Below, piece by piece: positions 1 through 64,000 of a stretch of 64,000 bases of DNA; within the stretch, counting starts at the first letter, position 1, and each line of letters begins with the position of its first letter. Source of the stretch: Escherichia phage PSD2001. The notes below the pieces were generated by a model. The model was not told where the DNA came from, ran no database searches, and was given only the letters and a program-made list of their open reading frames with translations. The position numbers were made by a program, and so were the translations under genes. The stretch lies in the sequence record OK254198.1; one strand, written 5' to 3'.

Positions 1-617
1 CGCTTGAAGTCATTTATGATACCTTTAGTGATATAGGAGCAACAGGCTATCCTGTGCGCATAACGGAAGACGAGAGCACGTATTCATCAACAGGTGATGG
101 AACATCAACCGCAATTAGAAGGTTCCCCACAGAGGACCTGGTGACTCCTATGAGCACCTATAACCTTTTACCTTTGGATGTGCTTTACCTGAAGTTTCAG
201 ATGTCATTTGACGCCGCACTGAAAGCTGCCGGGACTGTAAGGACTTCGGTTCGATTCTTTAAAAGTCCTAGCACTTCTCCGATATCAAATACAAACATCG
301 ATATTGCGGCAAACGTTCCAGCTGGTGCATGGGCAAGTTTCGAAAGATATGTCGAGATTCCAGCGGGAGCCGATGGCTTTACAGTAGTAACATCAAGGAC
401 TGTAGCTGTGGGAACTGGGTCAATACGTAATATTGTTATTGGCGAGATAACCAGAGGCGATTCGGCATTCAAACCAGCTGAATTTGGTGTCAACGGCATA
501 AGGATGTCATATGCAAACGATGCAACAAATACAGGCAATACAATTGTAACATTACCAGATGCACAAGCTCCGAGAGCCGGCAAGATATATGCAGCCGAAC
601 TACGGGAAAAACAATAG
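1..617 (+). CDS. 35: Long tail fibre hinge/connector protein (gp35-like), 3' portion; 5' end lies outside the window
   Basis: Frame is open from window start to the stop at 615-617; sits directly upstream of the 36-37-38 block; followed by a hairpin terminator and a late promoter. Identity is positional only. Confidence 0.45.
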   Translation, partial: LEVIYDTFSDIGATGYPVRITEDESTYSSTGDGTSTAIRRFPTEDLVTPMSTYNLLPLDVLYLKFQMSFDAALKAAGTVRTSVRFFKSPSTSPISNTNIDIAANVPAGAWASFERYVEIPAGADGFTVVTSRTVAVGTGSIRNIVIGEITRGDSAFKPAEFGVNGIRMSYANDATNTGNTIVTLPDAQAPRAGKIYAAELREKQ

Positions 618-637
618 GACTCTTCGGAGTCCTTTTT
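616..637 (+). terminator. Rho-independent terminator after the gp35-like gene
   Basis: GGACTC-ttcg-GAGTCC hairpin followed by TTTTTT, overlapping the stop codon. Confidence 0.55.
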
Positions 638-641
638 TCGT

Positions 642-649
642 TATAAATA
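642..649 (+). promoter_or_regulatory. T4-type late promoter (TATAAATA) for the 36-37-38 operon
   Basis: Exact TATAAATA about 35 nt upstream of the gene 36 start; GAGGA Shine-Dalgarno before the ATG. Confidence 0.6.
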
Positions 650-684
650 CAAAATATCATATGCCGGTTGAAGAGGACTTATAA

Positions 685-1332
685 ATGGCAGATTTAAAAC
701 TAGGCTCAACAGCCGGAGGTTCGGTCCTCTGGCACCAGGGTAATTTCCCATTAACACCAGTCAGTAATGACTTATATTTCAAAACTTATAAAATTTATTC
801 CGAATATAACAAGCCACAAGCCGTCGATAACGATTTCGTTTCTAAAGCTCTTGGCGGTAATTATAAAGCAAATGTATATTTCGAACAAGGCCTGACATTT
901 AACGATTCAAATGGTTACGGGATTAAGTTGGGAGCGAGAACGGGCGGTGTACCATTTACCGCATCTTTCCGTATTAAGGGGCCGTTTGGATTTGAGACTG
1001 AAACGGGAACACCATTCGTTATTTTTGACCCTGACACTACAACAAGAGCAAAACGTCTTACTGTTATGGGTGATACGTTAGCTCGACAAATTTATGATGA
1101 AACAGGTCGTGTATTTTCTCCAGGGAATACTCCGTCAAAAGCTCAAGTTGGTCTTGGTAATGTAACTAACCAGCAACAGGTGGAACTAAATAATAGTACA
1201 TTGCAAACAATGACAGGTAACTTGTCAGCACCTAATTTCTTCTCTAGGAACCCTGCATCAGACCCGGCCCATGTGCCTCGTTTTGACCAAATCGTTCTTA
1301 AAGACTCCGTACAAGATTTTGGATATTATTAA
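685..1332 (+). CDS. 36: Long tail fibre distal connector gp36
   Basis: 215 aa; N-terminus MADLKLGSTAGGSVLWHQGNFPL resembles T4 gp36; lies immediately upstream of gene 37. Confidence 0.75.
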   Translation: MADLKLGSTAGGSVLWHQGNFPLTPVSNDLYFKTYKIYSEYNKPQAVDNDFVSKALGGNYKANVYFEQGLTFNDSNGYGIKLGARTGGVPFTASFRIKGPFGFETETGTPFVIFDPDTTTRAKRLTVMGDTLARQIYDETGRVFSPGNTPSKAQVGLGNVTNQQQVELNNSTLQTMTGNLSAPNFFSRNPASDPAHVPRFDQIVLKDSVQDFGYY

Positions 1333-1340
1333 GAGGCATT

Positions 1341-4300
1341 ATGGCTACTTTAAAACAAATACAATTTAAAAGAAGTAAGGTTGCCGGCGTTCGCCCGGCG
1401 CCAACAGTTCTTGCTGAAGGTGAACTGGCTATCAACCTGAAAGACCGCTTACTTTTTACTAAAGATGACACCGGCGCCATCATCGACCTTGGCTTTGCCA
1501 AAGGTGGTAATATCGACGGAAACGTTATTCATAACGGTAACTACAATCAAACCGGTGATTATACCCTAAATGGTACCTTTACCCAAACAGGTGATTTTAA
1601 TTTAACCGGTATTGCTCGTGTAACTCGTGATATTATTGCTGCAGGTCAGATAATGACTGAAGGCGGAGAACTTATTTCTAAGAGTGCTTCAACTTCTCAT
1701 TTGAGATTCTTTGATGGTGCATCACGTGAACGTGGTATTATCTTTTCTCCTAATAATGCAGGTTTGACAACTCAGGTAGTTAATATCCGCGTTCAAGATT
1801 ATGCCGCTGATAGCGAAAGCATTTATGCGTTTTCAGGCAACGGTGTATTTTCTTCACCTGAAGTATCGGCACGGAAATCTATTTCATCCCCACAAATTCT
1901 GACCGATAAAGTTATTACAGATGGGAAGAAGACGGGCGATTATGATATATCTTCATTAGCAAATAATAATTCTGACACGGATAAAAACTATTTGCGCATT
2001 GTACGTACCGACCCAGCGTCTGCAATACTTCATGAAATTTGCGAAAATAACGGCATAAGTTGGTATTCAGGTTCGACTCCAACTGAGTATATGTTGTCAT
2101 TTTCTTATTCCGGTGGGGTGCAGGCAGGACATTCTATTGCAGTAGGTATGGAATCAGGCCCGATGGTTGGTTCTGCCTTAGGTAAAGGTTCAATTGCCCT
2201 CGGTGATAATGATACCGGATTTAAATGGCATCAAGATGGGTATTTTTTTAGCGTTAATAACGGCACAAAAACTTTCCTTTCTGGCCCGGCGGAAACCACC
2301 AGTCTTAGAAAAATGGTTATGGGTTATTCTGTAAACGGTACCGATTTAACCACTCCTCCGGTGGAAAATTATGCTTTGGCTACTGTTGTCACTTATCATG
2401 ATAATAACGCGTTTGGAGATGGTCAGACTCTTTTGGGTTATTATCAAGGTGGTAATTATCACCACTATTTCCGCGGTAAGGGTACTACAAACGTTAACAC
2501 TGCTGGCGGTTTGTTAGTTACTCCTGGCAATATTGATGTTGTTGGTGGTTCTGTTAATATTGATGGCCGAAATAACAACTCAGTTTTGCTTTTTAAAGGT
2601 TATACCACTGGTCAGAGCTCTGTTGATAATATGTCTATTGCCGTATGGGGTAACACCTTTAATACAGTAGATGGCATCCGTAAAAACGTGATGGAAATTT
2701 CTGATGCAACTAGTTGGATGCATTATATTCAACGAACAACTGCAGGTAAAGTCGAATCTGTTATAAATGGCACCCAGATTGTTAATGAAAACTTGACAGT
2801 AGTAAAAAATGCTACATTTGACGGTACAATCAGCGCAGCCGGTGAAATCGCGACAAATGCTGTAAATGGTCTTCGTATTTGGAACAATGATTACGGTGCC
2901 ATTTTTAGACGTTCAGAAGGAAGTCTTCATATTATTCCTACAGCATTTGGCGAAGGACAGAATGGTGATATCGGCCCACTTCGTCCATTTAGTATATCTT
3001 TAGATACAGGTAAGGTTGTTATTCCTGACTTGGATTTGAGTTATGCTTCTTTTGCAGCAAACGGCTATATTAAATTCGGTGGGCATGGCGCTGGTGCAGG
3101 CGGTTACGATATTCAATATGCACAAGCAGCTCCTGTTTTCCAAGAAATTGATGATGACGCGGTAAGTAAATATTATCCTATTGTTAAGCAGAAATTCTTA
3201 CAAGGAAAAGCTGTTTGGTCTTTAGGTACTGAAATTAATTCCGGGACTTTTGTTTTGCATCATTACAAAGAAGACGGGACCCAAGGTCATACATCAAGAT
3301 TTAATGCCGATGGTACAGTTAACTTCCCGGATAACGTCCAAGTTGGTGGTGGTGAAGCTACTATTGCTAAAAATGGCAATATTTTCTCTGATATTTGGAA
3401 AACATTTACTTCAGCTGGCGATGTAACTAATATTCGAGACGCTATTGCCACCCGTGTTGCTAAAGAAGGCGATACAATGACCGGCAAATTAATCGTTAAA
3501 AGAGACTCCGACGCTATTAATATTGCTGCTGGTGATGAAACTGATTCTGGCTATTTACTTGGAACAGCAGGTGGAGTAAATTCTTGGTACGTTGGTAAAG
3601 GTGGAGCAGATGACAGTGTTTCATTTTATAATTTCAAAACTACCGCAGGAATTACTCTTAATAGTGTAGGTGATATTGATTTTAATGTTAAAAATCAAGC
3701 TACTGCAGCTTCATTAAATTTTTATCGCTTATATTTAAATGGAAGACAGTGGGTTGCTACACAAGGTCACGGTTATGGAAACCAATGGCAAACAGAAGCT
3801 CCTTATTTCGTCGACTTCGGTGAATCTGTTCCTAAAGATAGTTATATGCCAATTATCAAAGGAAAAAGCACTCTAATTACCGATGGATATTCTACTAAAG
3901 CAGACTTCGGTATTATTCGATTGGGTGGAGCTGCTACTTGGGGTTCTGCTGTTATTCGTGTGGGTTCTGCTGAAAGTGGCGATGCAAGTCACCCTAATGC
4001 TATATTCGTTTTTGGGGCCGACGGCACCTTAACCGCTCCCAATGCTTTGAATGCCTCAGGTCGAATGGGCATTGGTACAGCATGTACATTACCAAATGCT
4101 TCTCTTGCCATAGGTGATAACGATACAGGCTTTGCCACTAGAGGCGACGGAAGCCTAGGAGCCTATGCCAACGGTCAGAGTGTGTTCTTCTGGGAATTTA
4201 ACGGTATTACGACCGAGCAAAATAAGTTTTTAAACGTTAATGCCGGTATGTATGTTCGTGATAATATTGACGTTAATGACGTTTATATTCGTTCTGATAT

Positions 4301-4610
4301 CCGTTGTAAGTCAGAAATTAAGCTTATTGATAACGCCCAAGAGAAATCCAAACTCTTAGGTGGTTACACTTATTTGCTTAAAAACTCCGTTACTGATGAA
4401 GTTAAACCCTCTGCTGGTTTGATTGCACAGGAAGTTCAAGAAGTATTGCCTGAACTTGTGACTGAAGATAAAGAGACTGGCTTACTTCGTTTGAATTATA
4501 ACGGTATTATCGGTTTAAATACTGCTACTATCAACGAGCATACTGACGAAATCAAGGAATTGAAATCTGAAATTGCTGAATTGAAAGCATTAATTAAATC
4601 ATTATTATAA
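1341..4610 (+). CDS. 37: Long tail fibre distal subunit gp37 with a C-terminal intramolecular chaperone-like domain
   Basis: 1089 aa; N-terminus [13 protein letters not shown]...[12 protein letters not shown] matches T-even gp37; C-terminal about 110 aa ([15 protein letters not shown]...[25 protein letters not shown]) looks like an S74-type self-cleaving chaperone with a coiled-coil tail. Confidence 0.88.
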
Positions 4611-4613
4611 GAA

Positions 4614-4629
4614 AGGGCCTTCGGGCCCT
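4614..4629 (+). other. GC-rich hairpin with UUCG tetraloop between genes 37 and 38
   Basis: AGGGCC-ttcg-GGCCCT, 4 nt after the gene 37 stop and just before the GGAGG Shine-Dalgarno of gene 38. Confidence 0.5.
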
Positions 4630-4639
4630 GGAGGTTTTT

Positions 4640-5425
4640 ATGGCAGTAGTAGGAATACCTGGTTGGATTGGAACATCAGCAGTGGCCGAAACAGGTCAAC
4701 GTTGGATGTCTGCAGCTTCTAGAGAATTGCGTCTAGGGAACCCATCTTGGATGTCGCAATTTGCTGGTCGGTCAAGAGAAATTATTCACACAGTAAGTGA
4801 AAACCATAACTTTAACGGTCAATGGTTCCGCGACCGTTGCTTTGAAGCTGGCGCTGCCCCTATTGTGTTTAATATCGTCGGGAATATTGTATCTTATACT
4901 CGTGATGTTCCGTTGTTCTTTATGTATGGCGATACACCTAATGAATACGTTACTTTGAATATCCACGGCGGTGTTCATATGTGGGGACGTGGTGGGAATG
5001 GCTGGGCAGCAGGGGCGATAAATGCCTCAAACGGCGGGGATGTTATACAAAATGATATTGGGGGTCGATTACGTATATGGAACTATGGTGTCATTGCTTC
5101 AGGTGGCGGCGGTGGCGGTGGATATTCAATGGCCAACAACTGGGCTGGTAAGTATGTGGCCGGTGGTGGTGGTGGTCGTCCATATGGTTTAGGCGGTACT
5201 AATGGTGCCGCTTGGCCCGGTGGTAATGCTTCTTATGAAAGTCCAGGAGCTGGTGGTAATACAGGGCAATATTGGGCCGGTGCAGGTGGCGATGCTGGTG
5301 CCCCTGGTCAGGCTGCAAATCCTGGTCATGGTTATTCTACCCCTCCTATGGCCGCCGGACGCGCGGTGTTCGGAAGTTCTCCTGCTTGGGGGGCAACGGG
5401 CACTATCTATGGCTCATGGTTATAG
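4640..5425 (+). CDS. 38: Tail fibre adhesin gp38 (T2/T6-type, glycine-rich motifs)
   Basis: 261 aa; conserved N-terminus [11 protein letters not shown]...[13 protein letters not shown]; C-terminal half has poly-Gly blocks (GGGGGGG, GGGGG) separating short variable segments. Confidence 0.8.
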
Positions 5426-5436
5426 TACATAAGCGC

Positions 5437-5444
5437 TATAAATA
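5437..5444 (+). promoter_or_regulatory. T4-type late promoter (TATAAATA) upstream of holin t
   Basis: Exact TATAAATA about 18 nt upstream of the t start, followed by AAAGGAG Shine-Dalgarno. Confidence 0.55.
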
Positions 5445-5462
5445 TCTTTAAAGGAGAAAAGT

Positions 5463-6116
5463 ATGGAACCAAAAGTAGGAATATCAATACCCGACCTACT
5501 TTTTGGACTTCTTGATAGAATTTTTAAAGATAATGCGACCGGGAAAGTTGTTTTTTCCAGGGTACTAGTTATTGTTCTATTATTTTTAATGGCGGTAATC
5601 TGGTATAAAGGTGATGCACTTTTAGATGCGTACAGGGATGCTTCATATGCCTCATACACTGAAATGATAAGGCAAGACCAGGATAACAGATTTAAAATTG
5701 CAGCTATCGAGCAAATCCAGATAGTCCACTCGTCAAGTGGGGCAGACTTTACAGCAATATATTCTTTTAGACCAACTAACCTTAACTACTTTGTGGATAT
5801 GGTGGGATACGAGGGGATATTGCCTGATACAGTCGACGAAAAAAATTTAGGTGGGTTTCCAATAGATAAAACTTCGGCGGAATATTTGGCGGGGGTTAAT
5901 GGTAATTATTTTGAATCCAGTACGGAATCTGTATTCTTACCAACAAAGAAAAAAAGCAGCTTCACATATATGTTCAGCTGCCCATTCTTTAATTTGGAAA
6001 ACGTTTATGCAGGTACAGTCTCACTGTACTGGTATAAGCAAAAACCTAACCTTGGTTTTGATAGGCTTTCTGCTATGTGTGGACAAGCAGGTCGTACGCT
6101 CGGGCGTACACGTTAG
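5463..6116 (+). CDS. t: Holin (T4 gene t family)
   Basis: 217 aa; FGLLDRIFKDNATGKV, one N-terminal transmembrane segment and a large C-terminal domain (FRPTNLNYFVD, MFSCPFFNLENVYAGT), as in T4 holin T. Confidence 0.85.
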   Translation: MEPKVGISIPDLLFGLLDRIFKDNATGKVVFSRVLVIVLLFLMAVIWYKGDALLDAYRDASYASYTEMIRQDQDNRFKIAAIEQIQIVHSSSGADFTAIYSFRPTNLNYFVDMVGYEGILPDTVDEKNLGGFPIDKTSAEYLAGVNGNYFESSTESVFLPTKKKSSFTYMFSCPFFNLENVYAGTVSLYWYKQKPNLGFDRLSAMCGQAGRTLGRTR

Positions 6117-6388
6117 AATCCGGAGGTATACATCATAAGATAACGGTGTATATCTTCGAATCCTTCGTTAAATTGTTCAATGATTTGTTCAATTTCATCT
6201 TCAGATAAACTTTTAAACAATTTGTTAAACGATACATTGTTTAACTCATTCCCATTCTCATTTCTCAATCCCAACTCATTCAAAAACGCGATAAACACAT
6301 CACGCTTCATCGTAATATCTTCCCGGTCGGTTTTAATCAAAATTGAAGTTACAGTAACAATTTCAGAAACGATTTCAAATTTAGTCAT
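6113..6388 (-). CDS. asiA: Anti-sigma70 factor AsiA
   Basis: 91 aa; IVTVTSILIK...FIAFLNE...FNEGFE...RYLMMYT matches T4 AsiA (90 aa); located right after t as in T4. Confidence 0.85.
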   Translation of the reverse strand: MTKFEIVSEIVTVTSILIKTDREDITMKRDVFIAFLNELGLRNENGNELNNVSFNKLFKSLSEDEIEQIIEQFNEGFEDIHRYLMMYTSGF

Positions 6389-6437
6389 TTTAATTTACTC
6401 AAGTATTCAATAAGACATTCAATTATTCAGTAAGGAT

Positions 6438-6467
6438 ATTGTACTATTATTCCTCTGGGTTGTACAC
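6438..6467 (-). promoter_or_regulatory. Candidate T4-type early promoter upstream of asiA
   Basis: Minus strand reads GTGTAC, 18-nt spacer, TACAAT; matches the GTTTAC/TATAAT early consensus loosely. Confidence 0.35.
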
Positions 6468-6611
6468 ATGATTTTCCATCTGTACAACATATTCCTGATA
6501 CATCTGTTCAACCGGTTCCTGGAACTTAAAATCAGTCCCAAGGAATTCATCAAAGCAAGTCTGTTCGCGTGTGCGTTGCCCAGTGATGGTGTTCTCTAAG
6601 TTATGACTCAT
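6447..6611 (-). CDS. Small hypothetical protein (54 aa)
   Basis: ATG with GGAG Shine-Dalgarno directly after the stop of the upstream gene; below the ORF-track size cut-off. Confidence 0.3.
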   Translation of the reverse strand: MSHNLENTITGQRTREQTCFDEFLGTDFKFQEPVEQMYQEYVVQMENHVYNPEE

Positions 6612-6621
6612 AGTTTACTCC

Positions 6622-6903
6622 TCAATCAATATAATCTTCTAAACCAAAATCATCAATTTCTTCTTGAATTTCTCTTAATACTTGTTCTTCATCTAGACCA
6701 GGACCAAAAATCACTTTAGCGTAGCCAGGTCGTTCACTAGAGAATCGAATTGTATATTCCGGTTGAATATAGCCAAAGCTGCTATCCAAATCACAAAGAA
6801 TTTCTGCATAGATTTCGGCTGGAACTGAAGCATGGATTTTAAAAAGCTCATCAATAAGAATAACCAATTCAGTTGCTTGATATGTATGGAGTTTAGTAAT
6901 CAT
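6622..6903 (-). CDS. Acidic small protein, possibly Arn-like anti-restriction protein
   Basis: 93 aa, strongly acidic C-terminus (EEQVLREIQEEIDDFGLEDYID); position between asiA and motA matches T4 arn (92 aa). Not verified. Confidence 0.4.
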   Translation of the reverse strand: MITKLHTYQATELVILIDELFKIHASVPAEIYAEILCDLDSSFGYIQPEYTIRFSSERPGYAKVIFGPGLDEEQVLREIQEEIDDFGLEDYID

Positions 6904-6992
6904 AGCCTTTACCCTTGTGCTTCTGCTTGCGTTTGGACTGCATTTCAGTTTTCTTCTTATCCTTATGGACAGACGCCTTATTGAAATCGTGT

Positions 6993-7271
6993 TTAGCTAC
7001 CAGGTTGTTCATGTAATTTCCTTAATTGGTATTCAAGAGAGCTAATAATTTCTTTATTAGTCGCAATATACATATCACGCAGGAAGGGCTTCAGGCCTTC
7101 CCTAACTCTATATGTGTTATCACTAATATCCTTTATATATTCATGGTCTAAAGCATCCCAACCTGGCTGGTTAACATAAGTTCCCCAGTTGTCTTCCATC
7201 ATAGTATTCAGATGTTTGATATGATTAATATGGTTTTCAATCGCATCAATTTGGAGTTGTTTAAGGTTCAT
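6993..7271 (-). CDS. Hypothetical protein (92 aa)
   Basis: Minus-strand ORF in the asiA-motA interval; stop abuts the next gene. Confidence 0.5.
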   Translation of the reverse strand: MNLKQLQIDAIENHINHIKHLNTMMEDNWGTYVNQPGWDALDHEYIKDISDNTYRVREGLKPFLRDMYIATNKEIISSLEYQLRKLHEQPGS

Positions 7272-7732
7272 TAGTAAAGGTCCTCTGAATAAAGTTCTTT
7301 CTCACTACCGCCACGTTCAATACGCACCTGATTTGCATAAGTCGCAATAATCATTGCTTCTTCGCGGGTCCAGTAATTGCTGTATTGGTCAATAAACCCT
7401 TGGTTATCACCGCAAACATGGTCTGACACAAGTTTATCACTTACCTGGTCAAGCACTTCTGCCATATCTTTTGAATAATGTCTGGCACCAGGAATAACCA
7501 GAGTCCCACCATCTTTTAACTTAAAGCGGTTGGCTGCGCACACAATCCTGCGCTGATATTTTTCATTGTTGTTCCAATGAGCAATCTGCCAACAGATTTC
7601 AGGAACTTCCTTTAGAATATCTTCTTCTGTGCATTTATAACCATGTGCTTTAAATTTTTCAGCAAGACTTTCTGGAGTCTCACGAGATAAAGGAACATTC
7701 AGCATTTTTAAACGATTAATAAATGGGTTCAT
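7271..7732 (-). CDS. Hypothetical protein (153 aa)
   Basis: Minus-strand ORF coupled by overlap to neighbours; no recognisable motif. Confidence 0.55.
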
Positions 7733-8061
7733 TTAAACCATCCTTTAACACGTTGCCACAGACTTTTCTGTTGAGCTTTATTAACACCAATTGAGCGAAT
7801 AACTGGTTGTGATTCCAGGTATTCTTTATAGTCAGCTTTATAGACTTCATATGCTGCTGGAACAAAGGCACCAATCGCCGCCATGAAGTTCTTGCGAGCA
7901 CCAAATGGAGCTACTGCATCATCCTGGCGATGGATAAGATACTGACCAGCTTTGACCTTGACAATAGTCCCAAGGTAAGCGCCATGATACCAAACATCCC
8001 AACCCTCTTGAGTAGGTTCTACGCAAGCACGCAATTCATTAACAATATTCAGCTTATTCAT
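7729..8061 (-). CDS. Hypothetical protein (110 aa), motA.1 position
   Basis: Minus-strand ORF immediately downstream of motA. Confidence 0.5.
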
Positions 8062-8068
8062 AATTTCC

Positions 8069-8677
8069 TCACTTTAAGATGTTAATAACATGTTGAATGT
8101 TTTCAGTTGACATATGATTGTCAATGTAGGTATTCAATCCACCTACTTTAACGCTAAATCCCACGTCTGTAAACTGTTTTACTATCTTTTGTTCAGTATT
8201 ATACGCATGCACGCGAATCTGACCATCACGACGTACATCAATCTGTTTTAATGTCTTGACACGCTTGAACTTCACAATCAGATTGCTGCGGTCTTCTGAA
8301 ATGCTCTTAAAGTCAATACCAATAGACAACAATTGCTCTTTGATATATTCTGCAGTCGCTTCCATTTCATCAGTCACACCGCGTTTTGTTCTTGTCTTCT
8401 TCACTTCCAGAAGGTCAGGATTATTTTCATTCGCCCAAAGTTCAGCTGCATCCAGAATAAGGTCAACGCCTTTTTCTGTAACCATCAAACCATCACCAGA
8501 AGCTTCAACATAGTTGTTATTCAACAATGTCTGCACACTATCAATTGATGTGTTCTGCTGGTCTAAAACAACCTCTGGACTCACGAAGTTGTTTTTGTAT
8601 ACAAACACCAGAGCATTGACATCAGTCTCATGCAGCGCGTTCTGGGAGCATTTAACGATATAATTTAACTTGTTCAC
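8069..8677 (-). CDS. motA: Middle-transcription activator MotA
   Basis: 202 aa; position between asiA and gene 52; SGDGL motif and overall size match T4 MotA (211 aa). Confidence 0.65.
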   Translation of the reverse strand: MNKLNYIVKCSQNALHETDVNALVFVYKNNFVSPEVVLDQQNTSIDSVQTLLNNNYVEASGDGLMVTEKGVDLILDAAELWANENNPDLLEVKKTRTKRGVTDEMEATAEYIKEQLLSIGIDFKSISEDRSNLIVKFKRVKTLKQIDVRRDGQIRVHAYNTEQKIVKQFTDVGFSVKVGGLNTYIDNHMSTENIQHVINILK

Positions 8678-8679
8678 AA

Positions 8680-8907
8680 TTATCCCTTAATAGATTTCAT
8701 GTAATTTGATGCATATGATTGTACCACAGTACGTTTCATATGGGAAGTAGAAACAATCACATCAATTGCTTGTTTACGTTCTTCTTTAGAGTTTGCCAGT
8801 TTGAACATGTCAAAGTAGTAGTAGCAAGCTTCTTTGTTAGATTTGAATTTGATGTTGATGTATTCTTGACCTTCATTCTGTTGTGCAGTAAACATTTTAT
8901 TCTCCAA
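8680..8907 (-). CDS. Hypothetical protein (75 aa)
   Basis: First ORF downstream of promoter cassette 8945-8974. Confidence 0.45.
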   Translation of the reverse strand: MENKMFTAQQNEGQEYINIKFKSNKEACYYYFDMFKLANSKEERKQAIDVIVSTSHMKRTVVQSYASNYMKSIKG

Positions 8908-8923
8908 AGTTTTTGTGATTCAG

Positions 8924-8976
8924 TGTGTAACTCAGTATGGAATCATTATGTCCTAAGACAAGGGGGTTGTACACTA
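8924..8976 (-). repeat. 53-bp early promoter cassette, copy A (identical to 35247-35299)
   Basis: TGTGTAACTCAGTATGGAATCATTATGTCCTAAGACAAGGGGGTTGTACACTA is present identically at both sites. Confidence 0.8.
8945..8974 (-). promoter_or_regulatory. T4-type early promoter
   Basis: Minus strand: GTGTAC, 18 nt, CATAAT. Confidence 0.45.
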
Positions 8977-8983
8977 CTTTTTT

Positions 8984-9011
8984 TAAAATAAAAAAGGACC
9001 CCGAAGGGTCC
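8984..9011 (-). terminator. Rho-independent terminator downstream of gene 52
   Basis: GGACCC-cgaa-GGGTCC hairpin followed by a T-run on the minus strand. Confidence 0.6.
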
Positions 9012-9105
9012 TAGTCTTTATCTATCTTATTACCAATAAACATACCAACAATCACACCTGCGATTGCCGCAAAAATACAAAGCAATGCAAACTCAACTCC
9101 AAAAC

Positions 9106-10485
9106 TCATAGAGCCTCCAAGTCATTAAGGTATTCAGTTTTAACATCAGTTGTCTTCCAGTATTCATGCTCAGCTTTCTTAGCCTTTGCTTCGTCTGCAA
9201 GCTTCTTGGCTTCATCAGAGGTCATATGGTAGATGTTCATCGCCACTAACTTCTCTGCATAATCGCCATATATTTCACTTGCCTGGAGTTCCTCAATCAA
9301 CTTCTTACGAGGTTTCCCCTGGATAACAACCTTACCGTCAATCACTTCTTTAATAAAGAAGACTTTTGCCCGGGCCAGTTTAAATGCTGCTTCAGTTTCT
9401 TTAATCTTACTGTCAATTCGCACTTGAACATAAGTCTTACGGACATCAACGAAATCGCGAATCAGGTCAAGCGTGTTGGTGTATTCGGCCAGCTTACCTT
9501 TGTGATTAAGCACCGTTAAGTTCTGGGAGAGCTTCTCAATCAGACCGAAGTCTTTCATGATTTTCTCATGATTCTCTTCTTCAGTACCATCCAACTTGTA
9601 TTCTTTGCGGAATTTAATCTTAAACCCAAAACCATGCTCGCCGCAGTTATCTTTCCAGGTGATAAAACCTTTCTCTTCCAGCGGGTCCAGGATTTTACTT
9701 GTATACTTTTCCAGGTTCCATTGGACCGGGATTTCAGTAATTTCCATTTGGGTCCTGGAGGTCATTTTGTATGTGCCATGAAGTTCATACTTACCAGGCT
9801 CTTCCAGCTCAACAACTTCACCGCGGAATTCTGGATATTTTACTTTCGGAGCAACCGGCTCACGACCTTCCACGATAGCTTTAACAGCTTCCTTGACGTC
9901 CTGGAACGAATGAGGAAGTATATCAGTAGCGAAGCCAACAGCAATCCCAGAAGTGGCGTTAAGTAATACAGTAGGAATAACAGGAAGATAAAAAGCAGGA
10001 GGCTTATGTTCTTCATCAGGATGGACCGGAGCATATTCTGTATCCTTAAACAAGTTATAAAAGTTCTTTGAAACCCTTGCGAATACATAACGAGCTGATG
10101 ATGCTTCTGGCACCATTCTGGAACCAAAGTTGCCTTGCCCATCAAACATGGGGTATTCATTTTTATATGTTGCGACCAGACCAGAAGTTGCTTCTTCCGC
10201 CGATGCTTCGCCATGGTGATAACCATAATCAGCTACGCCGCCGGCGATAGATGCAACTTTATGGAATTTATTCTTATCACCACGAGCCAGGTCTAATGCT
10301 CTCGCCATAACAAATCTGTGAACTGGTTTAAAACCATCAATCATGTTTGGGATGGCACGACCTTCCACAGTGTAGATAGCATATGATAATGCTTCCACAT
10401 CAATAATGTCTTTTAGACTGCGTGGGTTAAGGGTCCCCATGGAATCACTGAACTGTTTGGACATCATACTTAAAACGTCAGACAT
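9106..10485 (-). CDS. 52: DNA topoisomerase II medium subunit gp52
   Basis: 459 aa; AIPNMIDGFKPVHRFV...AGGVADYGYHHGE...ARYVFARVS matches T4 gp52 (GyrA-like cleavage domain). Confidence 0.9.
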   Translation of the reverse strand: MSDVLSMMSKQFSDSMGTLNPRSLKDIIDVEALSYAIYTVEGRAIPNMIDGFKPVHRFVMARALDLARGDKNKFHKVASIAGGVADYGYHHGEASAEEATSGLVATYKNEYPMFDGQGNFGSRMVPEASSARYVFARVSKNFYNLFKDTEYAPVHPDEEHKPPAFYLPVIPTVLLNATSGIAVGFATDILPHSFQDVKEAVKAIVEGREPVAPKVKYPEFRGEVVELEEPGKYELHGTYKMTSRTQMEITEIPVQWNLEKYTSKILDPLEEKGFITWKDNCGEHGFGFKIKFRKEYKLDGTEEENHEKIMKDFGLIEKLSQNLTVLNHKGKLAEYTNTLDLIRDFVDVRKTYVQVRIDSKIKETEAAFKLARAKVFFIKEVIDGKVVIQGKPRKKLIEELQASEIYGDYAEKLVAMNIYHMTSDEAKKLADEAKAKKAEHEYWKTTDVKTEYLNDLEAL

Positions 10486-10493
10486 ATATCACC

Positions 10494-10634
10494 TTACCAG
10501 ATTAACGAATGTACTGCCATTATAGCATCAGAAATAAAAAGCACAACCTGCACTAATGCAAACATAACTCCATAATACAACGCCACCAATAAGGTAGCAA
10601 GGGCTAACGAGTAGCCCAGGATTTTCTTAATCAT
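10494..10634 (-). CDS. Small hydrophobic membrane peptide (46 aa)
   Basis: [25 protein letters not shown]...; ATG overlaps the upstream stop (ATGA). Confidence 0.3.
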   Translation of the reverse strand: MIKKILGYSLALATLLVALYYGVMFALVQVVLFISDAIMAVHSLIW

Positions 10635-10816
10635 TTGTTAACCGCTGATTCCAGAAATTTGACTAAGGCATCCAGTACAAACCATGTGCAAATAAATCCT
10701 GCAAAAAGAGTACTTGGGACCCATACACCTGTAGCAAAAAGAGTCACAGCAACGATAACAGCTACGAGCCAGATAAAAGTAAAAACTGTTTGCATATTTT
10801 CCTCAAGGGCGTCCAA
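10631..10816 (-). CDS. Small membrane protein (61 aa), possibly ac-like
   Basis: Two predicted transmembrane helices; position between 52 and ndd matches the T4 ac/stp region. Confidence 0.4.
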
Positions 10817-10884
10817 AGACGCCAGTTAATTTCAGATTATGACGATGCCATTGCATCACGTGCTCATTATGGAAATTACTCATA

Positions 10885-11334
10885 TTAATAGCTCTGCAGA
10901 ATGAATTTAAAGTTATCAGCAAGCATGCGATTCATTTCTGAAAGGGTCTGACAATCAGAACTATGTGAGCGTGTGAACGCCATCGCAATTTGACCTTTAC
11001 CATAACCAGTTGTCAAAGGTTTCATTTTAGAAACTGGAACAAACAGGACTTCATAGATAACACCATTGTTCGCCATTGTGCGCGACAGTTGTGAACGCTG
11101 TTTGCGGATGTGACTTAATACAGTGTCAAACCCTTGTTGTGAACGTTGGTTACCAACGTAAAAACGTGCAGCAACAATACGTGATTCGCCTTCACCTTTA
11201 ACCACGAAATAAAAACCTGGTTGGGTGATAGCTTCTTTAGTTGGACGCCCTACAACATAATTGCCATTATGGATGTGAGCAACAGTGGTAGCGCCAGCAT
11301 TCAGTACGTCACGACGGGTCATGTAAGTAGTCAT
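10885..11334 (-). CDS. ndd: Nucleoid disruption protein Ndd
   Basis: 149 aa; NAGAT...PGFYF...[28 protein letters not shown]...PLTTG.GKGQ.A.AFTR.H.....[13 protein letters not shown] matches T4 Ndd. Confidence 0.85.
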
Positions 11335-11372
11335 ATTAATTTCCTCAGTAAGTTAAAGTTTTGTGCTCCAGT

Positions 11373-11394
11373 GGGGTCATTATACTCTGACCCC
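11373..11394 (-). promoter_or_regulatory. Inverted repeat GGGGTCA/TGACCCC enclosing the -10 box of an early promoter
   Basis: Perfect 7-bp arms flank TTATACTC; similar structures at 22026-22047 and 52553-52574. Confidence 0.4.
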
Positions 11395-11408
11395 AAGAGT
11401 TTGTACAC
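11379..11408 (-). promoter_or_regulatory. T4-type early promoter upstream of ndd
   Basis: Minus strand: GTGTAC, 18 nt, TATAAT. Confidence 0.5.
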
Positions 11409-11776
11409 TATTTTTGAAGTTGTTCTAAAATAAATCCGCTGGTGTAAAAGGGAGCATTATAAACCTTGTTCAGTGGGTTCAAAGCCTGTCCGTAAGTATC
11501 ACATAGTTCTTTGATAACATTTTCATAGCTTACATAATAACCACTATGATAATACGGGTCCATACTCATACGAAATTTAATGAACCGATAAAAGCCTGTT
11601 TCTGGGTCTTGAACGAAAACGAAATCAGCACTCGTCATAATTTTTGAATCTACGCCGGGAATCATACTTTGATTGAATGCCGCCGATGCATCCTGAAGGC
11701 TGAGTTGTTTAAAGAACATCACCTTAGCATTACCAAAAAAGATTTTAGACATGATAATTTCCTTATTCAGCGTCAA
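11408..11776 (-). CDS. Hypothetical protein (122 aa)
   Basis: Minus-strand ORF in the ndd-denB interval. Confidence 0.5.
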   Translation of the reverse strand: MTLNKEIIMSKIFFGNAKVMFFKQLSLQDASAAFNQSMIPGVDSKIMTSADFVFVQDPETGFYRFIKFRMSMDPYYHSGYYVSYENVIKELCDTYGQALNPLNKVYNAPFYTSGFILEQLQK

Positions 11777-11975
11777 CAGAAATAGCCATCAGTTCATCAA
11801 CAGTAAGACACTGTACACTAGGACCTACGCAAAAACGCTTAGTTGAATCATTGAGGTCTGTAGCATTAACAGGTTGTAATTCGGTCCCAACTTGCAAAGG
11901 AGAAATACGAATAAGTTGTTGGCCATTATGCAATACAAAGCTCTCACCGACTACCACATCTTTAAAAAGTTTCAT
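11763..11975 (-). CDS. Hypothetical protein (70 aa)
   Basis: Minus-strand ORF preceded by the CTGAGGAAAATAT leader. Confidence 0.4.
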   Translation of the reverse strand: MKLFKDVVVGESFVLHNGQQLIRISPLQVGTELQPVNATDLNDSTKRFCVGPSVQCLTVDELMAISVDAE

Positions 11976-11992
11976 AATATTTTCCTCAGTAA

Positions 11993-12181
11993 TTAAAGAA
12001 TTTCTTCAATTTGAATGTATTTGCTATAACCTTCCTCAATGAGGATATCACGAGCACAATCAGCACTGATATAAGCATTAAAGCTAAGGGTTTTAATCAC
12101 TTTACCATGCAGCTTTACTTTATAAATTCGATTACCCATAATATTTTCCTCAGAAGTTAAAGAATACGCGTACATGGTCAA
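11993..12181 (-). CDS. Hypothetical protein (62 aa)
   Basis: Minus-strand ORF preceded by the CTGAGGAAAATAT leader. Confidence 0.4.
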   Translation of the reverse strand: MTMYAYSLTSEENIMGNRIYKVKLHGKVIKTLSFNAYISADCARDILIEEGYSKYIQIEEIL

Positions 12182-12286
12182 TCATAAAAACAATTGGGAA
12201 AATGCTCAGGACAACAAACAGTACAAACATGTTCCAAATGGCTTTAAGTAACTTTTTCATAATCATCTCCAGTAGTTGATAGGTTC

Positions 12287-12315
12287 ATTATACTACAACC
12301 ACTGGAGATGTACAC
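12287..12315 (-). promoter_or_regulatory. T4-type early promoter
   Basis: Minus strand: GTGTAC, 17 nt, TATAAT. Confidence 0.4.
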
Positions 12316-12405
12316 TCTTTTATGCAAGTTTCAATAATAATAAACTAAAACAAACGCAAATTACTGGGATGCACAACATCCAGATAAAACACCAGGTTCT
12401 GCTGC

Positions 12406-12669
12406 TCACAATTCCACCTCAATGATTTCAAGTTGATTTTCAACAATTGCATGCTGAATACATTTATACACATCAATGGACCAGGAATTATTATATTGCC
12501 CATCAATCAAACGTTGAAGGTCTTCGCGAGTTGACAGATATGGTTGGTCTGATTCCCATTTTGATAAAAACATTGTGGTGTATGTATCGCCTTCGCCGGT
12601 GACAAAGGTCGCGGATGCAACAAATTCCCCAGTAACTTTATGCTTGACATAGTAAAATTTAAATTTCAT
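12406..12669 (-). CDS. Hypothetical protein (87 aa)
   Basis: Start moved to the internal ATG at 12669, which has a GGAGA Shine-Dalgarno; the longer frame would run through promoter 12709-12738. Confidence 0.45.
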   Translation of the reverse strand: MKFKFYYVKHKVTGEFVASATFVTGEGDTYTTMFLSKWESDQPYLSTREDLQRLIDGQYNNSWSIDVYKCIQHAIVENQLEIIEVEL

Positions 12670-12708
12670 TTTGTTTCTCCAGTCTGTTTGGTAACTCAGT
12701 ATGAAGCC

Positions 12709-12738
12709 ATTATGCACTGACTCCATACTGATGTACAC
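12709..12738 (-). promoter_or_regulatory. T4-type early promoter
   Basis: Minus strand: GTGTAC, 18 nt, CATAAT; shares the AACTCAGTATG block with other cassettes. Confidence 0.45.
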
Positions 12739-12742
12739 TATT

Positions 12743-13018
12743 TTAATTGTGCATTTGTTCTTTAACTTCTTTATATGCGCCAACTGCATTCACGACCCCA
12801 GTAAAATCTGCAGTACCGCGATAGAGATATAAAGCAATTTCAGTCAGGTGGTAGACTTCAAATTCTGAAAGATAAACGATAACGTCATAATATGCAACTT
12901 GACCCTGGACTTCGTTGAATACCACATCAAAAATTTCATGAGTTGGAAAATTGATGTTGTTGTTTTTGAGTGCTTGGATAAGAATTTGTTTGATGTTGTG
13001 AGTAGTAACGTGTTCCAT
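12743..13018 (-). CDS. Hypothetical protein (91 aa)
   Basis: Start assigned to the ATG at 13018 (MEHVTTHNIK...); upstream in-frame region is probably leader. Confidence 0.4.
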   Translation of the reverse strand: MEHVTTHNIKQILIQALKNNNINFPTHEIFDVVFNEVQGQVAYYDVIVYLSEFEVYHLTEIALYLYRGTADFTGVVNAVGAYKEVKEQMHN

Positions 13019-13065
13019 GATAATGTCCTCATTTGTTGGTATGAGGACATTATTACACAGTTGGT

Positions 13066-13659
13066 TCAGCTTGTAAACCGGTGATAGGGAAATTTTTCTT
13101 CTGAACAAGAACGGAGGTACCAGCCATCCCCTTGTGACTTTTGCACAAGACCAGACTCAGGAACGAAAGCACCAGGTCCAGCAAGGAATTTTGGCTTAAA
13201 ACGATAACCTTTGATAGTCTCTTTTACATTAAACATAATCATAAGGTCAGCAAGCTTGTGTTGCATAAAAGGACCAAGATTGACCCCGTAACCATGCGGA
13301 TAATCGCCCTGGTGACCAGTATGCACGGATATCCATTTGGAACCGGACTGATGAGTCTTGACTTCAATTCTTACGCCTTCTTTCGAAACTACATCAAATG
13401 CAAAGGAATAAGGATTATCGTAATCTTCATCACCGCCGCATAAAAAGCCGGAGGTCCATTTGGCAATAGCTTGTTCTGCCATTGTAGCCACCATACATCT
13501 TTGCATGACTTGCTCACGGTCCTGGCCAGGGTCTTTACGTAATGAATACCTGGCAGTGTCTACAATCTTTTGCAGTGATTCTGGGGTTAAGTCTTCTTTT
13601 GTATAAAGAAAGGAAGGCATCTTTTTCAGATGCTCCCATGTTTTACTCTTCTGAATCAT
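13066..13659 (-). CDS. denB: Putative endonuclease IV (DenB-like)
   Basis: 197 aa; position between ndd and rIIB as T4 denB; FDVVSKEGVRIEVKTHQSGSKWISVHTGH block. Not verified. Confidence 0.45.
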   Translation of the reverse strand: MIQKSKTWEHLKKMPSFLYTKEDLTPESLQKIVDTARYSLRKDPGQDREQVMQRCMVATMAEQAIAKWTSGFLCGGDEDYDNPYSFAFDVVSKEGVRIEVKTHQSGSKWISVHTGHQGDYPHGYGVNLGPFMQHKLADLMIMFNVKETIKGYRFKPKFLAGPGAFVPESGLVQKSQGDGWYLRSCSEEKFPYHRFTS

Positions 13660-13912
13660 CTTTTACCTCATCGATACCGACGATTCCCCGGATATGAAGC
13701 TCGCCATAGTACAAACGGTCATTAGCATCAAATGTATCAGAATCCGGGTCAGGAAATTCCCCAACAACTACTTCATCACATTCCAACCAGCCATAGTGAA
13801 CATCACCTTCATGCTTGATAAGCTTACCACAGTAAACTATTCCTGCATAATGATGACCCCGGAGATTTGAAACTTTGATGTCACGGTCTGACACATTGAA
13901 ATGCTTAATCAT
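13643..13912 (-). CDS. Hypothetical protein (89 aa)
   Basis: Minus-strand ORF overlapping the downstream gene start. Confidence 0.45.
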   Translation of the reverse strand: MIKHFNVSDRDIKVSNLRGHHYAGIVYCGKLIKHEGDVHYGWLECDEVVVGEFPDPDSDTFDANDRLYYGELHIRGIVGIDEVKDDSEE

Positions 13913-13915
13913 AAT

Positions 13916-14113
13916 TTATTCACCAAAATAAGAGATACGAGTTGCCAGTACATGAGCATATGCGCCCATCGCATCTAACTGGGCAATCAAAAGACCTTGT
14001 TGACGAGCATCGAGAGTTTCAAAAACTCCACCCTTAATAAACTCTTCAAGAGCATTAATTTTCAAAACCAGCTGGTCATATTCTTCAACTACACGTGCTT
14101 GGAAACCTAACAT
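13916..14113 (-). CDS. Hypothetical protein (65 aa)
   Basis: Minus-strand ORF with GAGG Shine-Dalgarno just downstream of hairpin 14126-14139. Confidence 0.4.
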   Translation of the reverse strand: MLGFQARVVEEYDQLVLKINALEEFIKGGVFETLDARQQGLLIAQLDAMGAYAHVLATRISYFGE

Positions 14114-14125
14114 AAAGCCTCATTA

Positions 14126-14139
14126 GGGGCCGAAGCCCC
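14126..14139 (-). other. GC-rich hairpin (GGGGC-cgaa-GCCCC) between rIIB and the next gene
   Basis: Perfect 5-bp GC stem with tetraloop, no U-run. Confidence 0.4.
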
Positions 14140-14146
14140 GATTAAT

Positions 14147-15121
14147 TTAGAATTGTTCAGTTACATCATCAAGGACCAGATAACCACATACCCTCATTTT
14201 GGAATCATTATAATCCACCGGGATGCTTACAACATCGCGCGGGTGAACTTTACAGGATACGATGCGCCCATCACCATGACCAAAGCCACTTCCGATATAA
14301 CCTTTAGAACAAACGTGCAGCCCAGTTGAACAGGTCTGTTCGTCATTGTCATTCACACGAGAGCGCGGCATTTTAACATATTGGCCAGGGCTGTTGTCGA
14401 ATGTGTTTGAGTGGCAATCTTTGTAGGTTGAACGAACCATTTTCCATGCGATGAAATGGCCGTCTTCGGTGATTTCGATATCGTTCGCAACCAGGAAGTC
14501 AAACAAACGCTGTACGGCTTTCTCACTCGGGTTCTCAAGGAGATTCTCAAGGAACGGCAGATAAAATTCAAAGTCTTCGCCATTTTGCATTGAATCAATG
14601 ATACGAGTAACCAGGCCAGAGCGCAGTTCAATTCCCTGATAGAACAGACTACCACCTTCAATACGCACATCGCCTTTTACATATTTTTGTACTGCAGCTT
14701 TGATTGAAATAAACTCGATAGCATCATCAAAACGAGATTCAATCAATGCCTGAATAATATCATTAAAGTGTTTATGGTCTTTTGTTGCGTTCCAGACTGT
14801 ACGACCTTCAGTGATGGAAACGAATTTGCTTGATGCGTTCCATACGATTTCTGGACGGCTACCGCCGATTGTATCTTCAACAACCGGAACTTCAACCGTT
14901 ACTGTCACTGGAGCATTAATCGCCACACCAACAGCTGCTTTCAGTGATGCAGAAATGGTTTTAGATAATTTTGATTCTTTATCATTTTTCAAAACACGGC
15001 GAATGGTGTCAACCGATACACCGAAATTATCTGCTAGTTCCTGTTGGGTATAATTACCAGTTTTATAAAGAGAAACTACCTGGTTTTGGTCAAATTTGGA
15101 TAAAGCTTTAATATTAAACAT
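14147..15121 (-). CDS. rIIB: rIIB protein
   Basis: 324 aa; GNYTQQELAD..GVSVDTIRRVLKN and the C-terminal two-thirds match T4 rIIB. Confidence 0.85.
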   Translation of the reverse strand: MFNIKALSKFDQNQVVSLYKTGNYTQQELADNFGVSVDTIRRVLKNDKESKLSKTISASLKAAVGVAINAPVTVTVEVPVVEDTIGGSRPEIVWNASSKFVSITEGRTVWNATKDHKHFNDIIQALIESRFDDAIEFISIKAAVQKYVKGDVRIEGGSLFYQGIELRSGLVTRIIDSMQNGEDFEFYLPFLENLLENPSEKAVQRLFDFLVANDIEITEDGHFIAWKMVRSTYKDCHSNTFDNSPGQYVKMPRSRVNDNDEQTCSTGLHVCSKGYIGSGFGHGDGRIVSCKVHPRDVVSIPVDYNDSKMRVCGYLVLDDVTEQF

Positions 15122-15122
15122 A

Positions 15123-17357
15123 TTATTCCTTATTGGCCGCTTCCACGGCTTTCATGATTTGAGCAACGTTCTGTACTTGTTCAGTTGACATGGCGTTACG
15201 GTTATATAAAAAGTGTGAAACAATCGGGTGATTCTTTTCAAATTCAAAAACCATTTTATCGCTTGTTACCGAAGCGTTTTTGGTCAGGTCGTCATAAATC
15301 TTATTACAAAGGACCAGTGTTTCCTGCATGGTCTTATCAACCGTTCCACTGTTATATGCGTTATAAGCAAAGAACTTATTGAACTGCATTAGTTCGGCAT
15401 AGTCAGTATTCACATCTTTCTGAACATCTTTTGCATAAAAATACTTGAACATAAAATTCAGTTCTGCATATTCAGACAGGATAGGAATATAATAACGCGA
15501 ACGGCTTGAAGCGGCAATGTACTGGTCAGCATCAACCGCATCAATCAATTCCACATAACGATTGACTGCAGCTTCAATCAGACAATCACACTGCGCCAGC
15601 TTGGTAACCTTTTTCTGAAGCTGTGGACGAATAACACAGAATTCATTGATTTCCAACAGGTTTGCCAGTTTACACAATGTCTGGGTCCCGAAGGTCGTGG
15701 TGCCATATTCTTGATTCAACGGGGAAATGCTACTGCGGTTAATGAATACAGCATAACCATCGATTTCCTCTGCATCAGCTGCACATGTAAATTCTTCAAC
15801 AGACTGCCATTTGCCATTAGTTTTAGTCCAACGAATCAATGATGGAGTCTTTGACTTAACGCGCGCTTTCGGGTCAGCAACCGGAATCCAGTCTTTTACA
15901 AGGGCGGTCAGTTCAGACGTACGATAGATATTAACTGTATCGCCTTTAAATCGTTCTTGAAGTTGAACCATCAGACGTGTTTGAATTTCGCTGGTTGGGT
16001 CAACGAACAATAGACTACTACCTTGTACAGTCGGGACTTTACCAGATGCTTTGAGCTTTTTGGCTTTCGCGCTGGTGTCATATAGCATTGAACTGATACC
16101 ACGAATCATCGCAATTCGCCCTTTAGCATCGTCAATAACAATGTTCAAGGTATTATTCTGAATACCAAACATGCTCGTCAGACTTGCAGTATTCGTGTTC
16201 GAGCTTGAGTTACGCAGACGTTTCAGACGGGTAGTGCTATAGATATCATAGACAACCCCGGCATTAATAAGGTCTTTGTCCAGCTCGAACATTTCATACA
16301 TCTGGTTAAAGGTCAATTGCGATTTCGTAAATTTCGTTTCAGCATTACGAGCTTTCAGAAAATTACGAGCTTCATAACTCAGACTCTGTAATTCGCGATA
16401 CGTGTGGCGGATACATTCTGATTCCTGCCATTTCTTACAATCATCTTCCATGACTTTCTTATCAAGGGATTCAATACGTTCAACGATATTTGCGACCGTA
16501 CGTTTATCCAGTGATAATGCTTCGCGAGAAGGTGCAATATCCAACGAACCCATCGGGAACTTAATAAAGACAACATCATTTTTGGCAGTCATCCAGGTTT
16601 TCTTTGTATAACCGTCGGCAATTGGATAAACAATTCCACCGTAAATTGCATAAAGACCATAACGTTCTGGGCTGCTATAATTAATACGCTCTGGAGCATA
16701 ATAATCATCAAATTCCGGGAAATAATTAATTTCGCCTACGCCTTGTACTTCAGCCAGTCCAGCAAATGGGCGCATGATATATGCAATCTCGTGGCGGAAC
16801 TTACCAAAATCATTACTATCAACCGGGACAACAACTTCAATCCCTGTGCGGTCGCCAGGTTTCATTGGTTCGCTAAAGGTTGGCTTAATCTGTGGACCAT
16901 CACCATCCATATAAGCGACATAACCATTAACTTGACCATCATGATACGAAATCAGGCTAAACGTCTCTGTATAACTGAACGGAGATTTAGAACCCAGACC
17001 AAAGCCACCAATAAAATCATTGGATTCAGCCTTGGATGATGCAAAGAAACTGTTATACAGACCTGGGGTATTTTCATCACCACGAATCTGGAAATCACTC
17101 ATACCCGGACCAAAGTCACGACACACAAAACGTGGGTCCAGTTCACCAGGAGCCTGGACAATGAATTTATCCTGACAACCATTGAGCATATGAGCATCAA
17201 TCATATTGGTAATCAGCTCACGAACAACCGCACGCACCTTGTTTGTATAAAGGTCGCTGGTCAGAATCTTAAACACCTTTGGAGATGCCTGGATTGTGAA
17301 TGCTGATGCCTTGGCACCATTACCAAGGATTGTTTCCTTTTCAGTTTCTAAAATCAT
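15123..17357 (-). CDS. rIIA: rIIA protein
   Basis: 744 aa; directly upstream of rIIB; N-terminal GHKL-type ATPase signatures (ELITNMIDAH, DFGPGM); size matches T4 rIIA. Confidence 0.85.
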   Translation of the reverse strand: MILETEKETILGNGAKASAFTIQASPKVFKILTSDLYTNKVRAVVRELITNMIDAHMLNGCQDKFIVQAPGELDPRFVCRDFGPGMSDFQIRGDENTPGLYNSFFASSKAESNDFIGGFGLGSKSPFSYTETFSLISYHDGQVNGYVAYMDGDGPQIKPTFSEPMKPGDRTGIEVVVPVDSNDFGKFRHEIAYIMRPFAGLAEVQGVGEINYFPEFDDYYAPERINYSSPERYGLYAIYGGIVYPIADGYTKKTWMTAKNDVVFIKFPMGSLDIAPSREALSLDKRTVANIVERIESLDKKVMEDDCKKWQESECIRHTYRELQSLSYEARNFLKARNAETKFTKSQLTFNQMYEMFELDKDLINAGVVYDIYSTTRLKRLRNSSSNTNTASLTSMFGIQNNTLNIVIDDAKGRIAMIRGISSMLYDTSAKAKKLKASGKVPTVQGSSLLFVDPTSEIQTRLMVQLQERFKGDTVNIYRTSELTALVKDWIPVADPKARVKSKTPSLIRWTKTNGKWQSVEEFTCAADAEEIDGYAVFINRSSISPLNQEYGTTTFGTQTLCKLANLLEINEFCVIRPQLQKKVTKLAQCDCLIEAAVNRYVELIDAVDADQYIAASSRSRYYIPILSEYAELNFMFKYFYAKDVQKDVNTDYAELMQFNKFFAYNAYNSGTVDKTMQETLVLCNKIYDDLTKNASVTSDKMVFEFEKNHPIVSHFLYNRNAMSTEQVQNVAQIMKAVEAANKE

Positions 17358-17364
17358 GTTTTTC

Positions 17365-17574
17365 TCACTTTATGTTACGTTTGATTAATTCTGCAACTTC
17401 AAGAAGTTCATCCTTTGTTGCGGTGTCTGAAGCTATTTTAATACGGATTTCTTTGAAGCGTTCTTTAAACTCTTCAGCTTCTCTTATATCAAAAAATCGT
17501 TGGATAACGCGGTATTCTTTATGGACAGCCTTATCAAACAGTTCCATATTAACTTTGAAGTTCGTCATTTCCAA
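17365..17574 (-). CDS. Hypothetical protein (69 aa)
   Basis: Minus-strand ORF upstream of rIIA. Confidence 0.45.
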   Translation of the reverse strand: MEMTNFKVNMELFDKAVHKEYRVIQRFFDIREAEEFKERFKEIRIKIASDTATKDELLEVAELIKRNIK

Positions 17575-17833
17575 TCTCCTGTAATATTTTTCTCATACTA
17601 CGCATGGTAGCTTTATGTTCTTGGTCATGGTATATCAATGCAAGGAGTGCTTCAATTCGCTCCTCAGGAACCTTCTGACCAGCTTTAATGCTCATGGCTG
17701 TTGTTCTTACAGCCAACAAGTAACTTCGCTTCCTGTCGCTATCTGGGAGCTCCTGCACCTTCCTCAGGCCTGCTTCCATAATACAACGAGCAACATTCTG
17801 TAGATTAACTAAACTTCCGTCAGACATAATCAT
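17549..17833 (-). CDS. Hypothetical protein (94 aa)
   Basis: Minus-strand ORF overlapping the next gene. Confidence 0.45.
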   Translation of the reverse strand: MIMSDGSLVNLQNVARCIMEAGLRKVQELPDSDRKRSYLLAVRTTAMSIKAGQKVPEERIEALLALIYHDQEHKATMRSMRKILQEIGNDELQS

Positions 17834-17881
17834 ATTTTCACCTCAAGGACATCTTAACGCAATTTTTATGGCTTGTACATA

Positions 17882-17902
17882 ATAAAAAAGGACCCGAAGG
17901 TC
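17882..17902 (-). terminator. Rho-independent terminator
   Basis: GGACC-cgaa-GGTCC hairpin followed by a T-run on the minus strand. Confidence 0.55.
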
Positions 17903-17909
17903 CTTTTGG

Positions 17910-18062
17910 CTACTCAACTTTATAGACTTGCCCATATGCGGTATAGTATTCACCATCCCAGGTCTCGCACATAATGGTGACAAAGGATGCAAACAGGGGT
18001 TTAGTATCGGCCCACAGATAACCGTATTCGCCATTTGACAACGTAACCCACCACTTTTTCAT
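17910..18062 (-). CDS. Small hypothetical protein (50 aa)
   Basis: MKKWWVTLSNGEYGYLWADTKPLF...; GGAGA Shine-Dalgarno 5 nt upstream; preferred over the track ORF 17843-18034. Confidence 0.3.
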   Translation of the reverse strand: MKKWWVTLSNGEYGYLWADTKPLFASFVTIMCETWDGEYYTAYGQVYKVE

Positions 18063-18104
18063 GGACTTCTCCTATAAGACGGGAGAATATTCTCCCACAT
18101 CTAT

Positions 18105-19937
18105 TTATAGCGTCGCATTCATCCAGTCTTTACGCTGCTGGGAATCTTTACCGAATAGCATTTCGAACAGTTCTTTCCAGTTGTCGGGCAATTGAACAAC
18201 TTCGAATACCGGTTCGAGCAATACACGTTTATACTCGGAATCTTCCAGAGAACCAAGTCCCTTGATATATCGGATGGTGTGCTTCGGAAGTTTATCCTTA
18301 GCTTCTTCATAGTCAGGAAGAGAATAGAACCATTCTTGTTTATCTTTGAGCTGTGCAATAATAACAGGAGTTTTCACAAAGCGAATTCGTCCTTCATGGA
18401 ACAGCTCCGGCCAGTTACTGAAAAACGCCAATAATGATGGATAGATACTACCGACACCATCCACATCCGCATCTGTCATGATAGCAATGTTTCGGTAATT
18501 CATATTCTCGGCCGGCTGACCAATCGTTAACCCAGTAATTGCACACACATCAAAGGCTTCGGCGTTCTTCATAACGTCAACGGCTTTCAGACCCCATGTG
18601 TTTTTAAACTTACCACGTAATGGATAAGCACCTTGCAATTCACGGTCGCGAACCTTGATAAATGGACCAGTTGCAGAATCACCCTCGGTCAGGAACAGAG
18701 TCGTTTCCAGCTTATCATTGCCCCATTCGTTGGCCTTGATATGCTTCTGTACCTTGGCCTTTGAAGCTTTCTTATTTGCCTTAGTCTCTGCTGCTTTCTC
18801 TGCAGCCAATTTACGGGCTAACGCAGCTTCAACAATCGGCATAATCAGCGGTTCATTTTTCAGAATAGCTTGCGCGATTTTCTTAGCATCAATCTTAATG
18901 TGATTTCGGATTTCACCAGCCGGAGAAGTCAATCGCTCCTTGGTCTGGGAATCAAATCGCATGTTGCTCATATCGCGGATGAACATAAGCATGGTGAGAC
19001 ATTCTTTAACTCGTGCCTTGGTCACCTCGATGCCTTTATATTTGCGCTTAATCGCCGGCTGAAGGTGTTCACAGATATCATCCATAACACATTCAACGTG
19101 GTGTCCGCCATTCTTTGTATGAATGTTGTTGACATAAGTCAGCTGACGGAAACCGTCCGGGCTGGTCGTAAAGGCCATCGATACTGTATCAGTTTCCTGG
19201 ATAACAACTTCAGTCCCGAATTGCTTGGAGAACTTCTTGAAATTACCATCAACCTTTTTACCATTAAAGGTGAACTGAATATCCGGATAAACAACCGCGA
19301 GAGTTTGCAGACGGTCCAATGTAATATCCAGATAAATCTGGGACAGACTATTTTCTTCAAAGTGACTAAAATCTGGAACAAATATAACAGTTGTACCTTT
19401 GCCCTTAGATTTCTTGGTGGACCAACCTTTGTTTTCCATACCGTTGGAGCAGTTAACGGTGATTTCATTTGCACCATCAGCGGTAATCCCGGTGAACAAT
19501 ACAGAGAAAATATTGGTCAGAGAAGACCCGACACCATTCATCCCGCCAGTTTTACGTTCAGCATCATCACCGAAGTTGCCACCGGCTTTTGGAATAGTCC
19601 ATGCTGCAACAGGGCCAGGGATTTGTTCACCGTTTTGGTCTGTAACCATTGCTTGTGGAATACCACGGCCATTATCAGAAACCGAAATCTGATTATCTTT
19701 AATTTGGACATCAATTTTATTGGCAAATTTAAAACTGGTGCGAATTGCTTCATCAACAGAGTTATCGATAATTTCATCAATCAGTTTTACAATACCAGGA
19801 ACATAGCTTACGGACTTATATTCACCAAACAAGAATCGCTCATGCGCTTCATTTGAACTGGAACCAATATACATCCCGGAACGTTTTTTGATATGTTCGA
19901 CGTCCGAGAGTACTTTAATTTCATTATTAATCATCAT
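18105..19937 (-). CDS. 39: DNA topoisomerase II large (ATPase) subunit, single uninterrupted gene equivalent to T4 genes 39 plus 60
   Basis: 610 aa; GyrB-type ATPase (RSGMYIGS, IIDNSVDEA, SDNGRGIP) and Toprim region in one frame; no 50-nt bypass element or split. Confidence 0.9.
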   Translation of the reverse strand: MMINNEIKVLSDVEHIKKRSGMYIGSSSNEAHERFLFGEYKSVSYVPGIVKLIDEIIDNSVDEAIRTSFKFANKIDVQIKDNQISVSDNGRGIPQAMVTDQNGEQIPGPVAAWTIPKAGGNFGDDAERKTGGMNGVGSSLTNIFSVLFTGITADGANEITVNCSNGMENKGWSTKKSKGKGTTVIFVPDFSHFEENSLSQIYLDITLDRLQTLAVVYPDIQFTFNGKKVDGNFKKFSKQFGTEVVIQETDTVSMAFTTSPDGFRQLTYVNNIHTKNGGHHVECVMDDICEHLQPAIKRKYKGIEVTKARVKECLTMLMFIRDMSNMRFDSQTKERLTSPAGEIRNHIKIDAKKIAQAILKNEPLIMPIVEAALARKLAAEKAAETKANKKASKAKVQKHIKANEWGNDKLETTLFLTEGDSATGPFIKVRDRELQGAYPLRGKFKNTWGLKAVDVMKNAEAFDVCAITGLTIGQPAENMNYRNIAIMTDADVDGVGSIYPSLLAFFSNWPELFHEGRIRFVKTPVIIAQLKDKQEWFYSLPDYEEAKDKLPKHTIRYIKGLGSLEDSEYKRVLLEPVFEVVQLPDNWKELFEMLFGKDSQQRKDWMNATL

Positions 19938-19983
19938 CTTTCCTCTTGTGTATGGAGGTATTATAAGTCACATATTTTAAAGC

Positions 19984-20006
19984 AAAAAGGCCCGAAGGCC
20001 TTTTAT
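19984..20006. terminator. Bidirectional rho-independent terminator
   Basis: GGCC-cgaa-GGCC hairpin flanked by an A-run upstream and a T-run downstream. Confidence 0.5.
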
Positions 20007-20407
20007 TTGAATCGAAGCTGCTCTAACATTTTAATAGCTTGTAGGCGCCCGGCTTCAGTTTTAACCGTAATAATAACATCGCCGCCGGTAACAACGATAT
20101 CCTCTTTTGATTCCTGTTCGGTTATTTCAGAATCATATTCCTTTATCGGGGTTTCTTCAAAATATTTAAATTCATCACCAAAAATAAGACCGGTTCCATT
20201 ACGGCTATGGAAAGAAAATTCAGTTCCATCGATAGTACTAAATTCCGTAACAACATTTGCTTCCATCTTAGTGACTGAAAACTCTTTGGTAGTAACCAAA
20301 TCAATGATAGAGGTTCCTTGTTGGTTCAAAATGCTACCAGGCATACCGACATGTTTAAGGAAGCCATCTAAATCTTTAATGTGATAACTCTTTCCAATTT
20401 TAAACAT
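20003..20407 (-). CDS. Hypothetical protein (about 135 aa)
   Basis: Start placed at the ATG at 20407 (GAGGA upstream), avoiding a 170-nt overlap with the lipoprotein gene; the track start is 20584. Confidence 0.4.
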   Translation of the reverse strand: MFKIGKSYHIKDLDGFLKHVGMPGSILNQQGTSIIDLVTTKEFSVTKMEANVVTEFSTIDGTEFSFHSRNGTGLIFGDEFKYFEETPIKEYDSEITEQESKEDIVVTGGDVIITVKTEAGRLQAIKMLEQLRFK

Positions 20408-20414
20408 AATATCC

Positions 20415-20675
20415 TCATTCGAATCGGATGGTTGAATTCTTAAACAGCAATCCAGAACAAACAGTTCCTTTAACTTTCTTACCAGTTGGCCCGACGGCCG
20501 TAAAGCCTGTATGTTGGAAATCATCTTCAGAGCAACCCATCCAGTTATATCCGGTGATTTGGATTTGCTCATAGCCGTTTGCATCTAATACACGAATGGC
20601 ATTATCTGCATCAGTACAACCAGCCAATGAAACCGCCAGTACCAGTGCTGCAATAGAACGATTAATGTATTTCAT
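20415..20675 (-). CDS. Small lipoprotein (86 aa)
   Basis: Signal peptide with lipobox LAGC (MKYINRSIAALVLAVSLAGC). Confidence 0.5.
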   Translation of the reverse strand: MKYINRSIAALVLAVSLAGCTDADNAIRVLDANGYEQIQITGYNWMGCSEDDFQHTGFTAVGPTGKKVKGTVCSGLLFKNSTIRFE

Positions 20676-20681
20676 AATTTC

Positions 20682-20858
20682 TCACTTAGTCAGCAGGTCG
20701 TAAAAACCGCCATTAACATGTTTAGGAGCCGAGACTAACCGAACAGCCAGCCGATGGCAATCAGGACAAACATCATTATCTCTTTCAGAGATTTTCTTGA
20801 TTTTTTCGTATTCTTTCGCGCAGTCATTGGATTGGCATTTGTAGTCATAAAGTGGCAT
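20682..20858 (-). CDS. Small zinc-ribbon protein (58 aa, FmdB-like)
   Basis: MPLYDYKCQSNDC...CPDC: two CxxC pairs in an FmdB-like arrangement. Confidence 0.4.
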   Translation of the reverse strand: MPLYDYKCQSNDCAKEYEKIKKISERDNDVCPDCHRLAVRLVSAPKHVNGGFYDLLTK

Positions 20859-20859
20859 G

Positions 20860-21234
20860 TTATTCCTTAAAATGTGCTTTCAACATCTGGTAAACGGTCC
20901 AGGCTTCAGAGTTATTAGAAATAGTGATTTTAGTCAAAGGGAATTCGCTTGGTTCAAATGCTTCATCAGCGTCTTCACATTCATCTTCAGTATCGTCATC
21001 TTTTTCTTCTTCAAAGAAACGACGTTCATCTTCCTTTATGAATATTCTCTCTATTCCACCGGTCGAAAATTCTATCCGATATACATCACCACCTTCAATT
21101 CCGACTGGTCTAAATCCTTCACCATTGATTATAGCATCAGCTATATTATCATTATCAGAGCATAACAAACGGAATCTGCTTTCAGCAACATTATCTTTAA
21201 AATAATACCATTTATCAGTTTCAAATTTCAACAT
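20860..21234 (-). CDS. Acidic hypothetical protein (124 aa)
   Basis: Start moved to the ATG at 21234 (AAGGAGA 7 nt upstream); Asp/Glu-rich stretch EEEKDDDTEDECEDADE. Confidence 0.45.
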   Translation of the reverse strand: MLKFETDKWYYFKDNVAESRFRLLCSDNDNIADAIINGEGFRPVGIEGGDVYRIEFSTGGIERIFIKEDERRFFEEEKDDDTEDECEDADEAFEPSEFPLTKITISNNSEAWTVYQMLKAHFKE

Positions 21235-21451
21235 GATAAGTCTCCTTCCAAAAATCTGTACCATCTTCTGATTCTTCGCGGAACAGCGCATAGCTGGGTA
21301 GTTCCGCACCTTCATACGCATACACATAAATGATGTCAGTGGTGCAAAGAAATTCATTGATATTTTTCTTAACAATCACTTTATCACTTTCAGCGGTTTC
21401 CCAGAACTCTTCAGCGGTCAGGGAAGTGGTCACGCAATCTTCATTAAACAT
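21221..21451 (-). CDS. Hypothetical protein (76 aa)
   Basis: Minus-strand ORF immediately upstream of the previous gene. Confidence 0.4.
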   Translation of the reverse strand: MFNEDCVTTSLTAEEFWETAESDKVIVKKNINEFLCTTDIIYVYAYEGAELPSYALFREESEDGTDFWKETYHVEI

Positions 21452-21497
21452 AATATTCTCCTCAATGATAGGGCAAAAACCCTATCATTTTTATAAT

Positions 21498-21989
21498 TTA
21501 GGCAAAATGAATATCAGCATACTCAACGATAAAGCTCTCAGGAACAACCTTAAAGGTTCCAAGGAATACGATATTATACAGTTTGACACCTTCTTCAACC
21601 CACTGGTCGGTGATGTAACCGGACATACTAGTGGTTTCATAAGTCGGACCGTACTTGCAATTGTATTCAAACGGTTTAGGTGAAACGAAAAAGACACCTT
21701 TACCTAATTTCCATTTAAAATCAACCCCAACATGAGACTGGTCGATGGTTTCAACTTCTTCAACCACAGGGGCGATATATCCAGTAAATTCAGTTGATTC
21801 CAGGAATTTAGGATGTACATAAGCCAATTGAGTTTCAGCATGACCATGTTTAGGAATAATACGCACTTTAACTTCTTTAATTCCACCCACTAAATTAGTG
21901 CGAAGACCTACAACCTCAACAAAACGACCAGCAGCTTTAGAACGAGATTCTTTAGAAACACGTACAATATCACCAGCTTCAACTTTCAT
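21498..21989 (-). CDS. Hypothetical protein (163 aa); C-terminal domain paralogous to the next gene
   Basis: C-terminus ITDQWVEEGVKLYNIVFLGTFKVVPESFIVE parallels the C-terminus of ORF 22069-22824; size is close to T4 MotB (162 aa) but unverified. Confidence 0.5.
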   Translation of the reverse strand: MKVEAGDIVRVSKESRSKAAGRFVEVVGLRTNLVGGIKEVKVRIIPKHGHAETQLAYVHPKFLESTEFTGYIAPVVEEVETIDQSHVGVDFKWKLGKGVFFVSPKPFEYNCKYGPTYETTSMSGYITDQWVEEGVKLYNIVFLGTFKVVPESFIVEYADIHFA

Positions 21990-22031
21990 AATTTTCTCTC
22001 TTGGTTAATAAGTTTATTCTCCAGTGGGACC

Positions 22032-22061
22032 ATTATACTCTGGCCCCAAGAGTTTGTACAC
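22032..22061 (-). promoter_or_regulatory. T4-type early promoter
   Basis: Minus strand: GTGTAC, 18 nt, TATAAT; -10 sits inside inverted repeat 22026-22047. Confidence 0.5.
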
Positions 22062-22068
22062 TTTAAAT

Positions 22069-22824
22069 TTAATTAAAAATTTCAACAACCATGGAACGTG
22101 GTACAACAGTAAATTCACCAGCATGGACAACGTTCAGGAGTTCAACACCATCCTCAATCCACTGGTCTGTTACCCAACCACAAATGGAACTGTTAAATGG
22201 GCGTTTGATTTGAACTGGTTTACACAACAAGTCAATAGGGTCACCCAGTTCGCTAACTTCTTTCAGCAGCACAGATTCACGCGGATAAAGGATAGCTTCA
22301 AGATTGTCACCTGATTCATTGACTGCAGTAAATTCAAAGATGCTTTGGTGATTGTGGTACTTAACTGTTTTAACGGTAAATGGAGTAAATCCAAAAATAC
22401 CTTTCAGTACGCGCCAACCAGCATGCATTGCAACAGTCTTTCCAAATTGACTATCATCTTCAATAAGCTGATAGGTTTTACCAACTTTGATAGGAGTTTC
22501 TTCAACTTCTTTGAAGAGTTCAATCTCAGCTTCATAAACCATAATTTTTTCTACTTCATTAGTATCAAGGCGACGTGCATGCAGAATATATGCTTTATCA
22601 AACCAGTTACTTTTTACAAAAGTTTCAACAATAAATTCGCCTTCACCTAAAGCATCAGTCAAAGTATTATATCCAGAAACCATAGCTGCGTTTTGAATAA
22701 TAGGTTCAATCAGTTGATAAGTTTTGTTAATTTCAATAGTCATATTTTGTTTCTCAAGTTTTAATGGTTTAATTGGGCGAACATACATACTTACAACATC
22801 AAAGTCAATAAATTCTGGTTTCAT
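22069..22824 (-). CDS. Hypothetical protein (251 aa) with internal repeat
   Basis: KTYQLIE occurs twice; C-terminus VTDQWIEDGVELLNVVHAGEFTVVPRSMVVE is paralogous to the previous gene. Confidence 0.5.
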   Translation of the reverse strand: MKPEFIDFDVVSMYVRPIKPLKLEKQNMTIEINKTYQLIEPIIQNAAMVSGYNTLTDALGEGEFIVETFVKSNWFDKAYILHARRLDTNEVEKIMVYEAEIELFKEVEETPIKVGKTYQLIEDDSQFGKTVAMHAGWRVLKGIFGFTPFTVKTVKYHNHQSIFEFTAVNESGDNLEAILYPRESVLLKEVSELGDPIDLLCKPVQIKRPFNSSICGWVTDQWIEDGVELLNVVHAGEFTVVPRSMVVEIFN

Positions 22825-23081
22825 TATGCAACCTTATTGAACATCGCCAGTTGATTAGGTTGTACAACCATAATTTCACGACGACCTTTTGCATTTGACA
22901 CGTTCAGGTAGATGCCTTTGTTCATGTCTGTTTCTTTATCATATACCGCAATTTTATTGACAGTAAAGATTTTACCACGAATATTTGTAAATGCACATTC
23001 AAACGCTTTAGTCAGACCTGCTTCAGCAGCTTGAAGAGCAGACATTTCATATTGTTGGCCAATTTCAAAAGAAGTAATCAT
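22824..23081 (-). CDS. Hypothetical protein (85 aa)
   Basis: Start at the ATG at 23081; the track N-terminus (ISSTTDEDNKM) is the translated shared 5' leader. Confidence 0.45.
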   Translation of the reverse strand: MITSFEIGQQYEMSALQAAEAGLTKAFECAFTNIRGKIFTVNKIAVYDKETDMNKGIYLNVSNAKGRREIMVVQPNQLAMFNKVA

Positions 23082-23090
23082 TTTGTTATC

Positions 23091-23109
23091 CTCATCAGTA
23101 GTTGATGAG
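23091..23109 (-). promoter_or_regulatory. Shared 5' leader hairpin partly sequestering the Shine-Dalgarno
   Basis: mRNA CUCAUCA-ACUAC-UGAUGAG-GA: perfect 7-bp stem whose 3' arm overlaps GAGGA; variants recur at 27206, 33923, 35553, 53526, 39569. Confidence 0.4.
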
Positions 23110-23113
23110 ATGA

Positions 23114-23142
23114 TTATGTCTCTTTCCATTGGCCTTGTACAC
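23114..23142 (-). promoter_or_regulatory. T4-type early promoter
   Basis: Minus strand: GTGTAC, 17 nt, CATAAT. Confidence 0.4.
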
Positions 23143-23148
23143 TACTTT

Positions 23149-23835
23149 TTATCGTTTTTTCGGCAAAGATAATGGGTCTGCATCTTCTTCGGAAGGAACT
23201 TCATCTAAACCAAGAGCATAGCGCTGGGCATACTTCAACATCAAAATATCTTTCGCGCAGTCATGTACCGAATCGTGCGCCACAAATCCATCTAAAGTCC
23301 CTTTTGGTAATGGGGTTTCACACATCTTACGGACGAGTGACAGGGCTTCGATTGCTGTCCTAATATCACGCTGGTTCCAGAATACAACCGGCTCCAGGTC
23401 ATAGGTATTCAATTCACGCTCAGGAATCCCCTCATTGCGCTGTAGGTCGCGGATAAGGTCAACAAACAACGGGAAGTCAAAAGACATTCCACGGCACCAC
23501 ATAAGGCTTTCGTATTTGTTAATTCCATTGCCATTCAGATAGTCAATCGCCTGTTGGATACCGGTCAGAGTATCAATATCATGCGCAGAAGGAGCCAGGT
23601 TAACACGAGCTTCTGGTGATTGTTTTTTCCACCAACCCATGGTTGTTGTGTCGAACAACCGCTTACCTTTTTGGTATTCGAGGCTGAACTTAATACGTTT
23701 GCCGCGATTAACCAGGGTTTCGAATGATTCCACAATAGCAGGGTCAGATTCGAATGTAATCAGAGCCAGGTCAATAACGGCCCCCTTCGAGCCGTTTCCC
23801 AGAGTTTCAAAGTCAATAATAGCATCAATCATCAC
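23149..23835 (-). CDS. dexA: Exonuclease A (DexA)
   Basis: 228 aa; DEDDh-type motifs (IIDFETLG near the N-terminus, HDSVHDCA near the C-terminus); size and position match T4 dexA. Confidence 0.75.
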   Translation of the reverse strand: MMIDAIIDFETLGNGSKGAVIDLALITFESDPAIVESFETLVNRGKRIKFSLEYQKGKRLFDTTTMGWWKKQSPEARVNLAPSAHDIDTLTGIQQAIDYLNGNGINKYESLMWCRGMSFDFPLFVDLIRDLQRNEGIPERELNTYDLEPVVFWNQRDIRTAIEALSLVRKMCETPLPKGTLDGFVAHDSVHDCAKDILMLKYAQRYALGLDEVPSEEDADPLSLPKKR

Positions 23836-24064
23836 ACATCTCTTTTAATTTCTGAATTTCGCCAGCAACATAATCAGAGATAAAAATCCCTGGCTCTTCA
23901 TTGTTAAAATATTCAATCGCGGCCATACGTTTCCGAATAAGATTCAGTTCCAGTAAAACGTAATTACCCTGTTGGACGATAGTCGGATTATCTTCGAAAA
24001 ATTCAACCGCGTCCTGAATACCATAGATAAGAGTATCTAAATCTTCTTTATGTACTTTATACAT
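23825..24064 (-). CDS. Hypothetical protein (79 aa)
   Basis: Minus-strand ORF between dda and dexA. Confidence 0.45.
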   Translation of the reverse strand: MYKVHKEDLDTLIYGIQDAVEFFEDNPTIVQQGNYVLLELNLIRKRMAAIEYFNNEEPGIFISDYVAGEIQKLKEMCDD

Positions 24065-25385
24065 AATATGCGTCGTACCTCGCTCGTGTGATTCCTACAT
24101 AAGCCAACTGGCTCGCTAATGAAGCTTCGGCCATATGGATGCATGGAGTATAGATGAATGCTTTGTCCACTGAAACGCCCTGGGCCTTGTGGATTGTACT
24201 GACCGGAAGAGCACGAACTTTCAAGAAGGTCCGGCGAGCTTTCCAGAAGTCTTTCCACTCTGGACGTTTACCAGCGGCTTTCATCTGTTTGTATGTGTCA
24301 GCAACTTTAGCCAGATATGCCTGGAATTTCGGTTGCTGGTCTTCTGGTAAAACTTTGATGCGGTCAACCTGATATTCTTCATCTTCATCAATTGACTCAA
24401 CTTCCAGGTCCCAGTAATTAATCACTAACTGGTGCGATTCACCTTTACAACGGAGAATTGTGGAAGTGTATTTGCAATCCTTGATGCGAACCAACTGACC
24501 ATTATTAAAAATGGTTTCGCTGAATTTCTTACCTTCAAATTCCAGCTCTTTCATGTGTGGCTCTTGCATAACCAGGACTTCATACGGTAAAAATGCTTTA
24601 TCCGTTTCATAGAGCTTACGGCGAATGATATTGTTCAGTTTTTCAACTGATTTATTCGTGTAAGCATACATCCGGTTTTCCATCAACATATCAGCATCTT
24701 TTACAATACTGAAATAGTTTATCATGAAATCCTTTAAAGCGGTTTGTGAGGTGAAACCTTGTACGCCATGACCTTCATACATACAATCACGGAACCAGCC
24801 ACCATTACGAATTTCTGTCGCCACTTCAATGATAGGAGCATTGCTTCGCATGACCTCAGTCAGATGAATCTGTTTGAACTTAGGATGCGTAAAGAATGGG
24901 CTTATCTTTTGTTGTGTGCTTCCTGGGTCAACTGGTTGCAGCTGGTGCATATCACCAATCCCAAGAATAGTACACCATTCAGGAACAGAGTTAAGAATAA
25001 TCTTAAACAGAGACCCGTCATACATACTTGCTTCATCACAAACCAGAACATTGCATTTTGACATGTCAGGCATTTCGCGCTGTTCAAAAACGTTTTGGTC
25101 TTCATATGTGGTCGGGTTAATCTTCAGAATACTATGGATTGTATTCGCCGTTTGACCAGACAATTTAGATAGAACCTTTTTTGCCTGGTGAGTTGGTGCA
25201 GCAAGCACAATTCCCATAACTCCATTACGCACTAAGTGGTCAATGACAAATTTTGTCAGAGTAGTTTTACCTGTGCCAGCTGGGCCATTCAGAGTGATAC
25301 ATTCCCCTGAACGTCGCTGAATAGCTTCAGTGATATAATCAAAAGCTTCTTTTTGTCCTGTGTTCAAGTCTTCAAATTTAATCAT
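24057..25385 (-). CDS. dda: DNA helicase Dda (SF1B)
   Basis: 442 aa; Walker A GPAGTGKTT plus AAPTHQAKK, VLVCDEASM, HKAQG, YVGITRAR align with T4 Dda. Confidence 0.9.
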   Translation of the reverse strand: MIKFEDLNTGQKEAFDYITEAIQRRSGECITLNGPAGTGKTTLTKFVIDHLVRNGVMGIVLAAPTHQAKKVLSKLSGQTANTIHSILKINPTTYEDQNVFEQREMPDMSKCNVLVCDEASMYDGSLFKIILNSVPEWCTILGIGDMHQLQPVDPGSTQQKISPFFTHPKFKQIHLTEVMRSNAPIIEVATEIRNGGWFRDCMYEGHGVQGFTSQTALKDFMINYFSIVKDADMLMENRMYAYTNKSVEKLNNIIRRKLYETDKAFLPYEVLVMQEPHMKELEFEGKKFSETIFNNGQLVRIKDCKYTSTILRCKGESHQLVINYWDLEVESIDEDEEYQVDRIKVLPEDQQPKFQAYLAKVADTYKQMKAAGKRPEWKDFWKARRTFLKVRALPVSTIHKAQGVSVDKAFIYTPCIHMAEASLASQLAYVGITRARYDAYYV

Positions 25386-25681
25386 GCCAATTTTACTCGC
25401 TTAACATATAAAGTATCTAAAACTAATTTCAATTCTCGTGCGTGTTCTTCAGTAGGAAAAACTGTTTTTGTTTCGCGCTTATCAAACCACCATTTTCTGG
25501 GAATATACCGTGTTTCAATACGTCCCATGCGTAAATAGCGGTTTGTAGTATATGAATAGTTGGCAAGTTCATATTCTGCGCCCGCTTTTGTGGTGTATAA
25601 GGTAACCTTTCCATCATACTCCAATGGGCGTTCAAAACCATCTTTATCTTTGTGAACCAGCACATATGCGTAGTACATCAC
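25382..25681 (-). CDS. Hypothetical protein (99 aa)
   Basis: Minus-strand ORF overlapping the dda start by 4 nt. Confidence 0.45.
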   Translation of the reverse strand: MMYYAYVLVHKDKDGFERPLEYDGKVTLYTTKAGAEYELANYSYTTNRYLRMGRIETRYIPRKWWFDKRETKTVFPTEEHARELKLVLDTLYVKRVKLA

Positions 25682-25682
25682 A

Positions 25683-26426
25683 TTAACCTCTAATCAGTTT
25701 AAAAATTGACGCGTTCAAAGGTAGACCACGTTTCAGTTTAAGGCGGTCAATGAATGACAACTTATCTAAACGCTCCAGACCTTGAATAATTTTATCATAC
25801 ATATCGTAACGCGTTTCAGCGTCAGATGATTTCATTTTCAGACGCCAGTCAGGACCACCCATAACCATTTTCAGCCCACGTTGACTAGTTCCGATGGAAG
25901 CCATTTGTCCATGGATACGAGCCTTGACTGCAATCACAGAAGGGGTGGTATCTTTAGCGCCACTTTTATAAAGCTCTTTTAAATGTTTTTGACGTTTCTT
26001 GATTCCACGTTCGGTATCTTTAATATTTTTAACAATTTTGCGAATTTTATAATAGTCAGCAGGAGTTACTTTAAAACTATTGGGCATCTTAGAACCGCCA
26101 TTAATACGCACCGCCAAACGAGTCTGCGCACGTTTAAGTTCATCAAGAGATAAATCAGCACGTAAACCGTTGTACTTAGTTTTGACAGGGATAACATTGC
26201 CTTCAATATAACCTATATCATTGTTAAAGCGTTCAAAGGAAACTTTATCTTGAGTTGAATTTTCATCAAAACGTTCACCAGAATACGCACAGAATTCTTG
26301 TTTCAAAAGATTGGCGATATACTTACTAGACAGATTGAAATCCTTGTTACGACGTTTTGCAGACGTTTTGGTATGCTCGCGACGTTTGTAAACTTTTAAT
26401 TCAAACTCTTCTTTTGACATATTCAT
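25683..26426 (-). CDS. Hypothetical basic protein (247 aa), Srd position; contains a degenerate HNH-like motif
   Basis: Lies where T4 srd lies (between dda.1 and modA/modB); CAYSGERFDEN...SFERFNNDIGYIEGNVIPV resembles an HNH_3 core with the catalytic His residues replaced. Confidence 0.5.
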   Translation of the reverse strand: MNMSKEEFELKVYKRREHTKTSAKRRNKDFNLSSKYIANLLKQEFCAYSGERFDENSTQDKVSFERFNNDIGYIEGNVIPVKTKYNGLRADLSLDELKRAQTRLAVRINGGSKMPNSFKVTPADYYKIRKIVKNIKDTERGIKKRQKHLKELYKSGAKDTTPSVIAVKARIHGQMASIGTSQRGLKMVMGGPDWRLKMKSSDAETRYDMYDKIIQGLERLDKLSFIDRLKLKRGLPLNASIFKLIRG

Positions 26427-26472
26427 GATATTTTTCTCATCTTACGGACGATTGAAAACTCAGTATGGATTC

Positions 26473-26501
26473 ATTATACACTATACATCTTTTATGTACA
26501 C
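26473..26501 (-). promoter_or_regulatory. T4-type early promoter
   Basis: Minus strand: GTGTAC, 17 nt, TATAAT. Confidence 0.45.
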
Positions 26502-26582
26502 TACTTTTTAGCCTTTAACGCTTTTATTTTTACTGTGTATAATGGTTCTAAGGTCTTTGGCCTTTTGTTAACCCAGAATACT

Positions 26583-27197
26583 TCAGTAAGAAAGAACGGA
26601 AAGATTCCATAATTTATAGTCTTCCCATCTATAAATGCTCTCAATAGAGTCCACGCGTAGCGTAGTTCCCGCAGGGAACATCATCTCATCTTCATCATTT
26701 ACTAATTGCAAGTTTGAAGAACGAGTTATTTCAGGATATAGTCCATTGAACTCTTCAGGAGGTGCCGCACAAATCATTTTAAAAATCGCTTCCTGATAAT
26801 CAAATGCGAATGGTGCATCATTAATACAGAAAATATTTTTGGTTCCATAGAAGCTAAAGGAAGCAAAGTTACGCGCAACACTGAAATCTTTGGAGAAACT
26901 CATTACACGGTCAAACTCAATCGTAGCACCAACACATCCTACGGTTTCAAGATATGCCAAAGTTTTCTTAGAAATCCCGCGATATAACTTACCAGGCACA
27001 ACAGAAGTCAAATTCTTACGAATAATTTTGTTCAAAGTTTCCTGGATAGTGTCTGGCTTATTTTCCATGCACTGCCAGAGTGTACTCTGTTCCAACTCAG
27101 AGTAAATTTCATCAATTTCAATCTGGGTATTTTCACGAAAATATTCACATTTAACTGCATTGATGTACTCTGCTAATTGGTGACTTGCGTACAGCAT
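26583..27197 (-). CDS. ADP-ribosyltransferase, ModA/ModB family (204 aa)
   Basis: R-S-E triad candidates: LYRG, SFSKDF, acidic DEDEMMF; start at the ATG after the shared leader; paralog of the adjacent gene. Confidence 0.5.
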   Translation of the reverse strand: MLYASHQLAEYINAVKCEYFRENTQIEIDEIYSELEQSTLWQCMENKPDTIQETLNKIIRKNLTSVVPGKLYRGISKKTLAYLETVGCVGATIEFDRVMSFSKDFSVARNFASFSFYGTKNIFCINDAPFAFDYQEAIFKMICAAPPEEFNGLYPEITRSSNLQLVNDEDEMMFPAGTTLRVDSIESIYRWEDYKLWNLSVLSY

Positions 27198-27241
27198 TTT
27201 ATTATCCTCATCAGTAGTTGATAGGAACATCTTAACGTGTC

Positions 27242-27802
27242 TTATTGCTCTTGTATACAGTCAAGAACATAATAATCACCAACAAATCCAGCATCAACTA
27301 TCACGAATTTCTGGTCAACTGGAACAAACCATTCAAGCTCAGAATCAATCATGTCCATGTATTCTTCACGTCTTAACGTTGCCGCCTGTTCGGAACCAGA
27401 AGCAGTATTGAAGAATTCCAGTGGAACGTCAAGCGCGATTTTGCGCATCGCATCATGGTAACAAAAAGCTTTGGTCTGATTCAATCTGATGATAGTCCTT
27501 GACACATATTCCATTGCAGCAAAATCCCTGGCAATACCATAGTCTTCTGTAAAGGAGGTTATCCTTCCAAATTCAAAAGGTTGCATTGATTCTTTTGCTT
27601 CATCTAACAAATCAATCTCTTGCTGGGTTACCCCACGATACAAGACTGTATCAGGTACAGATAACCTTGACTTGATGATTGAGTTAACGTTTGAATGCAA
27701 GGTCTTATCGACTTTTGATGTGCGGCATTCAAATAATGAAGCTATCTCCATTTCACTAAATTTTAACTGGTTGGGTTCGGTATCAGATTTGATGATGTTC
27801 AT
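27242..27802 (-). CDS. ADP-ribosyltransferase, ModA/ModB family (186 aa)
   Basis: LYRGV, ITSFTEDYGIARDF and acidic residues; tandem paralog as with T4 modA/modB. Confidence 0.5.
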   Translation of the reverse strand: MNIIKSDTEPNQLKFSEMEIASLFECRTSKVDKTLHSNVNSIIKSRLSVPDTVLYRGVTQQEIDLLDEAKESMQPFEFGRITSFTEDYGIARDFAAMEYVSRTIIRLNQTKAFCYHDAMRKIALDVPLEFFNTASGSEQAATLRREEYMDMIDSELEWFVPVDQKFVIVDAGFVGDYYVLDCIQEQ

Positions 27803-27858
27803 AATGGCCTCTCTGTTGTAAGAAAGACCATTATGTCATTAGGAGGGGAGTAAGTAAA

Positions 27859-28092
27859 CTACTTAAATACTCCAAGTGGGACGCCAAAGACTGCAATGTC
27901 TGCGGCCATGCCAATCGGAGATTGATATGATGAGTAAGAACTTTTCGATTCTGTCGGGCGTTTGACTTTAATTGTCTCGGATTCAGTCTTAATCCTTTGT
28001 AAGCGATTAATTTTTTGTTGCTCAATTTCCTTATGAGCGTGTTTACGGTCGATATCCAGCGCCGATGTGGGAATATTTGTTAACCAGTTCAT
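27859..28092 (-). CDS. Hypothetical protein (77 aa) with SSYSSY motif
   Basis: Start at the ATG overlapping the upstream stop (ATGA); begins MNWLTNIP; paralogous features with ORF 29094-29453. Confidence 0.4.
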   Translation of the reverse strand: MNWLTNIPTSALDIDRKHAHKEIEQQKINRLQRIKTESETIKVKRPTESKSSYSSYQSPIGMAADIAVFGVPLGVFK

Positions 28093-28268
28093 CGTTTCAC
28101 CCATGGTGCCCATGGAGGTGGGTCGTCGTAATATGAGGCCAGGTCGCGTAGAACTTCCATTGGGAGACTAAAACCATGCTTCTGTATAATCGCATCAAGT
28201 TCGTCAACTAGGTCCACACGGGCTTCCGTAGGAGCTTTAGGCTCTTCAAAAAGTTCAAATAAATCCAT
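28089..28268 (-). CDS. Small acidic hypothetical protein (59 aa)
   Basis: [33 protein letters not shown]...; start overlaps the upstream stop (TAATG), stop overlaps the next start (ATGA). Confidence 0.35.
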   Translation of the reverse strand: MDLFELFEEPKAPTEARVDLVDELDAIIQKHGFSLPMEVLRDLASYYDDPPPWAPWVKR

Positions 28269-28756
28269 TAGTAACCACCAATCGGACCGTAACCATACAT
28301 ACGAGCACGCATTTTAGTATCTTGAATAGCTTCTTCTGTTAAAGTAAAGCGTAGACCAATATCAAAGTGCTTCCAAATCTGACGTTCAACTTCAGCAAGG
28401 TCGTCGGTAGTGGAAATCAGATATGTGCGACCTTTAAGGCGTTCTTCTGAAATTCTATCGGTATCTTTATAGAAGATATCCGCAGTACCTTCTGCATAAG
28501 GGTCCGGGTGACGATAGCCTTTAATGTGTAGAGCTTCGGAAACAGTAAACGGACACCCTTCAGCCACATTAACGTTTTTGTTATGAAATACCTTCATCGT
28601 GATATTTTCTGGCATTGTCAGGTTCATTAATTTTGTTTCCAACTCAGTAACCGAATCCATGCCATTATATGCAAAGATAAGACAGGCTGTTGCATCGTAA
28701 GGTCGTGTTTGCCCAGCAGAATCACGGACATAGAATTCTAATTCATATACTTTCAT
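28268..28756 (-). CDS. Hypothetical protein (162 aa)
   Basis: Minus-strand ORF; size is near T4 Mrh but unverified. Confidence 0.5.
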
Positions 28757-28902
28757 AATGTTTTCCTCTTACCAACTAATGGACCATCAGGAACTTTATT
28801 TTCCTTGATGTACTTTTCATTTTCTTCCATCATTTTACTGCCAATTTTCAAAAGCAAATCCAGTGCTTCTTTTGCCTGACGTTCAGCTTCTTCTTGTGTC
28901 AT
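28753..28902 (-). CDS. Small hypothetical protein (49 aa)
   Basis: [49 protein letters not shown]; ATGA overlaps at both ends. Confidence 0.3.
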
Positions 28903-29093
28903 GATTTATCTCCGTAGATATCACGCATCAGTTTAAGCACAGCTCGTTCGGTCTTCTTTTCCTGCATATCTTTGACGCTTGCGGCGGCCCATTCTTCAGC
29001 TTCGCGCTGCATTTCTTCCTCGGCTCTGGCCACCCAGGAATCATCAATCCCCGGGGTAACCAACCAATCTTTAAGCCAACTTGTAATTCTCAT
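28899..29093 (-). CDS. Hypothetical protein (64 aa)
   Basis: Minus-strand ORF; acidic and basic helical segments. Confidence 0.45.
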
Positions 29094-29453
29094 TTAATCA
29101 CACGAGCTGGAAGATGAATCACAGCTTCCTGAATCATAGGAGGAATAAGACGAATCACCAGTCCACGAACTGACAGCGGCCGCAGTAACCACAATCGGAG
29201 TCATATCAATATGCGGTGTAGTATCGACATGGCTTGTAGAACGTCTTGAATCCAGATGCTCTTTTAACTTTTTCGAATTCAATGGCAATGCGCCTGGTCC
29301 GACATTACCGGCTTTTTCTGGGCGGCGACGAACTTCTTCCATCATACCATCGCCCATGTAAACATATTCTCTTAGTTTAACATCTGGCAGGCTAACAGGA
29401 ACCACCCCTTCACCAGGTTTAGTCTTGAATAAATTCTTGAGCCAACTAATCAT
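29094..29453 (-). CDS. Hypothetical protein (119 aa) with Ser/Cys-rich C-terminal tail
   Basis: Begins MISWLKNLF; ends SSWTGDSSYSSYDSGSCDSSSSSCD. Confidence 0.45.
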   Translation of the reverse strand: MISWLKNLFKTKPGEGVVPVSLPDVKLREYVYMGDGMMEEVRRRPEKAGNVGPGALPLNSKKLKEHLDSRRSTSHVDTTPHIDMTPIVVTAAAVSSWTGDSSYSSYDSGSCDSSSSSCD

Positions 29454-29647
29454 AGGAAACCTCGTTTAAATTCAACTTGACCATCATCATAACGGATTTC
29501 AATATTGAATTCTAAAGAATCATCATCGTGCATCATGAATGAATGTACGATAACCTCATCAAACACACCCAGACCATACTTAAAATGCACATCATGGGCA
29601 ATAACTTCATCTAAAGTTTTATTTGGTTTAATCCAACGGTTTAACAT
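29450..29647 (-). CDS. Hypothetical protein (65 aa)
   Basis: Minus-strand ORF overlapping the next gene. Confidence 0.4.
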   Translation of the reverse strand: MLNRWIKPNKTLDEVIAHDVHFKYGLGVFDEVIVHSFMMHDDDSLEFNIEIRYDDGQVEFKRGFL

Positions 29648-29692
29648 AGTATTCTCCTCTGTAGTTGAGATAATTATACCATCTCTATTAAA

Positions 29693-29719
29693 AGCAAAAA
29701 AGGGAACCCGAAGGTTCCC
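29693..29719 (-). terminator. Rho-independent terminator downstream of soc
   Basis: GGGAACC-cgaa-GGTTCCC hairpin followed by a T-run on the minus strand. Confidence 0.6.
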
Positions 29720-29724
29720 TATAA

Positions 29725-29958
29725 TTAAACTACTGGGGTAGGCGTAAACATCGCCGCGTTCTTAGTTCGCCAATCGGCTGCATCAGTCACTACAGTAGTA
29801 TAGGCTGCAACGGCCGAAGGGAAAGTCTGATAATGAGCATTGGCAATACGGTGCTCGTTTGAATAGATTTCAAACGGAACAGATACTTCAACACCTTTAA
29901 CTTCTTTACCTTCACCAGCTGGATGCGTAAAGGTTTTGATATTAACGAAACCACCCAT
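29725..29958 (-). CDS. soc: Small outer capsid protein Soc
   Basis: 77 aa; VNIKTF...AHYQTFPS..AAY.TV matches T4 Soc; has its own late promoter and terminator. Confidence 0.8.
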   Translation of the reverse strand: MGGFVNIKTFTHPAGEGKEVKGVEVSVPFEIYSNEHRIANAHYQTFPSAVAAYTTVVTDAADWRTKNAAMFTPTPVV

Positions 29959-29989
29959 AATAAACTCCTTTGTTGTTTAATTACAGGTG

Positions 29990-29997
29990 TATTTATA
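29990..29997 (-). promoter_or_regulatory. T4-type late promoter (TATAAATA) for soc
   Basis: Exact TATAAATA on the minus strand about 32 nt upstream of the soc ATG. Confidence 0.6.
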
Positions 29998-29999
29998 AC

Positions 30000-30281
30000 T
30001 TACAATTTGGCGGCTTGGACTGCTTTATTGGCTTCAGTCATTTTAGCTAGATTTTCAGCAGTAGGATTGACAATGTATTCGGCTGTAGCTTGAGCAAAAA
30101 CATTATGAGTTTCGATTACATTTTTAGCATTTTCAATATTCATATCAATTTCTTGTTTAGATAAATTTTTTAGTTGATTGGCTAAGAGTTCTACAAAGAT
30201 TTCAACATTAGCGTTTTCAATTATATCATTAATATGCTTCTTACGAGCTTTCTTAAGCTGACGTTTATTTAAACGAGGCAT
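30000..30281 (-). CDS. Hypothetical protein (93 aa)
   Basis: Minus-strand ORF between 56 and soc; basic N-terminus. Confidence 0.45.
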   Translation of the reverse strand: MPRLNKRQLKKARKKHINDIIENANVEIFVELLANQLKNLSKQEIDMNIENAKNVIETHNVFAQATAEYIVNPTAENLAKMTEANKAVQAAKL

Positions 30282-30799
30282 TAATAACCTCGGTCCTGAC
30301 GAGCAAAGTTCTCGGCATTTTTCAGGTAATACAGTTTAAAGATTTCTTCTGCAGTCAGTCCAAGACCATGGAACATATTTAGAACGAAATGTAGAATATC
30401 AATCATCTCGAATTTAATTTCTAGCTGGTCTTCAGGAGACAATTCATCAATACGACGATTACGGAATTCAGCATGTTGCGCTTTCCACGGCTTCCAGCAA
30501 CTGGATGCGGCTTTCTCACCATTAGACATGCCACCGAGCGAAGTCAGAAGTTCACGGAATTCGTCGTCAACATAATCTTTCTGGTTGCGAAGCCATGCAA
30601 CAACATCGCCTGCGGTTGCCAATTCATCTGGATGTGCGTTATATTCTGGTTTTTCTGTAGCCAGACGAACCTGCAAAGATTTCTGCATATCAAGCATAAT
30701 CTGCAGAGGGTCATCATTGCCTTTTAGGACATCATTATACGCATCTTGCGCTTTATCAACACCAGCAATCAGTTGAGAACACTCGTTAAAATGAGCCAT
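30281..30799 (-). CDS. 56: dCTP pyrophosphatase (dCTPase/dUTPase) gp56
   Basis: Start at the ATG giving MAHFNEC...; GVDKAQ, DPLQ.MLDMQ, ETAGDVV.W, DDEFRELLTSLG, SPEDQLEIKFE, EEIFKLYYLKN.ENFARQDRGY match T4 gp56. Confidence 0.85.
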   Translation of the reverse strand: MAHFNECSQLIAGVDKAQDAYNDVLKGNDDPLQIMLDMQKSLQVRLATEKPEYNAHPDELATAGDVVAWLRNQKDYVDDEFRELLTSLGGMSNGEKAASSCWKPWKAQHAEFRNRRIDELSPEDQLEIKFEMIDILHFVLNMFHGLGLTAEEIFKLYYLKNAENFARQDRGY

Positions 30800-30859
30800 T
30801 ATATTTTTCCTTATCAATTCATATTGTTTGTATGTTAATTATATCATATTGGTTTAAAG

Positions 30860-30867
30860 CATAAATA
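30860..30867 (+). promoter_or_regulatory. Candidate late-promoter-like box (CATAAATA) on the plus strand
   Basis: 7 of 8 match to TATAAATA, 17 nt upstream of a strong Shine-Dalgarno and ATG. Confidence 0.3.
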
Positions 30868-30883
30868 CAAGAAAGGAGGATGT

Positions 30884-31081
30884 ATGCTCAAACTATCTAG
30901 TCTAATTCAAGCCATCAAAGGCAGTCGTAAGCGAACGATTCTGGTCCTTTCGATACTCTGTTTTGTTCTACTCTGGAATTTCATTGTTGCCCCTATTGCA
31001 TTGACACATGGTGTTATATTACCAGTCGTCGCGCTCGAATCAGTTGTAGATGTTTCACTAGCATTAATCGGCCTTATATAG
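30884..31081 (+). CDS. Small hydrophobic membrane protein (65 aa) encoded antisense to the early gene array
   Basis: AAAGGAGGA Shine-Dalgarno 4 nt before the ATG; two predicted transmembrane helices; only the S/T-rich frame 30907-31116 opposes it. Confidence 0.35.
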   Translation: MLKLSSLIQAIKGSRKRTILVLSILCFVLLWNFIVAPIALTHGVILPVVALESVVDVSLALIGLI

Positions 31082-31189
31082 GTGGAACTTACTGGTTGTG
31101 CCCATCGCTGCAACACAAGGGGTGCACTTACCCCAGGTCACAATGGAACATATCCATTCCATCATCGGTTACTTTACCGGAATCCCTTC

Positions 31190-32218
31190 CTAAACTTTTG
31201 CGTACTTCGAAAGTCGCATTCTCGCCATCAATCCTTGAGCAACGTTATCGGCCATATATGATTCGATTTGTTCAGGGGTTGCCCCTTCTGATTTAACCAT
31301 CTCATTTATGTCTTTTGTATGCCATGGCGCATTGTCCCAGAACATAACAGCTTCGCCAGCTTCAACGAGCTTCTTCATACGTTTAATCGTATCCGGATGT
31401 CTTGGCTCGTTGTCCATCACCCACACTCTGGTTTCTGGATAAGGAACAGCTTCTAATGCTAATGTTCCACCGGTTATCGCAATGCTGTTAGGGATAAACA
31501 AACTATCAATCGGACCTTCCATTACCCATACACGTTTACGCTCATCAATCTTGTCTACGCCATAGACTTTGGAAGCTTCTGGGTGAGCTTTGATTGTGAT
31601 ATATTTTTGTGGTGCATCTTTGCGAAGAGCTCGTCCTTGGAAAGATTCGATTTCTTTTTTGCCGTTGAAGATAGGAATAACCAAGCGTGGTTCATTCGTT
31701 TCATTCTTATACGTCCCAGGATTAACGGAGTTAACTAATGCAGGCCATTGGTTTGTAAACCATAGTCGGTTCCAAACATTGCTTGGAATACATCGACTTT
31801 TTACATACTTAACTATCGGATGTGCTTCTGGTAAAGTATCGAGTCTTTCACAAAAAGCAAGCTGCTCGATAACCGGAGTTTTTTCTGGTTCTTTCGGAGT
31901 TTCAATGACTTCATTGCGTTGTCGCCCGAAGGCGTTCTCCTTGTACTTCTCAACCATATATTCCCGGTGTAAATCAGGCTCAAACTCTTTTATGTATTTG
32001 CTTATATGCGTGGAGTAGTCACAGTTAAAACATTTCACATAAACCGCACCATCAGACGGATTGGTATACGCCCAGAATCGAGCCTTGTGTGAATCTTTCT
32101 GGGAGTCCCCGCAAACCTTACAACGACAGTTTGCTTTAAATGTGCTCCCGGTGACTTCTCTATAACGTGGTTGATACGATAAAGCTCTGACTGCAAATTC
32201 TTTATCAATATATGACAT
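31190..32218 (-). CDS. 61: DNA primase gp61
   Basis: 342 aa (same as T4 gp61); N-terminal zinc ribbon CRCKVCGD...CFNCDY followed by a Toprim region. Confidence 0.9.
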   Translation of the reverse strand: MSYIDKEFAVRALSYQPRYREVTGSTFKANCRCKVCGDSQKDSHKARFWAYTNPSDGAVYVKCFNCDYSTHISKYIKEFEPDLHREYMVEKYKENAFGRQRNEVIETPKEPEKTPVIEQLAFCERLDTLPEAHPIVKYVKSRCIPSNVWNRLWFTNQWPALVNSVNPGTYKNETNEPRLVIPIFNGKKEIESFQGRALRKDAPQKYITIKAHPEASKVYGVDKIDERKRVWVMEGPIDSLFIPNSIAITGGTLALEAVPYPETRVWVMDNEPRHPDTIKRMKKLVEAGEAVMFWDNAPWHTKDINEMVKSEGATPEQIESYMADNVAQGLMARMRLSKYAKV

Positions 32219-32249
32219 AGTTTCCTCATTTCAATGGCCCCGAGGACCA

Positions 32250-32417
32250 TTATACTGTAGGTTTATCGTCTTTGTTCTTACGCTTTTTTGATGGGATTTG
32301 TTCAGGGCCTTTATTGACAACTGCCCCGGAAGTGGTACCTGTTGCGATATTAGTTGGGTTTCCACCTGCATCGCCAGCAACCATATCTTCGTTGATAAAA
32401 TCTTTGAATGTTTTCAT
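32250..32417 (-). CDS. Small hypothetical protein (55 aa)
   Basis: MKTFKDFINEDMVAGDAGGNPTNIATGTTSGAVVNKGPEQIPSKKRKNKDDKPTV; G-rich Shine-Dalgarno; below the track cut-off. Confidence 0.3.
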   Translation of the reverse strand: MKTFKDFINEDMVAGDAGGNPTNIATGTTSGAVVNKGPEQIPSKKRKNKDDKPTV

Positions 32418-32436
32418 AACACCCCCTTTCCGCTAT

Positions 32437-32628
32437 TTATACAACGAAGATAGCTTTATCACCATTTGCATCAGTCACTTCATAAGTGTCTTCATGATAC
32501 AACGGAATAATCCAGGTAACACCATCATCAGCGATAACATGGATTGCTTCTTGGTCTTGCGACACGATTTCATATTCTTCAAAAATCTGGAAGACCGAAA
32601 TCTTAGAGCCCGTACACATTGCACTCAT
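32437..32628 (-). CDS. Hypothetical protein (63 aa)
   Basis: Minus-strand ORF in the 61-41 interval. Confidence 0.35.
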   Translation of the reverse strand: MSAMCTGSKISVFQIFEEYEIVSQDQEAIHVIADDGVTWIIPLYHEDTYEVTDANGDKAIFVV

Positions 32629-32824
32629 ATTGTTCCCTTCTTTTAATTAGTTGACGATGCGCCTTTTTAAGTTTACGAATCTGGCGTTTAGTTGGTCGAG
32701 CAACGTAAGCTTGAGTAGTTACTCGTCCAAAAACTCCATACTTGGGAGACGGCGTATCAATAAAGACTTCCCATTGGCAAGAGTAACTATATATTGCTTT
32801 AGAGAATTGGGTCAAAACAAACAT
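32603..32824 (-). CDS. Hypothetical protein (73 aa)
   Basis: Minus-strand ORF, basic. Confidence 0.4.
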   Translation of the reverse strand: MFVLTQFSKAIYSYSCQWEVFIDTPSPKYGVFGRVTTQAYVARPTKRQIRKLKKAHRQLIKRREQYECNVYGL

Positions 32825-32825
32825 A

Positions 32826-33179
32826 TTAACCTCGCTTCATGAAGGCATTAAAAATCTGGTCGTCGACAGACTGTTCTTGAGCTTTGACCCAAGCCCCTTC
32901 CAAAATGTCATTTGCTTCAGTAGATAGCATGACCCCAATTTCAGGGTTTCCGGTTATCCATGCTGCACAATCACGTACATTCTTTTTATCAAATGGATAG
33001 CCGCGAGTATCTTCATAAGGTCCATTCATTACCATAAATGAGCGAGCCTTTATGATAACACCATCTTTAACGATAATATAACCAATCGCCTGATTAAACC
33101 GAGGCTCACGAAATTCATAATGAGCATTACCATCATTATTGCTCGTCAGTTCAAAATTCAGAAAATTATAATAACTCAT
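32826..33179 (-). CDS. Hypothetical protein (117 aa) ending SVDDQIFNAFMKRG
   Basis: C-terminal 13 aa and about 40 nt of 3' sequence are near-identical to the 3' end of the adjacent gene. Confidence 0.5.
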   Translation of the reverse strand: MSYYNFLNFELTSNNDGNAHYEFREPRFNQAIGYIIVKDGVIIKARSFMVMNGPYEDTRGYPFDKKNVRDCAAWITGNPEIGVMLSTEANDILEGAWVKAQEQSVDDQIFNAFMKRG

Positions 33180-33180
33180 A

Positions 33181-33621
33181 TTAATCTCGCTTCATGAAAG
33201 CATTAAAAATCTGGTCGTCAACTGAATAAACAGGGGTTTCCAGAAGTTTCAAAAGACTGTTTTTGATGTACTTACCAGGGATACCCATATTAACAATACT
33301 GTCATTCAATTCATTATCTGGGATGATGTCTTTAAATTCAAACCCGTCAAACTCAACCTTGTCAGGAATACCGTCAGCGAAAAAATAAACCAATTGGTGC
33401 ATTGTATTGCGCGAAAATAATTTAGACTTGACCGCAATAAGTTCTTGCCAATGGTTTAATTCTTTGTTAAGAAGTTTATGAGCAAACGTAATTCTATTGT
33501 CACTATCGACAAGAAAATAACCCAGGTATTGAATGGGTTCGTCGCTCCAAAACATCCTGTATGCTTGTGCATTTTGATTTTTACAACGAAGTTTTTTGAT
33601 AACTAAATTTCTGTTAATCAT
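33181..33621 (-). CDS. Hypothetical protein (146 aa) ending SVDDQIFNAFMKRD
   Basis: Start at the ATG at 33621 (AGGTGA Shine-Dalgarno), 1 nt after the upstream stop; shares its C-terminal tail with the previous gene. Confidence 0.5.
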   Translation of the reverse strand: MINRNLVIKKLRCKNQNAQAYRMFWSDEPIQYLGYFLVDSDNRITFAHKLLNKELNHWQELIAVKSKLFSRNTMHQLVYFFADGIPDKVEFDGFEFKDIIPDNELNDSIVNMGIPGKYIKNSLLKLLETPVYSVDDQIFNAFMKRD

Positions 33622-33622
33622 T

Positions 33623-33916
33623 TTATTCACCTGTAACCCATTGAACAATCTTGCTGTTGTCAAATGAAGCATCGCAATACAGAACATAGTTATACTGCAT
33701 AACGTCACCAGAAGCCAGTTGGTCAGATACTTCTTTAACCATATCAGGGTGGTCACGTTTAGTAATGTTCATGATATCAGCATAAATCTGATGTTCAACA
33801 TCGGTCTGGTCAGCAGTCATGGACCACTCACAAAGGTCTTTATCAAGTCCAGCAGTAACTGGAGCTGTACCACATGATGCTACGGTAAGAATTGCTGCGA
33901 TTAATAACTTTTTCAT
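33623..33916 (-). CDS. Secreted/lipoprotein-like small protein (97 aa), possibly Spackle (Sp)-like
   Basis: Signal peptide MKKLLIAAILTVASCG; four Cys; size and position in the 61-41 interval match T4 sp. Unverified. Confidence 0.4.
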   Translation of the reverse strand: MKKLLIAAILTVASCGTAPVTAGLDKDLCEWSMTADQTDVEHQIYADIMNITKRDHPDMVKEVSDQLASGDVMQYNYVLYCDASFDNSKIVQWVTGE

Positions 33917-33974
33917 TTCAATCTCCTCAGTAGTTGATAGGGATAATATACTGCATTATCCCTTTGATGTACAC

Positions 33975-34316
33975 TTATTTTTCACCTTCAACTGAAAAAC
34001 CGGTCAATTTGTAATATTCGGCACGTGCAATATGAAGAGCTGCTTCAATATCAGTAAGGCAGATTTCTTCATTTAACAGTTGCGCTTCAACGGTCAAAAT
34101 CAGATTACGCAATGCGGTACCCTTACGCATGTCTACTTTATGAATTAGCTTGTCATCAACAAAAGCTTCAACCAGCGCATTATAGTTATCAGCAGTCTTC
34201 TGGACATACCAGTGAATACCTGCGGGGTGGAACATGCTAGAACGTTCAAAAGATGGTACACCAACAGCACTCACTTTGATTGTTACTTTTACGCGGTCTT
34301 CTGGATTAAAAGCCAT
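33975..34316 (-). CDS. Hypothetical protein (113 aa), paralog of the following small gene
   Basis: YNALVEAFVDDKLIHKVDMRKG parallels NNALVKAFVNDNKVFECDYR in ORF 34317-34529. Confidence 0.45.
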   Translation of the reverse strand: MAFNPEDRVKVTIKVSAVGVPSFERSSMFHPAGIHWYVQKTADNYNALVEAFVDDKLIHKVDMRKGTALRNLILTVEAQLLNEEICLTDIEAALHIARAEYYKLTGFSVEGEK

Positions 34317-34529
34317 TTAGATTTCCTCAGATAAGTGGATACGATAATCACATTCAAAAACTTTATTGTCATTAACAAAGGCTTTCACCAGCGCATTATT
34401 CACTTCTGCATACTGCACTGTAACCCATTCAATCATATTTTGGTCACTAACATCCAGCGCAGTTTCTTTGGTAAACATATTACCATTTTCAAACCAACCA
34501 ATAAACACTACGTTCTCTAATTTATACAT
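34317..34529 (-). CDS. Small protein (70 aa), possible Dmd-like antitoxin
   Basis: Size and position adjacent to the 61.x/sp block fit T4 dmd; assignment is positional and low confidence. Confidence 0.3.
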   Translation of the reverse strand: MYKLENVVFIGWFENGNMFTKETALDVSDQNMIEWVTVQYAEVNNALVKAFVNDNKVFECDYRIHLSEEI

Positions 34530-34847
34530 TTAGATTTCCTCACAAAACGCCCAGTCTGCATGATAAACTGTTGCGCCTTTAGTATCATTTAAACAAACCA
34601 CGTCAACAGGTGCAATCACACGATAAAGACGGGGTTCTCCTCCATACGAGCGAGCTGCTCTTCCTGCATAGATACGCGCCAAACCAATATCTTCAGTAAA
34701 AAACACACGCCCTAAATTTTTCTTACGCCCAACTTCTGACAGAACACCAGTTACATCAGGAGGACAAAGCATATTTTGGATTCCAGCATTAGAGCTTGAC
34801 CCATGATAATAAACTTTGTATTCTGCCTTGCAATCAATGGTTTTCAT
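34530..34847 (-). CDS. Hypothetical protein (105 aa)
   Basis: Minus-strand ORF preceded by the shared leader. Confidence 0.45.
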   Translation of the reverse strand: MKTIDCKAEYKVYYHGSSSNAGIQNMLCPPDVTGVLSEVGRKKNLGRVFFTEDIGLARIYAGRAARSYGGEPRLYRVIAPVDVVCLNDTKGATVYHADWAFCEEI

Positions 34848-34885
34848 TTTATTCTCCAGTAGTTGATAGAGTCATTATAACATAA

Positions 34886-34906
34886 GAAAAAGGGGCTGTA
34901 AGCCCC
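34886..34906 (-). terminator. Rho-independent terminator
   Basis: GGGGC-ttaca-GCCCC hairpin followed by TTTTTT on the minus strand. Confidence 0.55.
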
Positions 34907-34915
34907 TTTATTCAC

Positions 34916-35218
34916 TTACGCCAACTCATAGTTGTGCATAGTCAGACAACGAATTTTCCCAGTAGTTGGGTGCATAACAGTCACACTAATTGTGTAATCA
35001 TCGCACACGTTAACAAAAGGTTCAGCGATAACATATACTTCACCGCCTGCAAGCAGATACTCACGAAGAGAGCTGCGAACAGATGAAGGTTGAACATCGC
35101 TTTTGAGCTTTATTAATTTACCAGTTTGAATGCCTGATGCGATAAGAGCAGCACAGTTTTCATCACGGCGAGCGAATTGTCCAAAATAGTAACGATTCAT
35201 GTCGGTTTGATTAAACAT
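34916..35218 (-). CDS. Hypothetical protein (100 aa)
   Basis: First ORF downstream of promoter cassette copy B. Confidence 0.45.
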   Translation of the reverse strand: MFNQTDMNRYYFGQFARRDENCAALIASGIQTGKLIKLKSDVQPSSVRSSLREYLLAGGEVYVIAEPFVNVCDDYTISVTVMHPTTGKIRCLTMHNYELA

Positions 35219-35246
35219 ATGGTTTTCCTTTTAACAGTTGGTTTAT

Positions 35247-35299
35247 TGTGTAACTCAGTATGGAATCATTATGTCCTAAGACAAGGGGGTTGTACACTA
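35247..35299 (-). repeat. 53-bp early promoter cassette, copy B (identical to 8924-8976)
   Basis: Exact 53-nt identity with copy A. Confidence 0.8.
35268..35297 (-). promoter_or_regulatory. T4-type early promoter
   Basis: Minus strand: GTGTAC, 18 nt, CATAAT. Confidence 0.45.
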
Positions 35300-35545
35300 T
35301 TTTAATTCATTAATTAAATGAAAATCTTGTGCATTGAAAGTAATGAAAAAATAATCATTCCCTTCAACTGAAGCATGACAAGCAACACTACACCAGCGCC
35401 TTGCTCTGTTCAATGAGCAATCCAAAATTTTAAAAGGCTTCAGACCAACAATGTCAGCTGTTCTTTTATTATGCTCACAAATATCAGCATACTTTTGGAG
35501 AGCTTCTTCAGATTTGAACTGGTAATGCACATTAACTAATAACAT
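35297..35545 (-). CDS. Hypothetical protein (82 aa)
   Basis: Minus-strand ORF preceded by the shared leader hairpin and a GTTTACA/TACTAT promoter. Confidence 0.45.
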   Translation of the reverse strand: MLLVNVHYQFKSEEALQKYADICEHNKRTADIVGLKPFKILDCSLNRARRWCSVACHASVEGNDYFFITFNAQDFHLINELK

Positions 35546-35613
35546 TTTATTATCCTCATCAGTAGTTGATGGGATAATAGTACACTCTTTTTATGGTGAT
35601 GTAAACCCCTAAA

Positions 35614-35632
35614 TGAAAAAGACCCGAAGGTC
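35614..35632 (-). terminator. Rho-independent terminator downstream of gene 41
   Basis: GACC-cgaa-GGTC hairpin followed by TTTTT on the minus strand. Confidence 0.5.
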
Positions 35633-35633
35633 T

Positions 35634-37073
35634 TTAGAATTTCATTTGAGCAGCAAGGTCGTCCAGGTCGCTCCTGTTGACCCTGGTTTGTCTATTCATT
35701 TCAGCCTGGCGATTCATCTCACCGGTGGCTTCTTTAACCGTAGGGCCTTGTTTAGGAGCTGAATCATCATCAATCTCGTACCAGCGCTGATTGCCTTTCT
35801 TAACACCCATCTTGAATTTATTATAGTAGTTCTTATCGCCATAACGAGACTTAAGCTGTTTGATTAACTGTAGTCCCATTTGAGCGAATTCTTCGGTCTC
35901 AACAACACCCAACATAAAGTCGGCCGTGTGAGCAATACCAAAGGATTCTGCGATGTCAGCCATATCAATCTCAGCTGCAACGTTTGCGCCCCTTGTTGTC
36001 TGCGCTGCAGTCCACAGGACTACATTTTTCTCGACCGCCAGACCACGAAGTTCTTCTGCAACCATCTTAATCAGACCGTAACTGTTTTCGGTAAACGTTT
36101 TCAGTCTTGAGCTTGCACAGATTGCCAGGTAGTCAACAATAATCACATCCGGCACAAACCCTTGCTTCAGTTTGTATTCATTCAATAATGCACGGAAGGT
36201 ATCCGCATGAGCACCGCCAGTTGGATATTGTTTTATCTTCAGAGTCCCAAGAGTCCCGGCTGCACGCCATTTTTCCATCTTAGCTTTATATTCCGCCCAT
36301 GACACATGACCTTCATCAATATCATCCAGAGATACATCCAGCAAGTTGGCATCAATACGTTTGGCACATACTTCTTCAGCCATTTCCATGCTTATATAAA
36401 GCACGTTATGACCAGTCTGAAGATAGTCGGCCGCTAACGAACAAAGTCCCAGAGATTTCCCGACGTTGGTCCCGGCCAGTAAAACGTTCTCTGTGCCGTA
36501 CTCAACTCCACCCTTCGTGATTTTATTCAGGATGTTAATGCGGAACGGAACCTTTTTCGATTTGTTCAGATAAGTCTGGAATCGAGCTTCGTAATCGTTT
36601 AACCAATCATGGCCCAGAGCAGAGTCAAAACAGATAGACAATGCATCGCGCATGATGTCGGGGATAGCACCAATATCCGGGATTCGTTTATCACGTTTAT
36701 CTTTCGGAAGTTCGGCATTACTCTGGATTTCGATAATCCTGGATGTGGCATTGAACATCGCAGATTTCTGCACATACTTCTCGGTTTCTCTAACCAACCA
36801 TTCTTGGTCTTCTGGAGTATCGGCCAGGACTCCTAAGAGTTTCTTTGTGCCTTCATATTCGACTTCAGAAAGGTCAGAACTGTCGAGCGCGATATCAAGT
36901 GCAGTCTTAGTTGGTACCGCTTGATATTCTTTTACGTGTTCGTTAATCGTATTAAAAAGGGTCTTCGCGGGACCCTTTTCAAAATATGTGTTATTCAGAT
37001 ACGGCCAGACTTTAACAAAATATTCCTTGTTAAAGAGTAGCTGGGATAAAATAGTTTCTACCACTTCCACCAC
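35634..37073 (-). CDS. 41: Replicative DNA helicase gp41 (DnaB family)
   Basis: 479 aa; Walker A GTNVGKS; LYISMEMAEEVCAKRIDAN, VDYL, KQYPTGGA match T4 gp41. Confidence 0.9.
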   Translation of the reverse strand: MVEVVETILSQLLFNKEYFVKVWPYLNNTYFEKGPAKTLFNTINEHVKEYQAVPTKTALDIALDSSDLSEVEYEGTKKLLGVLADTPEDQEWLVRETEKYVQKSAMFNATSRIIEIQSNAELPKDKRDKRIPDIGAIPDIMRDALSICFDSALGHDWLNDYEARFQTYLNKSKKVPFRINILNKITKGGVEYGTENVLLAGTNVGKSLGLCSLAADYLQTGHNVLYISMEMAEEVCAKRIDANLLDVSLDDIDEGHVSWAEYKAKMEKWRAAGTLGTLKIKQYPTGGAHADTFRALLNEYKLKQGFVPDVIIVDYLAICASSRLKTFTENSYGLIKMVAEELRGLAVEKNVVLWTAAQTTRGANVAAEIDMADIAESFGIAHTADFMLGVVETEEFAQMGLQLIKQLKSRYGDKNYYNKFKMGVKKGNQRWYEIDDDSAPKQGPTVKEATGEMNRQAEMNRQTRVNRSDLDDLAAQMKF

Positions 37074-37402
37074 CTCTTTTTCATTTTAATCTTATCAATT
37101 TCATCTTGTATTTGCATTGTAACACACTTTTCTACATGCACTGCAAGCTCCGCTTTGCGGTCTTCAGAAGGGGTGCCGAAATCAACTGAAACTTTTCCAG
37201 ATGGTTCAATTTTAATTCCGGTTACGTACACAATGTGACTGGACCCATCAGGGAGTGATAACAGAATTTCCTGCCGTACAGTTCCCATGGATTGCCGGAT
37301 AATCTCCAAACTTTTTTCGTAGTAAGGTACAGAAGGAGCCTTAGCTCCCTCCGCATCTTTCTCGAAATTATCTAAATCAGATAAATCGATATCATTCATC
37401 AA
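37058..37402 (-). CDS. 40: Head vertex assembly chaperone gp40
   Basis: 114 aa (same as T4 gp40); lies between uvsX and 41, overlapping the gene 41 start. Confidence 0.6.
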   Translation of the reverse strand: MMNDIDLSDLDNFEKDAEGAKAPSVPYYEKSLEIIRQSMGTVRQEILLSLPDGSSHIVYVTGIKIEPSGKVSVDFGTPSEDRKAELAVHVEKCVTMQIQDEIDKIKMKKRWWKW

Positions 37403-38570
37403 GGTCTTCCATCATATCTAAATCGTTTTCGATATCTGCCGCAGATGGTTTTGCCTTACCTTCAGGAGCAGTGTATTTTTCAACCTTGGAGGCAATAAGC
37501 GCATCAACTTCGGCATCAACAACAGCATTGCTATCGATTGCACCCAGTTGGTAATGGCGTTTGATTGCATCACGGAAAGGTTCGTGTTTGAACAGTGGGC
37601 CCCAGAATTCGGTGCAGTTAGTATCTTTTGCGCGCCATGATTTTTCTTCGCGGACCATTTCACCGGTCTCAACATCAAGATATTCACGGTTATACCAACC
37701 AACTTTTGGTTTCACCACAAATCCGATTTCCATTGCCATATCAAGCAGGCCAGAATACGGGTCAATACCGCCATCGAATTTTACATCAATGAAGAATTTA
37801 CTTTTCTCTTTGACCATACGAGATTTTTCGGCGTTCAGAACAAATTGGAAGCCTTCAAGTTCTTTACCAGTTTCTTTAATCTGGCGTTTGCCGATAATGA
37901 ATACGGTGTCCGCGGAATACATAACACCTGTACCGCCGGTCATAACGGTTTTGCTATACATCTCAATCGTCTCGATTGTATGGTTAACCGCGACACAAGG
38001 AATATCCTTGATGCTAAAATACGGGGTAACAATACGGAACAGAGATTTCAGGGATTTGGCACGAGTCATATCACCAACGACTTTTTCGTTCATTGCATCT
38101 TCTGTTTCTTTTTTCGACGCCATGTTACCGATTGAGTCAATAAAGATAATGACTTTTTCACCACGCTCAATTGCTTCAAGCTGATTAACCATATCAACTT
38201 TCAATTGTTCAACCGACTGGATTGGTGTATGGATAACACGTTCCGGGTCAACTTTCATTGCACGAAGATATGCTTCTGTGATACCAAATTCTGAATCATA
38301 GAACAAACAGATTGCATCGGGGTATTTGTTCATATATGCAGAGACCATCGTTAAACCCATATTGGATTTAAAGTGTTTTGACGGACCAGCAAAAATAGTC
38401 AAACCTGACTGCATACCACCATCTAGTGCACCGCTGATTGCAATGTTCAGCATCGGGATTTTTGTACGAACTACATCTTTATCATTAAAGAACTTGGACT
38501 TGGTAAGAGTCGCGGTCATTTTGGATGTAGAAGCTTTAATCAAACGGGATTTCAAATCTGCAATAGACAT
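37392..38570 (-). CDS. uvsX: Recombinase UvsX (RecA/Rad51 family)
   Basis: 392 aa; near-identical blocks to T4 UvsX (MSIADLKSRLIKASTSK, FAGPSKHFKSN, FIDSIGNMASKKETEDA, KFDGGIDPYSGLLDMA). Confidence 0.92.
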   Translation of the reverse strand: MSIADLKSRLIKASTSKMTATLTKSKFFNDKDVVRTKIPMLNIAISGALDGGMQSGLTIFAGPSKHFKSNMGLTMVSAYMNKYPDAICLFYDSEFGITEAYLRAMKVDPERVIHTPIQSVEQLKVDMVNQLEAIERGEKVIIFIDSIGNMASKKETEDAMNEKVVGDMTRAKSLKSLFRIVTPYFSIKDIPCVAVNHTIETIEMYSKTVMTGGTGVMYSADTVFIIGKRQIKETGKELEGFQFVLNAEKSRMVKEKSKFFIDVKFDGGIDPYSGLLDMAMEIGFVVKPKVGWYNREYLDVETGEMVREEKSWRAKDTNCTEFWGPLFKHEPFRDAIKRHYQLGAIDSNAVVDAEVDALIASKVEKYTAPEGKAKPSAADIENDLDMMEDLDE

Positions 38571-38655
38571 TCATTTTTTCCATAGGCACCATTATATTTT
38601 TCTCACAGGTTTAAGATAGGATAATTATATCACTGTATTTTCAGAGCAATTAATG

Positions 38656-39159
38656 TTAGTTAATACCTTGGCGTGCTTTCTCTTTAGCTACACATTTATT
38701 AATATAGCTCAGACGGTTTTGAGCAGAACGCTGATACATATCGCGATACTCATTGGCTTTTGGAGAACCCGTCTCCGCTGCCTGATAAGCTTCAGCGCGC
38801 ATGATGTTTATCTGCATATTGATATATGACATGCAGACCTGTGAAATCTGGTTAACAGTATCCAGGTCATTTTGTCGCTTGGTTTTTGCTTCCAGCTTGG
38901 CAATGATTTCGTCATGCTTCGCCGCTTGCTCGCGTTTGTACTCAATTTCACGTTGAGCATATTTCGCGCAGTTGTTTCCGCATTGATTGTTGTCGCGTTT
39001 GTAGATAAGTCCAGTACCACCTTTGAAATCAAAGGAACCATTATGCACCTGACGGTCCGCAGCAATTCGCGCTTTACCAATCTCGTTGGCATTAACAACA
39101 TCACCCTGGTAAGCACAACCAGATAGCAGCATAACAGCTGCGATAGCTAACTTTTTCAT
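38656..39159 (-). CDS. Lipoprotein (167 aa) of unknown function
   Basis: Signal peptide with lipobox LLSGC; charged helical mature part with six Cys; AGGAAG Shine-Dalgarno overlaps the stop of the upstream peptide. Confidence 0.55.
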   Translation of the reverse strand: MKKLAIAAVMLLSGCAYQGDVVNANEIGKARIAADRQVHNGSFDFKGGTGLIYKRDNNQCGNNCAKYAQREIEYKREQAAKHDEIIAKLEAKTKRQNDLDTVNQISQVCMSYINMQINIMRAEAYQAAETGSPKANEYRDMYQRSAQNRLSYINKCVAKEKARQGIN

Positions 39160-39167
39160 TTTGCTTC

Positions 39168-39311
39168 CTAATTAAAACATTCATAGCGGGCTTGGAGCCC
39201 CAAAAATACCCAACCCAAAATTAAAGTTGGAATCATATGTGGAGTCATTATTGCCCAGTAGATTGACATACTAAAAAATGCAATCAGTACAATAATTGTA
39301 ATTATCTTCAT
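39168..39311 (-). CDS. Small membrane peptide (47 aa)
   Basis: MKIITIIVLIAFFSMSIYWAIMTPHMIPTLILGWVFLGLQARYECFN; ATG overlaps the imm-like stop (ATGA). Confidence 0.35.
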   Translation of the reverse strand: MKIITIIVLIAFFSMSIYWAIMTPHMIPTLILGWVFLGLQARYECFN

Positions 39312-39550
39312 TTTGCTTCCTTGATGATAATTACTTGTGCGTTTGATTTACGTTCAGCAACGAGTGCCCAGATAAATGCAATAAACCATCCGACCATTGT
39401 CCAACCTAACAGGAGGTTAACAAAGAAGATTCCGCAATTACTTTTGGTTCCACGCAGTAGCGCGATAATCCACGGCAGAAAATATGCTAGTGCAGCCAGG
39501 AAGAAAGAACCTGCACCAAGAACAACAGTACCCGCAATTAATGTTTCCAT
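39308..39550 (-). CDS. imm: Superinfection immunity protein (Imm-like)
   Basis: 80 aa with two transmembrane helices and a GWxxxWFIAFIWA-type motif; immediately downstream of gene 43 as T4 imm. Confidence 0.55.
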   Translation of the reverse strand: METLIAGTVVLGAGSFFLAALAYFLPWIIALLRGTKSNCGIFFVNLLLGWTMVGWFIAFIWALVAERKSNAQVIIIKEAK

Positions 39551-39619
39551 TTTAATATCCTTAAGTTATTCATCAGTTGATGAGGTAATCATACGGCAAT
39601 CCATTGCCGTTGTAAACAC

Positions 39620-42334
39620 TTAAAAGTCAAACATGTCAAAAAGAGTTGCTTTCTTTTCGTAATCAACCTTTGCAGCTTCAGAGAAACCTGTTAATGGCTT
39701 AACAAAAGTCTTCTGGAACAGTGTGTTGTAGTCCATCCACTGCAGAACCTGGTCACGGATTTCAATCGGGAGTTCAATCCCAGATGGCCATGCAATCACG
39801 GTTTCACCAAACGGGTTACCAACTTTAAGAGGAAGTACATACACCTTTTCCCCTTCCATGATTTGCGGAACAGTCTTCAGACCTTTAGTTGCACGCATAT
39901 ATGCAAGCACACCTTTGATATGAGCAGGACACTTAAATCCAGGGAAACCGCCTTCATTATATTTCTGGATGTTGTTAACCGATGATACACCAGCGATGGT
40001 CATGTAGTTAAGCTCATTAAATTCCTTATTGAATTCCTTGAAGTATGTCTGCAGAGATTCTTCGCCTTCTTGCAGCATACGGCGGATACATTCTTTCAGA
40101 GCTTTCTGACATGCCTTTGGAGTACTCGACTTTTGAGTTTCCAGACCCATGATTTTCAGTTTCGGAACAGCATATCGCGTGCCTTCCATATCGTACACGT
40201 TCAACGCATAACGCTTCTTCGCCGTCCAGAATCCACCCACACCTTTAGAACCCAGCGGAGGACATGCAATCGCCTCACGGTCCATAAACATAAGGTGCTG
40301 TTTGTTGTTCATGTATTCAGCCAGCTCACGGAAAGCTTTATCGATTGCCGGTTCCAGACGGTCTTTCGCAAACTTGTCCATGAAGTCAACCAGGTGGTTT
40401 GTATCACGGAATTTAGATTCGCCACCAACCTTTTTAATCAGGTTATCGCATTGGATATAAATGGAGTCAGTATCGCCATAGAACACATAAGTTTCGCCGC
40501 TTGTCCCACAAACACTATCGAAGTATTCGTTAACTTTACGCTCAATCCACTGCAATGCAAGTTGTCCGAAAGATGTAATCGCGGTTGCATTTCGCAGGTC
40601 AAAGTAACGGAACCAGATATTGCCCAGAGCGCCATAACAACTGTTGATAAGCAGTTTACGGTTAATCTGTGCGGTCATGCCTGCAACTTCTTCCATCTGT
40701 GCTTTGTACAACATACCATTCAGGACTGTTTGATTCAGACCATGCAAGGTTGTTTTCATATTGTCATCAAAGTCATGACGATAATCAACTTCAGGCTCGG
40801 TTGTACCAGTTCCTGGATTACGCAGAGCTTCCTTAATCAGTTCACCATTACGTTGAGCCGCAAGCATATAGCCTTTGTGTTCTTTACGCTGATTAAACAC
40901 CTTGGTGACTTCTGTCGGAATAATACCCGCAACATCTTTAAAATACATCATACCATTTGGAGCACAACTAAATGTATCAGACGGACGGTCAGCAGTTCCT
41001 GCGATGTATTCATACATCTGGGCTGGTGCAAATGAACCGGCAATCGTTTCTGGACTGATGTTAATCTGTCGGATAATGCTTGGATACAGAGATGTTAAGT
41101 CACAGCTCATTACATATTTGTATGCGTTCGGAATCGGTTCCTTAACAAATGCACCAGGGAATGATTGACGAACATGTGATTTGGTTTCCGGAATGACTTT
41201 GTTTTGAGTCTTCAGGCTGTTAAAGATAATCGCATCCCAAGTTTTGATTGGGCTGAATACAGACTGAATCTGCATTTTTGCATAATAACCCATTGACTGG
41301 CTCAGATTAATAAACTGTCGCTTACGGTCAATCTGCACAACACGATAAACGTCGATGATGTTATAAGAAATATACCGCTGGTGATTTGATTCGCGCAGTT
41401 TAGAAATCGGGCCATCATACGGGAGTTTACCAACACCCAGTTCAGATTCCGCAACATAATCCAACGAATAAGACGGTTGGTTTGTGAAGCTGAACTTTTT
41501 ATACAGGTCCAGATAATCCAGAACAGAGATACCCAGAATCTGAATGATTTCTTGTTCTTCACCAAAGCCATTGTTAATGACCTTAACTTTTGTACGACGA
41601 TGTGGACTCAGACGTTTTGCCGTAGCTTCACCAAATACATTTTTAAGGCGGTTGTAGATATATGGAATATCAAATTTCTCGATGTTCCAACCAGTTAACA
41701 TAACCGGAGTTTTCTCGTTCCAGAATACCAAATACTGCTGGAGCATTTCTTCTTCTGAATCGAAAGCCATATAAACAATTTTTTCCAGGATTTCTTCAGG
41801 GACTTCATCGCCACCGTCTTCCTGCAGCTTAGCAGCAATATCAATAGACCATTGCTCCACAGTGGCGTATGGTGAGCTCAAAAGGTCAAAGACATAGAAT
41901 TTATCGTCTACCGAATCATAGTGCGTCAGGGCATCAATAGGGTGACGTGCTTCAGACGGCTCAGGAAACCCATCGGGAGATGTCACCTCGATATCGAAGT
42001 TAGCAACACGGATTTTACTTGAATCATATTTGATTTCGTGCGGGTAACGGTCGGACAAGTATGCGAGTTTAAAGTCGTCCATACCCATAGCTTCGAGACC
42101 CATGTCATTCATTCGCTTCATCCACTGGGATGCATCACGCATGGAATCGAATTCTTTTTTCACACAACCTTTATTATAGATGTCTGTATACTTTGCAGCT
42201 TGGTCTTCACGGGCGTGCATAAACAAGCATGGAGCATAAGGGATTTCACGAACACGTTCATGACCATTCTTGTCAATATATCGTTCGTGTAGGTTGTCAC
42301 CGATTTGTTCGATAGTTAAATAAAATTCTTGCAT
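39620..42334 (-). CDS. 43: DNA polymerase gp43 (family B)
   Basis: 904 aa; exonuclease and polymerase motifs (FDIEV, NIIDVYRV, DLTSLYPSII, YGDTDS, KKRYALNV); long blocks match RB69 gp43 more closely than T4. Confidence 0.95.
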   Translation of the reverse strand: MQEFYLTIEQIGDNLHERYIDKNGHERVREIPYAPCLFMHAREDQAAKYTDIYNKGCVKKEFDSMRDASQWMKRMNDMGLEAMGMDDFKLAYLSDRYPHEIKYDSSKIRVANFDIEVTSPDGFPEPSEARHPIDALTHYDSVDDKFYVFDLLSSPYATVEQWSIDIAAKLQEDGGDEVPEEILEKIVYMAFDSEEEMLQQYLVFWNEKTPVMLTGWNIEKFDIPYIYNRLKNVFGEATAKRLSPHRRTKVKVINNGFGEEQEIIQILGISVLDYLDLYKKFSFTNQPSYSLDYVAESELGVGKLPYDGPISKLRESNHQRYISYNIIDVYRVVQIDRKRQFINLSQSMGYYAKMQIQSVFSPIKTWDAIIFNSLKTQNKVIPETKSHVRQSFPGAFVKEPIPNAYKYVMSCDLTSLYPSIIRQINISPETIAGSFAPAQMYEYIAGTADRPSDTFSCAPNGMMYFKDVAGIIPTEVTKVFNQRKEHKGYMLAAQRNGELIKEALRNPGTGTTEPEVDYRHDFDDNMKTTLHGLNQTVLNGMLYKAQMEEVAGMTAQINRKLLINSCYGALGNIWFRYFDLRNATAITSFGQLALQWIERKVNEYFDSVCGTSGETYVFYGDTDSIYIQCDNLIKKVGGESKFRDTNHLVDFMDKFAKDRLEPAIDKAFRELAEYMNNKQHLMFMDREAIACPPLGSKGVGGFWTAKKRYALNVYDMEGTRYAVPKLKIMGLETQKSSTPKACQKALKECIRRMLQEGEESLQTYFKEFNKEFNELNYMTIAGVSSVNNIQKYNEGGFPGFKCPAHIKGVLAYMRATKGLKTVPQIMEGEKVYVLPLKVGNPFGETVIAWPSGIELPIEIRDQVLQWMDYNTLFQKTFVKPLTGFSEAAKVDYEKKATLFDMFDF

Positions 42335-42393
42335 TTGGTTTCCTTTATAGTCGAGTGATTGACTTTTGTTTTATGACTTGACGCTATTATACT

Positions 42394-42414
42394 ACAAAAG
42401 GGACCGAAGTCCCT
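42394..42414 (-). terminator. Rho-independent terminator downstream of regA
   Basis: GGGAC-cgaa-GTCCC hairpin followed by a T-run on the minus strand. Confidence 0.5.
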
Positions 42415-42424
42415 TTGCTTTAAA

Positions 42425-42793
42425 TCAATTACCAATTGTATATTTGGCTACGAGCTTCCAGTCGTCTTTTTGTTTGAATGAAATAACACGGAAGTTATTT
42501 GTTACTGCGAACAATTCATTATGCTCTTCTTCTTTGATAGCAATTAAGCCCCAGTCTTCAAGCAGTTGGGCGATGGAATCACGGCGCTGATAGTCTTCGC
42601 CGTCAATATCAACCTGACGACCATCCATGCGCAGCATTTCTTTGAAGTGAACAATATAATAACGACCTTGCTTTTGGAGGATGTGGCAGCTCTGGTACAG
42701 TACACGGTCTTTATTATTTGCGATGCCCATACGGGTCAGAGTTTCTTTAACTTTCAGGAAGTCTTCAGGTTGCTTTAATGTAATTTCAATCAT
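42425..42793 (-). CDS. regA: Translational repressor RegA
   Basis: 122 aa (same as T4 RegA); MIEITLKQPEDFLKVKETLTRMGIAN...YIVHFKEM match T4 RegA. Confidence 0.85.
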   Translation of the reverse strand: MIEITLKQPEDFLKVKETLTRMGIANNKDRVLYQSCHILQKQGRYYIVHFKEMLRMDGRQVDIDGEDYQRRDSIAQLLEDWGLIAIKEEEHNELFAVTNNFRVISFKQKDDWKLVAKYTIGN

Positions 42794-42794
42794 T

Positions 42795-43373
42795 TTACCA
42801 TTCCAATATTTGTTTTTTAATTTCTTTTTGTTCTTTCACATTACTGGTAACGGTCTTTAAGAATTCATCCGTTACCAGACCTTTTGTCTTTTTCAAAACA
42901 TCTTTAAGACTACCTTTGACTTTCAATGTTTCCATATACATCAAAGCATCATCTGCATTAATTGTATAATATTTCATCAAAAGCTTAAGCACAAGCTGGA
43001 CGTTGACTACATCCGGTTCAGCCTTGGCCCATTTGCCATAACGCTTGCCTTGTGGAACTGCATGCAGCAAATAATTATAATGCTGCTGGTCTGTTAACCC
43101 GGAACCGATTAAGTTCATCACGTTCACCTGCATGATGCAATCAACATGTTGACTCAATGCGTTATCCAGCCAGAATTTATTGTAGTTTTCCGATTGAATC
43201 AGGTTCCGTGGTTTTTTGCTAACGGTTATGTCGTTAAGAATCGCGAACAATTCATTTTCTGCTTTCTCTTTGTATGAATCGGACAATTCCTGAATTTTGT
43301 TAAAGTCGCGTGATTTCCACGCAACTTCATGTTCGTTTAATTGAACGTCATCATCAAAGAGACTTACAGCCAT
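42795..43373 (-). CDS. 62: Clamp loader small subunit gp62
   Basis: 192 aa; DDVQLNEHEVAW, NLIGSGL, VPQGKRYGKWAK, GLVTDEFLK.VT.NVKEQK match T4 gp62. Confidence 0.85.
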   Translation of the reverse strand: MAVSLFDDDVQLNEHEVAWKSRDFNKIQELSDSYKEKAENELFAILNDITVSKKPRNLIQSENYNKFWLDNALSQHVDCIMQVNVMNLIGSGLTDQQHYNYLLHAVPQGKRYGKWAKAEPDVVNVQLVLKLLMKYYTINADDALMYMETLKVKGSLKDVLKKTKGLVTDEFLKTVTSNVKEQKEIKKQILEW

Positions 43374-44323
43374 TTCATTTCCCCAGCCAGTTGAGCAAAC
43401 AGATAAGTCAAGTGAACTTCGGTATTGGCCGCAATGCCATGATACTGATTATTCTCACCCACAATCTCATACATGCGGATGATACTTGCACCAGTCAGTT
43501 TGCCATACATTTCATCAGCCAGCTTTGCAATGAAGCTTGAATAATCATTTGCATGCTTAGGAGCCAGCCCACGGAGAACTTTAAAGTTACGGTCCTTAAG
43601 GGCATCAATCACATCATCAATTGGCGTGCGATTGTTTGTCACGATACTCAGAATACCAGAATCGATAACACCCTTTGCAGAGTAACGGTCAAGCTCGTTA
43701 ATTGTCTTACGCAGGTCCGGGAAGTTATGCTTAACCAGAGCAGCAACAACTTTCAGGTCTTCGATTTCAACACCTTCATTTTTACATACCGCAACTGCAC
43801 GATGAATCATCTCTTTCATCATGGTAGTCTGGTCAGCCGGAGTTGCTTCACCAAACTTAATTACGCGACAACGAGACTGCAACGGAGTAATGATGCCATC
43901 GATATTGTTTGCAGTCATAATGATTGAACAGTTGCTCGAATAAGCTTCCATAAAGCTACGGAGGTGACGTTGTGATTCAGCCAGCCCCGCGCGGTCGAAC
44001 TCATCGATAACGATTACCTTGCGGCGACCTTCGATTGATTTAGATGATGCAAAGCGAGTCAATTCATTACGCACAAAGTCAATTCGGCAATCGGAGCCGT
44101 TAACAAACAGCATATCAGAATTCGTATCTGCACACATAGCTTTTGCAACTGTTGTCTTACCAGTACCAGGGGAACTACTGACCAGAATCAAGTTAGGAAT
44201 CAAACCTTTTTTAACAATCGCCTCTAATGTTTCTTTATCATGAGCCGGGAGAATACACTCTGATAATGTACCTGGGCGGTATTTTTGTTCCCACATGAAT
44301 TCTTTGTCATTAACCGTTAACAT
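43364..44323 (-). CDS. 44: Clamp loader large subunit gp44 (AAA+)
   Basis: 319 aa (same as T4 gp44); Walker A SSPGTGKTT, Walker B VIVIDEFD, sensor and arginine-finger regions. Confidence 0.9.
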   Translation of the reverse strand: MLTVNDKEFMWEQKYRPGTLSECILPAHDKETLEAIVKKGLIPNLILVSSSPGTGKTTVAKAMCADTNSDMLFVNGSDCRIDFVRNELTRFASSKSIEGRRKVIVIDEFDRAGLAESQRHLRSFMEAYSSNCSIIMTANNIDGIITPLQSRCRVIKFGEATPADQTTMMKEMIHRAVAVCKNEGVEIEDLKVVAALVKHNFPDLRKTINELDRYSAKGVIDSGILSIVTNNRTPIDDVIDALKDRNFKVLRGLAPKHANDYSSFIAKLADEMYGKLTGASIIRMYEIVGENNQYHGIAANTEVHLTYLFAQLAGEMKWL

Positions 44324-44360
44324 ATATTTTCCTCATATTAGTTTCTACTTTGTACTCCAT

Positions 44361-44374
44361 GGGGCCGGAGCCCC
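44361..44374 (-). other. GC-rich hairpin (GGGGC-cgga-GCCCC) between genes 45 and 44
   Basis: Perfect 5-bp GC stem between the 45 stop and the 44 Shine-Dalgarno; no U-run. Confidence 0.35.
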
Positions 44375-44379
44375 ATTTA

Positions 44380-45075
44380 TTAATCTTGGAATTCGTGGCT
44401 AGAGCCTTGTTCCATTGCAATCACATAGCTTGCTTGTGTACCTTCAAACTTCGTAGCAAATTTATCATCTTTCGCCCAAAGCATAACACGGTAATCAGCC
44501 GGAATCATTTTCATGTTCAGTTTGTTAATGATAAATTTGAACGCTGCATCGCCTTCGTAATCGCCACACACCAGGGAATACAATGGACGTGCTAATTCTT
44601 TATCTTCGAGCTGGTTATAACCATGGATAACAATCTTACCGTCTTTGTTGGTGATTGCAAAGGTGTCTAGAGACAAACCACCAGCCACACGCAGAAGCTG
44701 CTGCAGGTCACTGCCTTTCAGGTCGAAGATAACCTTAGCTACCGGGAAAGGAATCTTCTTAGCAGGAAACACGATAGTGCTCGGGTCTGCTGCAGGCCAG
44801 TGAATCGTTGAACGTTGGTCTTTGATAATGATATTCGATGCATCTTCAGCCAGGGATACTTCAGCTTGGTCAGTTACCAGACCCAGGATACTTAAGAAGC
44901 CATTCAGGTCATAAATTGCAGCTTCAAAGTCGATTGTATCATTGATTTCAGATTCACCATATGACGCTCCAGTTACGGAACGAGTCAGGATGGTATTACC
45001 TGGCTTAAGCATAATGCCAGAGTAGATAGAAGTGAAGTTTTTCAGAACTGCGATAGTGTCTTTAGAGAATTTCAT
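44380..45075 (-). CDS. 45: Sliding clamp gp45
   Basis: 231 aa; LKNF..I.SGIMLK, IDF..AIYDLNGFL.IL.LV, WPAADPST.V, DLQQLLRV, MKM.P..Y.L.LWAK match T4 gp45. Confidence 0.9.
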   Translation of the reverse strand: MKFSKDTIAVLKNFTSIYSGIMLKPGNTILTRSVTGASYGESEINDTIDFEAAIYDLNGFLSILGLVTDQAEVSLAEDASNIIIKDQRSTIHWPAADPSTIVFPAKKIPFPVAKVIFDLKGSDLQQLLRVAGGLSLDTFAITNKDGKIVIHGYNQLEDKELARPLYSLVCGDYEGDAAFKFIINKLNMKMIPADYRVMLWAKDDKFATKFEGTQASYVIAMEQGSSHEFQD

Positions 45076-45105
45076 TTAATTACCTTTTATTCAAATCAAA
45101 ATTAA

Positions 45106-45537
45106 TTAAGCAACAACTGCCATTTGTTTGCGGATAGCTTCTGGAAGAGATTCAATATACTCTGGAAGTTGCGCAGCAATAATAGAACCAGCTTGCGCCA
45201 GATGGTCATCAGAGTTAACACAATAATCATCTTCAAGACGTTCGGAACCGTCACGGTCGATAACCAGTTTAGCACCAGCAGCCAGTGAATCGTTGTAATG
45301 ACGTTGCATCAGTTCAATCCACTTATCAGATACATCAGTATCAATCACACCGTACAGCATGAATTTAACTTCTTGAGGAAGTGATTTCAAACGGGTGGCA
45401 GATACTTCATCACATGCCAGGACCCAGGATTTGCGGATGCGGTTTTGGTTATGTGGGTTAGCGTCGGTGCGGATGGTTTTAACTTGGATATCTTTAGCAG
45501 TTACGTTGTTCATAATATTCTCTCTATTCATTATCAA
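45106..45537 (-). CDS. Hypothetical protein (143 aa), RpbA position
   Basis: Position between 45 and 46 and size fit T4 rpbA (129 aa); unverified. Confidence 0.45.
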   Translation of the reverse strand: MIMNRENIMNNVTAKDIQVKTIRTDANPHNQNRIRKSWVLACDEVSATRLKSLPQEVKFMLYGVIDTDVSDKWIELMQRHYNDSLAAGAKLVIDRDGSERLEDDYCVNSDDHLAQAGSIIAAQLPEYIESLPEAIRKQMAVVA

Positions 45538-45756
45538 TTAATCAAAGTATTCATATGCAAACCAGGCATTGTGTCTGTTCGCGATTATTTTAACATATTC
45601 TTCACCGAAAGCGTTTTGTAAGTCACGTTCAGTAACAAGGTGTTCATCTTTCGAAAAGGTATTAACTAACACATACCGTTTAATTTCAGGGACAGCCAGT
45701 AAATGCTGCCCGGTTAAAAAATTGCTCATAAATAATATTATCCGTTGCAGTATCAA
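45538..45756 (-). CDS. Hypothetical protein (72 aa)
   Basis: Minus-strand ORF divergent from the HNH gene. Confidence 0.4.
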   Translation of the reverse strand: MILQRIILFMSNFLTGQHLLAVPEIKRYVLVNTFSKDEHLVTERDLQNAFGEEYVKIIANRHNAWFAYEYFD

Positions 45757-45769
45757 ACAAGGGTCTGAT

Positions 45770-46486
45770 ATGAATTATAACATCATTTACCAAAAGCTTA
45801 TTAGCAGAGCATTGAATCGCAAATTAACCACATACTCTGAAAGTCATCACATTATACCCCGTTGTATGGGTGGGGCAGACGATGCTTCAAATCTTGTTGA
45901 TTTAACTCCCGAGGAACATTTCGTTTGTCATCAACTGTTGGTCAAAATGCATCCAAATAATGCTTCTTTGGTCTATGCCGCGCGCATGATGACAGTTTCC
46001 TCACCAAACGCCGACAGAAGCAAAAACAAATTATTTGGATGGCTTCGTCGTAAAAACTTGGAAGCTCAACAAAATAAAATTTTCTCCGATGAAACCAGAA
46101 AGAAAATGTCAGAATCCGCCAAATTAAAACCGAGAGTTGAATGTCCACACTGTGGAAAAACCGGTCTCGTTGGCAATATGAATCGTTGGCATTTTGATAA
46201 CTGTTCCAAAGGTCCAAACAAGGTTGTTCATACTATTCCAGAAAAACAAAAGCAAAAAATTTCAGTAGGATTAAAACAAGCTAAACATGAAATTTTAACT
46301 TGTGAATTTTGTGGTCTTGAAGGTAAAAAGTGTGTTATATCCACTCACCAACAATTCTGCAAATCCAATCCAAACCGGAAGAAAAAGGTGGACCCCAAAA
46401 TTCAGTGTCCACATTGTAATGTAGTCGGTACGCCAGCCAATATGAAACGTTGGCATTTTGATAACTGCAAAATGAAGCCTCAATAA
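45770..46486 (+). CDS. HNH homing endonuclease with three C-terminal zinc-finger-like repeats
   Basis: Start at the ATG at 45770 (MNYNIIYQK...); HNH core SESHHIIPRCMGGADDASNLVDLTPEEHFVCH; repeats ECPHCGKTGLVGNMNRWHFDNC, TCEFCGLEGKKC...QQFCKSN, QCPHCNVVGTPANMKRWHFDNC; opposite strand to all neighbours. Confidence 0.7.
   Translation: MNYNIIYQKLISRALNRKLTTYSESHHIIPRCMGGADDASNLVDLTPEEHFVCHQLLVKMHPNNASLVYAARMMTVSSPNADRSKNKLFGWLRRKNLEAQQNKIFSDETRKKMSESAKLKPRVECPHCGKTGLVGNMNRWHFDNCSKGPNKVVHTIPEKQKQKISVGLKQAKHEILTCEFCGLEGKKCVISTHQQFCKSNPNRKKKVDPKIQCPHCNVVGTPANMKRWHFDNCKMKPQ
45770..46486 (+). mobile_element. Free-standing homing endonuclease gene inserted between 45.2 and 46
   Basis: Single opposite-strand gene wedged between conserved replication/recombination genes, the usual arrangement for T-even mob/seg elements. 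Confidence 0.55.
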
Positions 46487-46491
46487 GAGGC

Positions 46492-48174
46492 TCATTCCAG
46501 AACAGTAAATCGACCGACTTTTTTCATTTGAAGATGCTGCCCATATGCTTCTGGGTCGTGTTCACGATGGCTAATGATAAACACGTTTTGACCTTCCAAT
46601 TTATTAATAATTGCCTGGATAGCTTTGATGCCTTCGGCGTCAGTGGCTGAATCCATGACCTCATCCAGAATCAACGTACTAATTTGCACACCAGATACTT
46701 TCGCAGCAATATCACGCCATGTAAACAGCAATGCAATATCGATACGAGCTTTTTCGCCCTGGCTAAATGATGCATAGCTGAAGTCTTCACGTCCACGAGA
46801 TTTAATCGTTTCGTTGAACTCTTCATCTAACGTAAAACTATAATCAGCTTCCATAACTTTAAGGTAAGCGTTTATCTGCTTATTAAAGATAGGAATATAT
46901 TTCTTAATAATCGCACCTTTGATACCAGAATCTTTCAACATATCCGTTAGGATGCCACGTTGATATTTTTCCATCACAAGGTCAGATTTCTGTTTGACTA
47001 TTTTATCAAGCTGGTCTTGAAGCATTTTAATGTCTGCTGCATGGTCAATAAATTCTGACTTAGCTTGCTCGATTAATGCTTTAACCTTTTTAGCCTTTTC
47101 AACAGTCTGGACTAAGGTTTGTTTCTTAGTTTGAATGTCTTGGGCTATTGTACGCTGGTTTTGTCTTGCAGCAGAATACGTATCAAATTGCTCCTGAACA
47201 GCATTCTGACGAGCTTTATGCTTATCAGCTGATGCATTACATTCTTCAATCTTTGACTCAATCCTGGCGACAATGGGGTCTCCTGGATGCAACTGACTGG
47301 CACAAGTCTGACAGCAACCACCTTTCTCGTACAGACCAACAACCTTTCGGTAATCGTCAATCTTCGATTTAATCAGGAATGATTCCTGCTTTAACTTCGT
47401 GAGTTCATGCTCAGGGTCTTCTCCCAAGATTATCTCGGTCAGTCTTGTCGTTGCTTCTTCGATAGTCGTTTTGATTCCACGTGCTTCCGTGGCAAGTTCA
47501 TCATACATCGTTTGCAGCCGCAACAGATTATCACCTGATAATTTTCTTTGACGGTCTTCGTTGTCCTGATAGATTTTAATCTGTTGAACAATACCATCAT
47601 GCTGCACATCCATCACCTGGATTTGACTATTGACTTCGCGGATAAGAGATTTGTTCAGCTTATCCATATCGGCCAGTACAGAAACCTCTAAAAGGTCTTC
47701 GACAAGTTTTCTTCTTGCAGGAGTGGATAGGCCCATAAAAGGGGTATATCCAGCTGTGCCGAGTACGACAATCTGTTTGAAGCTTGCATAGGACATTCCG
47801 ATAAGCTGTTCAAATTCTGCTTGGAAGTCTTTACTGCTGGCAGATTCATCAAGACGTTTACCGCCACAAGAGATTTCAAAAACATTGGGTTTTTGCCCGC
47901 GTTTGATATAGTATTCTTTTCCATCATATTCCATCCACAATTCAACGAGCATATCTTTTTTGTTGCTCGAGTTAATCAACTGGCCTTTCTTTACATCACG
48001 GAAAGGCTTACCGAACATAGCAAAGGTAACCGCTTCAAGGAACGTAGATTTACCCGCACCATTCTTACCGGTGACCAGAGTTTTTTGGACTTTATCCAGT
48101 TCAACAGTAATCGGTTGAGCACCAACCGACATAATATTTTTATAGATAACTTTCTTAAGCTTAAAAGTCTTCAC
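46492..48174 (-). CDS. 46: Recombination endonuclease subunit gp46 (Rad50/SbcC-like)
   Basis: 560 aa (same as T4 gp46); Walker A GKNGAGKST, long coiled coil, signature and D-loop region near the C-terminus. Confidence 0.9.
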   Translation of the reverse strand: MKTFKLKKVIYKNIMSVGAQPITVELDKVQKTLVTGKNGAGKSTFLEAVTFAMFGKPFRDVKKGQLINSSNKKDMLVELWMEYDGKEYYIKRGQKPNVFEISCGGKRLDESASSKDFQAEFEQLIGMSYASFKQIVVLGTAGYTPFMGLSTPARRKLVEDLLEVSVLADMDKLNKSLIREVNSQIQVMDVQHDGIVQQIKIYQDNEDRQRKLSGDNLLRLQTMYDELATEARGIKTTIEEATTRLTEIILGEDPEHELTKLKQESFLIKSKIDDYRKVVGLYEKGGCCQTCASQLHPGDPIVARIESKIEECNASADKHKARQNAVQEQFDTYSAARQNQRTIAQDIQTKKQTLVQTVEKAKKVKALIEQAKSEFIDHAADIKMLQDQLDKIVKQKSDLVMEKYQRGILTDMLKDSGIKGAIIKKYIPIFNKQINAYLKVMEADYSFTLDEEFNETIKSRGREDFSYASFSQGEKARIDIALLFTWRDIAAKVSGVQISTLILDEVMDSATDAEGIKAIQAIINKLEGQNVFIISHREHDPEAYGQHLQMKKVGRFTVLE

Positions 48175-48389
48175 AAAAGATTCCTTTTAATGTATCTTTT
48201 AGACCATTCTATCATATCATCATAATCTAAAAAGCATTCATCAAATTCAGCCATGCAAACCACTCCCTGCGCCGTTTTTGATGTGATATAAATTATTCCG
48301 ACATATCTCGAATCTTCTTCGGTATAATCAATATTTGCTACAAATTCATCATCAAGATTAAATTCAAAAGTCTTCATCATAATAAGCAT
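48171..48389 (-). CDS. Hypothetical protein (72 aa)
   Basis: Minus-strand ORF between 47 and 46, overlapping the 46 start. Confidence 0.45.
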   Translation of the reverse strand: MLIMMKTFEFNLDDEFVANIDYTEEDSRYVGIIYITSKTAQGVVCMAEFDECFLDYDDMIEWSKRYIKRNLL

Positions 48390-48627
48390 CCTTGATGCAT
48401 GATTCAGCCATATGAATTAATGTCTCTGGGGTATCATCTTCCATTACATTAAAGCTAAATTCTACGGCCCAATCGGTGACTACATAGACTTTGATAAGTT
48501 GACCGGTTTCCCGGTCAGTGATAGCTTCAAACCAATACTTAATAGTATTCGGTTGATTATCGTCGTCAACCACATCACATTCGCGGATATGTTCAAGACC
48601 CGCTTCATTAAAATCATAAAGTCTCAC
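48364..48627 (-). CDS. Hypothetical protein (87 aa)
   Basis: Minus-strand ORF between 47 and 46; acidic. Confidence 0.45.
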   Translation of the reverse strand: MRLYDFNEAGLEHIRECDVVDDDNQPNTIKYWFEAITDRETGQLIKVYVVTDWAVEFSFNVMEDDTPETLIHMAESCIKDAYYDEDF

Positions 48628-49643
48628 GGTTGCACCTCAAGGTATAATTTGTTGGCCAATGCTTTGAGAGCTTTTGACTCTTTCTCATTGGCGTCAGGTA
48701 ATGCATCGATATATTCTGCCATCATATCTGTTAAGCGTTTTATGTCTAACTCTTCATCAGAGTCTGATGTGTCAACACTGTTATCAACCTTATTGACAAC
48801 ACGCAATTCATGCACACGCTTTTCTAATTCAGATTCAAACTTGGTCAGGTCTTTATCGACTTTTTCTACAATAACACGGACTGATAAGTCTTTGAAGTCG
48901 TCGTAATTAATAGTTTCGTTTGGATAGAAAATCTTCCGATGCCAGGTGGTTTCATTCGGAATAAATTTCATCTCTTCGGTTTCTGTATCAAATTCCCAGA
49001 ATCCGCGCGGGTCATTCTCATCACCTGCTGTTAATGTCCATGGTGTCCCGATGTACTTAACGTTTGCAGCTTCTGAAATTGTGTGGAAGTGACCAGACCA
49101 AACTTGCTTGTACTTCTTAAGGAAATCAGGCTCAAGTCCGTGAGATTTCAATCCTTTATAGAAATAAAACCCAGTTAATTCCCAGTGACCGATGCAATAT
49201 TCAGCCCCAGAAGTTTTGATGTGTTGATGAATGTCAGTTGCGTTCTCGTCGCACATCCATGGAATCATATCAATCTGGCAACCGTCAAAATCAACAGTCG
49301 TTGGCTTATCATAGATTTTAACATGGTCATACTTATTCAGGAGTTCGGTGATAGCATTAGGATGAATCTTATTCTTCAGATTCATGTCATGATTCCCGAC
49401 TATCGTGTGCATAGTAATTCCTGCTTCACGAAGGAGTTCCATAATCTCACGGCTGAATTCCATCGTCTTATGCGTTACGGCCTTACGGACGTCAAAAATA
49501 TCCCCATATTGAATCCAGACTTTAATCCCATTCGCTTTGGAATATGCAATCGCTTGTAAAATACCATCGCGTTGAATGTTTTGAGCCCATGGGTCGTCAG
49601 CTTTGACACCTAAGTGCCAATCACCTAAATTTAAAATTTTCAT
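48624..49643 (-). CDS. 47: Recombination endonuclease subunit gp47 (Mre11/SbcD-like)
   Basis: Start at the ATG at 49643 (MKILNLGDWHLG), giving 339 aa as in T4 gp47; phosphoesterase motifs GDWH, GDIFD, GNHD. Confidence 0.9.
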   Translation of the reverse strand: MKILNLGDWHLGVKADDPWAQNIQRDGILQAIAYSKANGIKVWIQYGDIFDVRKAVTHKTMEFSREIMELLREAGITMHTIVGNHDMNLKNKIHPNAITELLNKYDHVKIYDKPTTVDFDGCQIDMIPWMCDENATDIHQHIKTSGAEYCIGHWELTGFYFYKGLKSHGLEPDFLKKYKQVWSGHFHTISEAANVKYIGTPWTLTAGDENDPRGFWEFDTETEEMKFIPNETTWHRKIFYPNETINYDDFKDLSVRVIVEKVDKDLTKFESELEKRVHELRVVNKVDNSVDTSDSDEELDIKRLTDMMAEYIDALPDANEKESKALKALANKLYLEVQP

Positions 49644-49783
49644 AAGCCAAGCACCGTTATCGCAATGCAAAATAAAATTACTGAAATGAACCCGTCAGGA
49701 GTAGAAAAGAATCCTATCCAACAAGCTCTTGTGAATGTGTAGAATGCCATGAATAACACGACATATCCTAAAAATAATTCCAT
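49640..49783 (-). CDS. Small hydrophobic peptide (47 aa) translationally coupled to gene 47
   Basis: MELFLGYVVLFMAFYTFTRACWIGFFSTPDGFISVILFCIAITVLGL; GAGGAG Shine-Dalgarno 5 nt upstream; stop overlaps the 47 ATG (ATGA). Confidence 0.35.
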   Translation of the reverse strand: MELFLGYVVLFMAFYTFTRACWIGFFSTPDGFISVILFCIAITVLGL

Positions 49784-49825
49784 ATACTCTCCTCAGTTGG
49801 TTCATTTTATCATCCCGAATATAAA

Positions 49826-49850
49826 GCAAAAAAGGAAGCGCTAGGCTTCC
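49826..49850 (-). terminator. Rho-independent terminator
   Basis: GGAAGC-gcta-GCTTCC hairpin followed by TTTTTT on the minus strand. Confidence 0.55.
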
Positions 49851-50072
49851 TTTCCAATTAATACACCGTACAGAGGTTCGTGAGAAGACCTGAACTTGAT
49901 AGGCTTATAGGTAATAGTACCTTCATTTTCTGCTTTAATGCGAGCGGCTTCAAATTGAAGAATCATCTCGTTTTTGTCAGATTTAATCTTATCAAAATCC
50001 ATCGAATTCATCATTCATATAACCTCTTAAACTTTTTCGTATTCGTCGTTCATTAGCCTGCTGTCCATGTTA

Positions 50073-50279
50073 TCATCGTTGCCACCATTTCTTAAGTTGA
50101 TGTGAGTCTACCCAAACTTTGGATGTCGGCTCAATTTTAACAATACCTTTTGGAACACCATAAGGGCCAAGGAGCTTACATTCGGTTTCGGTCTGCTTGA
50201 TACAGATATCACCATATGAGCGAAATCTGAAAGCGGCCCCTACACGAAGCCGCTTAAACGGTTTATTTACTAATGCCAT
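50073..50279 (-). CDS. Hypothetical protein (68 aa)
   Basis: Minus-strand ORF in the 47-55 interval. Confidence 0.4.
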   Translation of the reverse strand: MALVNKPFKRLRVGAAFRFRSYGDICIKQTETECKLLGPYGVPKGIVKIEPTSKVWVDSHQLKKWWQR

Positions 50280-50574
50280 TTACGATTTCCCAAATTTGTT
50301 TGCGAGTAGTTTCCCACATCAACTTAATCAGGTCTTCCGTAACTGGTTGGCGGTAAATTCCACGCAGTTTAACTAAAGCATATTTGTATGCTTCAAAATT
50401 GTTTTCCAGCACTGCCCCTTGAGCATGCTTATTCAGTCGTGCAATTTCACGAGCATTCTTTTTCAGAATCTTTGCTGCTTGACTCTGTGCTTCGAGTGCG
50501 TTCGCTTCTTCGAGACGTTCCTGTGCTTCTTCAATCTGCTTATCGGTCAGTTGAGAAATATCTGGAGCTTGCAT
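50263..50574 (-). CDS. Hypothetical protein (103 aa)
   Basis: Minus-strand ORF in the 47-55 interval; predicted helical. Confidence 0.45.
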   Translation of the reverse strand: MQAPDISQLTDKQIEEAQERLEEANALEAQSQAAKILKKNAREIARLNKHAQGAVLENNFEAYKYALVKLRGIYRQPVTEDLIKLMWETTRKQIWEIVNGISK

Positions 50575-50575
50575 A

Positions 50576-50827
50576 TTAATCCTTGGGAGTTAACTCAATT
50601 GTAAAATATAGATTAGCATTATCCACATGATAACGGTAATCAACGTTATTATCCGGTGAAGTAAATTCCAGATTCCGGACGTTTAAAGGGTCGATATCAA
50701 TTGGAAGACCTTTTATGTCTCGTAGATAAAGTTTAATGAAATATGGGAGAGCCGTAAAGTCTTCCTCGATTTTATCTAAAAAATCGGTAATATCAAATTG
50801 ATGTTCCATATAAAAAATCCAAATCAC
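50576..50827 (-). CDS. Hypothetical protein (83 aa)
   Basis: Minus-strand ORF overlapping the 3' end of gene 55. Confidence 0.4.
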
Positions 50828-51350
50828 CCTCTTTATCTTTGGCGCTCTTATCAGACCCTGGCGCTTTAACTAAAGAGGATTCGTACTGTGTCATTTTGTC
50901 ATAGATGTCCTGGATAAATGTTTCATCAGCCAGAGCCACCATATCGTCGTCACGTGAATCATATACGTTATGGACGAAGTAGCTATATTTCTTTGCCATT
51001 TCTTTACGTTCTTTTTTGATACGCTGAACGAAAGCATTGAAGCAAGCCATTGTTATGTAAGCATGTGGATTATCGTATTTTGTTTCGTCGAAGTTGTGAA
51101 GACCTTTTATTGCGGCCTCAATTCCGTCTGCTATCATTTCTTGCTTCCAGGATTGGGTATATCCGGAGAAGTTGAAACGTTTGCTAAGACCTTCGGCTAT
51201 AAGCATAATCGCCAGACCGATAACATCGTTCTGGCGAATAATTTTGTTCGGGTCGGTGTTCGCATTCAGCTTCTGTTTCCACTCCGAAATAGCTTTCAAA
51301 AGCTCTTTATTATTTACATAGTTATTCTTGGTTAATTTAATTTCGTTCAT
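50793..51350 (-). CDS. 55: Late-transcription sigma factor gp55
   Basis: 185 aa (same as T4 gp55); long blocks [115 protein letters not shown] match T4 gp55. Confidence 0.92.
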
Positions 51351-51398
51351 ATCGCCTCACTTAGTATATGAATATTATATCATCCTTAATACAAAGCA

Positions 51399-51665
51399 TT
51401 AGCGAAGTAAACAGTAAGCCTGGAAGACCTTCTCCATAATTGCCTTAAATTCATGGATGTCAATATAAGGGATAACCTCGGCATCACTAATGAATTCCAT
51501 CAGACGGTCATGCTCGTTGCGGTATTGTCCTTCATTCAACATACTGATATGGGACTCCCAAGAGCCATACCCTTCTGCGTGTGGGAAGAATGTTATTTTC
51601 ATGAATTCATCCACCCAAAACGTTCCCAGGTCCTGGATGGATATCATTGTATGATTGATGTGCAT
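51399..51665 (-). CDS. Hypothetical protein (88 aa)
   Basis: Minus-strand ORF in the 55-nrdG interval. Confidence 0.45.
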   Translation of the reverse strand: MHINHTMISIQDLGTFWVDEFMKITFFPHAEGYGSWESHISMLNEGQYRNEHDRLMEFISDAEVIPYIDIHEFKAIMEKVFQAYCLLR

Positions 51666-51931
51666 CAGTACACCATCTGGGCAGCTTCTAAAACATCGTC
51701 AAGCTTATCAAACTGGTCAACATAATCAATCCCACCTACTTCATCTTTAGCATACAACCAATACTGGTGGAATTCATATTCAATAATAAAGTGGTCACCT
51801 TCAATCTGGAGAACCCCATCACCATTAAATTGAACTGCATAACCCGTAAAGCGGACATCATTCAGGAGTTCTTCTTTCATAGTAATCATTTCCAAGTTTT
51901 TATCGTAATTAGAGAGTTTTATTTTAATCAT
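51665..51931 (-). CDS. Hypothetical protein (88 aa)
   Basis: Minus-strand ORF abutting neighbours. Confidence 0.45.
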   Translation of the reverse strand: MIKIKLSNYDKNLEMITMKEELLNDVRFTGYAVQFNGDGVLQIEGDHFIIEYEFHQYWLYAKDEVGGIDYVDQFDKLDDVLEAAQMVY

Positions 51932-52187
51932 TTAAGTAGTCCAGGAATTCGTCTAATGTCATGCCTTCCGCCCAAGCTTCCCAAGCATCGATTTTAGTGT
52001 ACTTGGTTTTAGTACACATAGGATAGATTTTGAATTCATACCCCATTGAAATGAAATAATTTAAAGTCCTTTGTAAATAGTAACCTTGACTAATTTTATG
52101 AGCTCGGCGAATTCCATTAGCATACGTATGTTTGTATGATACTATTACCGCAACACCTTCAGGTAATTCAATAGCGGGACACATCAT
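51924..52187 (-). CDS. Hypothetical protein (87 aa)
   Basis: Minus-strand ORF abutting neighbours. Confidence 0.45.
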   Translation of the reverse strand: MMCPAIELPEGVAVIVSYKHTYANGIRRAHKISQGYYLQRTLNYFISMGYEFKIYPMCTKTKYTKIDAWEAWAEGMTLDEFLDYLND

Positions 52188-52534
52188 TTCGCACCCTTAA
52201 TAATTTTCAGGTCAACAAAACCTTTCTTGCGCTGGGAGTTCATACGCTTGATGGCTTTATCGGAAACTTCTTTGTTTTCACGTGGGAGCGGTAGACCAAA
52301 CGCTACTACATCAAATTCATTCAGGATATACTGGACAAGGCTTTCACGAATACGCGCTTTACCCATTGTCTGACCTTCTGCAATAATTAGCTTCTGTACA
52401 TCGCCTTCCCACTGGTCCAGAATTTCAGGGGTAACGAAACCAGATTTCATGAGAGTGTTGACTTTAGCAAACGCGAAATTAGCGATGGTGTTAGTGATAG
52501 ATGCAGTCATGATATATTCCTCAGTCTCATTCAA
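52184..52534 (-). CDS. Hypothetical protein (116 aa)
   Basis: Minus-strand ORF downstream of inverted repeat 52553-52574. Confidence 0.45.
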   Translation of the reverse strand: MNETEEYIMTASITNTIANFAFAKVNTLMKSGFVTPEILDQWEGDVQKLIIAEGQTMGKARIRESLVQYILNEFDVVAFGLPLPRENKEVSDKAIKRMNSQRKKGFVDLKIIKGAK

Positions 52535-52582
52535 TTAAAATTTTATTATCCTGGGGTCATTATACCATGACCCCGTTGGTTT

Positions 52583-52780
52583 TTATTGCGCTTTAGCGGC
52601 TTTCCAGCCTTCATACATCATTGCGGCGGAAATTAACAAAGCACCCGAGCAACTTGAATATTTGTGATTCCAAAACCAGTTTAGAAAAACTTCGTCATCA
52701 ATACCTTGAGCTATCATATTTTCAAAGAACCGACGACGAGATTCAGCAATTCGCTGTGATAATTTAGATTCAGGATTCAT
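52583..52780 (-). CDS. Hypothetical protein (65 aa)
   Basis: Start at the ATG at 52780 (AGGA upstream), 7 nt after the upstream stop; the longer track frame overlaps the neighbour. Confidence 0.4.
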   Translation of the reverse strand: MNPESKLSQRIAESRRRFFENMIAQGIDDEVFLNWFWNHKYSSCSGALLISAAMMYEGWKAAKAQ

Positions 52781-52787
52781 GTTTTCC

Positions 52788-53081
52788 TCAGCTATAACGA
52801 TAGCACTCGTTTGATTTACGTTTTGCAACACGGTGAGAAGTATTATAATCAAAATCATCCTCAACGTATACATCTTTTTTCAACTGACGAACTTCTTTAC
52901 GCAGTTGACGATTCATCTCATTCTTGACTTCTGAATCAACACCACGCATACGCTTCCATTTGTCTGAACGGAAGATATTTTCTTCAACTTGTTCCTGACT
53001 TACACCATCAGGCGCCTGACGACGCCCTGAATAATAAAAATCTTTTACAGACAATTCTTTGCGACGAATAGTTTTACCCAT
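52788..53081 (-). CDS. Hypothetical basic protein (97 aa)
   Basis: Minus-strand ORF. Confidence 0.45.
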   Translation of the reverse strand: MGKTIRRKELSVKDFYYSGRRQAPDGVSQEQVEENIFRSDKWKRMRGVDSEVKNEMNRQLRKEVRQLKKDVYVEDDFDYNTSHRVAKRKSNECYRYS

Positions 53082-53083
53082 AG

Positions 53084-53338
53084 TTACCTCAGCAGTTTGT
53101 ATCCAATAAGATTTTTAATGTACTGGATATCTTTGACATCCAAATCCAACTTAAGGTCTTTCAGACGGTCGCCCAGGGTCAAAAAGGTTACATGTTTCCA
53201 ATTCTTCACTGGGCAACAATAAGTCTTAGGACCATTTGCAATTTCAATATTCTTATCAGTGACGGTGATAAAAATCAAACGTTCATCATCCAGATTAAGG
53301 GTGGCGACATTTTTAATTGAATGTAATTTCAGGCTCAT
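53084..53338 (-). CDS. Hypothetical protein (84 aa)
   Basis: Minus-strand ORF. Confidence 0.45.
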   Translation of the reverse strand: MSLKLHSIKNVATLNLDDERLIFITVTDKNIEIANGPKTYCCPVKNWKHVTFLTLGDRLKDLKLDLDVKDIQYIKNLIGYKLLR

Positions 53339-53517
53339 AATTTAGGTCCTTTTGCAACTGTATTGAACAAGCTACGGTCACACACCATCAACGGAGCATC
53401 AGGCCATTTCAAAGGACGATACCATACATCTTGGTCAGTCACTTTGGTTACTTGTACAGGATAACCATTTACAGAATAATACTGGTCGGCTTTAATTTCT
53501 TTATCTTCAATAGCCAT
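53335..53517 (-). CDS. Hypothetical protein (60 aa)
   Basis: Start at the ATG after the shared leader; the track N-terminus (IPSTTDEENKM) is translated leader. Confidence 0.4.
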   Translation of the reverse strand: MAIEDKEIKADQYYSVNGYPVQVTKVTDQDVWYRPLKWPDAPLMVCDRSLFNTVAKGPKL

Positions 53518-53584
53518 TTTGTTTTCCTCATCAGTAGTTGATGGGATAATGATACACCGTTCAAAGGGGCTTGTACACCCCTTT

Positions 53585-53950
53585 TTAATCTTCAATTAAG
53601 TCCTGGTCATACCCCAGGGATATCAGTTTTGTTTTAAAGGCAGGAATATTTGTCATTTTTTCATCATTGACAAAAATCACTGGGTAACGAATGTTAAGGG
53701 TAGGATATCCAGCACGCTTAGCCAAAGACACGATTAATGGCCTGTCATAAGCGATTTCAGAGCCTTGTTTGTTAAGGACTGAATAGAATGTATAAGGAAG
53801 GTTTAAGGAGCCCAGAAGGCTCCTGACGTGCATACAACCAGGGCATCGACCGACTTCTTCGGGGATACCATAGATTTCAATTTTAGTTAACTTTTGGTCC
53901 ACAGGAAATAACTCCTTGGTAGTCCCAAGTTGTGATATCTTCTTCGTCAT
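53585..53950 (-). CDS. Thioredoxin-fold protein with CPGC motif (possible NrdH-like redoxin); start uncertain
   Basis: IEIYGIPEEVGRCPGCMHV resembles a redoxin active site; the track frame extends to 54082 and overlaps the upstream ORF. Confidence 0.4.
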   Translation of the reverse strand: MTKKISQLGTTKELFPVDQKLTKIEIYGIPEEVGRCPGCMHVRSLLGSLNLPYTFYSVLNKQGSEIAYDRPLIVSLAKRAGYPTLNIRYPVIFVNDEKMTNIPAFKTKLISLGYDQDLIED

Positions 53951-54182
53951 CACCAGTTTTATATGGGATGTAAATCTGGATAAGGAATCCAGTGTCATCG
54001 AAAGAGAAATAAACCGTCGGTTTGATTCCGTGAATCTCTGATAGAGCATAGATGTCTTTAAGGTCTTCTTCCTTATCGACAAAGAATTCCGGGTTCAGGT
54101 CACAGTCATGGAAGTACCATTCATCACCGAACTTGTCCCATGCGGTCCAATTAGTAGTTACATATTCTTCAAAACGTTTCAT
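53883..54182 (-). CDS. Hypothetical acidic protein (99 aa)
   Basis: Minus-strand ORF. Confidence 0.45.
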   Translation of the reverse strand: MKRFEEYVTTNWTAWDKFGDEWYFHDCDLNPEFFVDKEEDLKDIYALSEIHGIKPTVYFSFDDTGFLIQIYIPYKTGDDEEDITTWDYQGVISCGPKVN

Positions 54183-54418
54183 TCTTTCACCTTCATCATT
54201 TTTGCAATGGTACTATGGACAGCCTGGATTCGTTTGTCGAACTCAGACCCTTCAAGGTCAGGATTGGTGCTTAACCAACCGATGATAACAAACAGCAAAC
54301 CAAACGGAATAGCCAGAATAAGCAGACAAACGATGAACAAAACAAGCGTTATGTTTGCCAGAATATCTGCTGCAGCATTTCTAAATTTATCCATATTTAC
54401 CCTTAATTGATTAACCAA
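54179..54418 (-). CDS. Small membrane protein (79 aa)
   Basis: One strongly hydrophobic helix (ITLVLFIVCLLILAIPFGLLFVIIGWL). Confidence 0.45.
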   Translation of the reverse strand: MVNQLRVNMDKFRNAAADILANITLVLFIVCLLILAIPFGLLFVIIGWLSTNPDLEGSEFDKRIQAVHSTIAKMMKVKE

Positions 54419-54508
54419 GCATTGATAAGCACTAAACTATACTGCGAATAAAATTCTGGACCAAAATGAAAAATCATATCATTTATAGTATCCATAATAT
54501 AATTAAAT

Positions 54509-54979
54509 TTAATCATGTTTCCACACCCCATCGGTATTTGACCAAAGTCGCTGATTATCTGACCCTCGCCACAGTTTTTTGGTCGGAAGATTTTTCTCAT
54601 ACTTCCCATCAATAATAACATCAACATATTTAAGCATTTCTAGTTGTTTAATATCTTCAAACTTATATCCTGTCCACAGCCAAATGCTTTTATTGGGATA
54701 AAGATTTTTAATAGTTTGAACCACAGAGTGAATAACATCTCGGTTATCAGGATAGAGAGGGTCTCCTCCAGTTATAGTTAATCCTTCTATATAATCATTA
54801 TTCAAACATTCAATTAATTGTTCTAGTGTTTCACCAGTGAATGGAACACCATTTCTAGCATTCCATGTTGATTTATTATAACACCCTTCGCATTTATGCA
54901 AACAACCTGTAACGAAAAGAACGACCCTACAACCAGGGCCATTCACAAAATCGCAAGGATAAAATCTATCATAATTCAT
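54509..54979 (-). CDS. nrdG: Anaerobic ribonucleotide reductase activating protein NrdG (radical SAM)
   Basis: 156 aa (same as T4 NrdG); Cys cluster CLHKCEGC. Confidence 0.9.
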   Translation of the reverse strand: MNYDRFYPCDFVNGPGCRVVLFVTGCLHKCEGCYNKSTWNARNGVPFTGETLEQLIECLNNDYIEGLTITGGDPLYPDNRDVIHSVVQTIKNLYPNKSIWLWTGYKFEDIKQLEMLKYVDVIIDGKYEKNLPTKKLWRGSDNQRLWSNTDGVWKHD

Positions 54980-56793
54980 TGGTGTTTAACCCTATGCATG
55001 ATTTCTTTATTTTTGCCGAGATTAAATCCACGTTCGTTCGGATTCCCCAAATAGCCGCATGTTCTTCTTATTGTGTTCATCTTTTTAGGGTCAGTTTCTC
55101 CACAAACAGAACAAACAAATCCGTTCTCGGTTGGAGTCATTTCATGGGTACTTCCACATGTAAAACATTTATCTACTGGCATATTAACACCAAAATAATC
55201 TAAATGTTGTGCAGCATAATCCCACACAGCCTCAAGACCTTTTAGGTTATTTTTCATATCAGGAAGTTCAACATAAGAAATGTGACCACCTGTTGCAATG
55301 AAATGATATGGGGCTTCGCGAGAAATCTTTTCAAACGGAGTAATATTTTCTTCTACTGAAACGTGGAAACTGTTAGTGTACCAGCCTTTATCAGTAACAT
55401 CTTTTACACTTCCATATTTTTCGGTATCGAGTTTACAGAAGCGATAACACAGGTTTTCAGCAGGAGTAGAATACAAACTAAAAGCAAATCCGGTTCTTTC
55501 AGTCCACTGCTTAAGACGAGCATTCATTTTAGTTAAAATTTCTTGCCCAATATCACGACCGACAAGAATATCCAATTCGTGAATACCAATGTATCCTAGG
55601 GACACTGAACTTCTACCGTTTTTAAATAACTCAATTATATCATCATCAGGTTTAAGACGAACCCCGAATGCACCTTCTTGATAAAGAATAGGAGCAACAG
55701 TCGCTTTAACTCCTTTTAAGGAACTAATTCTACACATCAAAGCTTCAAAACATAAATCCATTCGTTCATTGAACAATTCGGCAAATTTCTGTTCATTGAA
55801 CTGTGTTCCAATATAAGAATCTAACGCAATACGAGGAAGATTCAGTGTTACAACACCAAGATTATTACGTCCATCAAGAATTTCATTACCAGTCGAATCT
55901 TTCCATACGCCCAAGAAACTACGGCAACCCATTGGAGAAACAGGAATAGATGAACCTGTGATAGCTTTGTTATTCTTAGCTGAAATGATATCAGGATACA
56001 TTCTTTTGCTTGCACACTCTAAAGCAAGCTGCTTAATATCATAGTTCGGGTCGTCTTTATAAAGATTAACACCTTCTTCAACGAACATAACAAGTTTAGG
56101 GAAAATAGGAGTTATCCCATCACGACCAAGACCTTTAATACGATTTTTCAGAATTGCTTTCTGAATCATTCGTTCAGTCCAATCAGTTCCCGTACCAAAT
56201 GTAATGGTTACAAAAGGCGTTTGTCCATTTGAACTAAAGAGAGTATTTACTTCATATTCATAAGCTTGGAATGCATCGTATACGTCTTTTTCTGTTTTAG
56301 ATTGGGCATAATTCAATGCATCAGTGATTTGCCATTTTTCTGCGTCTTCAATATGTTTTGCGTATGTACGTTTAACATAAGGAGAAAATACTTTGTCTAC
56401 ATTAGCAAAAGTCGTTCCGCCATATTGGTGAGAAGCAACTTGTGCAGTAATTTGTGCCATAATTGCAGTAGCAACACCAATTGATTTAGGAGTTTCAATC
56501 TGTGCATTACCGAGTTTAAATCCGTTCTCAAGCATTCCTTTTAAATCTACTAAACAGCAATTAGTAAATGGAAGAGCAGGGGAATAATCAATATCATGGA
56601 AATGAATAATTCCGCTTTCATGTGCTTTCATAATAAAAGACGCGACCATATTTTTGGCAATGTGTTTAGATACAATACCAGCCATAAGGTCACGTTGAGT
56701 TGGAAAAACACGAGAATCTTTATTAGCATTCTCGTTTAAAAGGTCTTTATTAGTTTTATGAATCAATCCTTCAATTTCGTTTTCAATTGTCAT
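54976..56793 (-). CDS. nrdD: Anaerobic ribonucleoside-triphosphate reductase NrdD, intron-less
   Basis: 605 aa (same as T4 NrdD); C-terminal glycyl-radical motif RRTCGYLG and Cys-rich zinc site CFTCGSTHEM...CSVCG; single uninterrupted frame. Confidence 0.9.
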   Translation of the reverse strand: MTIENEIEGLIHKTNKDLLNENANKDSRVFPTQRDLMAGIVSKHIAKNMVASFIMKAHESGIIHFHDIDYSPALPFTNCCLVDLKGMLENGFKLGNAQIETPKSIGVATAIMAQITAQVASHQYGGTTFANVDKVFSPYVKRTYAKHIEDAEKWQITDALNYAQSKTEKDVYDAFQAYEYEVNTLFSSNGQTPFVTITFGTGTDWTERMIQKAILKNRIKGLGRDGITPIFPKLVMFVEEGVNLYKDDPNYDIKQLALECASKRMYPDIISAKNNKAITGSSIPVSPMGCRSFLGVWKDSTGNEILDGRNNLGVVTLNLPRIALDSYIGTQFNEQKFAELFNERMDLCFEALMCRISSLKGVKATVAPILYQEGAFGVRLKPDDDIIELFKNGRSSVSLGYIGIHELDILVGRDIGQEILTKMNARLKQWTERTGFAFSLYSTPAENLCYRFCKLDTEKYGSVKDVTDKGWYTNSFHVSVEENITPFEKISREAPYHFIATGGHISYVELPDMKNNLKGLEAVWDYAAQHLDYFGVNMPVDKCFTCGSTHEMTPTENGFVCSVCGETDPKKMNTIRRTCGYLGNPNERGFNLGKNKEIMHRVKHQ

Positions 56794-56930
56794 TTTAAAC
56801 TCTTTCTAAGCTGCTTCTTAAATGAAGCCATTAATTGTGTTTTGGTGTCAGATTCATTATAAGTCATACCATTCAAAAGCATTTCCCGAATCATTTCTTC
56901 TTTCCCCAGGCGACGGATAATATCATTCAT
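56790..56930 (-). pseudogene. 49: Remnant of endonuclease VII (gene 49) C-terminal domain
   Basis: 46-codon frame MNDIIRRLGKEEMIREMLLNGMTYNESDTKTQLMASFKKQLRKSLK matches my recollection of the T4 gp49 C-terminus; no credible Shine-Dalgarno; upstream continuation has an in-frame TAA and a frameshift; no N-terminal catalytic domain in any frame. Confidence 0.4.
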
Positions 56931-56988
56931 AGATTCGACTAAAGCATAAAATGTTTAGCCGTAAAAATTAATCATTTGAGCGATTTCC

Positions 56989-58065
56989 TCAGTTGTTTTT
57001 TAAATACTGTATATAGCTTTCTAGCCATACTGTTAAGTTATCTCTTTCAGTTTGAGATAACGGATTAACCATATCTTTGAAAAAGTTTAATTCCATTTGT
57101 GAAACTTTTTCATGTCGAACTGTTTTGACTAAATTCATGGTTGCAAGTTTTGCTTTATGAGATTTTTTGTCTTCCATAACTAACTTTTTAATTTTTCCAT
57201 CTTTTAATATTTTTGCACAACCACCGCGCCCGACACCAAAATGTTGTTCAACATCAGCGTTCGATATAAATTTTACACTATCATCAACCAAAGCAAATTT
57301 GTATCTTTGTCGTGCAATGGTCGGGGGTAAGCCCCAACGTTCCTGGATTAGGTCCAAATCACCCTGTAACAGTCTGGTTAAATGACTTGCAGAGATTTTG
57401 TTTTCTTGTGCGAACTTGGTTTGGTTAACGACTTCAACTTCCGTATTAGTCTGGTAATCCCAAATTTTATACGAAGAGCAATTGGTAATTATTCCGTGTT
57501 TTTCGGAACGAGACCGCCCAAACTGCCAACCCTTTGTCAAATAATTTTCAACTTCTTCAGGTTTAACATATTTGGTTTTCTGGCCCATTTTATACATCAC
57601 GGGCCAATTAACATGTTCATTGCCTTTATCAAATTCAATCCATCGGGCAATATCGTCTTGAGTCAAATCATCAAAGCAGTTGGGGTTGAAATGTCCACCA
57701 ATCTGTTTATTGAGCCACATTGGGTCACGCAAAACATCATTAGCTAGTTGCATTTCCATTTCAGCCATAAGAGTTTTACCCCAAGTTGGATACCAACCCA
57801 CGATAATCATTTCTTTTGGCTTTATACCATTTTCTAGAATTGAGTTTAACTCATTTGATGATGATGTGTAGGTTTTCCAATCAGATTCTTCAAAACCTTT
57901 TTTGGGACCGCGCTTGAATGTACATGGAGCTGCTTTGATTCGTTTCCAAATCTTTTTAGCGCCAACATATTTGTGACCATCTTCAAATGTAATTACATAT
58001 ACAAATCCCAAATATTGATTGATGTCAGCTTCTTCAAATACTGACCAATGACCATAATCAGACAT
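56989..58065 (-). CDS. GIY-YIG homing-endonuclease-like protein (358 aa) in the gene 49 slot
   Basis: N-terminus GFVYVITFEDGHKYVGAKKIWKRIK resembles the GIY-(10)-YIG core and following basic residues of I-TevI/Seg enzymes; last about 18 aa (DNLTVWLESYIQYLKNN) resemble a mid-region of T4 gp49. Confidence 0.55.
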   Translation of the reverse strand: MSDYGHWSVFEEADINQYLGFVYVITFEDGHKYVGAKKIWKRIKAAPCTFKRGPKKGFEESDWKTYTSSSNELNSILENGIKPKEMIIVGWYPTWGKTLMAEMEMQLANDVLRDPMWLNKQIGGHFNPNCFDDLTQDDIARWIEFDKGNEHVNWPVMYKMGQKTKYVKPEEVENYLTKGWQFGRSRSEKHGIITNCSSYKIWDYQTNTEVEVVNQTKFAQENKISASHLTRLLQGDLDLIQERWGLPPTIARQRYKFALVDDSVKFISNADVEQHFGVGRGGCAKILKDGKIKKLVMEDKKSHKAKLATMNLVKTVRHEKVSQMELNFFKDMVNPLSQTERDNLTVWLESYIQYLKNN

Positions 58066-58103
58066 ACCAAATACCTTTAATGTTAATTAGATATAGGTAT
58101 TTA

Positions 58104-58301
58104 TTATTTTTCAAATGTGCTATAGAACGAACGATGCAACCGTTTAAATTGACGAATCATCTTTTTGGTAGGACGAGTATACAATCCCACACAGGTGGCC
58201 ATAAACTGGTCAGTAGGACTTCCTTTGATAAGGAGTTTCCAGACCTTACTGCCATCCAACTTTTCGGTATAAATCAGTTCAGTTTTCATAGTAAAACCCA
58301 T
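58104..58301 (-). CDS. Hypothetical protein (65 aa)
   Basis: Minus-strand ORF. Confidence 0.35.
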   Translation of the reverse strand: MGFTMKTELIYTEKLDGSKVWKLLIKGSPTDQFMATCVGLYTRPTKKMIRQFKRLHRSFYSTFEK

Positions 58302-58554
58302 ATTCTATATCGATTAAATCGTTGTTTGAAGGTTCATTATACTCTATTTCGGAATCGTTGTAAACCGGTTCCTCTGGCTCGGTAGTTTTCCACCGAGCGA
58401 CATACCATGGCTTAACGGTCACTCCAATAGCTTGATACTTCAAAATCAGGCTCGCCGTTTTCCCAGTACCAAGGACCAACCGGATGCCAATCGCCATGCT
58501 TATCTTCTTCATATTCTTCAGATTCAAGCCCAACGTATTGCCATTGGACTTCAT
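58279..58554 (-). CDS. Hypothetical acidic protein; start uncertain
   Basis: C-terminal half (TTEPEEPVYNDSEIEYNEPSNNDLIDIEYGFYYEN) looks coding; N-terminal half overlaps ORF 58412-58720 in another frame. Confidence 0.25.
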   Translation of the reverse strand: MKSNGNTLGLNLKNMKKISMAIGIRLVLGTGKTASLILKYQAIGVTVKPWYVARWKTTEPEEPVYNDSEIEYNEPSNNDLIDIEYGFYYEN

Positions 58555-58720
58555 AAGCAGTGCCGCCGATTACAACAGTGTTCTCACCATACGGGTGAGC
58601 CACAGCAAAGTCAATACCTTCTGCTTTAGCCAACCAAACCATATATTCGTATAGTTTATATTCCAGGTCATCTTCGGTACCATCACCTAGAAAAATGGTT
58701 TGTTCGTTTAATTCAATCAT
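58412..58720 (-). CDS. Hypothetical acidic protein (102 aa)
   Basis: Minus-strand ORF, Trp/Tyr/Glu-rich. Confidence 0.45.
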   Translation of the reverse strand: MIELNEQTIFLGDGTEDDLEYKLYEYMVWLAKAEGIDFAVAHPYGENTVVIGGTAYEVQWQYVGLESEEYEEDKHGDWHPVGPWYWENGEPDFEVSSYWSDR

Positions 58721-58905
58721 AATTCCACCATAAATTCAAATAGCTGGTCACGTACACAAGTATCAGTCCAACCCCATTCGTTGGCTTCTTCTTTTAACCA
58801 ATCCGGGAGATTTGCCAATACGGTTTCTTTACTAGGCGCGGGAGTATCAAACTCTCTCGTCAACTCTCTTGCGCAGGTTTTATAGGCCATATCAAATTCA
58901 GTCAT
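58717..58905 (-). CDS. Hypothetical protein (62 aa)
   Basis: Minus-strand ORF overlapping the downstream start. Confidence 0.4.
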   Translation of the reverse strand: MTEFDMAYKTCARELTREFDTPAPSKETVLANLPDWLKEEANEWGWTDTCVRDQLFEFMVEL

Positions 58906-59059
58906 TTAAAGTTCCAGAATGAAGCACCAACCAGAAATAAAGGCCAACAAATCATAGACGTCAGCCACCAACAAAAGTCACCTGAATCATCTAATTTAGC
59001 TAGGGTCTTAGCATAACCAATACCGATGATAAGATACAAAACAACCAACATTAATTCAA

Positions 59060-59323
59060 TCATTTGAAATACGCTCGCAGTTGGTCAAAGCCACCAATAT
59101 GACTTCCATCAGGGGCAAATACCTGTGGCAAGGTCAAACCAATTTGAGATTCACGACCAAGTGCCGCCAGGAGTTGAGCAATCTTCTCATCATCAAACAC
59201 ACCTTTTTCTGGCATAACGTTGATGAACTCGTAAGGTTGTTTTTTAACATCCAAAAAACGTTTTGCATTATCGCAGAATACACAGCGATGAATAGATGAA
59301 TCATAACCATATACTTTAAACAT
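59060..59323 (-). CDS. nrdC: Thioredoxin/glutaredoxin NrdC
   Basis: 87 aa; MFKVYGYDS.IH.CV.CDNAKR.L.VKKQP.EFIN.MPEKGVFDDEKIA.LL..LGR..QIGLT.PQVFAPDGSHIGGFDQLR.YFK is near-identical to T4 NrdC. Confidence 0.88.
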   Translation of the reverse strand: MFKVYGYDSSIHRCVFCDNAKRFLDVKKQPYEFINVMPEKGVFDDEKIAQLLAALGRESQIGLTLPQVFAPDGSHIGGFDQLRAYFK

Positions 59324-59324
59324 A

Positions 59325-59582
59325 TTATTCCTTAATTCCTAATACTTGTTTGAAGGTCTCAGTATAATCGGGGTATTGACCGGTTTGTTCTTTATGTTTG
59401 ACCATAATACCATAAACTTCTGAACGCATATTATTATATGAACGAGTTAAAGCAGATTTCAATACTGAATAACTATCCGGAAGTTTACCGTGTTCTTTAT
59501 AATAGGCCAGAGTTAATTCACGGACCGCCTTATCAGCAGTCTCAAGATATTCTTTACGCTTTGCCATTTTCTTCTCGCTCAA
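59325..59582 (-). CDS. Hypothetical protein (85 aa)
   Basis: Minus-strand ORF immediately upstream of nrdC. Confidence 0.45.
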
Positions 59583-59847
59583 ATTTGTGTTTGCAATGTC
59601 TGCATTTATAACGAAGATTACTAGTCTGCCAATGGACTAACTGGACCTGTTCAGTTCCACATTCTGGACAGTTTGGAACGCTCTTAGAAGCACGTTCCCG
59701 GCGGCGAACCATAGCCATTACCATATCCCAATCAGGAACCTGACTATAATCATCAGTCCAGTTTATAAGACCTTTATTAACCCCCGCTGCGGGGGTCCAT
59801 TCTGGAAATGCAGTTTCTGCAATATCTTCAGCTAAACGTTGTTTCAT
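59554..59847 (-). CDS. Zinc-ribbon hypothetical protein (97 aa)
   Basis: Two CxxC pairs: CPECG...CRHC. Confidence 0.45.
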
Positions 59848-60833
59848 TTCAGCAGCTCCAGAGCTTGTTCCAGTTTATCCAGACGATTGGTTGATTCTTC
59901 CCAAAGTCGCTTGGCTTTAGTATAGTCTTCAGTTGCCTTTTTATTAACAGCAAGAGCTTTATTATACGCCATTTCCAGAGCAATAATTTCAGGCGCTTTT
60001 TGTTTCACTGGCTCATTGTTCAGATTATCAATCAGGTCTTCAAGGGTGGTTTCTTGTGGTGCATTCATAATTTCCTCACTTTTCTTTTTATGGATTTCTG
60101 TAACAGTTGGTTGCTTTGCACATTTAACTTCGCGTAATGTCACCACAATTTTCCAACCTTTCCAACCATGAGTACTGGTGATAGGGTCTACTTTAATTTT
60201 TTCAACAGTGCGCATATAGTTAAGGGCACACACCAGCTGATGAGTAAGCGTACAGGCAACATCAAGATACTTTTTGACATTTTCTGGAGTAGCCACCGGC
60301 GTAAAGAACTCATGCTTAACTGTAATAATTACCTGGTTTTCACCAGACTCTTTAACCTTTATCATGTGCTCAGCCAAATGGGAGATAGTGCGAAAATCAC
60401 CGCCCATCAATTTTGTCGCTGATTTTATGATAGACATTTTGTTATCTCTGAATTCACGAGCCCAGCAATGTGCGAATTCAGAAACAGTATAGCCTTGTTT
60501 ATCAAGGTAGTATTTTTCAACATCGCCAAACCAATGATACCCAATTGTACCTTTACCGCGGTTGGATTCAACACCAAACTTATGAAGAAGGTCTTTATTA
60601 ACCAGGTACGCCAGGACTCTGGAACCTTTAAAAGTTTTCTTGATATCATCATTACCGGCACGACTCGCAATAGTTGCAATGTCTTTCTTGAAGCGACCAG
60701 ATGCAACAATCGTCGAATCAATCTGATTTAACCAGAAATTGATAATCGAAAGGATAACCAATTCACCTGTTAATGGTTTTACTTTTGCATCGATAGTGGT
60801 GTTAAAGGCCTGGATATATTCGTTACGTGTCAT
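59844..60833 (-). CDS. Hypothetical protein (329 aa)
   Basis: Long minus-strand ORF; C-terminal coiled-coil-like region. Confidence 0.5.
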   Translation of the reverse strand: MTRNEYIQAFNTTIDAKVKPLTGELVILSIINFWLNQIDSTIVASGRFKKDIATIASRAGNDDIKKTFKGSRVLAYLVNKDLLHKFGVESNRGKGTIGYHWFGDVEKYYLDKQGYTVSEFAHCWAREFRDNKMSIIKSATKLMGGDFRTISHLAEHMIKVKESGENQVIITVKHEFFTPVATPENVKKYLDVACTLTHQLVCALNYMRTVEKIKVDPITSTHGWKGWKIVVTLREVKCAKQPTVTEIHKKKSEEIMNAPQETTLEDLIDNLNNEPVKQKAPEIIALEMAYNKALAVNKKATEDYTKAKRLWEESTNRLDKLEQALELLK

Positions 60834-60891
60834 AGTGTTCTCCTCATAAAGTAGGAATTCATTATACTCCCTCCATCCTTGGAAGTAAACA

Positions 60892-61797
60892 TTATTTTAA
60901 TGCTAAAATCGCCGCCTGCAATTTATTGCGTTGTGTTTCCATGTTCTTGATGCGATTCAGAACATCCTGGATACCCTTTTTCTCATCTTCAATCAGACCA
61001 TTTAAGCGGTTGACTGATTCCTGGATAGCATCAGCATGATGTTTCTCAATAGGCTTCATTGATGGGTTAAAGATTCCAAGAGAGCTAGCCGGTTTGACTT
61101 TCCATTGGTACATATTTTTAACGTCCAGCGGTGAAATAGGCTGTGTTTTATATTGACCTGCAAATGCTGGACCATATGATGCGGATGATGCGATAGGGGT
61201 ACGTTCTGTCATTTCTGGTTCCTTTTTCTCCTGATAAGGAGCGTAAGACAAAAGATATTCTTTAGTCAATTTAATATCAATGGTTATAGTTTTAAGGAAT
61301 TTTTCCGTTTGGTGGATATAATTTGTATCTTCTTCAAACGTGTATGCTTCAACAGCATGGCGCATATAAAACAGCGCAATACCCATAACCTCTTTAAAGG
61401 TATCACAAAGAGCAACATCACCCTTGGTGGTTGGCTTGAACTTAATCTGCACACCATCATTCTTGATATTGATAATCAAGTTACTGGAGGTAAAATTATA
61501 GTTCTTGATGTTAACTGGAGCTTTACGAATACGAAGTCCAGCTGCCAGGATTTCCTTGATACTCTTACGAACTGTGACACCAAACAAAAACGCAGGGCGG
61601 CGGCAGTAATCATTCAGAGAGTTAATTCTTACAATACGTTGACCATACCCCTGGGTGGCAGAACCAGATTTGATTTTGCCAAAGTTAACCAGAGAATTCA
61701 TCGCAATAAGACGGGTTGCACGTCCTTCACGCTGTTCAAATCGAGAATATTCTTTACGTGTTTTAATGTTCATATCAGAGTCCAAATAATTTTTCAT
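60892..61797 (-). CDS. Hypothetical protein (301 aa)
   Basis: Long minus-strand ORF; C-terminal coiled-coil-like region. Confidence 0.5.
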   Translation of the reverse strand: MKNYLDSDMNIKTRKEYSRFEQREGRATRLIAMNSLVNFGKIKSGSATQGYGQRIVRINSLNDYCRRPAFLFGVTVRKSIKEILAAGLRIRKAPVNIKNYNFTSSNLIINIKNDGVQIKFKPTTKGDVALCDTFKEVMGIALFYMRHAVEAYTFEEDTNYIHQTEKFLKTITIDIKLTKEYLLSYAPYQEKKEPEMTERTPIASSASYGPAFAGQYKTQPISPLDVKNMYQWKVKPASSLGIFNPSMKPIEKHHADAIQESVNRLNGLIEDEKKGIQDVLNRIKNMETQRNKLQAAILALK

Positions 61798-61990
61798 AGA
61801 GTTTAGCGATAGGCCACAGAATTAGCATACATAACCAGGCAAAGCAAAATACTGGCCATACAAATGTAATGAATACCGCATCATAGCTTGATTCAATTTT
61901 AACCGGGTTCCATGCGCCTGTTTTATGCGCAATCAAAGCAGTAATAAATCCTATCACAAGATAAGCAAGAATAAAACCAATAATTTCCAT
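61775..61990 (-). CDS. Small membrane protein (71 aa)
   Basis: Two predicted transmembrane helices. Confidence 0.45.
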   Translation of the reverse strand: MEIIGFILAYLVIGFITALIAHKTGAWNPVKIESSYDAVFITFVWPVFCFAWLCMLILWPIAKLYEKLFGL

Positions 61991-61992
61991 AA

Positions 61993-62835
61993 TTAATCCT
62001 TAAGAAGATTTAGGATATCGATATATTTCTGACGTTCAGCCTTGGCTTTAGCATTCAGACCGGAGAGTCGGAAAATCTCATCATCTTGTTGTTGAATTGT
62101 AACATTCAAGCAAGTAAGCAAATTGCTAAAATACTCAATCTGGGCTTGATGCTTCTCATTGCTTCGCACTGGAACAGGTTCCATTTTAGGAGCTTGTTCT
62201 GAAGAGTCTTCAGCCAGGTCTTTAATTTTATAAAGTTTAATACGCTGACCTGCTCCAGTTTCGGCATCACCAAAACTAAGAACACCGTGCTGTTCTAATT
62301 CAGACAAGGCCAATCGGAGATGGAACTTCCAGTTTTCGTATTGACATCCACTAAAAGAAGAAATACTGTATTCGCCTTCATTTTGACCTTTAATAACATT
62401 GAATACTTTATAATCTAAAGAATTATTGGTTTTAAAGGTCATTTGTTTATCTTGACCTTTTGCAAGGCGAGCACCTAGTGCTAGTAAACGTCGTTGGTTG
62501 GCATGAAGGTCTTTAACCACTTCATCAAACGTCATGGTGTTAATCGCACGACCATAAAGGTCGTAGCCTTTGTTATATTTTTTAAGAATAATTTTGGCAT
62601 TAGCACGAGACAACATACCTGTTTTACGAAGAGTTTTCATGACTCGGTCTTCTAACGTAAACGAACCGTTAGTCTTGTCAAAGATTTTAGTGAAGTCATT
62701 TTTAACAGTACAAACATTGAACTTGTCCCACATCATATATAGAACCTTTTCAACCACTTCTTTAGAACTCGGAATACGACCAAATTTAATAACTTTTTTA
62801 ACTTCAGAACGAATTTCATTAATTGCTTGCGACAT
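61993..62835 (-). CDS. Hypothetical protein (280 aa)
   Basis: Long minus-strand ORF; C-terminal coiled-coil-like tail. Confidence 0.5.
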   Translation of the reverse strand: MSQAINEIRSEVKKVIKFGRIPSSKEVVEKVLYMMWDKFNVCTVKNDFTKIFDKTNGSFTLEDRVMKTLRKTGMLSRANAKIILKKYNKGYDLYGRAINTMTFDEVVKDLHANQRRLLALGARLAKGQDKQMTFKTNNSLDYKVFNVIKGQNEGEYSISSFSGCQYENWKFHLRLALSELEQHGVLSFGDAETGAGQRIKLYKIKDLAEDSSEQAPKMEPVPVRSNEKHQAQIEYFSNLLTCLNVTIQQQDDEIFRLSGLNAKAKAERQKYIDILNLLKD

Positions 62836-62898
62836 AATAATTTCCTCAATAGATTAATCAAAGGTCAGAACCATTATACCATCCTTGGTATAAAGCGT

Positions 62899-63423
62899 TT
62901 ATGCGAGAACCGTCTTTAAACGCTCTTCAAACTTCTGAAGGAGTACCTGGCGCTCTGCTCTTTGTTTGGTATAGGTTTCAATACGCTCTGAAGTGAGATT
63001 GTATTGTTCATTAACTGATTCCCTCATGAATTCAGGAATCTCTTTACACGCCTTGATTTCATTGAACTTATCAAGCACCGCTTGTTGTTCAGCAATCAGA
63101 CCATCATAATATTGGATATCTGATTTGATGTTTTGTACATCAGATTCAGTAGGCATATTTTTCTTTGCTCTTGTCGCTTGATATTCTGCATTAGTCTCTC
63201 TTGACCAGAACAAAGAACGGTTTTTGTTGGTGTTTTTATACACATCAACAATACCAACTGAATCAACAGTCACAATCCAGTTCCAGGCGTTTTTATAAGT
63301 CTGACCACCTGATACTGTAATCTCACCTGCACAAGCAACATCATTAAAGAACTTACTTTGTGCTTCTGATTTAAAATTACCATTATTGTAATTAATCAGA
63401 TTAAAGATTGATTTGGCTTCCAT
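62899..63423 (-). CDS. Hypothetical protein (174 aa)
   Basis: First ORF downstream of promoter 63460-63489. Confidence 0.5.
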   Translation of the reverse strand: MEAKSIFNLINYNNGNFKSEAQSKFFNDVACAGEITVSGGQTYKNAWNWIVTVDSVGIVDVYKNTNKNRSLFWSRETNAEYQATRAKKNMPTESDVQNIKSDIQYYDGLIAEQQAVLDKFNEIKACKEIPEFMRESVNEQYNLTSERIETYTKQRAERQVLLQKFEERLKTVLA

Positions 63424-63459
63424 TTTATTCTCCAGTATTTGGTAACTCAGTATGGGAAC

Positions 63460-63489
63460 ATTATACGTCTATCCCCATACTATGTACAC
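63460..63489 (-). promoter_or_regulatory. T4-type early promoter
   Basis: Minus strand: GTGTAC, 18 nt, TATAAT; shares the AACTCAGTATGG block with other cassettes. Confidence 0.45.
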
Positions 63490-63491
63490 AT

Positions 63492-63794
63492 TTAATTAAA
63501 AGTTCTTTCAGTATTTTCACCACTGAACCAGACGCTCTTAACGGCTTGCTGGGTGCGATGGAGCTGCTCTGCCATATAAACACCAAGGGCCTCAGCTTTA
63601 CGCGTCCTGTGGGCTTCTGCGGCGACCATTTGCAGCTTATCCATCATGATAAGAGCTTTACATTTCTCCTTCAGAGCATATCGCTTCTTCTCTTCTGGAG
63701 TTTTGACCATTCCTCTTAACTTGTGCATTTTCAGCTTAAAATGGTCAGCAGATTTCAGACATGCATCAATCATGTCAAGTTCATACTTCTTCAT
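63492..63794 (-). CDS. Hypothetical protein (100 aa)
   Basis: Minus-strand ORF. Confidence 0.45.
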   Translation of the reverse strand: MKKYELDMIDACLKSADHFKLKMHKLRGMVKTPEEKKRYALKEKCKALIMMDKLQMVAAEAHRTRKAEALGVYMAEQLHRTQQAVKSVWFSGENTERTFN

Positions 63795-63800
63795 AATTCC

Positions 63801-63995
63801 TCACTTGCGACGACGTTTTGGTAATGGCATTGCTTTACCTGCAGGGGTCAAAGTCACACGCAAAGCATTACCAATACCAAGGGATGCTTTAACCAGACCT
63901 TTGGCTTTTAACTCACCAAATGCTTGGCGTTGTTCAGGGTCACGAGTGTTAACCATCAGACCTTTTTCACCAGCAGCTTTGATTAATTCTAACAT
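63801..63995 (-). CDS. Hypothetical basic protein (64 aa)
   Basis: Minus-strand ORF near the window edge; ends with KRRRK. Confidence 0.4.
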   Translation of the reverse strand: MLELIKAAGEKGLMVNTRDPEQRQAFGELKAKGLVKASLGIGNALRVTLTPAGKAMPLPKRRRK

Positions 63996-64000
63996 TTTAT

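Follow-up and report, generated by a model that had tools for sequence, protein, structure and literature searches.

Twin early promoters 26 kb apart in Escherichia phage PSD2001 were probably made identical by a recent short conversion

Introduction

The stretch of Escherichia phage PSD2001 analyzed here (record OK254198.1; 64,000 nucleotides, hereafter the window) holds one 53-bp sequence twice, at two loci separated by about 26 kb. How two promoter regions so far from each other came to be alike to the last base is the question of this study. A first-pass annotation had taken the copies to resemble the promoter-early stem-loop (PeSL) cassettes of T4-type phages. The PeSLs were described in RB49/phi1 (Arbiol et al. 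2010, PMC2839356), and PST/T4 and nt-1/KVP40 were added later (Comeau et al. 2014, PMC4122927). The PeSL literature treats deletion, insertion, and mini-circles (PMC2839356, PMC4122927), and the words conversion, homogenisation, and concerted are absent from the 2010 paper (PMC2839356). In our study, the 53 bp was probably an early promoter whose two copies became identical through recent short conversion or templated repair from locus 2, on the gene 41 side, into locus 1, the motA promoter.

Identity and occurrence of the repeat

The recount gave 53 equal bases out of 53 between 8924-8976 and 35247-35299, in the same orientation and with no extension on either side, where the flanking bases differed; the earlier statement of base-for-base identity was thus borne out. 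The pair was the sole exact repeat of at least 30 bp within the 64-kb window. It supplied all 24 repeated 30-mers of the window, and therefore lies far beyond chance.

By megablast, the exact 53-mer was absent from 50,697 GenBank phage records, among which the best match was 52/53. The cassette was found in 11 phage records, and in two places only in TH44 and UPEC01. In addition, the IMG/VR search with the 53-mer gave no match, also with the variable base entered as N, and the 42-nt core of the repeat had no match in the JGI metagenomes. The Rfam scan of the whole window returned nothing at gathering thresholds, so the conserved start block of the promoters is not a known RNA family.

The 2-kb pieces around each copy matched approximately 30 genomes of coliphages, Shigella phages, and Yersinia phages at 94-98%, none of them identical. 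The matched genomes belong to the genus Gaprivervirus (VR7, SP18, VR20, UPEC01, phage 212, and the TH series), and the window is that of a VR7/SP18-like T4-type coliphage. Its minus-strand gene order was T4-like: 41, dmd, 61, 56, soc, modA/B, dda, dexA, 39, rIIA, rIIB, denB, ndd, 52, and motA.

An assembly artefact, in which the repeat was collapsed or copied during assembly, would also give identical copies, and a related record, DCP80, has a duplicated stretch resembling an assembly problem. However, 53 bp is less than the read length, the flanks are locus-specific and orthologous to those of relatives on both sides, and UPEC01 and TH44 independently carry the same spacer at locus 1. The chance of such an artefact is practically negligible. 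The DCP80 record itself (PQ671644.1, 141 kb) holds the sp-dmd-ORF100-ORF82 stretch twice, at 57.7-59.3 kb and 74.6-76.2 kb, with each gene annotated in just one of the two. Its cassette was considered as a transposed one and rejected; the duplicated stretch is probably an assembly problem and not a transposition.

Promoter structure and transcription units

Read on the minus strand, the 53 bp was TAGTGTACAA-CCCCCTTGTCTTAGGA-CATAAT-GATTCCATACTGAGTTACACA. The consensus scan found TGTACA-17-CATAAT, with 9 of 12 matches, on the minus strand at 8973..8945 and 35296..35268. The T4-type early promoter that the first-pass annotation had claimed for each copy was therefore recovered, with the correction that it reads on the minus strand. 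An A/T tract lay upstream of both copies, and the extended -10 (TGn) was absent before the -10 of both. These features suggest that the 53 bp forms the core (approximately -38 to +15) of a host sigma-70-dependent early promoter, with promoter activity predicted from the sequence. The features of both loci and of the related promoters are listed in Table 1, in which the +1 positions were placed by the usual 7-nt distance to the -10.

Table 1. Features at the two copies of the 53-bp repeat and at related early promoters of the window.
Feature	Position	Strand	Description
Copy 1, 53-bp core promoter	8924..8976	-	-35 TGTACA 8973-8968; 17-bp spacer 8967-8951; -10 CATAAT 8950-8945
Copy 1 start	predicted +1 ~8938	-	Conserved initially transcribed block ATACTGAGTTACACA reaches 8924
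Intrinsic-terminator hairpin AGGACCCTTCGGGGTCCT and T-run	8995..9012	-	7 pairs; closes the gene 52/small-ORF unit
ORF71, phrog_17275, function unknown	8683..8895	-	Orthologue of VR7ORF277c; first gene behind copy 1
motA, activator of middle transcription	8069..8677	-	Second gene in the copy-1 transcription unit
Copy 2, 53-bp core promoter	35247..35299	-	-35 35296-35291; -10 35273-35268; predicted +1 ~35261
ORF100, phrog_17014, function unknown	34916..35218	-	First gene behind copy 2; 43-nt leader
ORF82, goF-like, phrog_2980	35297..35545	-	Variable small gene directly upstream of copy 2
Gene 41 terminator hairpin (35635-35618) and ORF82 early promoter TTTACA-17-TACTAT (35605-35577)	35577..35635	-	Left boundary of the variable module
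ORF105 composite terminator/promoter	34874..34909	-	Hairpin AAAGGGGCTTACAGCCCCTTT with -35 CTTACA in the loop, then -10 TATAAT; right boundary of the variable module
Weaker family member	12685..12737	-	Shares the CATACTGAGTTAC block; spacer complementary to the block; hairpin with -10 in the loop, -20.3 kcal/mol, z -5.4
Weaker family member	26448..26500	-	TGTACA-17-TATAAT, then GAATCCATACTGAG
Weaker family member	63436..63488	-	Hairpin with -10 in the loop, -16.7 kcal/mol, z -3.9
Six hairpin promoters	12262-12308, 12685-12731, 11355-11401, 22008-22054, 33921-33967, 63436-63482	-	Spacer is the reverse complement of the promoter's own start block

Copy 1 lies behind the gene 52 terminator, whose hairpin ends 21 nt upstream of the -35, and would drive a predicted ORF71-motA transcript. 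ORF71 has the Shine-Dalgarno sequence GGAG at 8905-8902 and a 43-nt leader, and its Shine-Dalgarno/start region is GGAGAATAAAATG. Copy 2 lies downstream of gene 41 and would drive a predicted ORF100-ORF105-dmd transcript. The TAG stop codon of ORF82 (35299-35297) falls within copy 2, and the Shine-Dalgarno/start region of ORF100, AAGGAAAACCATATG, was located 43 nt past the predicted +1. A duplication of gene plus promoter was considered and rejected: ORF71 and ORF100 were unalignable, and ORF71, ORF100, and ORF82 were each single-copy in the window. With no relationship between ORF71 and ORF100, the repetition is confined to the promoter.

Early promoter family of the window

A pattern scan of the window found approximately 16 minus-strand sites fitting AAAA-AGTGTACA-N17-TATAATG. 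The start block CCATACTGAGTTAC was common to 5 of the approximately 16 sites, and ATCAACTACTG was common to approximately 7. The first-pass annotation had also listed weaker relatives of the repeat at 12691-12738, 26461-26501, and 63431-63489. The repeat finder agreed, giving 12685-12713, 26449-26477, and 63436-63464 with 72-86% identity, and each of the three was a minus-strand promoter-like site. The comparison of these sequences suggests that the twins are old paralogues in a family of approximately 16 early promoter/terminator cassettes, members of which would normally share just the -35, the -10, and the start block.

In 6 of the 16 family promoters, the -10 was enclosed in the loop of a strong hairpin, with energies of -12 to -21 kcal/mol and z of -2.1 to -5.8. 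The arm sequences differed from promoter to promoter. None of the six was followed by a U-run, and they are therefore not classical terminators. In the hairpin at 12262-12308, the Shine-Dalgarno sequence GGAGA sits in the stem, so it would be masked in read-through RNA and free in RNA started there. Furthermore, two composite terminator/promoters were seen on the minus strand, at 34889-34909 (AAAGGGGCTTACAGCCCCTTT) and at approximately 53560-53585 (AAAGGGGTGTACAAGCCCCTTT). Each combined a G4...C4 hairpin and a T-run, and the -35 hexamer lay in the loop of the G-run/C-run hairpin; the second, near 53577, was judged from sequence.

Spacer alleles at the two loci

The locus-1 intergenic region was aligned base by base in 10 of the approximately 30 relatives, and the remainder was judged from BLAST identity tables. 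The -35, the -10, and the start block were kept at locus 1 in all 10 aligned relatives and were invariant at both loci in the relatives compared. The spacer was variable. A locus-1 spacer different from that of the window, for instance GTCCCTTGACCCGATG, was found in 8 of the 10: written with the last A of the -35, it was AGTCCCTTGACCCGATG in 212, TH54, and TH57, and close variants of it occurred in TH41, TH55, TH22, TH40, and VR7. The window has ACCCCCTTGTCTTAGGA at this place. Among the 10 relatives, the copy-2 type spacer (CCCCTTGTCTTAGGA) was present at locus 1 only in UPEC01 and TH44, in which it equals that of the window bar one base. The BLAST identities of the remaining relatives fit an unconverted locus 1.

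Compared with the eight relatives carrying the other spacer, the window differed at 8-9 of the 17 spacer positions, and the surrounding 2 kb was only 2-5% divergent (P of 1e-6 to 1e-11). Moreover, every derived base in the locus-1 spacer equals the locus-2 state. At locus 2, the copy-2 spacer was found in 212, UPEC01, TH41, TH44, SP18, and MN01, several of which have another spacer at locus 1. Since locus 2 has this spacer in relatives with an unconverted locus 1, the spacer is native there and locus 2 is the donor. The substitutions were thus clustered far above the local divergence and the donor was unchanged (non-reciprocal), as in ectopic conversion.

We consider it probable that the motA promoter lost its own 17-bp spacer and received in its place a copy of that of the gene-41-side promoter. 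The transfer would have been short and one-way, and gene conversion or templated repair/template switching is the molecular route that we infer. The transferred tract would have a length of 17 to 53 bp. Conserved sequence flanks the spacer, with 10 bp (TAGTGTACAA) before it and 27 bp (CATAAT...ACACA) after it, and might have supplied the homology for the transfer. Stretches of this length are short for strand invasion of the classical type.

The identity might instead be ancestral, the duplicated promoter having been kept by purifying selection with no recent exchange. The invariant -35, -10, and start block in all relatives do indicate strong selection on most of the 53 bp. However, the 17-bp spacer is free to vary, with at least five alleles at locus 1 and three at locus 2. 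In addition, the copies were non-identical in 8 of the 10 relatives, identical only in the window, and near-identical in two others, and the present data suggest that the genomes with identical spacers are a derived clade or scattered tips. Ancestral identity is therefore highly improbable.

The base after the -35 was variable as well. At locus 2, it was G in 212, UPEC01, TH41, SP18, and MN01, and A in TH44; at locus 1, it was A in UPEC01 and T in TH44. The window has C at both loci. Because the other records lack this C and none reaches 53/53, it is a private variant common to both copies, which places the last homogenising event in the own lineage of this phage.

The same base bears on a further possibility, that a co-infecting relative supplied the locus-1 allele in finished form, through homologous recombination in the motA region, with no ectopic event in the phage's own lineage. 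The converted locus-1 allele is nearly the same in the window, UPEC01, and TH44 but has different haplotypes at its flanks in the three, and TH44 is visibly mosaic just upstream of the locus-1 promoter, so alleles do move between lineages. From these varied flanks, the allele may go back to a single conversion with ordinary recombination thereafter, or conversion may have taken place independently more than once. But import merely shifts the ectopic event to another genome, and it leaves unexplained the private C at both loci, found in no other record. For the window, we regard import as unlikely; for UPEC01 and TH44, import of the converted allele is possible.

Selection for co-regulation was also considered, in which the motA and ORF100/dmd units gain from having the same promoter and the converted allele is fixed for that reason. 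A spacer can tune promoter strength, and the converted allele occurs in three lineages. However, most relatives thrive with different spacers, and a whole group of them (type C, below) is without copy 2 and ORF100, which makes such selection quite unlikely. A recent short conversion from locus 2 is the reading that we retain for the motA promoter.

Gene gain and loss at the cassettes

Gene content at locus 1 was stable among the relatives, and locus 2 had four architectures. Type A ran from gene 41 through the terminator, promoter, ORF82, copy 2, ORF100, and the terminator/promoter to ORF105; it was found in the window, 212, UPEC01, TH41, TH44, and SP18, and by coverage in RZ, P896, CJ20, and P479. 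Type B, in VR7, VR20, and MN01 and by coverage in VR25, was without ORF82. The VR7 joint was in the -35, where GGGGT of the ORF82 promoter is followed directly by the GTACAAC of copy 2. Type C, in TH22, TH55, TH40, and TH57 and by coverage in approximately six more, was without ORF82, copy 2, and ORF100, and its joint was at the AAAGGGG arm, which the ORF105 cassette shares with copy 2 of the MN01 type. Type D, in TH54, had a different ORF, whose joints fell within the ORF82 promoter's -35 and the CTATCAACTACTGGAG leader. The expectation of cassette-bounded rearrangements among related genomes was accordingly confirmed, since flanking gene content differs at locus 2 and the joints lie in neighbouring cassettes. 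In the proposed mechanism, the family cassettes would mark joints for the gain, loss, and replacement of small genes at locus 2, by exchange between neighbouring cassettes.

In the rest of the 30 kb, several indels ended at promoters, terminators, or repeated ribosome-binding regions. By a rough count, approximately 9 of 34 indel joints fell in cassettes, which make up approximately 5% of the sequence, a figure that is not an enrichment test because gene-preserving indels must hit intergenic DNA, which here is mostly promoter.

Several individual sites were noticed in the same comparison. The ribosome-binding/start region GAGGAAAATATTATG is repeated at 11973-12001 and 12137-12165 (93% over 29 nt). 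These repeats bound ORF-precise deletions or replacements in relatives, and TH40 is without 11760-11973. In place of the approximately 300 bp at 25833-26132, 9 of the 9 relatives compared had an equally long stretch that could not be aligned; this is coding sequence near srd, downstream of the 26500 promoter.

The first-pass annotation had viewed the identical copies as substrates for homologous recombination. That the copies exchanged sequence agrees with this, but no rearrangement between the twins was seen, and the nine relatives with both loci were collinear across the interval. The 26 kb between the twins holds genes 52, 39, rIIA/B, dda, 56 (dCTPase), and 61 (primase), including topoisomerase subunits. 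In T4 genetics, such a 26-kb deletion would not survive, and a 26-kb duplication would exceed the head capacity. Since the interval carries essential genes, the product of a twin-to-twin deletion should be dead. It could still be held that the twins are a live substrate of homologous recombination that drives modular shuffling between the copies, through a 26-kb deletion or circle: they are a perfect 53-bp direct repeat, T4 recombination acts on patches of less than 50 bp, and mini-circles are known from the PeSL pairs of RB49/phi1 (PMC2839356). With a deletion that should be lethal, 9 of 9 relatives collinear, and the shuffling that was observed joining cassettes only 300-700 bp apart, we find this distinctly unlikely. 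The identity of the twins is better understood as the outcome of recombination, in the form of a short conversion patch, than as material kept ready for modular shuffling.

Other cassette pairs and repeats

A second cassette pair showed comparable behaviour. The promoter pair 11360-11409 and 22013-22062, 10.6 kb apart, was 90% alike in the window. The orthologues of these 11407 and 22060 promoters shared an exact 44 bp over 10.9 kb in TH55, TH22, and TH40, 40 bp in TH54, 30 bp in 212, and 19 bp in the window. Between the two promoters of the window, a compensated hairpin change was found (GGGGTCA/TGACCCC versus GGGGCCA/TGGTCCC). In 9 of 10 genomes, every exact repeat of at least 28 bp lying kilobases apart within the 30-kb region was a promoter cassette or the leader of one, and TH57 had no repeat of such length. 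Furthermore, the most similar cassette pair varied from genome to genome among the 10. Such genome-specific pairs would be the pattern expected from ongoing exchange among cassettes.

A window-private cluster of 7 substitutions was observed around the -10 at 12700-12722, in the promoter with its -35 at 12737 (CAGTGCATAATGGCTTC versus CTATGTATAATGATTCC). The CTATGTATAATGATTCC state was present in most of nine relatives, and phage 212 was intermediate. A donor for this patch was not found within the 64 kb.

Other repeats concerned leaders and gene starts. The leader and start ATCAACTACTGATGAGGATAATAAAATG at 35543-35570 and 27195-27222 were identical over 28 nt, with the genes 8.3 kb apart; a CATCA-ACTAC-TGATG hairpin overlaps the ribosome-binding site in these leaders. 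Two gene starts at 32822-32870 and 33177-33225, 355 bp apart, were 92% identical over 49 nt, which suggests a tandem pair of small paralogous genes. In UPEC01 (19107-19288), there was a perfect 91-bp tandem duplication with a promoter-like TGTACA...TAAGAT, for which the window has a single copy at 31082-31089. According to the BLAST chain, TH41 and TH44 have an 89-bp insertion at the site of the UPEC01 duplication.

Implications

The example presents a concrete, datable patch exchange between cassettes over 26 kb, a modest new detail beyond the deletion and insertion of neighbouring genes. With it, the PeSL concept reaches a further genus of therapeutic-type coliphages, on the basis of approximately 30 close genomes instead of single pairs. 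For annotators, it accounts for the longest dispersed repeats in these genomes being promoters and for the turnover of small early genes downstream of gene 41.

A wider proposal is that T4-type early cassettes undergo frequent, possibly structure-stimulated patch conversion over tens of kb with 10-30 bp of flanking identity, so that the promoter set evolves in concert. We put this forward as a tentative idea, to be doubted more than believed. If it is true, spacers, and hence promoter strength or hairpin content, would be swapped as units. Palindromes around the -10 or -35 could then extrude and be cut, for instance by endonuclease VII, seeding conversions as well as cassette-bounded deletions. 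The footprint would be that different cassette pairs are identical in each genome, such as 53 bp here and 44 bp in TH55, TH22, and TH40.

Comparison with known systems

Schultz and Drake in 2008 reportedly described templated mutagenesis in T4, in which a cluster of simultaneous substitutions, flanked by short identity, converts an imperfect repeat to the exact sequence of a donor elsewhere in that genome. Their scoring is said to have concerned laboratory mutations of rI, for which most donors were close by. Compared with that system, the motA promoter is a natural promoter variant with its donor 26 kb away, and the mechanism is one that we infer.

Among T4 early promoters, the elements are UP, -35, TGn, and -10, with TGn typical of strong ones (Hinton 2010, PMC2988021). 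The promoters of the window resemble them in having host sigma-70 elements, A/T-rich sequence upstream, and conserved positions in addition to the hexamers, and in standing before early genes, motA included (PMC2988021). They differ in the lack of TGn, in the TGTACA -35, and in the conserved transcribed start block CCATACTGAGTTAC of five promoters.

In RB49/phi1, the stem-loop of a PeSL can precede the promoter, stand between its two boxes, overlap the -35 or the -10, or directly follow the -10 (PMC2839356). Both copies in the window have sigma-70-like -35/-10 boxes 17 bp apart and, at the 3' end, the Shine-Dalgarno sequence and start codon of the downstream gene. A further PeSL feature is TTTTTTATTTTAAAAAAAGTAG in copy 1 and TTTCATTTAATTAATGAATTAAAATAG in copy 2. 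The repeated family and the variable early regions also agree, and indel or replacement joints inside cassettes were found among close relatives at locus 2. In copy 1, a terminator-like stem-loop stands beside the promoter, which with the A/T tract gives the full PeSL layout. In copy 2, no adjacent stem-loop was found in the window, and the nearest terminator is approximately 320 bp upstream, past ORF82. This copy keeps the CCCCCTT arm alone, and the MN01 orthologue still has its partner, AAGGGG-TGTACAAG-CCCCTT; copy 2 is therefore a degraded or half PeSL, a type known from PMC4122927. Within the 53-bp unit itself no stem-loop was found, the fold of spacer, -10, and start block giving -5.7 kcal/mol with z of -0.3 to -0.4. 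The resemblance to PeSLs that had been claimed thus holds for family and layout, but not for a stem-loop in the repeated unit or beside copy 2.

As a family, the cassettes of the window are like the PeSLs of RB49/phi1, PST/T4, and nt-1/KVP40 in their order of stop codon or terminator, A/T tract, -35/N17/-10, Shine-Dalgarno sequence, and start codon. They share the early hyperplastic regions, the stem-loops upstream of or overlapping the -35/-10, often of a G-run plus a C-run, and the joints in cassettes of indels and replacements between close relatives. Unlike the known PeSLs, they are from the genus Gaprivervirus, for whose neighbouring group only an unpublished remark on JS98 was found. In addition, the -35 is TGTACA here and TTGACA or TTTACW there, and a short non-reciprocal patch between cassettes 26 kb apart sets the present case apart from them. 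The twins are new representatives of the PeSL class, in Gaprivervirus, of a kind of element already described.

Follow-up and report, generated by a model that had tools for sequence, protein, structure and literature searches.

Why should the -10 box of an early promoter lie within a GC-rich inverted repeat, and is such a repeat read as duplex DNA, by a dimeric protein bound to its two halves, or as a folded single strand, most simply RNA? The question arises at three places (sites 1 to 3) in the stretch of 64,000 nucleotides of phage DNA analyzed here, hereafter the window. By sequence similarity we assign the window to the SP18/VR7 group of T4-type phages (Gaprivervirus): about 3 kb around site 1 are 92-96% identical to coliphages of the T4 type from the SP18/VR7/VR20 group, and the taxonomy given with the SP18 record is Straboviridae, Tevenvirinae, Gaprivervirus. 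The window has a GC content of about 40%, and its early genes are those of the minus strand. Because the genes from about 8 kb onward lie on the minus strand, the features of all three sites are read on that strand.

Anatomy of the three sites

The preliminary description had placed the repeats at positions 11373-11394, 22026-22047, and 52553-52574, and all three are present there. It had further called the repeat perfect, which a window-wide motif search upheld for sites 1 and 3 (GGGGTCA/TGACCCC) and corrected for site 2, where the repeat is imperfect. The plus strand of site 2 reads GGGACCA/TGGCCCC, with six of seven Watson-Crick pairs and one A·C, and its minus (sense) strand reads GGGGCCA/UGGUCCC, a full stem with one G·U; relative to the GGGGTCA stem, this amounts to one T-A to C-G double change and one G·U. 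The exact GGGGTCA/TGACCCC pattern has two matches in the window versus 0.00 expected in shuffles, and the arms at both of these sites reach 8 bp (Table 1). As had been described, the -10 hexamer is shared between the loop and the 3' arm: on the minus strand, the loop holds TATAA, and the 3' arm begins with the final T. The palindrome extends from about -22 to +1, and its center falls at T-12/A-11. Over 50 nt, sites 1 and 2 show 90% identity (repeat family D6), and site 3 shares their arms. Repeat families of such cassettes (D1 to D7) recur through the window, D6 being the one that joins the three sites, which are thus not independent of each other. The palindromes around these -10 boxes are real and far from chance, and the view of them as early promoters of a T4-like phage with the -10 box within a conserved inverted repeat is borne out by the sequence.

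Sites 1 and 2 combine GTGTACA and TATAAT at a spacing of 17 bp, as in promoters of the sigma70/T4-early type, and site 3 has an extended -10 box with a weak -35 hexamer. On the 5' side of the -35 region, each has an AT-rich stretch containing the stop codon of the upstream gene (ttcaaaaaTAGtgtaca at site 1, tttTAAttaaatttaaagtgtaca at site 2, and gcgcaaTAAaaacc at site 3). The start codons of ndd (Pfam PF06591; also so annotated in SP18), motB, and a DUF7570 gene lie 40-50 nt downstream of sites 1, 2, and 3, respectively; a Shine-Dalgarno sequence is present in each case, and the genes are co-oriented. The stem of site 1 is prolonged by outer CUCU/GGAG pairs to 11366-11399, and its transcript is predicted to start at the A at 11372.

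Table 1. Features of the three sites and of related elements, with positions in the window
Feature	Position	Strand	Details
Site 1 cassette	11335-11410	-	Between the upstream ORF's stop codon (TAG, 11408-11410) and the ndd start codon (11332-11334)
Site 1 -35 hexamer	11402-11407	-	TGTACA, T4-early type (GTGTACA)
Site 1 -10 hexamer	11379-11384	-	TATAAT
Site 1 stem-loop	11372-11395	-	UGGGGUCA gaguauaa UGACCCCA; 8 bp, arms 11372-11379/11388-11395, loop 8 nt; -18.3 kcal/mol, z -4.15
Site 1 RegB-like motif	11359-11369	-	GGAGCACAAAA; 10/11 to GGA(G/U)RAYARAA; 2 nt past the 3' arm
Site 2 cassette	21990-22068	-	Upstream of motB (21498-21989; Pfam PF17613)
Site 2 -35 hexamer	22055-22060	-	
Site 2 -10 hexamer	22032-22037	-	
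Site 2 stem-loop	22025-22048	-	UGGGGCCA gaguauaa UGGUCCCA; one sense-strand G·U; outer CUCU/GGAG pairs; -17.7 kcal/mol, z -3.6
Site 2 RegB-like motif	22012-22022	-	GGAGAAUAAAC; 10/11 to consensus
Site 3 cassette	52511-52582	-	Upstream of the DUF7570 gene (52184-52510)
Site 3 -10 hexamer	52559-52564	-	-35 poor
Site 3 extended -10 (TGn)	52565-52567	-	TGgTATAAT
Site 3 stem-loop	52553-52574	-	GGGGUCAU gguaua AUGACCCC; 8 bp, arms 52553-52560/52567-52574, loop 6 nt; -15.9 kcal/mol, z -3.3
Site 3 RegB motif	52541-52551	-	GGAUAAUAAAA; exact consensus; 2 nt past the 3' arm, about 30 nt upstream of the Shine-Dalgarno sequence
Early promoter, -10 63460-63465	63449-63481	-	Stem AGUAUGGGGAUA/UGUUCCCAUACU over the -10 box, two G·U; z -3.3
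Early promoter, -10 TATATT 33945-33950	33939-33963	-	Perfect 9-bp stem AGGGAUAAU/AUUAUCCCU over the -10 box
Early promoter, -10 CATAAT 12709-12714	12696-12731	-	14-bp stem, two G·U, register as at sites 1 to 3
Cassette with canonical terminator	34885-34912	-	Overlaps the -35 hexamer; AAAGGGGCU uac AGCCCCUUU then UUCUU
RegB consensus match	8895-8905	-	
RegB consensus match	23081-23091	-	
RegB consensus match	27197-27207	-	
RegB consensus match	34847-34857	-	
RegB consensus match	35545-35555	-	
RegB consensus match	49805-49815	-	
RegB consensus match	52541-52551	-	Site 3 motif
RegB consensus match	63423-63433	-	

Two further observations concern the surroundings of these promoters. The -35 hexamer TGTACA (at sites 1 and 2 and elsewhere) is its own reverse complement, so that simple scans also report mirror-image promoters on the plus strand, for example, at 11402-11431; these are probably artifacts. 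The 251-aa ORF upstream of motB (22069-22824, minus strand) ends in a MotB-like domain (Pfam motB; E value, 1e-8; residues 211 to 247), which places site 2 between two tandem paralogues (21498-21989 and 22069-22824). A scan of viral contigs with GTGTACA-N17-TATAATG was left out of the analysis; among the matches listed, most were chance occurrences in unrelated contigs.

Orthologous promoters and the pattern of base changes

Orthologous loci were fetched by means of the downstream protein, a choice that is independent of the stem. At the ndd promoter, VR-type relatives have the window sequence, and JS98-type phages have CGAGAAUCAU-guuaua-AUGGUUCUCG around TATAAT, with the register kept through four double changes and one U·G. 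At the motB promoter, a VR20-like genome has the perfect GGGGTCA/TGACCCC versus GGGGCCA/TGGTCCC in the window, T4 itself has GGGACCA-gagtataa-TGGTCCC, and JS98-type phages have the stem GAGAGCCAU/AUGGCUCUC, the variants of which (GAGGGCCAU, ...CUCUU, and GAGAGCUAU) each amount to a sense-strand G·U. The site 3 orthologues in Klebsiella phage Marfa and Enterobacter phages read UGAGGAC/GUCCUCA or GAGGACA/UGUCCUC. The half-sites GGGGTCA, GAGAGCCAT, CGAGAATCAT, TGAGGAC, GGGACCA, and GGGGATAT all occur in one register, so that the stems comprise six or more unrelated sequences. In Tequatrovirus-like phages, ndd is not preceded by a promoter, but a hairpin has been kept there (GGCCGC/GCGGCC, with GGCCGU variants) and is followed by GGAG.

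To these comparisons we added an ungapped alignment of 19 distinct sequences, comprising 14 orthologues and 5 paralogues, the latter picked for having stems. The last base of one row (s2_L143) is erroneous but lies outside the structure and leaves the counts unaffected. Scored against the in-register structure, 82% of the cells form pairs, only standard pairs (100%) occur at the six core positions, and double changes are seen in nine of the ten pairs. The covariation score of 0.60 compares with 0.31 for shuffled alignments, 0 of 500 of which attain the observed value, and sliding the partner columns yields 0.27 at most. Imperfect core pairs account for about 12 cells, all of them G·U or U·G and none A·C, a count in which related sequences share events and which we estimate to represent about 10 independent ones. 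An unsupervised scan of 186 promoter-like sites showed the same bias, with 15 G·T versus 3 A·C against a background ratio of 1.2-1.5 to 1. The preliminary description had made much depend on whether the palindrome is conserved in the orthologous promoters of relatives: the pairing is conserved across genera in a fixed register, but the sequence is not conserved beyond the genus. This pairing, together with exceptions that are exclusively G·U, favors a hairpin of the sense strand, most simply in RNA, over a protein-binding site.

Folding of the sense-strand RNA gave z scores of -4.2, -3.6, and -3.3 for sites 1, 2, and 3 (energies in Table 1). The antisense strand of site 2 folds with only -10.6 kcal/mol (z, -1.3), such that its hairpin is stable on the sense strand only. 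A stem of comparable quality is found at about 1% of random positions. None of the three hairpins is followed by a U tract, their tails being ACUGGAGC, ACUGGAGA, and AGGAUAAU; a terminator scan of the window found nothing terminator-like at the three sites, and an Rfam search with the whole window retrieved no family.

A second constant element is a motif directly after the stem that resembles the target of the RegB endoribonuclease. For strong sites, which lie in intergenic regions of early transcripts and are cut at GG*AG/U, PMC3014915 gives the consensus GGA(G/U)RAYARAA, citing Durand et al. 2006. Each orthologue has a sequence that fits this consensus, starting 1-6 nt past the stem, and at the three sites it is distinct from the Shine-Dalgarno sequence of ndd (GAGGAA at 11341-11346), motB, or the site 3 gene. 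The window contains eight exact matches to GGAKRAYARAA, all on the sense strand, versus 0.9 expected; most of these double as the Shine-Dalgarno sequence of an early gene, and the copy at site 3 does not. RNA structure is known to protect GGAG from RegB (PMC3014915). The regB gene is annotated in SP18, a member of the same genus, and by synteny it would lie about 6 kb past the end of the window.

Relationship to PeSLs and to other hairpins of the window

In promoter, stem-loop, gene arrangement, and repetition, the three sites show the sequence features by which PeSLs are recognized. These promoter-early stem-loop cassettes were described in RB49/phi1 by Arbiol et al. 2010 (PMC2839356), and Comeau et al. 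2014 (PMC4122927) added T4/PST and KVP40/nt-1. The published stem-loops occupy five positions, among the commonest of which is overlap of the -10 box, and are often of the polyG...polyC type with G-T pairs (PMC2839356, PMC4122927). Arbiol et al. proposed for them a terminator or attenuator role, as well as recombination between cassettes; their in vivo work, by reporter fusions and inverse PCR, covered promoter activity, attenuator activity, and mini-circle formation (PMC2839356). The likeness comprises the sigma70-like early promoter, the AT-rich upstream stretch containing the upstream stop codon, the G-run/C-run stem-loop with G-T pairs over the -10 box, and the Shine-Dalgarno sequence and ATG at the 3' end, in addition to the occurrence of many copies among small early genes and of repeats conserved over about 50-100 bp (here 90% over 50 nt). 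Direct inspection of the intergenic regions of RB49 revealed that PeSL199/198 (TTGACA-ccggatc-GGGGATAT-agcata-ATATCCCC) has the geometry and register of the sites described here. In PeSL211/210 (GGGGAT-cacgt-ATCCCC), the element tested as a terminator, the stem-loop lies between the hexamers and is likewise without a U run. Unlike the published PeSLs, the sites here have GTGTACA rather than TTGACA as the -35 element (site 3 having only a poor one) and a RegB-like motif directly after the stem.

In T4, site 2 has its orthologue in the early promoter of motB (NC_000866, about 7.18-7.22 kb). There, TTTACA-aactctt-GGGACCA-gagtataa-TGGTCCC-gt-GGAGTATAAAA contains a 7-bp repeat that is perfect and surrounds TATAAT in an unchanged register; its stem differs from the window copy (GGGGCCA/TGGTCCC) at two positions. 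We found no published description of PeSLs in the SP18/VR7 group (Gaprivervirus), and a limited literature search turned up no published remark on a palindrome in T4 early promoters or at motB, nor maps of T4 3' ends. PeSLs are also associated with insertions, deletions, or replacements that distinguish close relatives, whereas no indel falls exactly at the sites described here. Because there is no homology break relative to the closest relatives at any of the three sites, we make no claim that these copies mediated rearrangement. Cassette-only matches are found in relatives at nonsyntenic places. SP18 has an extra cassette (locus L001, 3190-3269) with the stem GGGAGCA/TGTTCCC, including a G·U, between ndd.1 and gp277; at the window counterpart (11763-11780), the ndd.1 and gp277 ORFs overlap with no cassette between them, and the 3' end of the upstream ORF also differs.

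We compiled a catalogue of the minus-strand promoters of the window and compared stems across the early and middle promoters. Several other early promoters bear different stems over the -10 box (Table 1), and the MotA-box middle promoters are mostly without a stem. The canonical terminators of the window (34885-34912, 29690-29720, and 8980-9011) have a GC stem, often with a UUCG loop, followed by T5-8. The one overlapping a -35 hexamer is also given, at about 34890-34912, as GGGGC-uuaca-GCCCC-UUUUU with the -35 in its loop and the promoter at 34879, and a like arrangement, with the -35 held in the loop of a terminator, occurs near 53554. Rho-independent terminators that overlap the next promoter are thus found in this genome; unlike these, the three sites lack a U tract and have the stem over the -10 rather than the -35 box. 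Terminators of the UUCG tetraloop type (e.g., AGGACCC-uucg-GGGUCCU-UUUUU) were seen at 8984-9011, 17877-17904, 29691-29718, and 49823-49850 (plus-strand coordinates), with more near 19960-20000, 35600-35630, and 42390-42420; they often adjoin an early promoter or a MotA-box middle promoter (29678) immediately downstream.

Hairpins of the same kind also occur without promoters. One, ATGGGGC-uccg-GCCCCAU-GGAGUACAAAG (in DNA letters, ATGGGGC-tccg-GCCCCAT-GGAGTACAAAG), lies at 44324-44379 on the minus strand, and other promoter-less intercistronic GC hairpins without a U tract, placed right before a GGAG/Shine-Dalgarno sequence, are at 14114-14146, 10796-10884, 18035-18104, and 32219-32249 (minus strand). 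Their layout is that of the hairpin before ndd in the Tequatrovirus-like phages (loci L130-L135). Intercistronic stem-loops such as REP-type stabilizers and the stable UUCG hairpins of T4 shield upstream mRNA from 3' exonucleases. The hairpins of the three sites resemble these in being GC rich, without a U tract, and located between cotranscribed genes beside an A/U-rich stretch open to endonucleases; unlike them, they share bases with the promoter spacer, the -10 box, and the discriminator.

The window also contains a second cassette family, read on the minus strand at 23080-23118, 27196-27234, 35544-35582, and 53516-53554 (plus-strand coordinates), in which a small leader hairpin, (C)UCAUCA-acuac-UGAUGA(G), runs into the Shine-Dalgarno/RegB-like sequence GAGGAUAAYAAAAUG. 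Sister copies at 12254-12292 and 34841-34879 read AUCAACUACUGGAG and are without the hairpin. Elsewhere, crude gene calling found no minus-strand ORF of at least 40 aa in a stretch of 565 nt (45730-46294), where there may be a plus-strand gene; the stretch is linked to a 30-nt direct repeat (46174-46203 and 46438-46467; 97% identical).

Possible roles of the stem-loop

We propose, with a probability of roughly 0.6, that each site is a PeSL-type cassette whose hairpin, formed in read-through RNA, acts as an intercistronic boundary, that promoter and hairpin overlap for lack of space, and that the cassette is a site of recombination as well. Within about 75 bp, it packs the upstream stop codon, an A-rich stretch, a strong sigma70/T4-early promoter, and a GC-rich stem-loop over the -10 box, followed by the RegB-like GGA(G/U)NAYAAA motif and the leader and Shine-Dalgarno sequence of the early gene that comes next. 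At sigma70 promoters, transcription starts 6-8 nt past the -10 box. By this spacing, the promoter's own transcript would begin at the last base of the 3' arm; as that arm ends at about +1, this transcript would lack the hairpin, which would be present only in RNA that reads through from an upstream early promoter. The preliminary description had suggested a hairpin in the nascent transcript that modulates initiation: it was right as to the kind of element, an RNA hairpin, but this predicted geometry would rule out a hairpin in the promoter's own transcript. In the read-through RNA, the hairpin might attenuate transcription into the next unit; alternatively, or in addition, endonucleolytic cleavage of the A-rich sequence immediately downstream, by RegB or RNase E, could leave it as a 3'-terminal hairpin on the upstream message. 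The overlap of the stem with the -10 box would result from an intergenic space that cannot accommodate both elements side by side, and the cassette, being a conserved repeat of at least 50 nt, could also serve recombination between cassettes. That the hairpin does not depend on the promoter is seen in the Tequatrovirus-like phages, which have it before ndd, and in the promoter-less hairpins of the window. The role of the stem-loop in read-through RNA is less certain than the reading of these sites as two overlapping elements.

Several other explanations deserve to be weighed against this proposal. It had been suggested that the palindrome is an operator, with a dimeric phage or host protein binding the GGGGTCA half-sites on the duplex and blocking or activating the promoter, and two sites with perfect symmetry and identical half-sites over the core promoter are what such a protein would call for; the symmetric T-A to C-G change of site 2 could also be tolerated by a dimer. 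We nevertheless reject this idea as very improbable because half-site conservation fails and G·T is preferred over A·C: orthologous promoters keep the pairing and not the sequence, with at least six unrelated stems in one register, and the single-sided changes are all sense-strand G·U, an asymmetry that is meaningless for duplex DNA. Moreover, this particular sequence has only three copies in 64 kb, with other early promoters bearing other stems. T4 early promoters are not known to have a sequence-specific repressor. How they are shut off is not understood, according to a review (PMC3014915). The covariation likewise strongly disfavors a palindrome without any function of its own that was merely carried along in the copying of one promoter cassette to three positions, an account to which we give hardly any chance. 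The near identity of sites 1 and 2 and the arms shared by site 3 would fit such copying, but double compensatory changes in register between genera, the difference at motB between close relatives (VR20-like and window stems), and zero nonstandard pairs at the six core positions in 19 sequences would not. Separate selection of a GC-rich spacer and discriminator for promoter kinetics was rejected because the JS98-type stems are AT rich yet complementary; an RNase III site was also set aside, since the stems are only 8-12 bp.

Two further possibilities are unlikely, though less so. A hairpin or cruciform at the DNA level, in single-stranded or supercoiled DNA, might tune promoter opening or provide a break or pairing site for PeSL recombination and mini-circles. 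Several genera keep the register centered on the -12/-11 junction, cassette copies are differently placed in relatives, and in the PeSLs, one crossover was mapped within the loop of a stem-loop and sequencing was blocked on a single-stranded template (Arbiol et al., PMC2839356). As G·T is tolerated in DNA hairpins, a sense-strand hairpin of single-stranded DNA would also fit the bias. A cruciform, however, uses both strands, and a G·T on one is an A·C on the other; it therefore predicts no strand bias, whereas the bias seen is strong. In addition, a 7- to 10-bp stem with a 6- to 8-nt loop is short for extrusion, and the promoter-less hairpins at like intercistronic positions point to a function that is not tied to promoter opening. 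The fixed T-12/A-11 register is not demanded by a pure RNA role and may reflect common descent or an unrecognized DNA-level function. The other possibility, put forward by the PeSL authors, is a true terminator, at which almost all transcription from upstream would end immediately before the new promoter fires. In RB49/phi1, the PeSL211/210 stem-loop cut lacZ expression as much as rrnB T1 did (PMC2839356) and likewise has no U tract, and the hairpins here are GC rich and stable. That assay, however, confounds termination with changes in RNA stability or translation. It is doubtful that intrinsic termination is efficient here because the three hairpins lack a T run and were negative in the terminator scan, while the genome uses canonical terminators with UUCG loops elsewhere. 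A boundary role, in the form of partial attenuation, a protective 3' hairpin, or both, appears to fit better.

A more speculative extension, which we consider rather unlikely, combines the stem-loop and the RegB-type motif into one RNA module that would sort transcripts by promoter of origin, with the hairpin acting in read-through RNA as opposed to an exposed RegB site at +3 in the promoter's own RNA. In read-through RNA, the outer CUCU/GGAG pairs of sites 1 and 2 might mask the cleavage site, or the hairpin might cap the upstream message after cleavage, and RNA from the embedded promoter, without the 5' arm, would begin with the exposed RegB site at +3. If this were true, the stem over the -10 box would be a device for origin-dependent decay, conserved from RB49 to T4.

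As elements of this class have been described and even T4 has one, its novelty is low, and no new regulator is revealed. Modest additions to the published description are the in-register covariation, which spans six or more genus-level groups, has G·U as its only exceptions, and constitutes sequence evidence for selection on the sense strand, most simply as RNA, as well as the constant presence of a RegB-type motif after the stem. For genome annotation, the implication is that palindromes of this kind should not be labeled operators. Among the carriers of PeSLs, we can now place the phages of the SP18/VR7 type and the motB promoter of T4, and the proposed boundary bears on how densely packed early transcription units may be insulated from each other in T4-type phages.

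Follow-up and report, generated by a model that had tools for sequence, protein, structure and literature searches.

The leader that recurs in front of early genes of Escherichia phage PSD2001 probably belongs to a sigma-70-type early-promoter cassette of the PeSL kind that is present in several copies, and makes up its downstream part. By prediction, the hairpin that the leader can form masks the Shine-Dalgarno (SD) sequence only in read-through RNA initiated upstream. The leader would recur because such cassettes are themselves repeated. The window, by which we mean the whole 64,000-nucleotide stretch (OK254198.1), is 96-98% identical to P479, SP18 and RZ; judged from its sequence, with annotation taken from RZ and VR7, it covers the early/replication arm of a T4 relative of the SP18/VR7/RZ type, a Gaprivervirus, and carries its genes and all the cassettes described below on the minus strand. 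An earlier note had described positions 23091-23142 as a leader hairpin, but the interval turns out to be an entire promoter, with its -35 box at 23136-23141, plus the leader.

That the same leader precedes several genes, as the earlier note claimed, is borne out. The 18-mer ATCAACTACTGATGAGGA occurs exactly four times (23089-23106, 27205-27222, 35553-35570 and 53525-53542), in copies identical over 18-30 nt, and allowing up to three mismatches yields six matches in the window against 0.06 expected, a number that none of 100 shuffles reaches. Looser searches add 33921-33938 (sp), a copy at about 34856 (whose true ATG is at 34847), 12263-12280 and the imm variant at 39570-39581, for a family of eight genes with a common ATCAAC block, here called family A. 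The suspicion that the leader is translated as a spurious N-terminus was also correct: TCA ACT ACT GAT GAG GAT AAY AAA ATG reads directly as STTDEDNKM, and the RZ and VR7 records begin the ORF of the 23081 type at an in-frame ATG within the promoter spacer, which produces exactly this N-terminus. Public annotations in Gaprivervirus therefore place at least one ORF start (VR7ORF013c / RZ gp041) inside its promoter. An out-of-frame AUG within CUGAUGAGG was dismissed as a start, being in the wrong frame and lacking an SD. BLAST of the 64-nt cassette against phages returned only 33 Gaprivervirus-type records. Because these close copies are nearly invariant, we compared cassettes by orthologous position in JS98, T4 and RB69. 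The degenerate pattern TACA-N17-TANNNT-N8-CAACTAC gave 120 matches in viral contigs, nearly all of them chance matches in unrelated contigs and uninformative on covariation.

The cassettes share a fixed order: a -35 box (TGTACA/TTTACA), 17 bp, a -10 box, gNNCCYAT, then AUCAACUACUG, SD and AUG. All eight family-A copies carry a putative promoter, recognized from its sequence, with a -35 of [TC][GT]TACA or TATACA, a spacing of 16-17 bp and a hexamer matching TATAAT at 4/6 or more positions; in each, the -10 lies exactly 8 nt before CAACTAC. By the numbering rule for early promoters, in which +1 is the seventh nucleotide after the -10 (Nolan et al. 2006, PMC1524935), and with A as the sole purine at -3..+3, the predicted start is the A of AUCAAC. 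The DksA primer-extension paper gives no start sites for the relevant promoters. The conserved start block is then gNNCC(C/U)-A(+1)U, ahead of the initial transcribed block AUCAACUACUG, and the AUG lies 20-25 nt past the predicted +1. Leaders are 20-31 nt long and end in GAGGA or GGAG, 7-8 nt and ATG, the SD and start codon forming the 3' end of the cassette; nearly every base of so short a leader would be part of some signal. The UP-like A-tract, GT(G/T)TAC -35, 17-bp spacer and -10 are shared with T4-type early promoters (Hinton 2010, PMC2988021; Nolan et al. 2006, PMC1524935). The C-rich -3..-1, which T4-like early promoters are known to have (PMC1524935), is as reported for RB69, RB49 and 44RR (PMC1524935, PMC2988021). 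The block AUCAACUACUG (+1..+11), common to JS98 and in part to RB69 and T4, is not explained by these descriptions.

This placement of the start site decides what the hairpin can do. With the A of AUCAAC as first nucleotide, the closing C-G pair is lost and AUCA is left to pair with UGAUG minus one base; the 5' arm of the hairpin, which the earlier note had treated as a feature of the transcribed leader, begins at -1 or farther upstream. When the leaders are folded from the predicted +1, only four A/U-rich base pairs are left, at -0.6 kcal/mol and with z ~0 against shuffles. Folding models thus indicate that the core hairpin cannot be a stable element of the genes' own mRNAs, as transcription would start inside it. 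At the four core-hairpin loci (23081, modA at 27197, 35545 and 55.6 at 53517), opening the SD costs 0.5-2.1 kcal/mol in the own-promoter RNA versus 4.7-9.2 in read-through RNA, and across the masked cassettes of the window the own-RNA cost is 0.5-2.4 kcal/mol (with +1 inferred); these are in-silico equilibrium values that ignore co-transcriptional ribosome loading. We find it decidedly improbable that the hairpin acts within the genes' own leaders, either by tuning translation initiation or as itself the recognition structure for RegB or RNase E. A 5-bp stem ending at the SD can indeed be drawn at four loci, it would reach -3.6 kcal/mol had transcription begun at -1, and the leaders do hold RegB-consensus sequence. 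But the stem that survives in the own mRNA is down to four A/U-rich pairs and leaves the SD open, half of the family lacks the 3' arm and nonetheless keeps the leader, RegB is inhibited rather than guided by structure (PMC3014915), and no Rfam family matched anywhere in the window at the gathering threshold. RNase E protection by a 5'-terminal stem was likewise rejected, given the 4-bp stem of the own mRNA.

The reading we favor instead places the hairpin in RNA arriving from upstream. Such RNA would include the discriminator and the -10, extending the stem to 8-13 bp and masking the SD or the AUG, whereas own-promoter RNA, made without the 5' arm, would have an open SD, be translated at once and be a candidate RegB substrate. 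SD masking is thus predicted to be confined to read-through RNA, amounting to discrimination between transcripts rather than control by the leader, and masked genes would be translated mainly from their own immediate-early transcripts. Read-through is known in T4, where middle RNA is partly an extension of early transcripts (PMC2988021), and no terminator-like site is predicted upstream of the promoters at 23141 or 27257.

Among the four core-hairpin loci, predicted masking is strongest at 23081 and 35545, with no more than 2% of upstream shuffles attaining the same value. The promoter of the 23081 gene (an 85-aa, VR7ORF013c-like ORF) has its -35 TGTACA at 23136-23141, with an upstream flank AAAACGATAAAAAGT conserved with T4 P8.1 and JS98, and, after a 17-bp spacer, its -10 CATAAT at 23113-23118; the predicted +1 is the A at 23106. 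The structure predicted by folding, in read-through RNA only, spans 23076-23115. Its inner helix, CUCAUCA/UGAUGAG, pairs 23103-23109 with 23091-23097 and includes the CAUCA/UGAUG core (23093-23107), to which an outer helix, AAUCAU/AUGAUU, adds 23110-23115 paired with 23076-23081 and so the start codon. The SD (GAGGA, 23089-23093), the RegB-consensus-like GGAUAACAAAA (23081-23091) and the ATG (23079-23081) are packed into 23079-23093, and SD opening is predicted to cost 8.5 kcal/mol in read-through RNA against 1.2 in own RNA, with 2% of shuffles reaching 8.5. The 35545 cassette (35543-35605) serves an 82-aa, RZ gp069-like ORF that is absent from VR7; its -35 TTTACA is at 35600-35605, its -10 TACTAT at 35577-35582, its +1 at 35570 and its ATG at 35543-35545. 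Here folding yields a 13-bp read-through stem, UAUUAUCCCAUCA/UGAUGaGGAUAAUA (35548-35579, z -3.2), and opening the SD would cost 9.2 kcal/mol against 2.1 in own RNA, a value reached by 0/100 shuffles.

The other two core hairpins are less distinctive. The modA cassette (27195-27257) has its -35 TATACA (27252-27257) within the 3' end of modB, its -10 TAAGAT at 27229-27234, +1 at 27222, SD at 27205-27209 and ATG at 27195-27197; its core (27209-27223) is UAUCA/UGAUG, with a U.G pair. In the gene 55.6 cassette (53515-53577) the -35 TGTACA (53572-53577) sits in the loop of GGGG...CCCCTTT, the -10 TATCAT is at 53549-53554, +1 at 53542, the core hairpin at 53529-53543 with a CC/GG extension beyond it, the SD GGAAAACAAAA at 53525-53529 and the ATG at 53515-53517. 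Predicted read-through SD opening costs of 4.7 kcal/mol at modA and 5.6 at 55.6 are not significant, being reached by 16% and 19% of shuffles respectively; the VR7 orthologue of 55.6 costs 8.4 (3% of shuffles). The earlier note's stem of 5-7 bp running into GAGGA at four loci holds in part: the CAUCA/UGAUG core is present at 23081, 35545 and 53517, but at imm the stem misses the SD. That cassette (39548-39616) has a -35 TTTACA at 39611-39616, a -10 TATGAT at 39588-39593, +1 at 39581, ATG at 39548-39550 and its own spacer hairpin, ACGGCAA..UUGCCGU. Its stem UCAUC/GAUGA (39570-39583) leaves the SD AGGA (39558-39561) outside, with AAGGA 12 nt downstream of the stem (12-17 nt away in RZ and VR7), and read-through SD opening costs only 0.8 kcal/mol.

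If the leaders contain an RNase site, it is more plausibly the SD plus spacer than the hairpin. The strong RegB/S1 consensus is GG*AGRAYARAA, and RegB, which structure inhibits, reads GGA and the A-rich sequence 3' of it (PMC3014915). The GGA(U/G)AAYAAAA directly before the AUG fits this consensus by sequence match. In the window, eight consensus matches are found against 0.9 expected, all on the coding strand and six of the eight in promoter-proximal leaders, including GGATAACAAAA (23081), GGATAATAAAA (27197, 35545) and GGAGAATAAAA (34847, 8895, 63423); the 53517 leader, with GGAAAACAAAA, has no match. Three of the four core-hairpin leaders carry GGAU, the less common variant of RegB/S1 sites, and 55.6 carries GGAA. 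A regB gene is annotated in the congener VR7 at 54452-54910, outside this window. These matches support the SD plus spacer as a candidate RegB site. The earlier suggestion of a common translational control or RNase site thus had the right direction and is partly supported, but through read-through masking and the SD plus spacer and not through a hairpin of the leader as transcribed.

How far should the masking at family-A genes be credited to selection? At 23081, 35545, modA and 55.6 the predicted masking is moderate and largely generic. It comes mostly from the CCYAT block common to all early promoters here, and when promoters are swapped between loci the own promoter ranks merely 4-10 of 17 at these four. 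Three family members, imm, sp and the RB69-orf040c-like gene at 34847, are wholly unmasked: the sp (spackle) cassette (33914-33973) lacks the TGATG arm, reading AUCAACUACUGAGGAGAUUGAAAUG, and its read-through SD opening costs 0.9 kcal/mol; in the 34847 cassette (34845-34902) a terminator-like GGGGCUUACAGCCCCUUUUU encloses the -35, and the leader AUCAACUACUGGAGAAUAAAAUG matches the RegB consensus perfectly and contains no palindrome. It is possible, though we think it unlikely, that the palindrome is incidental and functionless in any transcript, a by-product of the adjacent conserved (C/U)AUCA start block and an (A)UGAGGA SD variant after CUG, copied by recombination. The 5-bp core shows no compensatory change among 19 related leaders, one pair is broken in 12 of the 19, and the paired percentage equals that of shuffles. 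Orthologous promoters in JS98 (ATCAAC(A)TGAGGAG), T4 (ATAAACTACTGAGGAG, ATAGCTACTGAGGATAATAAAATG) and RB69 (ATCAACTACAGAGG) share the start block and (A)TGAGGAG SDs without a palindrome; the identity of the four copies over 18-30 nt is what recent conversion would leave; the promoter-swap ranks are unremarkable; and the palindrome persists at imm, where the SD is untouched, which fits sequence conservation better than SD masking. Against this, complementarity at 23081 and 35545 runs past the common blocks into the locus-specific -10 and discriminator and as far as the AUG. For these extended arms there are few divergent orthologues, and the covariation result covers the 5-bp stem only. Moreover, there are clear signs of selection for this layout at modB, motB.2 and 55.6 across four genera. 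We retain read-through masking as the probable function, and suggest that the hairpin originated when the Gaprivervirus sequence ...CUG-AUGAGGA made UGAUG complementary to the (C)AUCA straddling the start site, with recombination between cassettes keeping the copies alike.

The strongest predicted masking lies elsewhere. The family-A cassette at 12260 (12258-12314), before an unannotated 36-aa ORF, forms an 18-bp read-through stem (12264-12310) in which the spacer CAUCUCCAGUGGUUGUAG pairs with leader and SD CAACUACUGGAGAUG around a loop that holds the -10 and +1; at -25.5 kcal/mol (z -6.8) and an SD opening cost of 15.2, it ranks 1/17 in promoter swaps. The modB cassette (27800-27858) has a different leader and the same design: the -10 CATAAT and discriminator GGUCUUUCU pair with AGAGAGGCCAUUAUG (27800-27835), predicted to mask SD and AUG in read-through only, at 14.4 kcal/mol versus 1.0 in own RNA. 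In the cassette with its promoter at 13077 (13016-13077; 91-aa ORF), AAUAAUGUCCUCAU, running from the -10 through +2, pairs with AUGAGGACAUUAU, the SD plus spacer (13020-13054), for costs of 13.8 versus 2.3, and again ranks 1/17. Promoter-swap permutation gives p = 0.004 for the window, 0.026 for JS98 and 0.012 for T4. In RB69, motB.2, modB and 55.6 rank 1-2 of 14 while the genus-wide test is not significant (p = 0.31), pointing to a design that is gene-specific rather than general. T4, JS98 and RB69 have much stronger versions of this design, with compensatory changes, at modB, 55.6 and the motB.2 slot. The motB.2/P8.1 stems fall into three types by sequence, in each of which the arms are fully complementary, and their G.U pairs are valid only on the mRNA-sense strand (an alignment query found 16 related motB.2 loci, the single T4 MotB.2 protein five). 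For modB, a 14-bp consensus stem has three compensatory pairs across four genera, in a set of five sequences, the ModB locus search having, T4-type modB variants aside, mostly retrieved the paralogue modA. By these models, masking at modB, the motB.2 slot, 55.6 and two small ORFs is strong and locus-specific, and the covariation in the alignments indicates that at modB, the motB.2 slot and 55.6 it is conserved in other genera.

A broader proposal, which we hold tentatively and as a serious possibility rather than a probability, is that in T-even-type phages a limited set of immediate-early genes, comprising modB, the gene downstream of dexA (T4 P8.1/motB.2), 55.6 and several small ORFs, has an early promoter nested in an RNA hairpin whose 5' arm is promoter DNA (spacer, -10 or discriminator) and whose 3' arm comprises the SD or AUG. 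Only own-promoter transcripts of these genes would then be translatable, and the genes would be silent and RegB-resistant on delayed-early and middle read-through RNA; the family-A hairpin would be a weak, generic Gaprivervirus version. We found no description of gating by an early promoter in a hairpin in the reviews we consulted. The nearest precedents are T4 e, soc, 49 and I-TevI, in which hairpins sequestering the ribosome binding site contain a promoter inside their 5' strand (Uzan & Miller 2010, PMC3014915). Shared with these, by prediction here, are an SD or AUG paired in long upstream-initiated transcripts and an adjacent promoter starting inside or after the 5' arm, so that proximal transcripts are open and translated. 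Related phages keep the arrangement through compensatory change at modB and motB.2/P8.1, with no such change in the 5-bp core. The T4 genes, however, use late promoters (gp55, TATAAATA) and delay translation until late, whereas the promoters here are early sigma-70 types with a -35. Since the internal promoter is early, the predicted effect is the opposite, confining translation to the immediate-early burst. The stems at 23081, 35545, modA and 55.6 are also much weaker than that at gene e. The design appears to work like this T4 family without being a member of the described set.

The cassettes also resemble PeSLs (Arbiol et al. 2010, PMC2839356; Comeau et al. 2014, PMC4122927), whose papers analysed genera other than Gaprivervirus. 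Both are repeated intergenic cassettes that combine an early sigma-70-type promoter and a stem-loop with an A/T-rich tract and finish at the 3' end with an SD and ATG, present in several copies per genome beside small ORFs of unknown function and lying at insertion, deletion or replacement junctions between close relatives. In the window, the 302-nt insertion 35297-35600 (ORF82) has the -35 box of a cassette at either end, and at this place VR7 has one chimeric cassette; comparison of relatives places a variable insert at an indel hot spot directly upstream of the sp cassette (33983); and an ORF replacement (12429-12664) begins at the ATG of a family-B leader. The positions of stem-loops vary here (GGGG..-35..CCCC(U)n at 53577 and 34902, a spacer hairpin at imm, a terminator-like hairpin at 35618-35635 just upstream of 35605, and the -10/SD stems at 23081, 35545 and 12260, which also count as promoter-adjacent), as they do among the five RB49 PeSL subclasses (PMC2839356). 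The differences are that promoters here are of the T-even type (GTGTACA/GTTTACA) and those of RB49 near-consensus TTGACA, that conservation here is focused on the -10 to ATG and in PeSLs extends across ~100 bp, and that the 3' arm of the core stem-loop here falls in the SD, with no U tract following. These features suggest that the cassettes behave like PeSL shuffling modules. Both the PeSL cassette and promoter-in-hairpin gating are thus known kinds; what we propose here is an early-promoter variant, with its function inferred.

The PeSL likeness raises two further readings of the stems. In RB49 and phi1, PeSL stem-loops overlapping the -10 function as terminators (PMC2839356), and terminator-like hairpins do stand beside some cassettes (35618-35635, 34889-34909, 53560-53580). 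For the leader stem, however, a terminator or attenuator function is most improbable, and we rejected it: upstream G/C hairpins with U tracts resemble terminators, but the leader stems are weak, 5-13 bp and A/U-rich, are followed by GAGGAUAAUAAAAUG instead of a U tract, and lie downstream of the promoter they would need to protect. It is also very unlikely that the inverted repeats in and around the promoters act as DNA, serving in recombination or as operators for a protein. The idea that stem-loops might be targets of a recombination protein was a speculation of the PeSL authors (PMC2839356), the cassettes lie at indel and replacement junctions, and at 23081 and imm the DNA sequence TCATCA-N-TGATGA is almost a perfect palindrome. 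We nevertheless down-weighted an operator or cruciform, as the conserved stems contain several strand-specific G.U pairs, which turn into C.A mismatches in a cruciform duplex or in the opposite strand; moreover, it is invariably the SD or AUG that forms the 3' arm, pointing to translation, and the mapped junction lies at the -35 box and not at the palindrome.

The cassettes mark module boundaries prone to recombination, which is of use in comparing or engineering T4-like phages for therapy. If the palindrome is incidental, what is left is a repeated promoter cassette of a well-known kind. Real gating would mean that T4-type phages have a further, post-transcriptional level in the shut-off of early protein synthesis, a process that is poorly understood and in which the shut-off of early promoters is not fully explained (Hinton 2010, PMC2988021; Uzan & Miller 2010, PMC3014915). 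It would explain the RegB resistance of some intergenic GGAG/U sites, and it would mean that the toxic ModA and ModB proteins are made only in the first-minute burst from their own promoters, despite continued transcription of their genes in longer RNAs.

The leader that the earlier note had described before several early genes is genuinely repeated. The 18-mer ATCAACTACTGATGAGGA has four exact copies on the minus strand (23089-23106, 27205-27222, 35553-35570 and 53525-53542), before an 85-aa ORF starting at 23081, modA (27197), an 82-aa ORF (35545) and gene 55.6 (53517), and at up to 3 mismatches it finds 6 matches in the window against 0.06 expected, a number reached by no shuffle. Looser searches add minus-strand copies at 33921-33938 (sp), before the ATG at 34847 and at 12263-12280 (a 36-aa ORF), and a variant at 39570-39581 (imm). 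Since the genes are encoded on the minus strand, the leader must be read as the reverse complement. The window is the early/replication arm of the phage (rII, 39, motB, dexA, dda, srd, modA/B, 61, 41, uvsX, imm, 43, 45, 55, nrdH onwards). The region around 23091-23142 shares 96-98% identity with Escherichia phages P479, RZ and VR20 and Shigella phage SP18; the RZ and VR7 records, our source of annotation, belong to the Tevenvirinae, genus Gaprivervirus. Relative to RZ or VR7, large insertions or replacements lie at 33983-34341 (357 nt, abutting the sp promoter cassette), 45720-46494 (773 nt), 54394-56794 (2.4 kb) and 56917-58086 (1.2 kb). The suspected spurious N-terminus, STTDEDNKM, is likewise real, being the in-frame reading of TCA ACT ACT GAT GAG GAT AAY AAA ATG: in RZ and VR7 the 23081 orthologue begins at an ATG within the promoter spacer, which yields this extension. 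That annotated start (RZ 18820, VR7 8275; window 23081-23131; ggccaATGgaa) lies 51 nt upstream of the ATG preceded by a Shine-Dalgarno (SD) sequence and adds MERDIIISSTTDEDNK to the protein; it is probably a mis-annotation in the public records.

There is no free leader; the repeat is part of a promoter cassette, for which BLAST hits were confined to 33 Gaprivervirus-type records, with 3-8 sites per record. At the 23081 ORF (23079-23141, minus strand) it reads GTGTACA-AGGCCAATGGAAAGAGA-CATAAT-CATCTC-ATCAACTACTGATGAGGATAACAAA-ATG, and in all copies a -10-like hexamer stands exactly 8 nt before CAACTAC, with TGTACA, TTTACA, CTTACA or TATACA 16-17 bp further upstream. Early promoters on the minus strand of the window can be grouped by leader into families, which have gNNCC(C/T)AT downstream of the -10 in common and differ beyond it: family A (8 copies, ATCAACTACTG...), family B (5 copies, ATACTGAGTTAC...; -35 at 63488, 35296, 26500, 12737 and 8973; -10, g(a/t)tcccAT, then ACTGAGTTAC(C/A)AA...) and family C (2 copies; -35 at 22060 and 11407; -10, gNNcccAC, then TGGAG.A.AAAC). 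Family-B leaders are longer (28-45 nt) and lack SD masking, that is, pairing of the SD or AUG in the predicted fold. Whole -35/-10 spacers are also common within the pairs 35296/8973 and 22060/11407, which are thus duplicated promoters. In T4-type early promoters the -10 hexamer is numbered -12 to -7 (Nolan et al. 2006, PMC1524935), which would place the +1 of family-A cassettes at the A of ATCAAC, the sole purine from -3 to +3; early promoters of RB69, RB49 and 44RR prefer C at -3 to -1, with starts mapped in RB49 (PMC1524935). On the minus strand at about 29636-29720, a candidate MotA-like middle promoter (TTTTGCTTTT-N11-TATAAT) comes after a terminator (AGGGAACCTTCGGGTTCCCTTTTTT) and precedes TATCTCAACTACAGAGGAGAATACTATG, a related leader; the CAACTAC block is thus not confined to early promoters, and its spacing from the -10 differs here.

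Comparison across genera indicates that the leader is old and its palindrome local. Orthologous promoters in JS98, RB69 and T4 carry the same start block: ATCAACTGAGGAG (modA), ATCAACATGAGGAG (motB.2), ATCAACTACATGAGGA (imm), ATCAACTACTGGAGG and ATCAACTACTGAGGAG in JS98; ATCAACTACAGAGG in RB69; and ATAAACTACTGAGGAG (sp) and ATAGCTACTGAGGATAATAAAATG (motB.2) in T4, the last at the position of the promoter named P8.1 (Hinton 2010, PMC2988021). CTG+ATGAGGA, which makes UGAUG face (C)AUCA, occurs only in Gaprivervirus copies. Among 19 aligned family leaders, no pair of the stem has changed on both sides, paired cells amount to 82.8% vs 82.9% in shuffles, and 12 of the leaders cannot form the A-U pair at columns 9-21. 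The proposed CAUCA/UGAUG core is present at 23081, 35545 and 53517 and, if one U.G pair is allowed, at 27197, but at imm the stem does not run into the SD, which is found 12 nt (window) or as much as 17 nt (VR7) beyond it. Congeners differ in their imm leader (window 39570-39589, RZ 35680-35706, VR7 25285-25314): the window has a 3-nt deletion (CAAC---TGATGA), and RZ and VR7 have the full CATCAACTACTGATGA, then differing 8-17-nt inserts before the SD; all three retain the palindrome, with the SD outside it.

From the predicted +1 only AUCA/UGAU forms, at -0.6 kcal/mol with z-scores near 0, as against -3.6 kcal/mol if the RNA began at -1, and opening the SD in own-promoter RNA has an ensemble cost of 0.5-2.1 kcal/mol at the four loci with exact copies. 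The repeat stands, but the hairpin is unsupported as an element of the genes' own leader. Longer stems are predicted in read-through RNA, which starts further upstream and includes promoter sequence. At 35545, UAUUAUCCCAUCA would pair with UGAUGaGGAUAAUA, and hence the -10 box with the SD and spacer; at 23081, CUCAUCA/UGAUGAG would be joined by AAUCAU/AUGAUU, the latter engaging the start codon; the corresponding pairing at modA and 55.6 would be (U)CC(C/U)AUCA with UGAUgAGG(A). SD opening then costs 9.2 (35545), 8.5 (23081), 4.7 (modA) and 5.6 kcal/mol (55.6); when the upstream part is dinucleotide-shuffled, 0%, 2%, 16% and 19% of the shuffles, respectively, reach these values. Read-through RNA shows no masking at imm (0.8), sp (0.9) or 34847 (3.6 kcal/mol).

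We also exchanged promoters among leaders, which keeps natural composition, and compared the mean cost with the own promoter against permutations. It lies above them in the window (p = 0.004), JS98 (0.026) and T4 (0.012), and not in RB69 (p = 0.31). The signal is due to a few loci whose own promoter ranks 1-2: in the window modB (14.4 kcal/mol), the gene behind the 13077 promoter (13.8 kcal/mol; GUCCUCAU/AUGAGGAC, lengthened by the -10) and the 36-aa ORF (15.2 kcal/mol; 18-bp stem, z -6.8); modB, motB.2 and 55.6 in JS98; modB and motB.2 in T4; and motB.2 (17.1), modB and 55.6 in RB69. At the four exact-copy leaders the rank of the own promoter among 17 is no better than 4-10; moderate masking there is expected from nearly every early promoter of the phage, because the common CCYAU(CA) block pairs with (UG)AUGAGG. 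That the palindrome is incidental at these four is a serious rival, although we consider it the less likely reading. The 36-aa ORF (MKKLLKAI...; 12258-12314, minus strand) is unannotated and follows a family-A promoter whose spacer forms the predicted stem with the leader/SD (-25.5 kcal/mol); in RZ the same sequence lies in a gap between annotated genes (6872-7101).

Covariation is found at neighbouring loci. For modB, the RNAalifold prediction for 5 sequences from 4 genera is a 14-bp stem reaching from the -10 hexamer as far as the AUG, and 3 of its pairs have changes in both bases; for example, TATAAT vs TATGAT at the -10 is matched by AUUAUG vs AUCAUG. The positional orthologue of the 23081 locus is the gene that follows dexA, and the upstream flank, AAAACGATAAAAAGT, and the -35 are conserved. 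The arms at that gene are UCCUCGGUuAGUUGUGGU/ACCAUAGCUACUGAGGA (T4-type), UUCUCCUCAUG/CAUGAGGAGAA (JS98-type) or UCUCCUCUGGUU/AACCAGAGGAGA (RB69-type), in each type complementary throughout, the loop holding the -10 and +1; MFEs are -20 to -33 kcal/mol, and the G.U pairs are valid solely on the mRNA-sense strand. Distant homologues use the discriminator as 5' arm instead (CCUUCCU/AGGAGGG), and in Gaprivervirus the ORF is replaced (85 vs about 167 aa), with masking predicted from the family-A arrangement. In T4 (8150-8235) and JS98 (7745-7830) an outer helix is predicted around the motB.2/P8.1 hairpin: dexA-proximal ACGAUAAA (T4) or UCGAUAAA (JS98) pairs with motB.2 codons 3-5 (UUUAUCGU or UUUAUCGA), with a compensatory A-U to U-A change via a synonymous Arg codon, and UUGUUU from the -35 region is the partner of the AUG itself. 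In early promoters of JS98 (for example 7753-7809) and RB69 (for example 7373-7428) the extended -10 flank TGATA(C/T)TAT is complementary to the start block (A)TATCA, and in read-through folds the two make an inner helix. Pairing between two promoter consensus blocks may thus be part of the reason for start-block conservation. Most likely the hairpin means transcript-selective SD masking in read-through RNA, moderate at the four exact-copy loci and strong and conserved at neighbouring ones.

As a cassette, the recurrent leader is of a known kind, the promoter-early stem-loop (PeSL) or T-even early-promoter cassette. PeSL cassettes comprise an A/T-rich tract, early promoter, stem-loop and, at the 3' end, SD and ATG; the stem-loop varies in position, commonly lying in the -35/-10 spacer or across the -10, and the cassettes are enriched at indels between close relatives (PMC2839356, PMC4122927). 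The genus Gaprivervirus lies outside the coverage of those papers. VR7 lacks 35297-35600 (the 82-aa ORF and 3' half of its family-A cassette) and has there a chimera of family-A upstream flank and -35 with family-B -10 and leader, which places the crossover at the -35 box. Directly upstream of the sp cassette the window has a 357-nt segment that RZ lacks and in whose place VR7 has 288 nt of different sequence, and a replaced ORF, 12429-12664, begins at the ATG of a family-B leader.

The cassette anatomy, the stem's position relative to the predicted start, the difference between own-promoter and read-through RNA and the modB/motB.2 covariation come directly from sequence and computation; beyond them, we infer that transcripts from the cassette's promoter, having no 5' arm, would be translated immediately, and that those extended from upstream promoters, carrying it, would be translated poorly. 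In T4, delayed-early and middle RNA is known to come in part from such extended transcripts (Hinton 2010, PMC2988021). Here no site resembling a terminator is predicted ahead of the promoters at 23141 and 27257, and the modA promoter sits within modB, at its 3' end. A promoter-in-hairpin logic is known from T4 e, soc, 49 and I-TevI (Uzan & Miller 2010, PMC3014915), and the SD masking predicted here in read-through RNA is alike, but their internal promoter is late, a defining feature of that set which the hairpins here, with an early one, do not share. We found no description of an early-promoter version in T4 reviews and the PeSL papers; the T4 genome review was not among them, so an earlier report is possible. 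When exposed, the SD and spacer would double as a RegB/S1 site. The consensus GGAKRAYARAA has 8 matches in the window vs 0.9 expected. All are coding-strand matches, and those at 23081, 27197 and 35545 are among the 6 that fall in promoter-proximal leaders; the other two (minus strand, 49805-49815, GGATGATAAAA, and 52541-52551, GGATAATAAAA) lie outside the catalogued leaders, presumably at other gene starts. RegB has this consensus, cleaves GGAG/U and is hindered by secondary structure (PMC3014915), and regB is annotated in VR7. An early internal promoter would restrict translation to the immediate-early burst; this would be plausible for ModB and for ModA, a protein described as highly toxic (Hinton 2010, PMC2988021).
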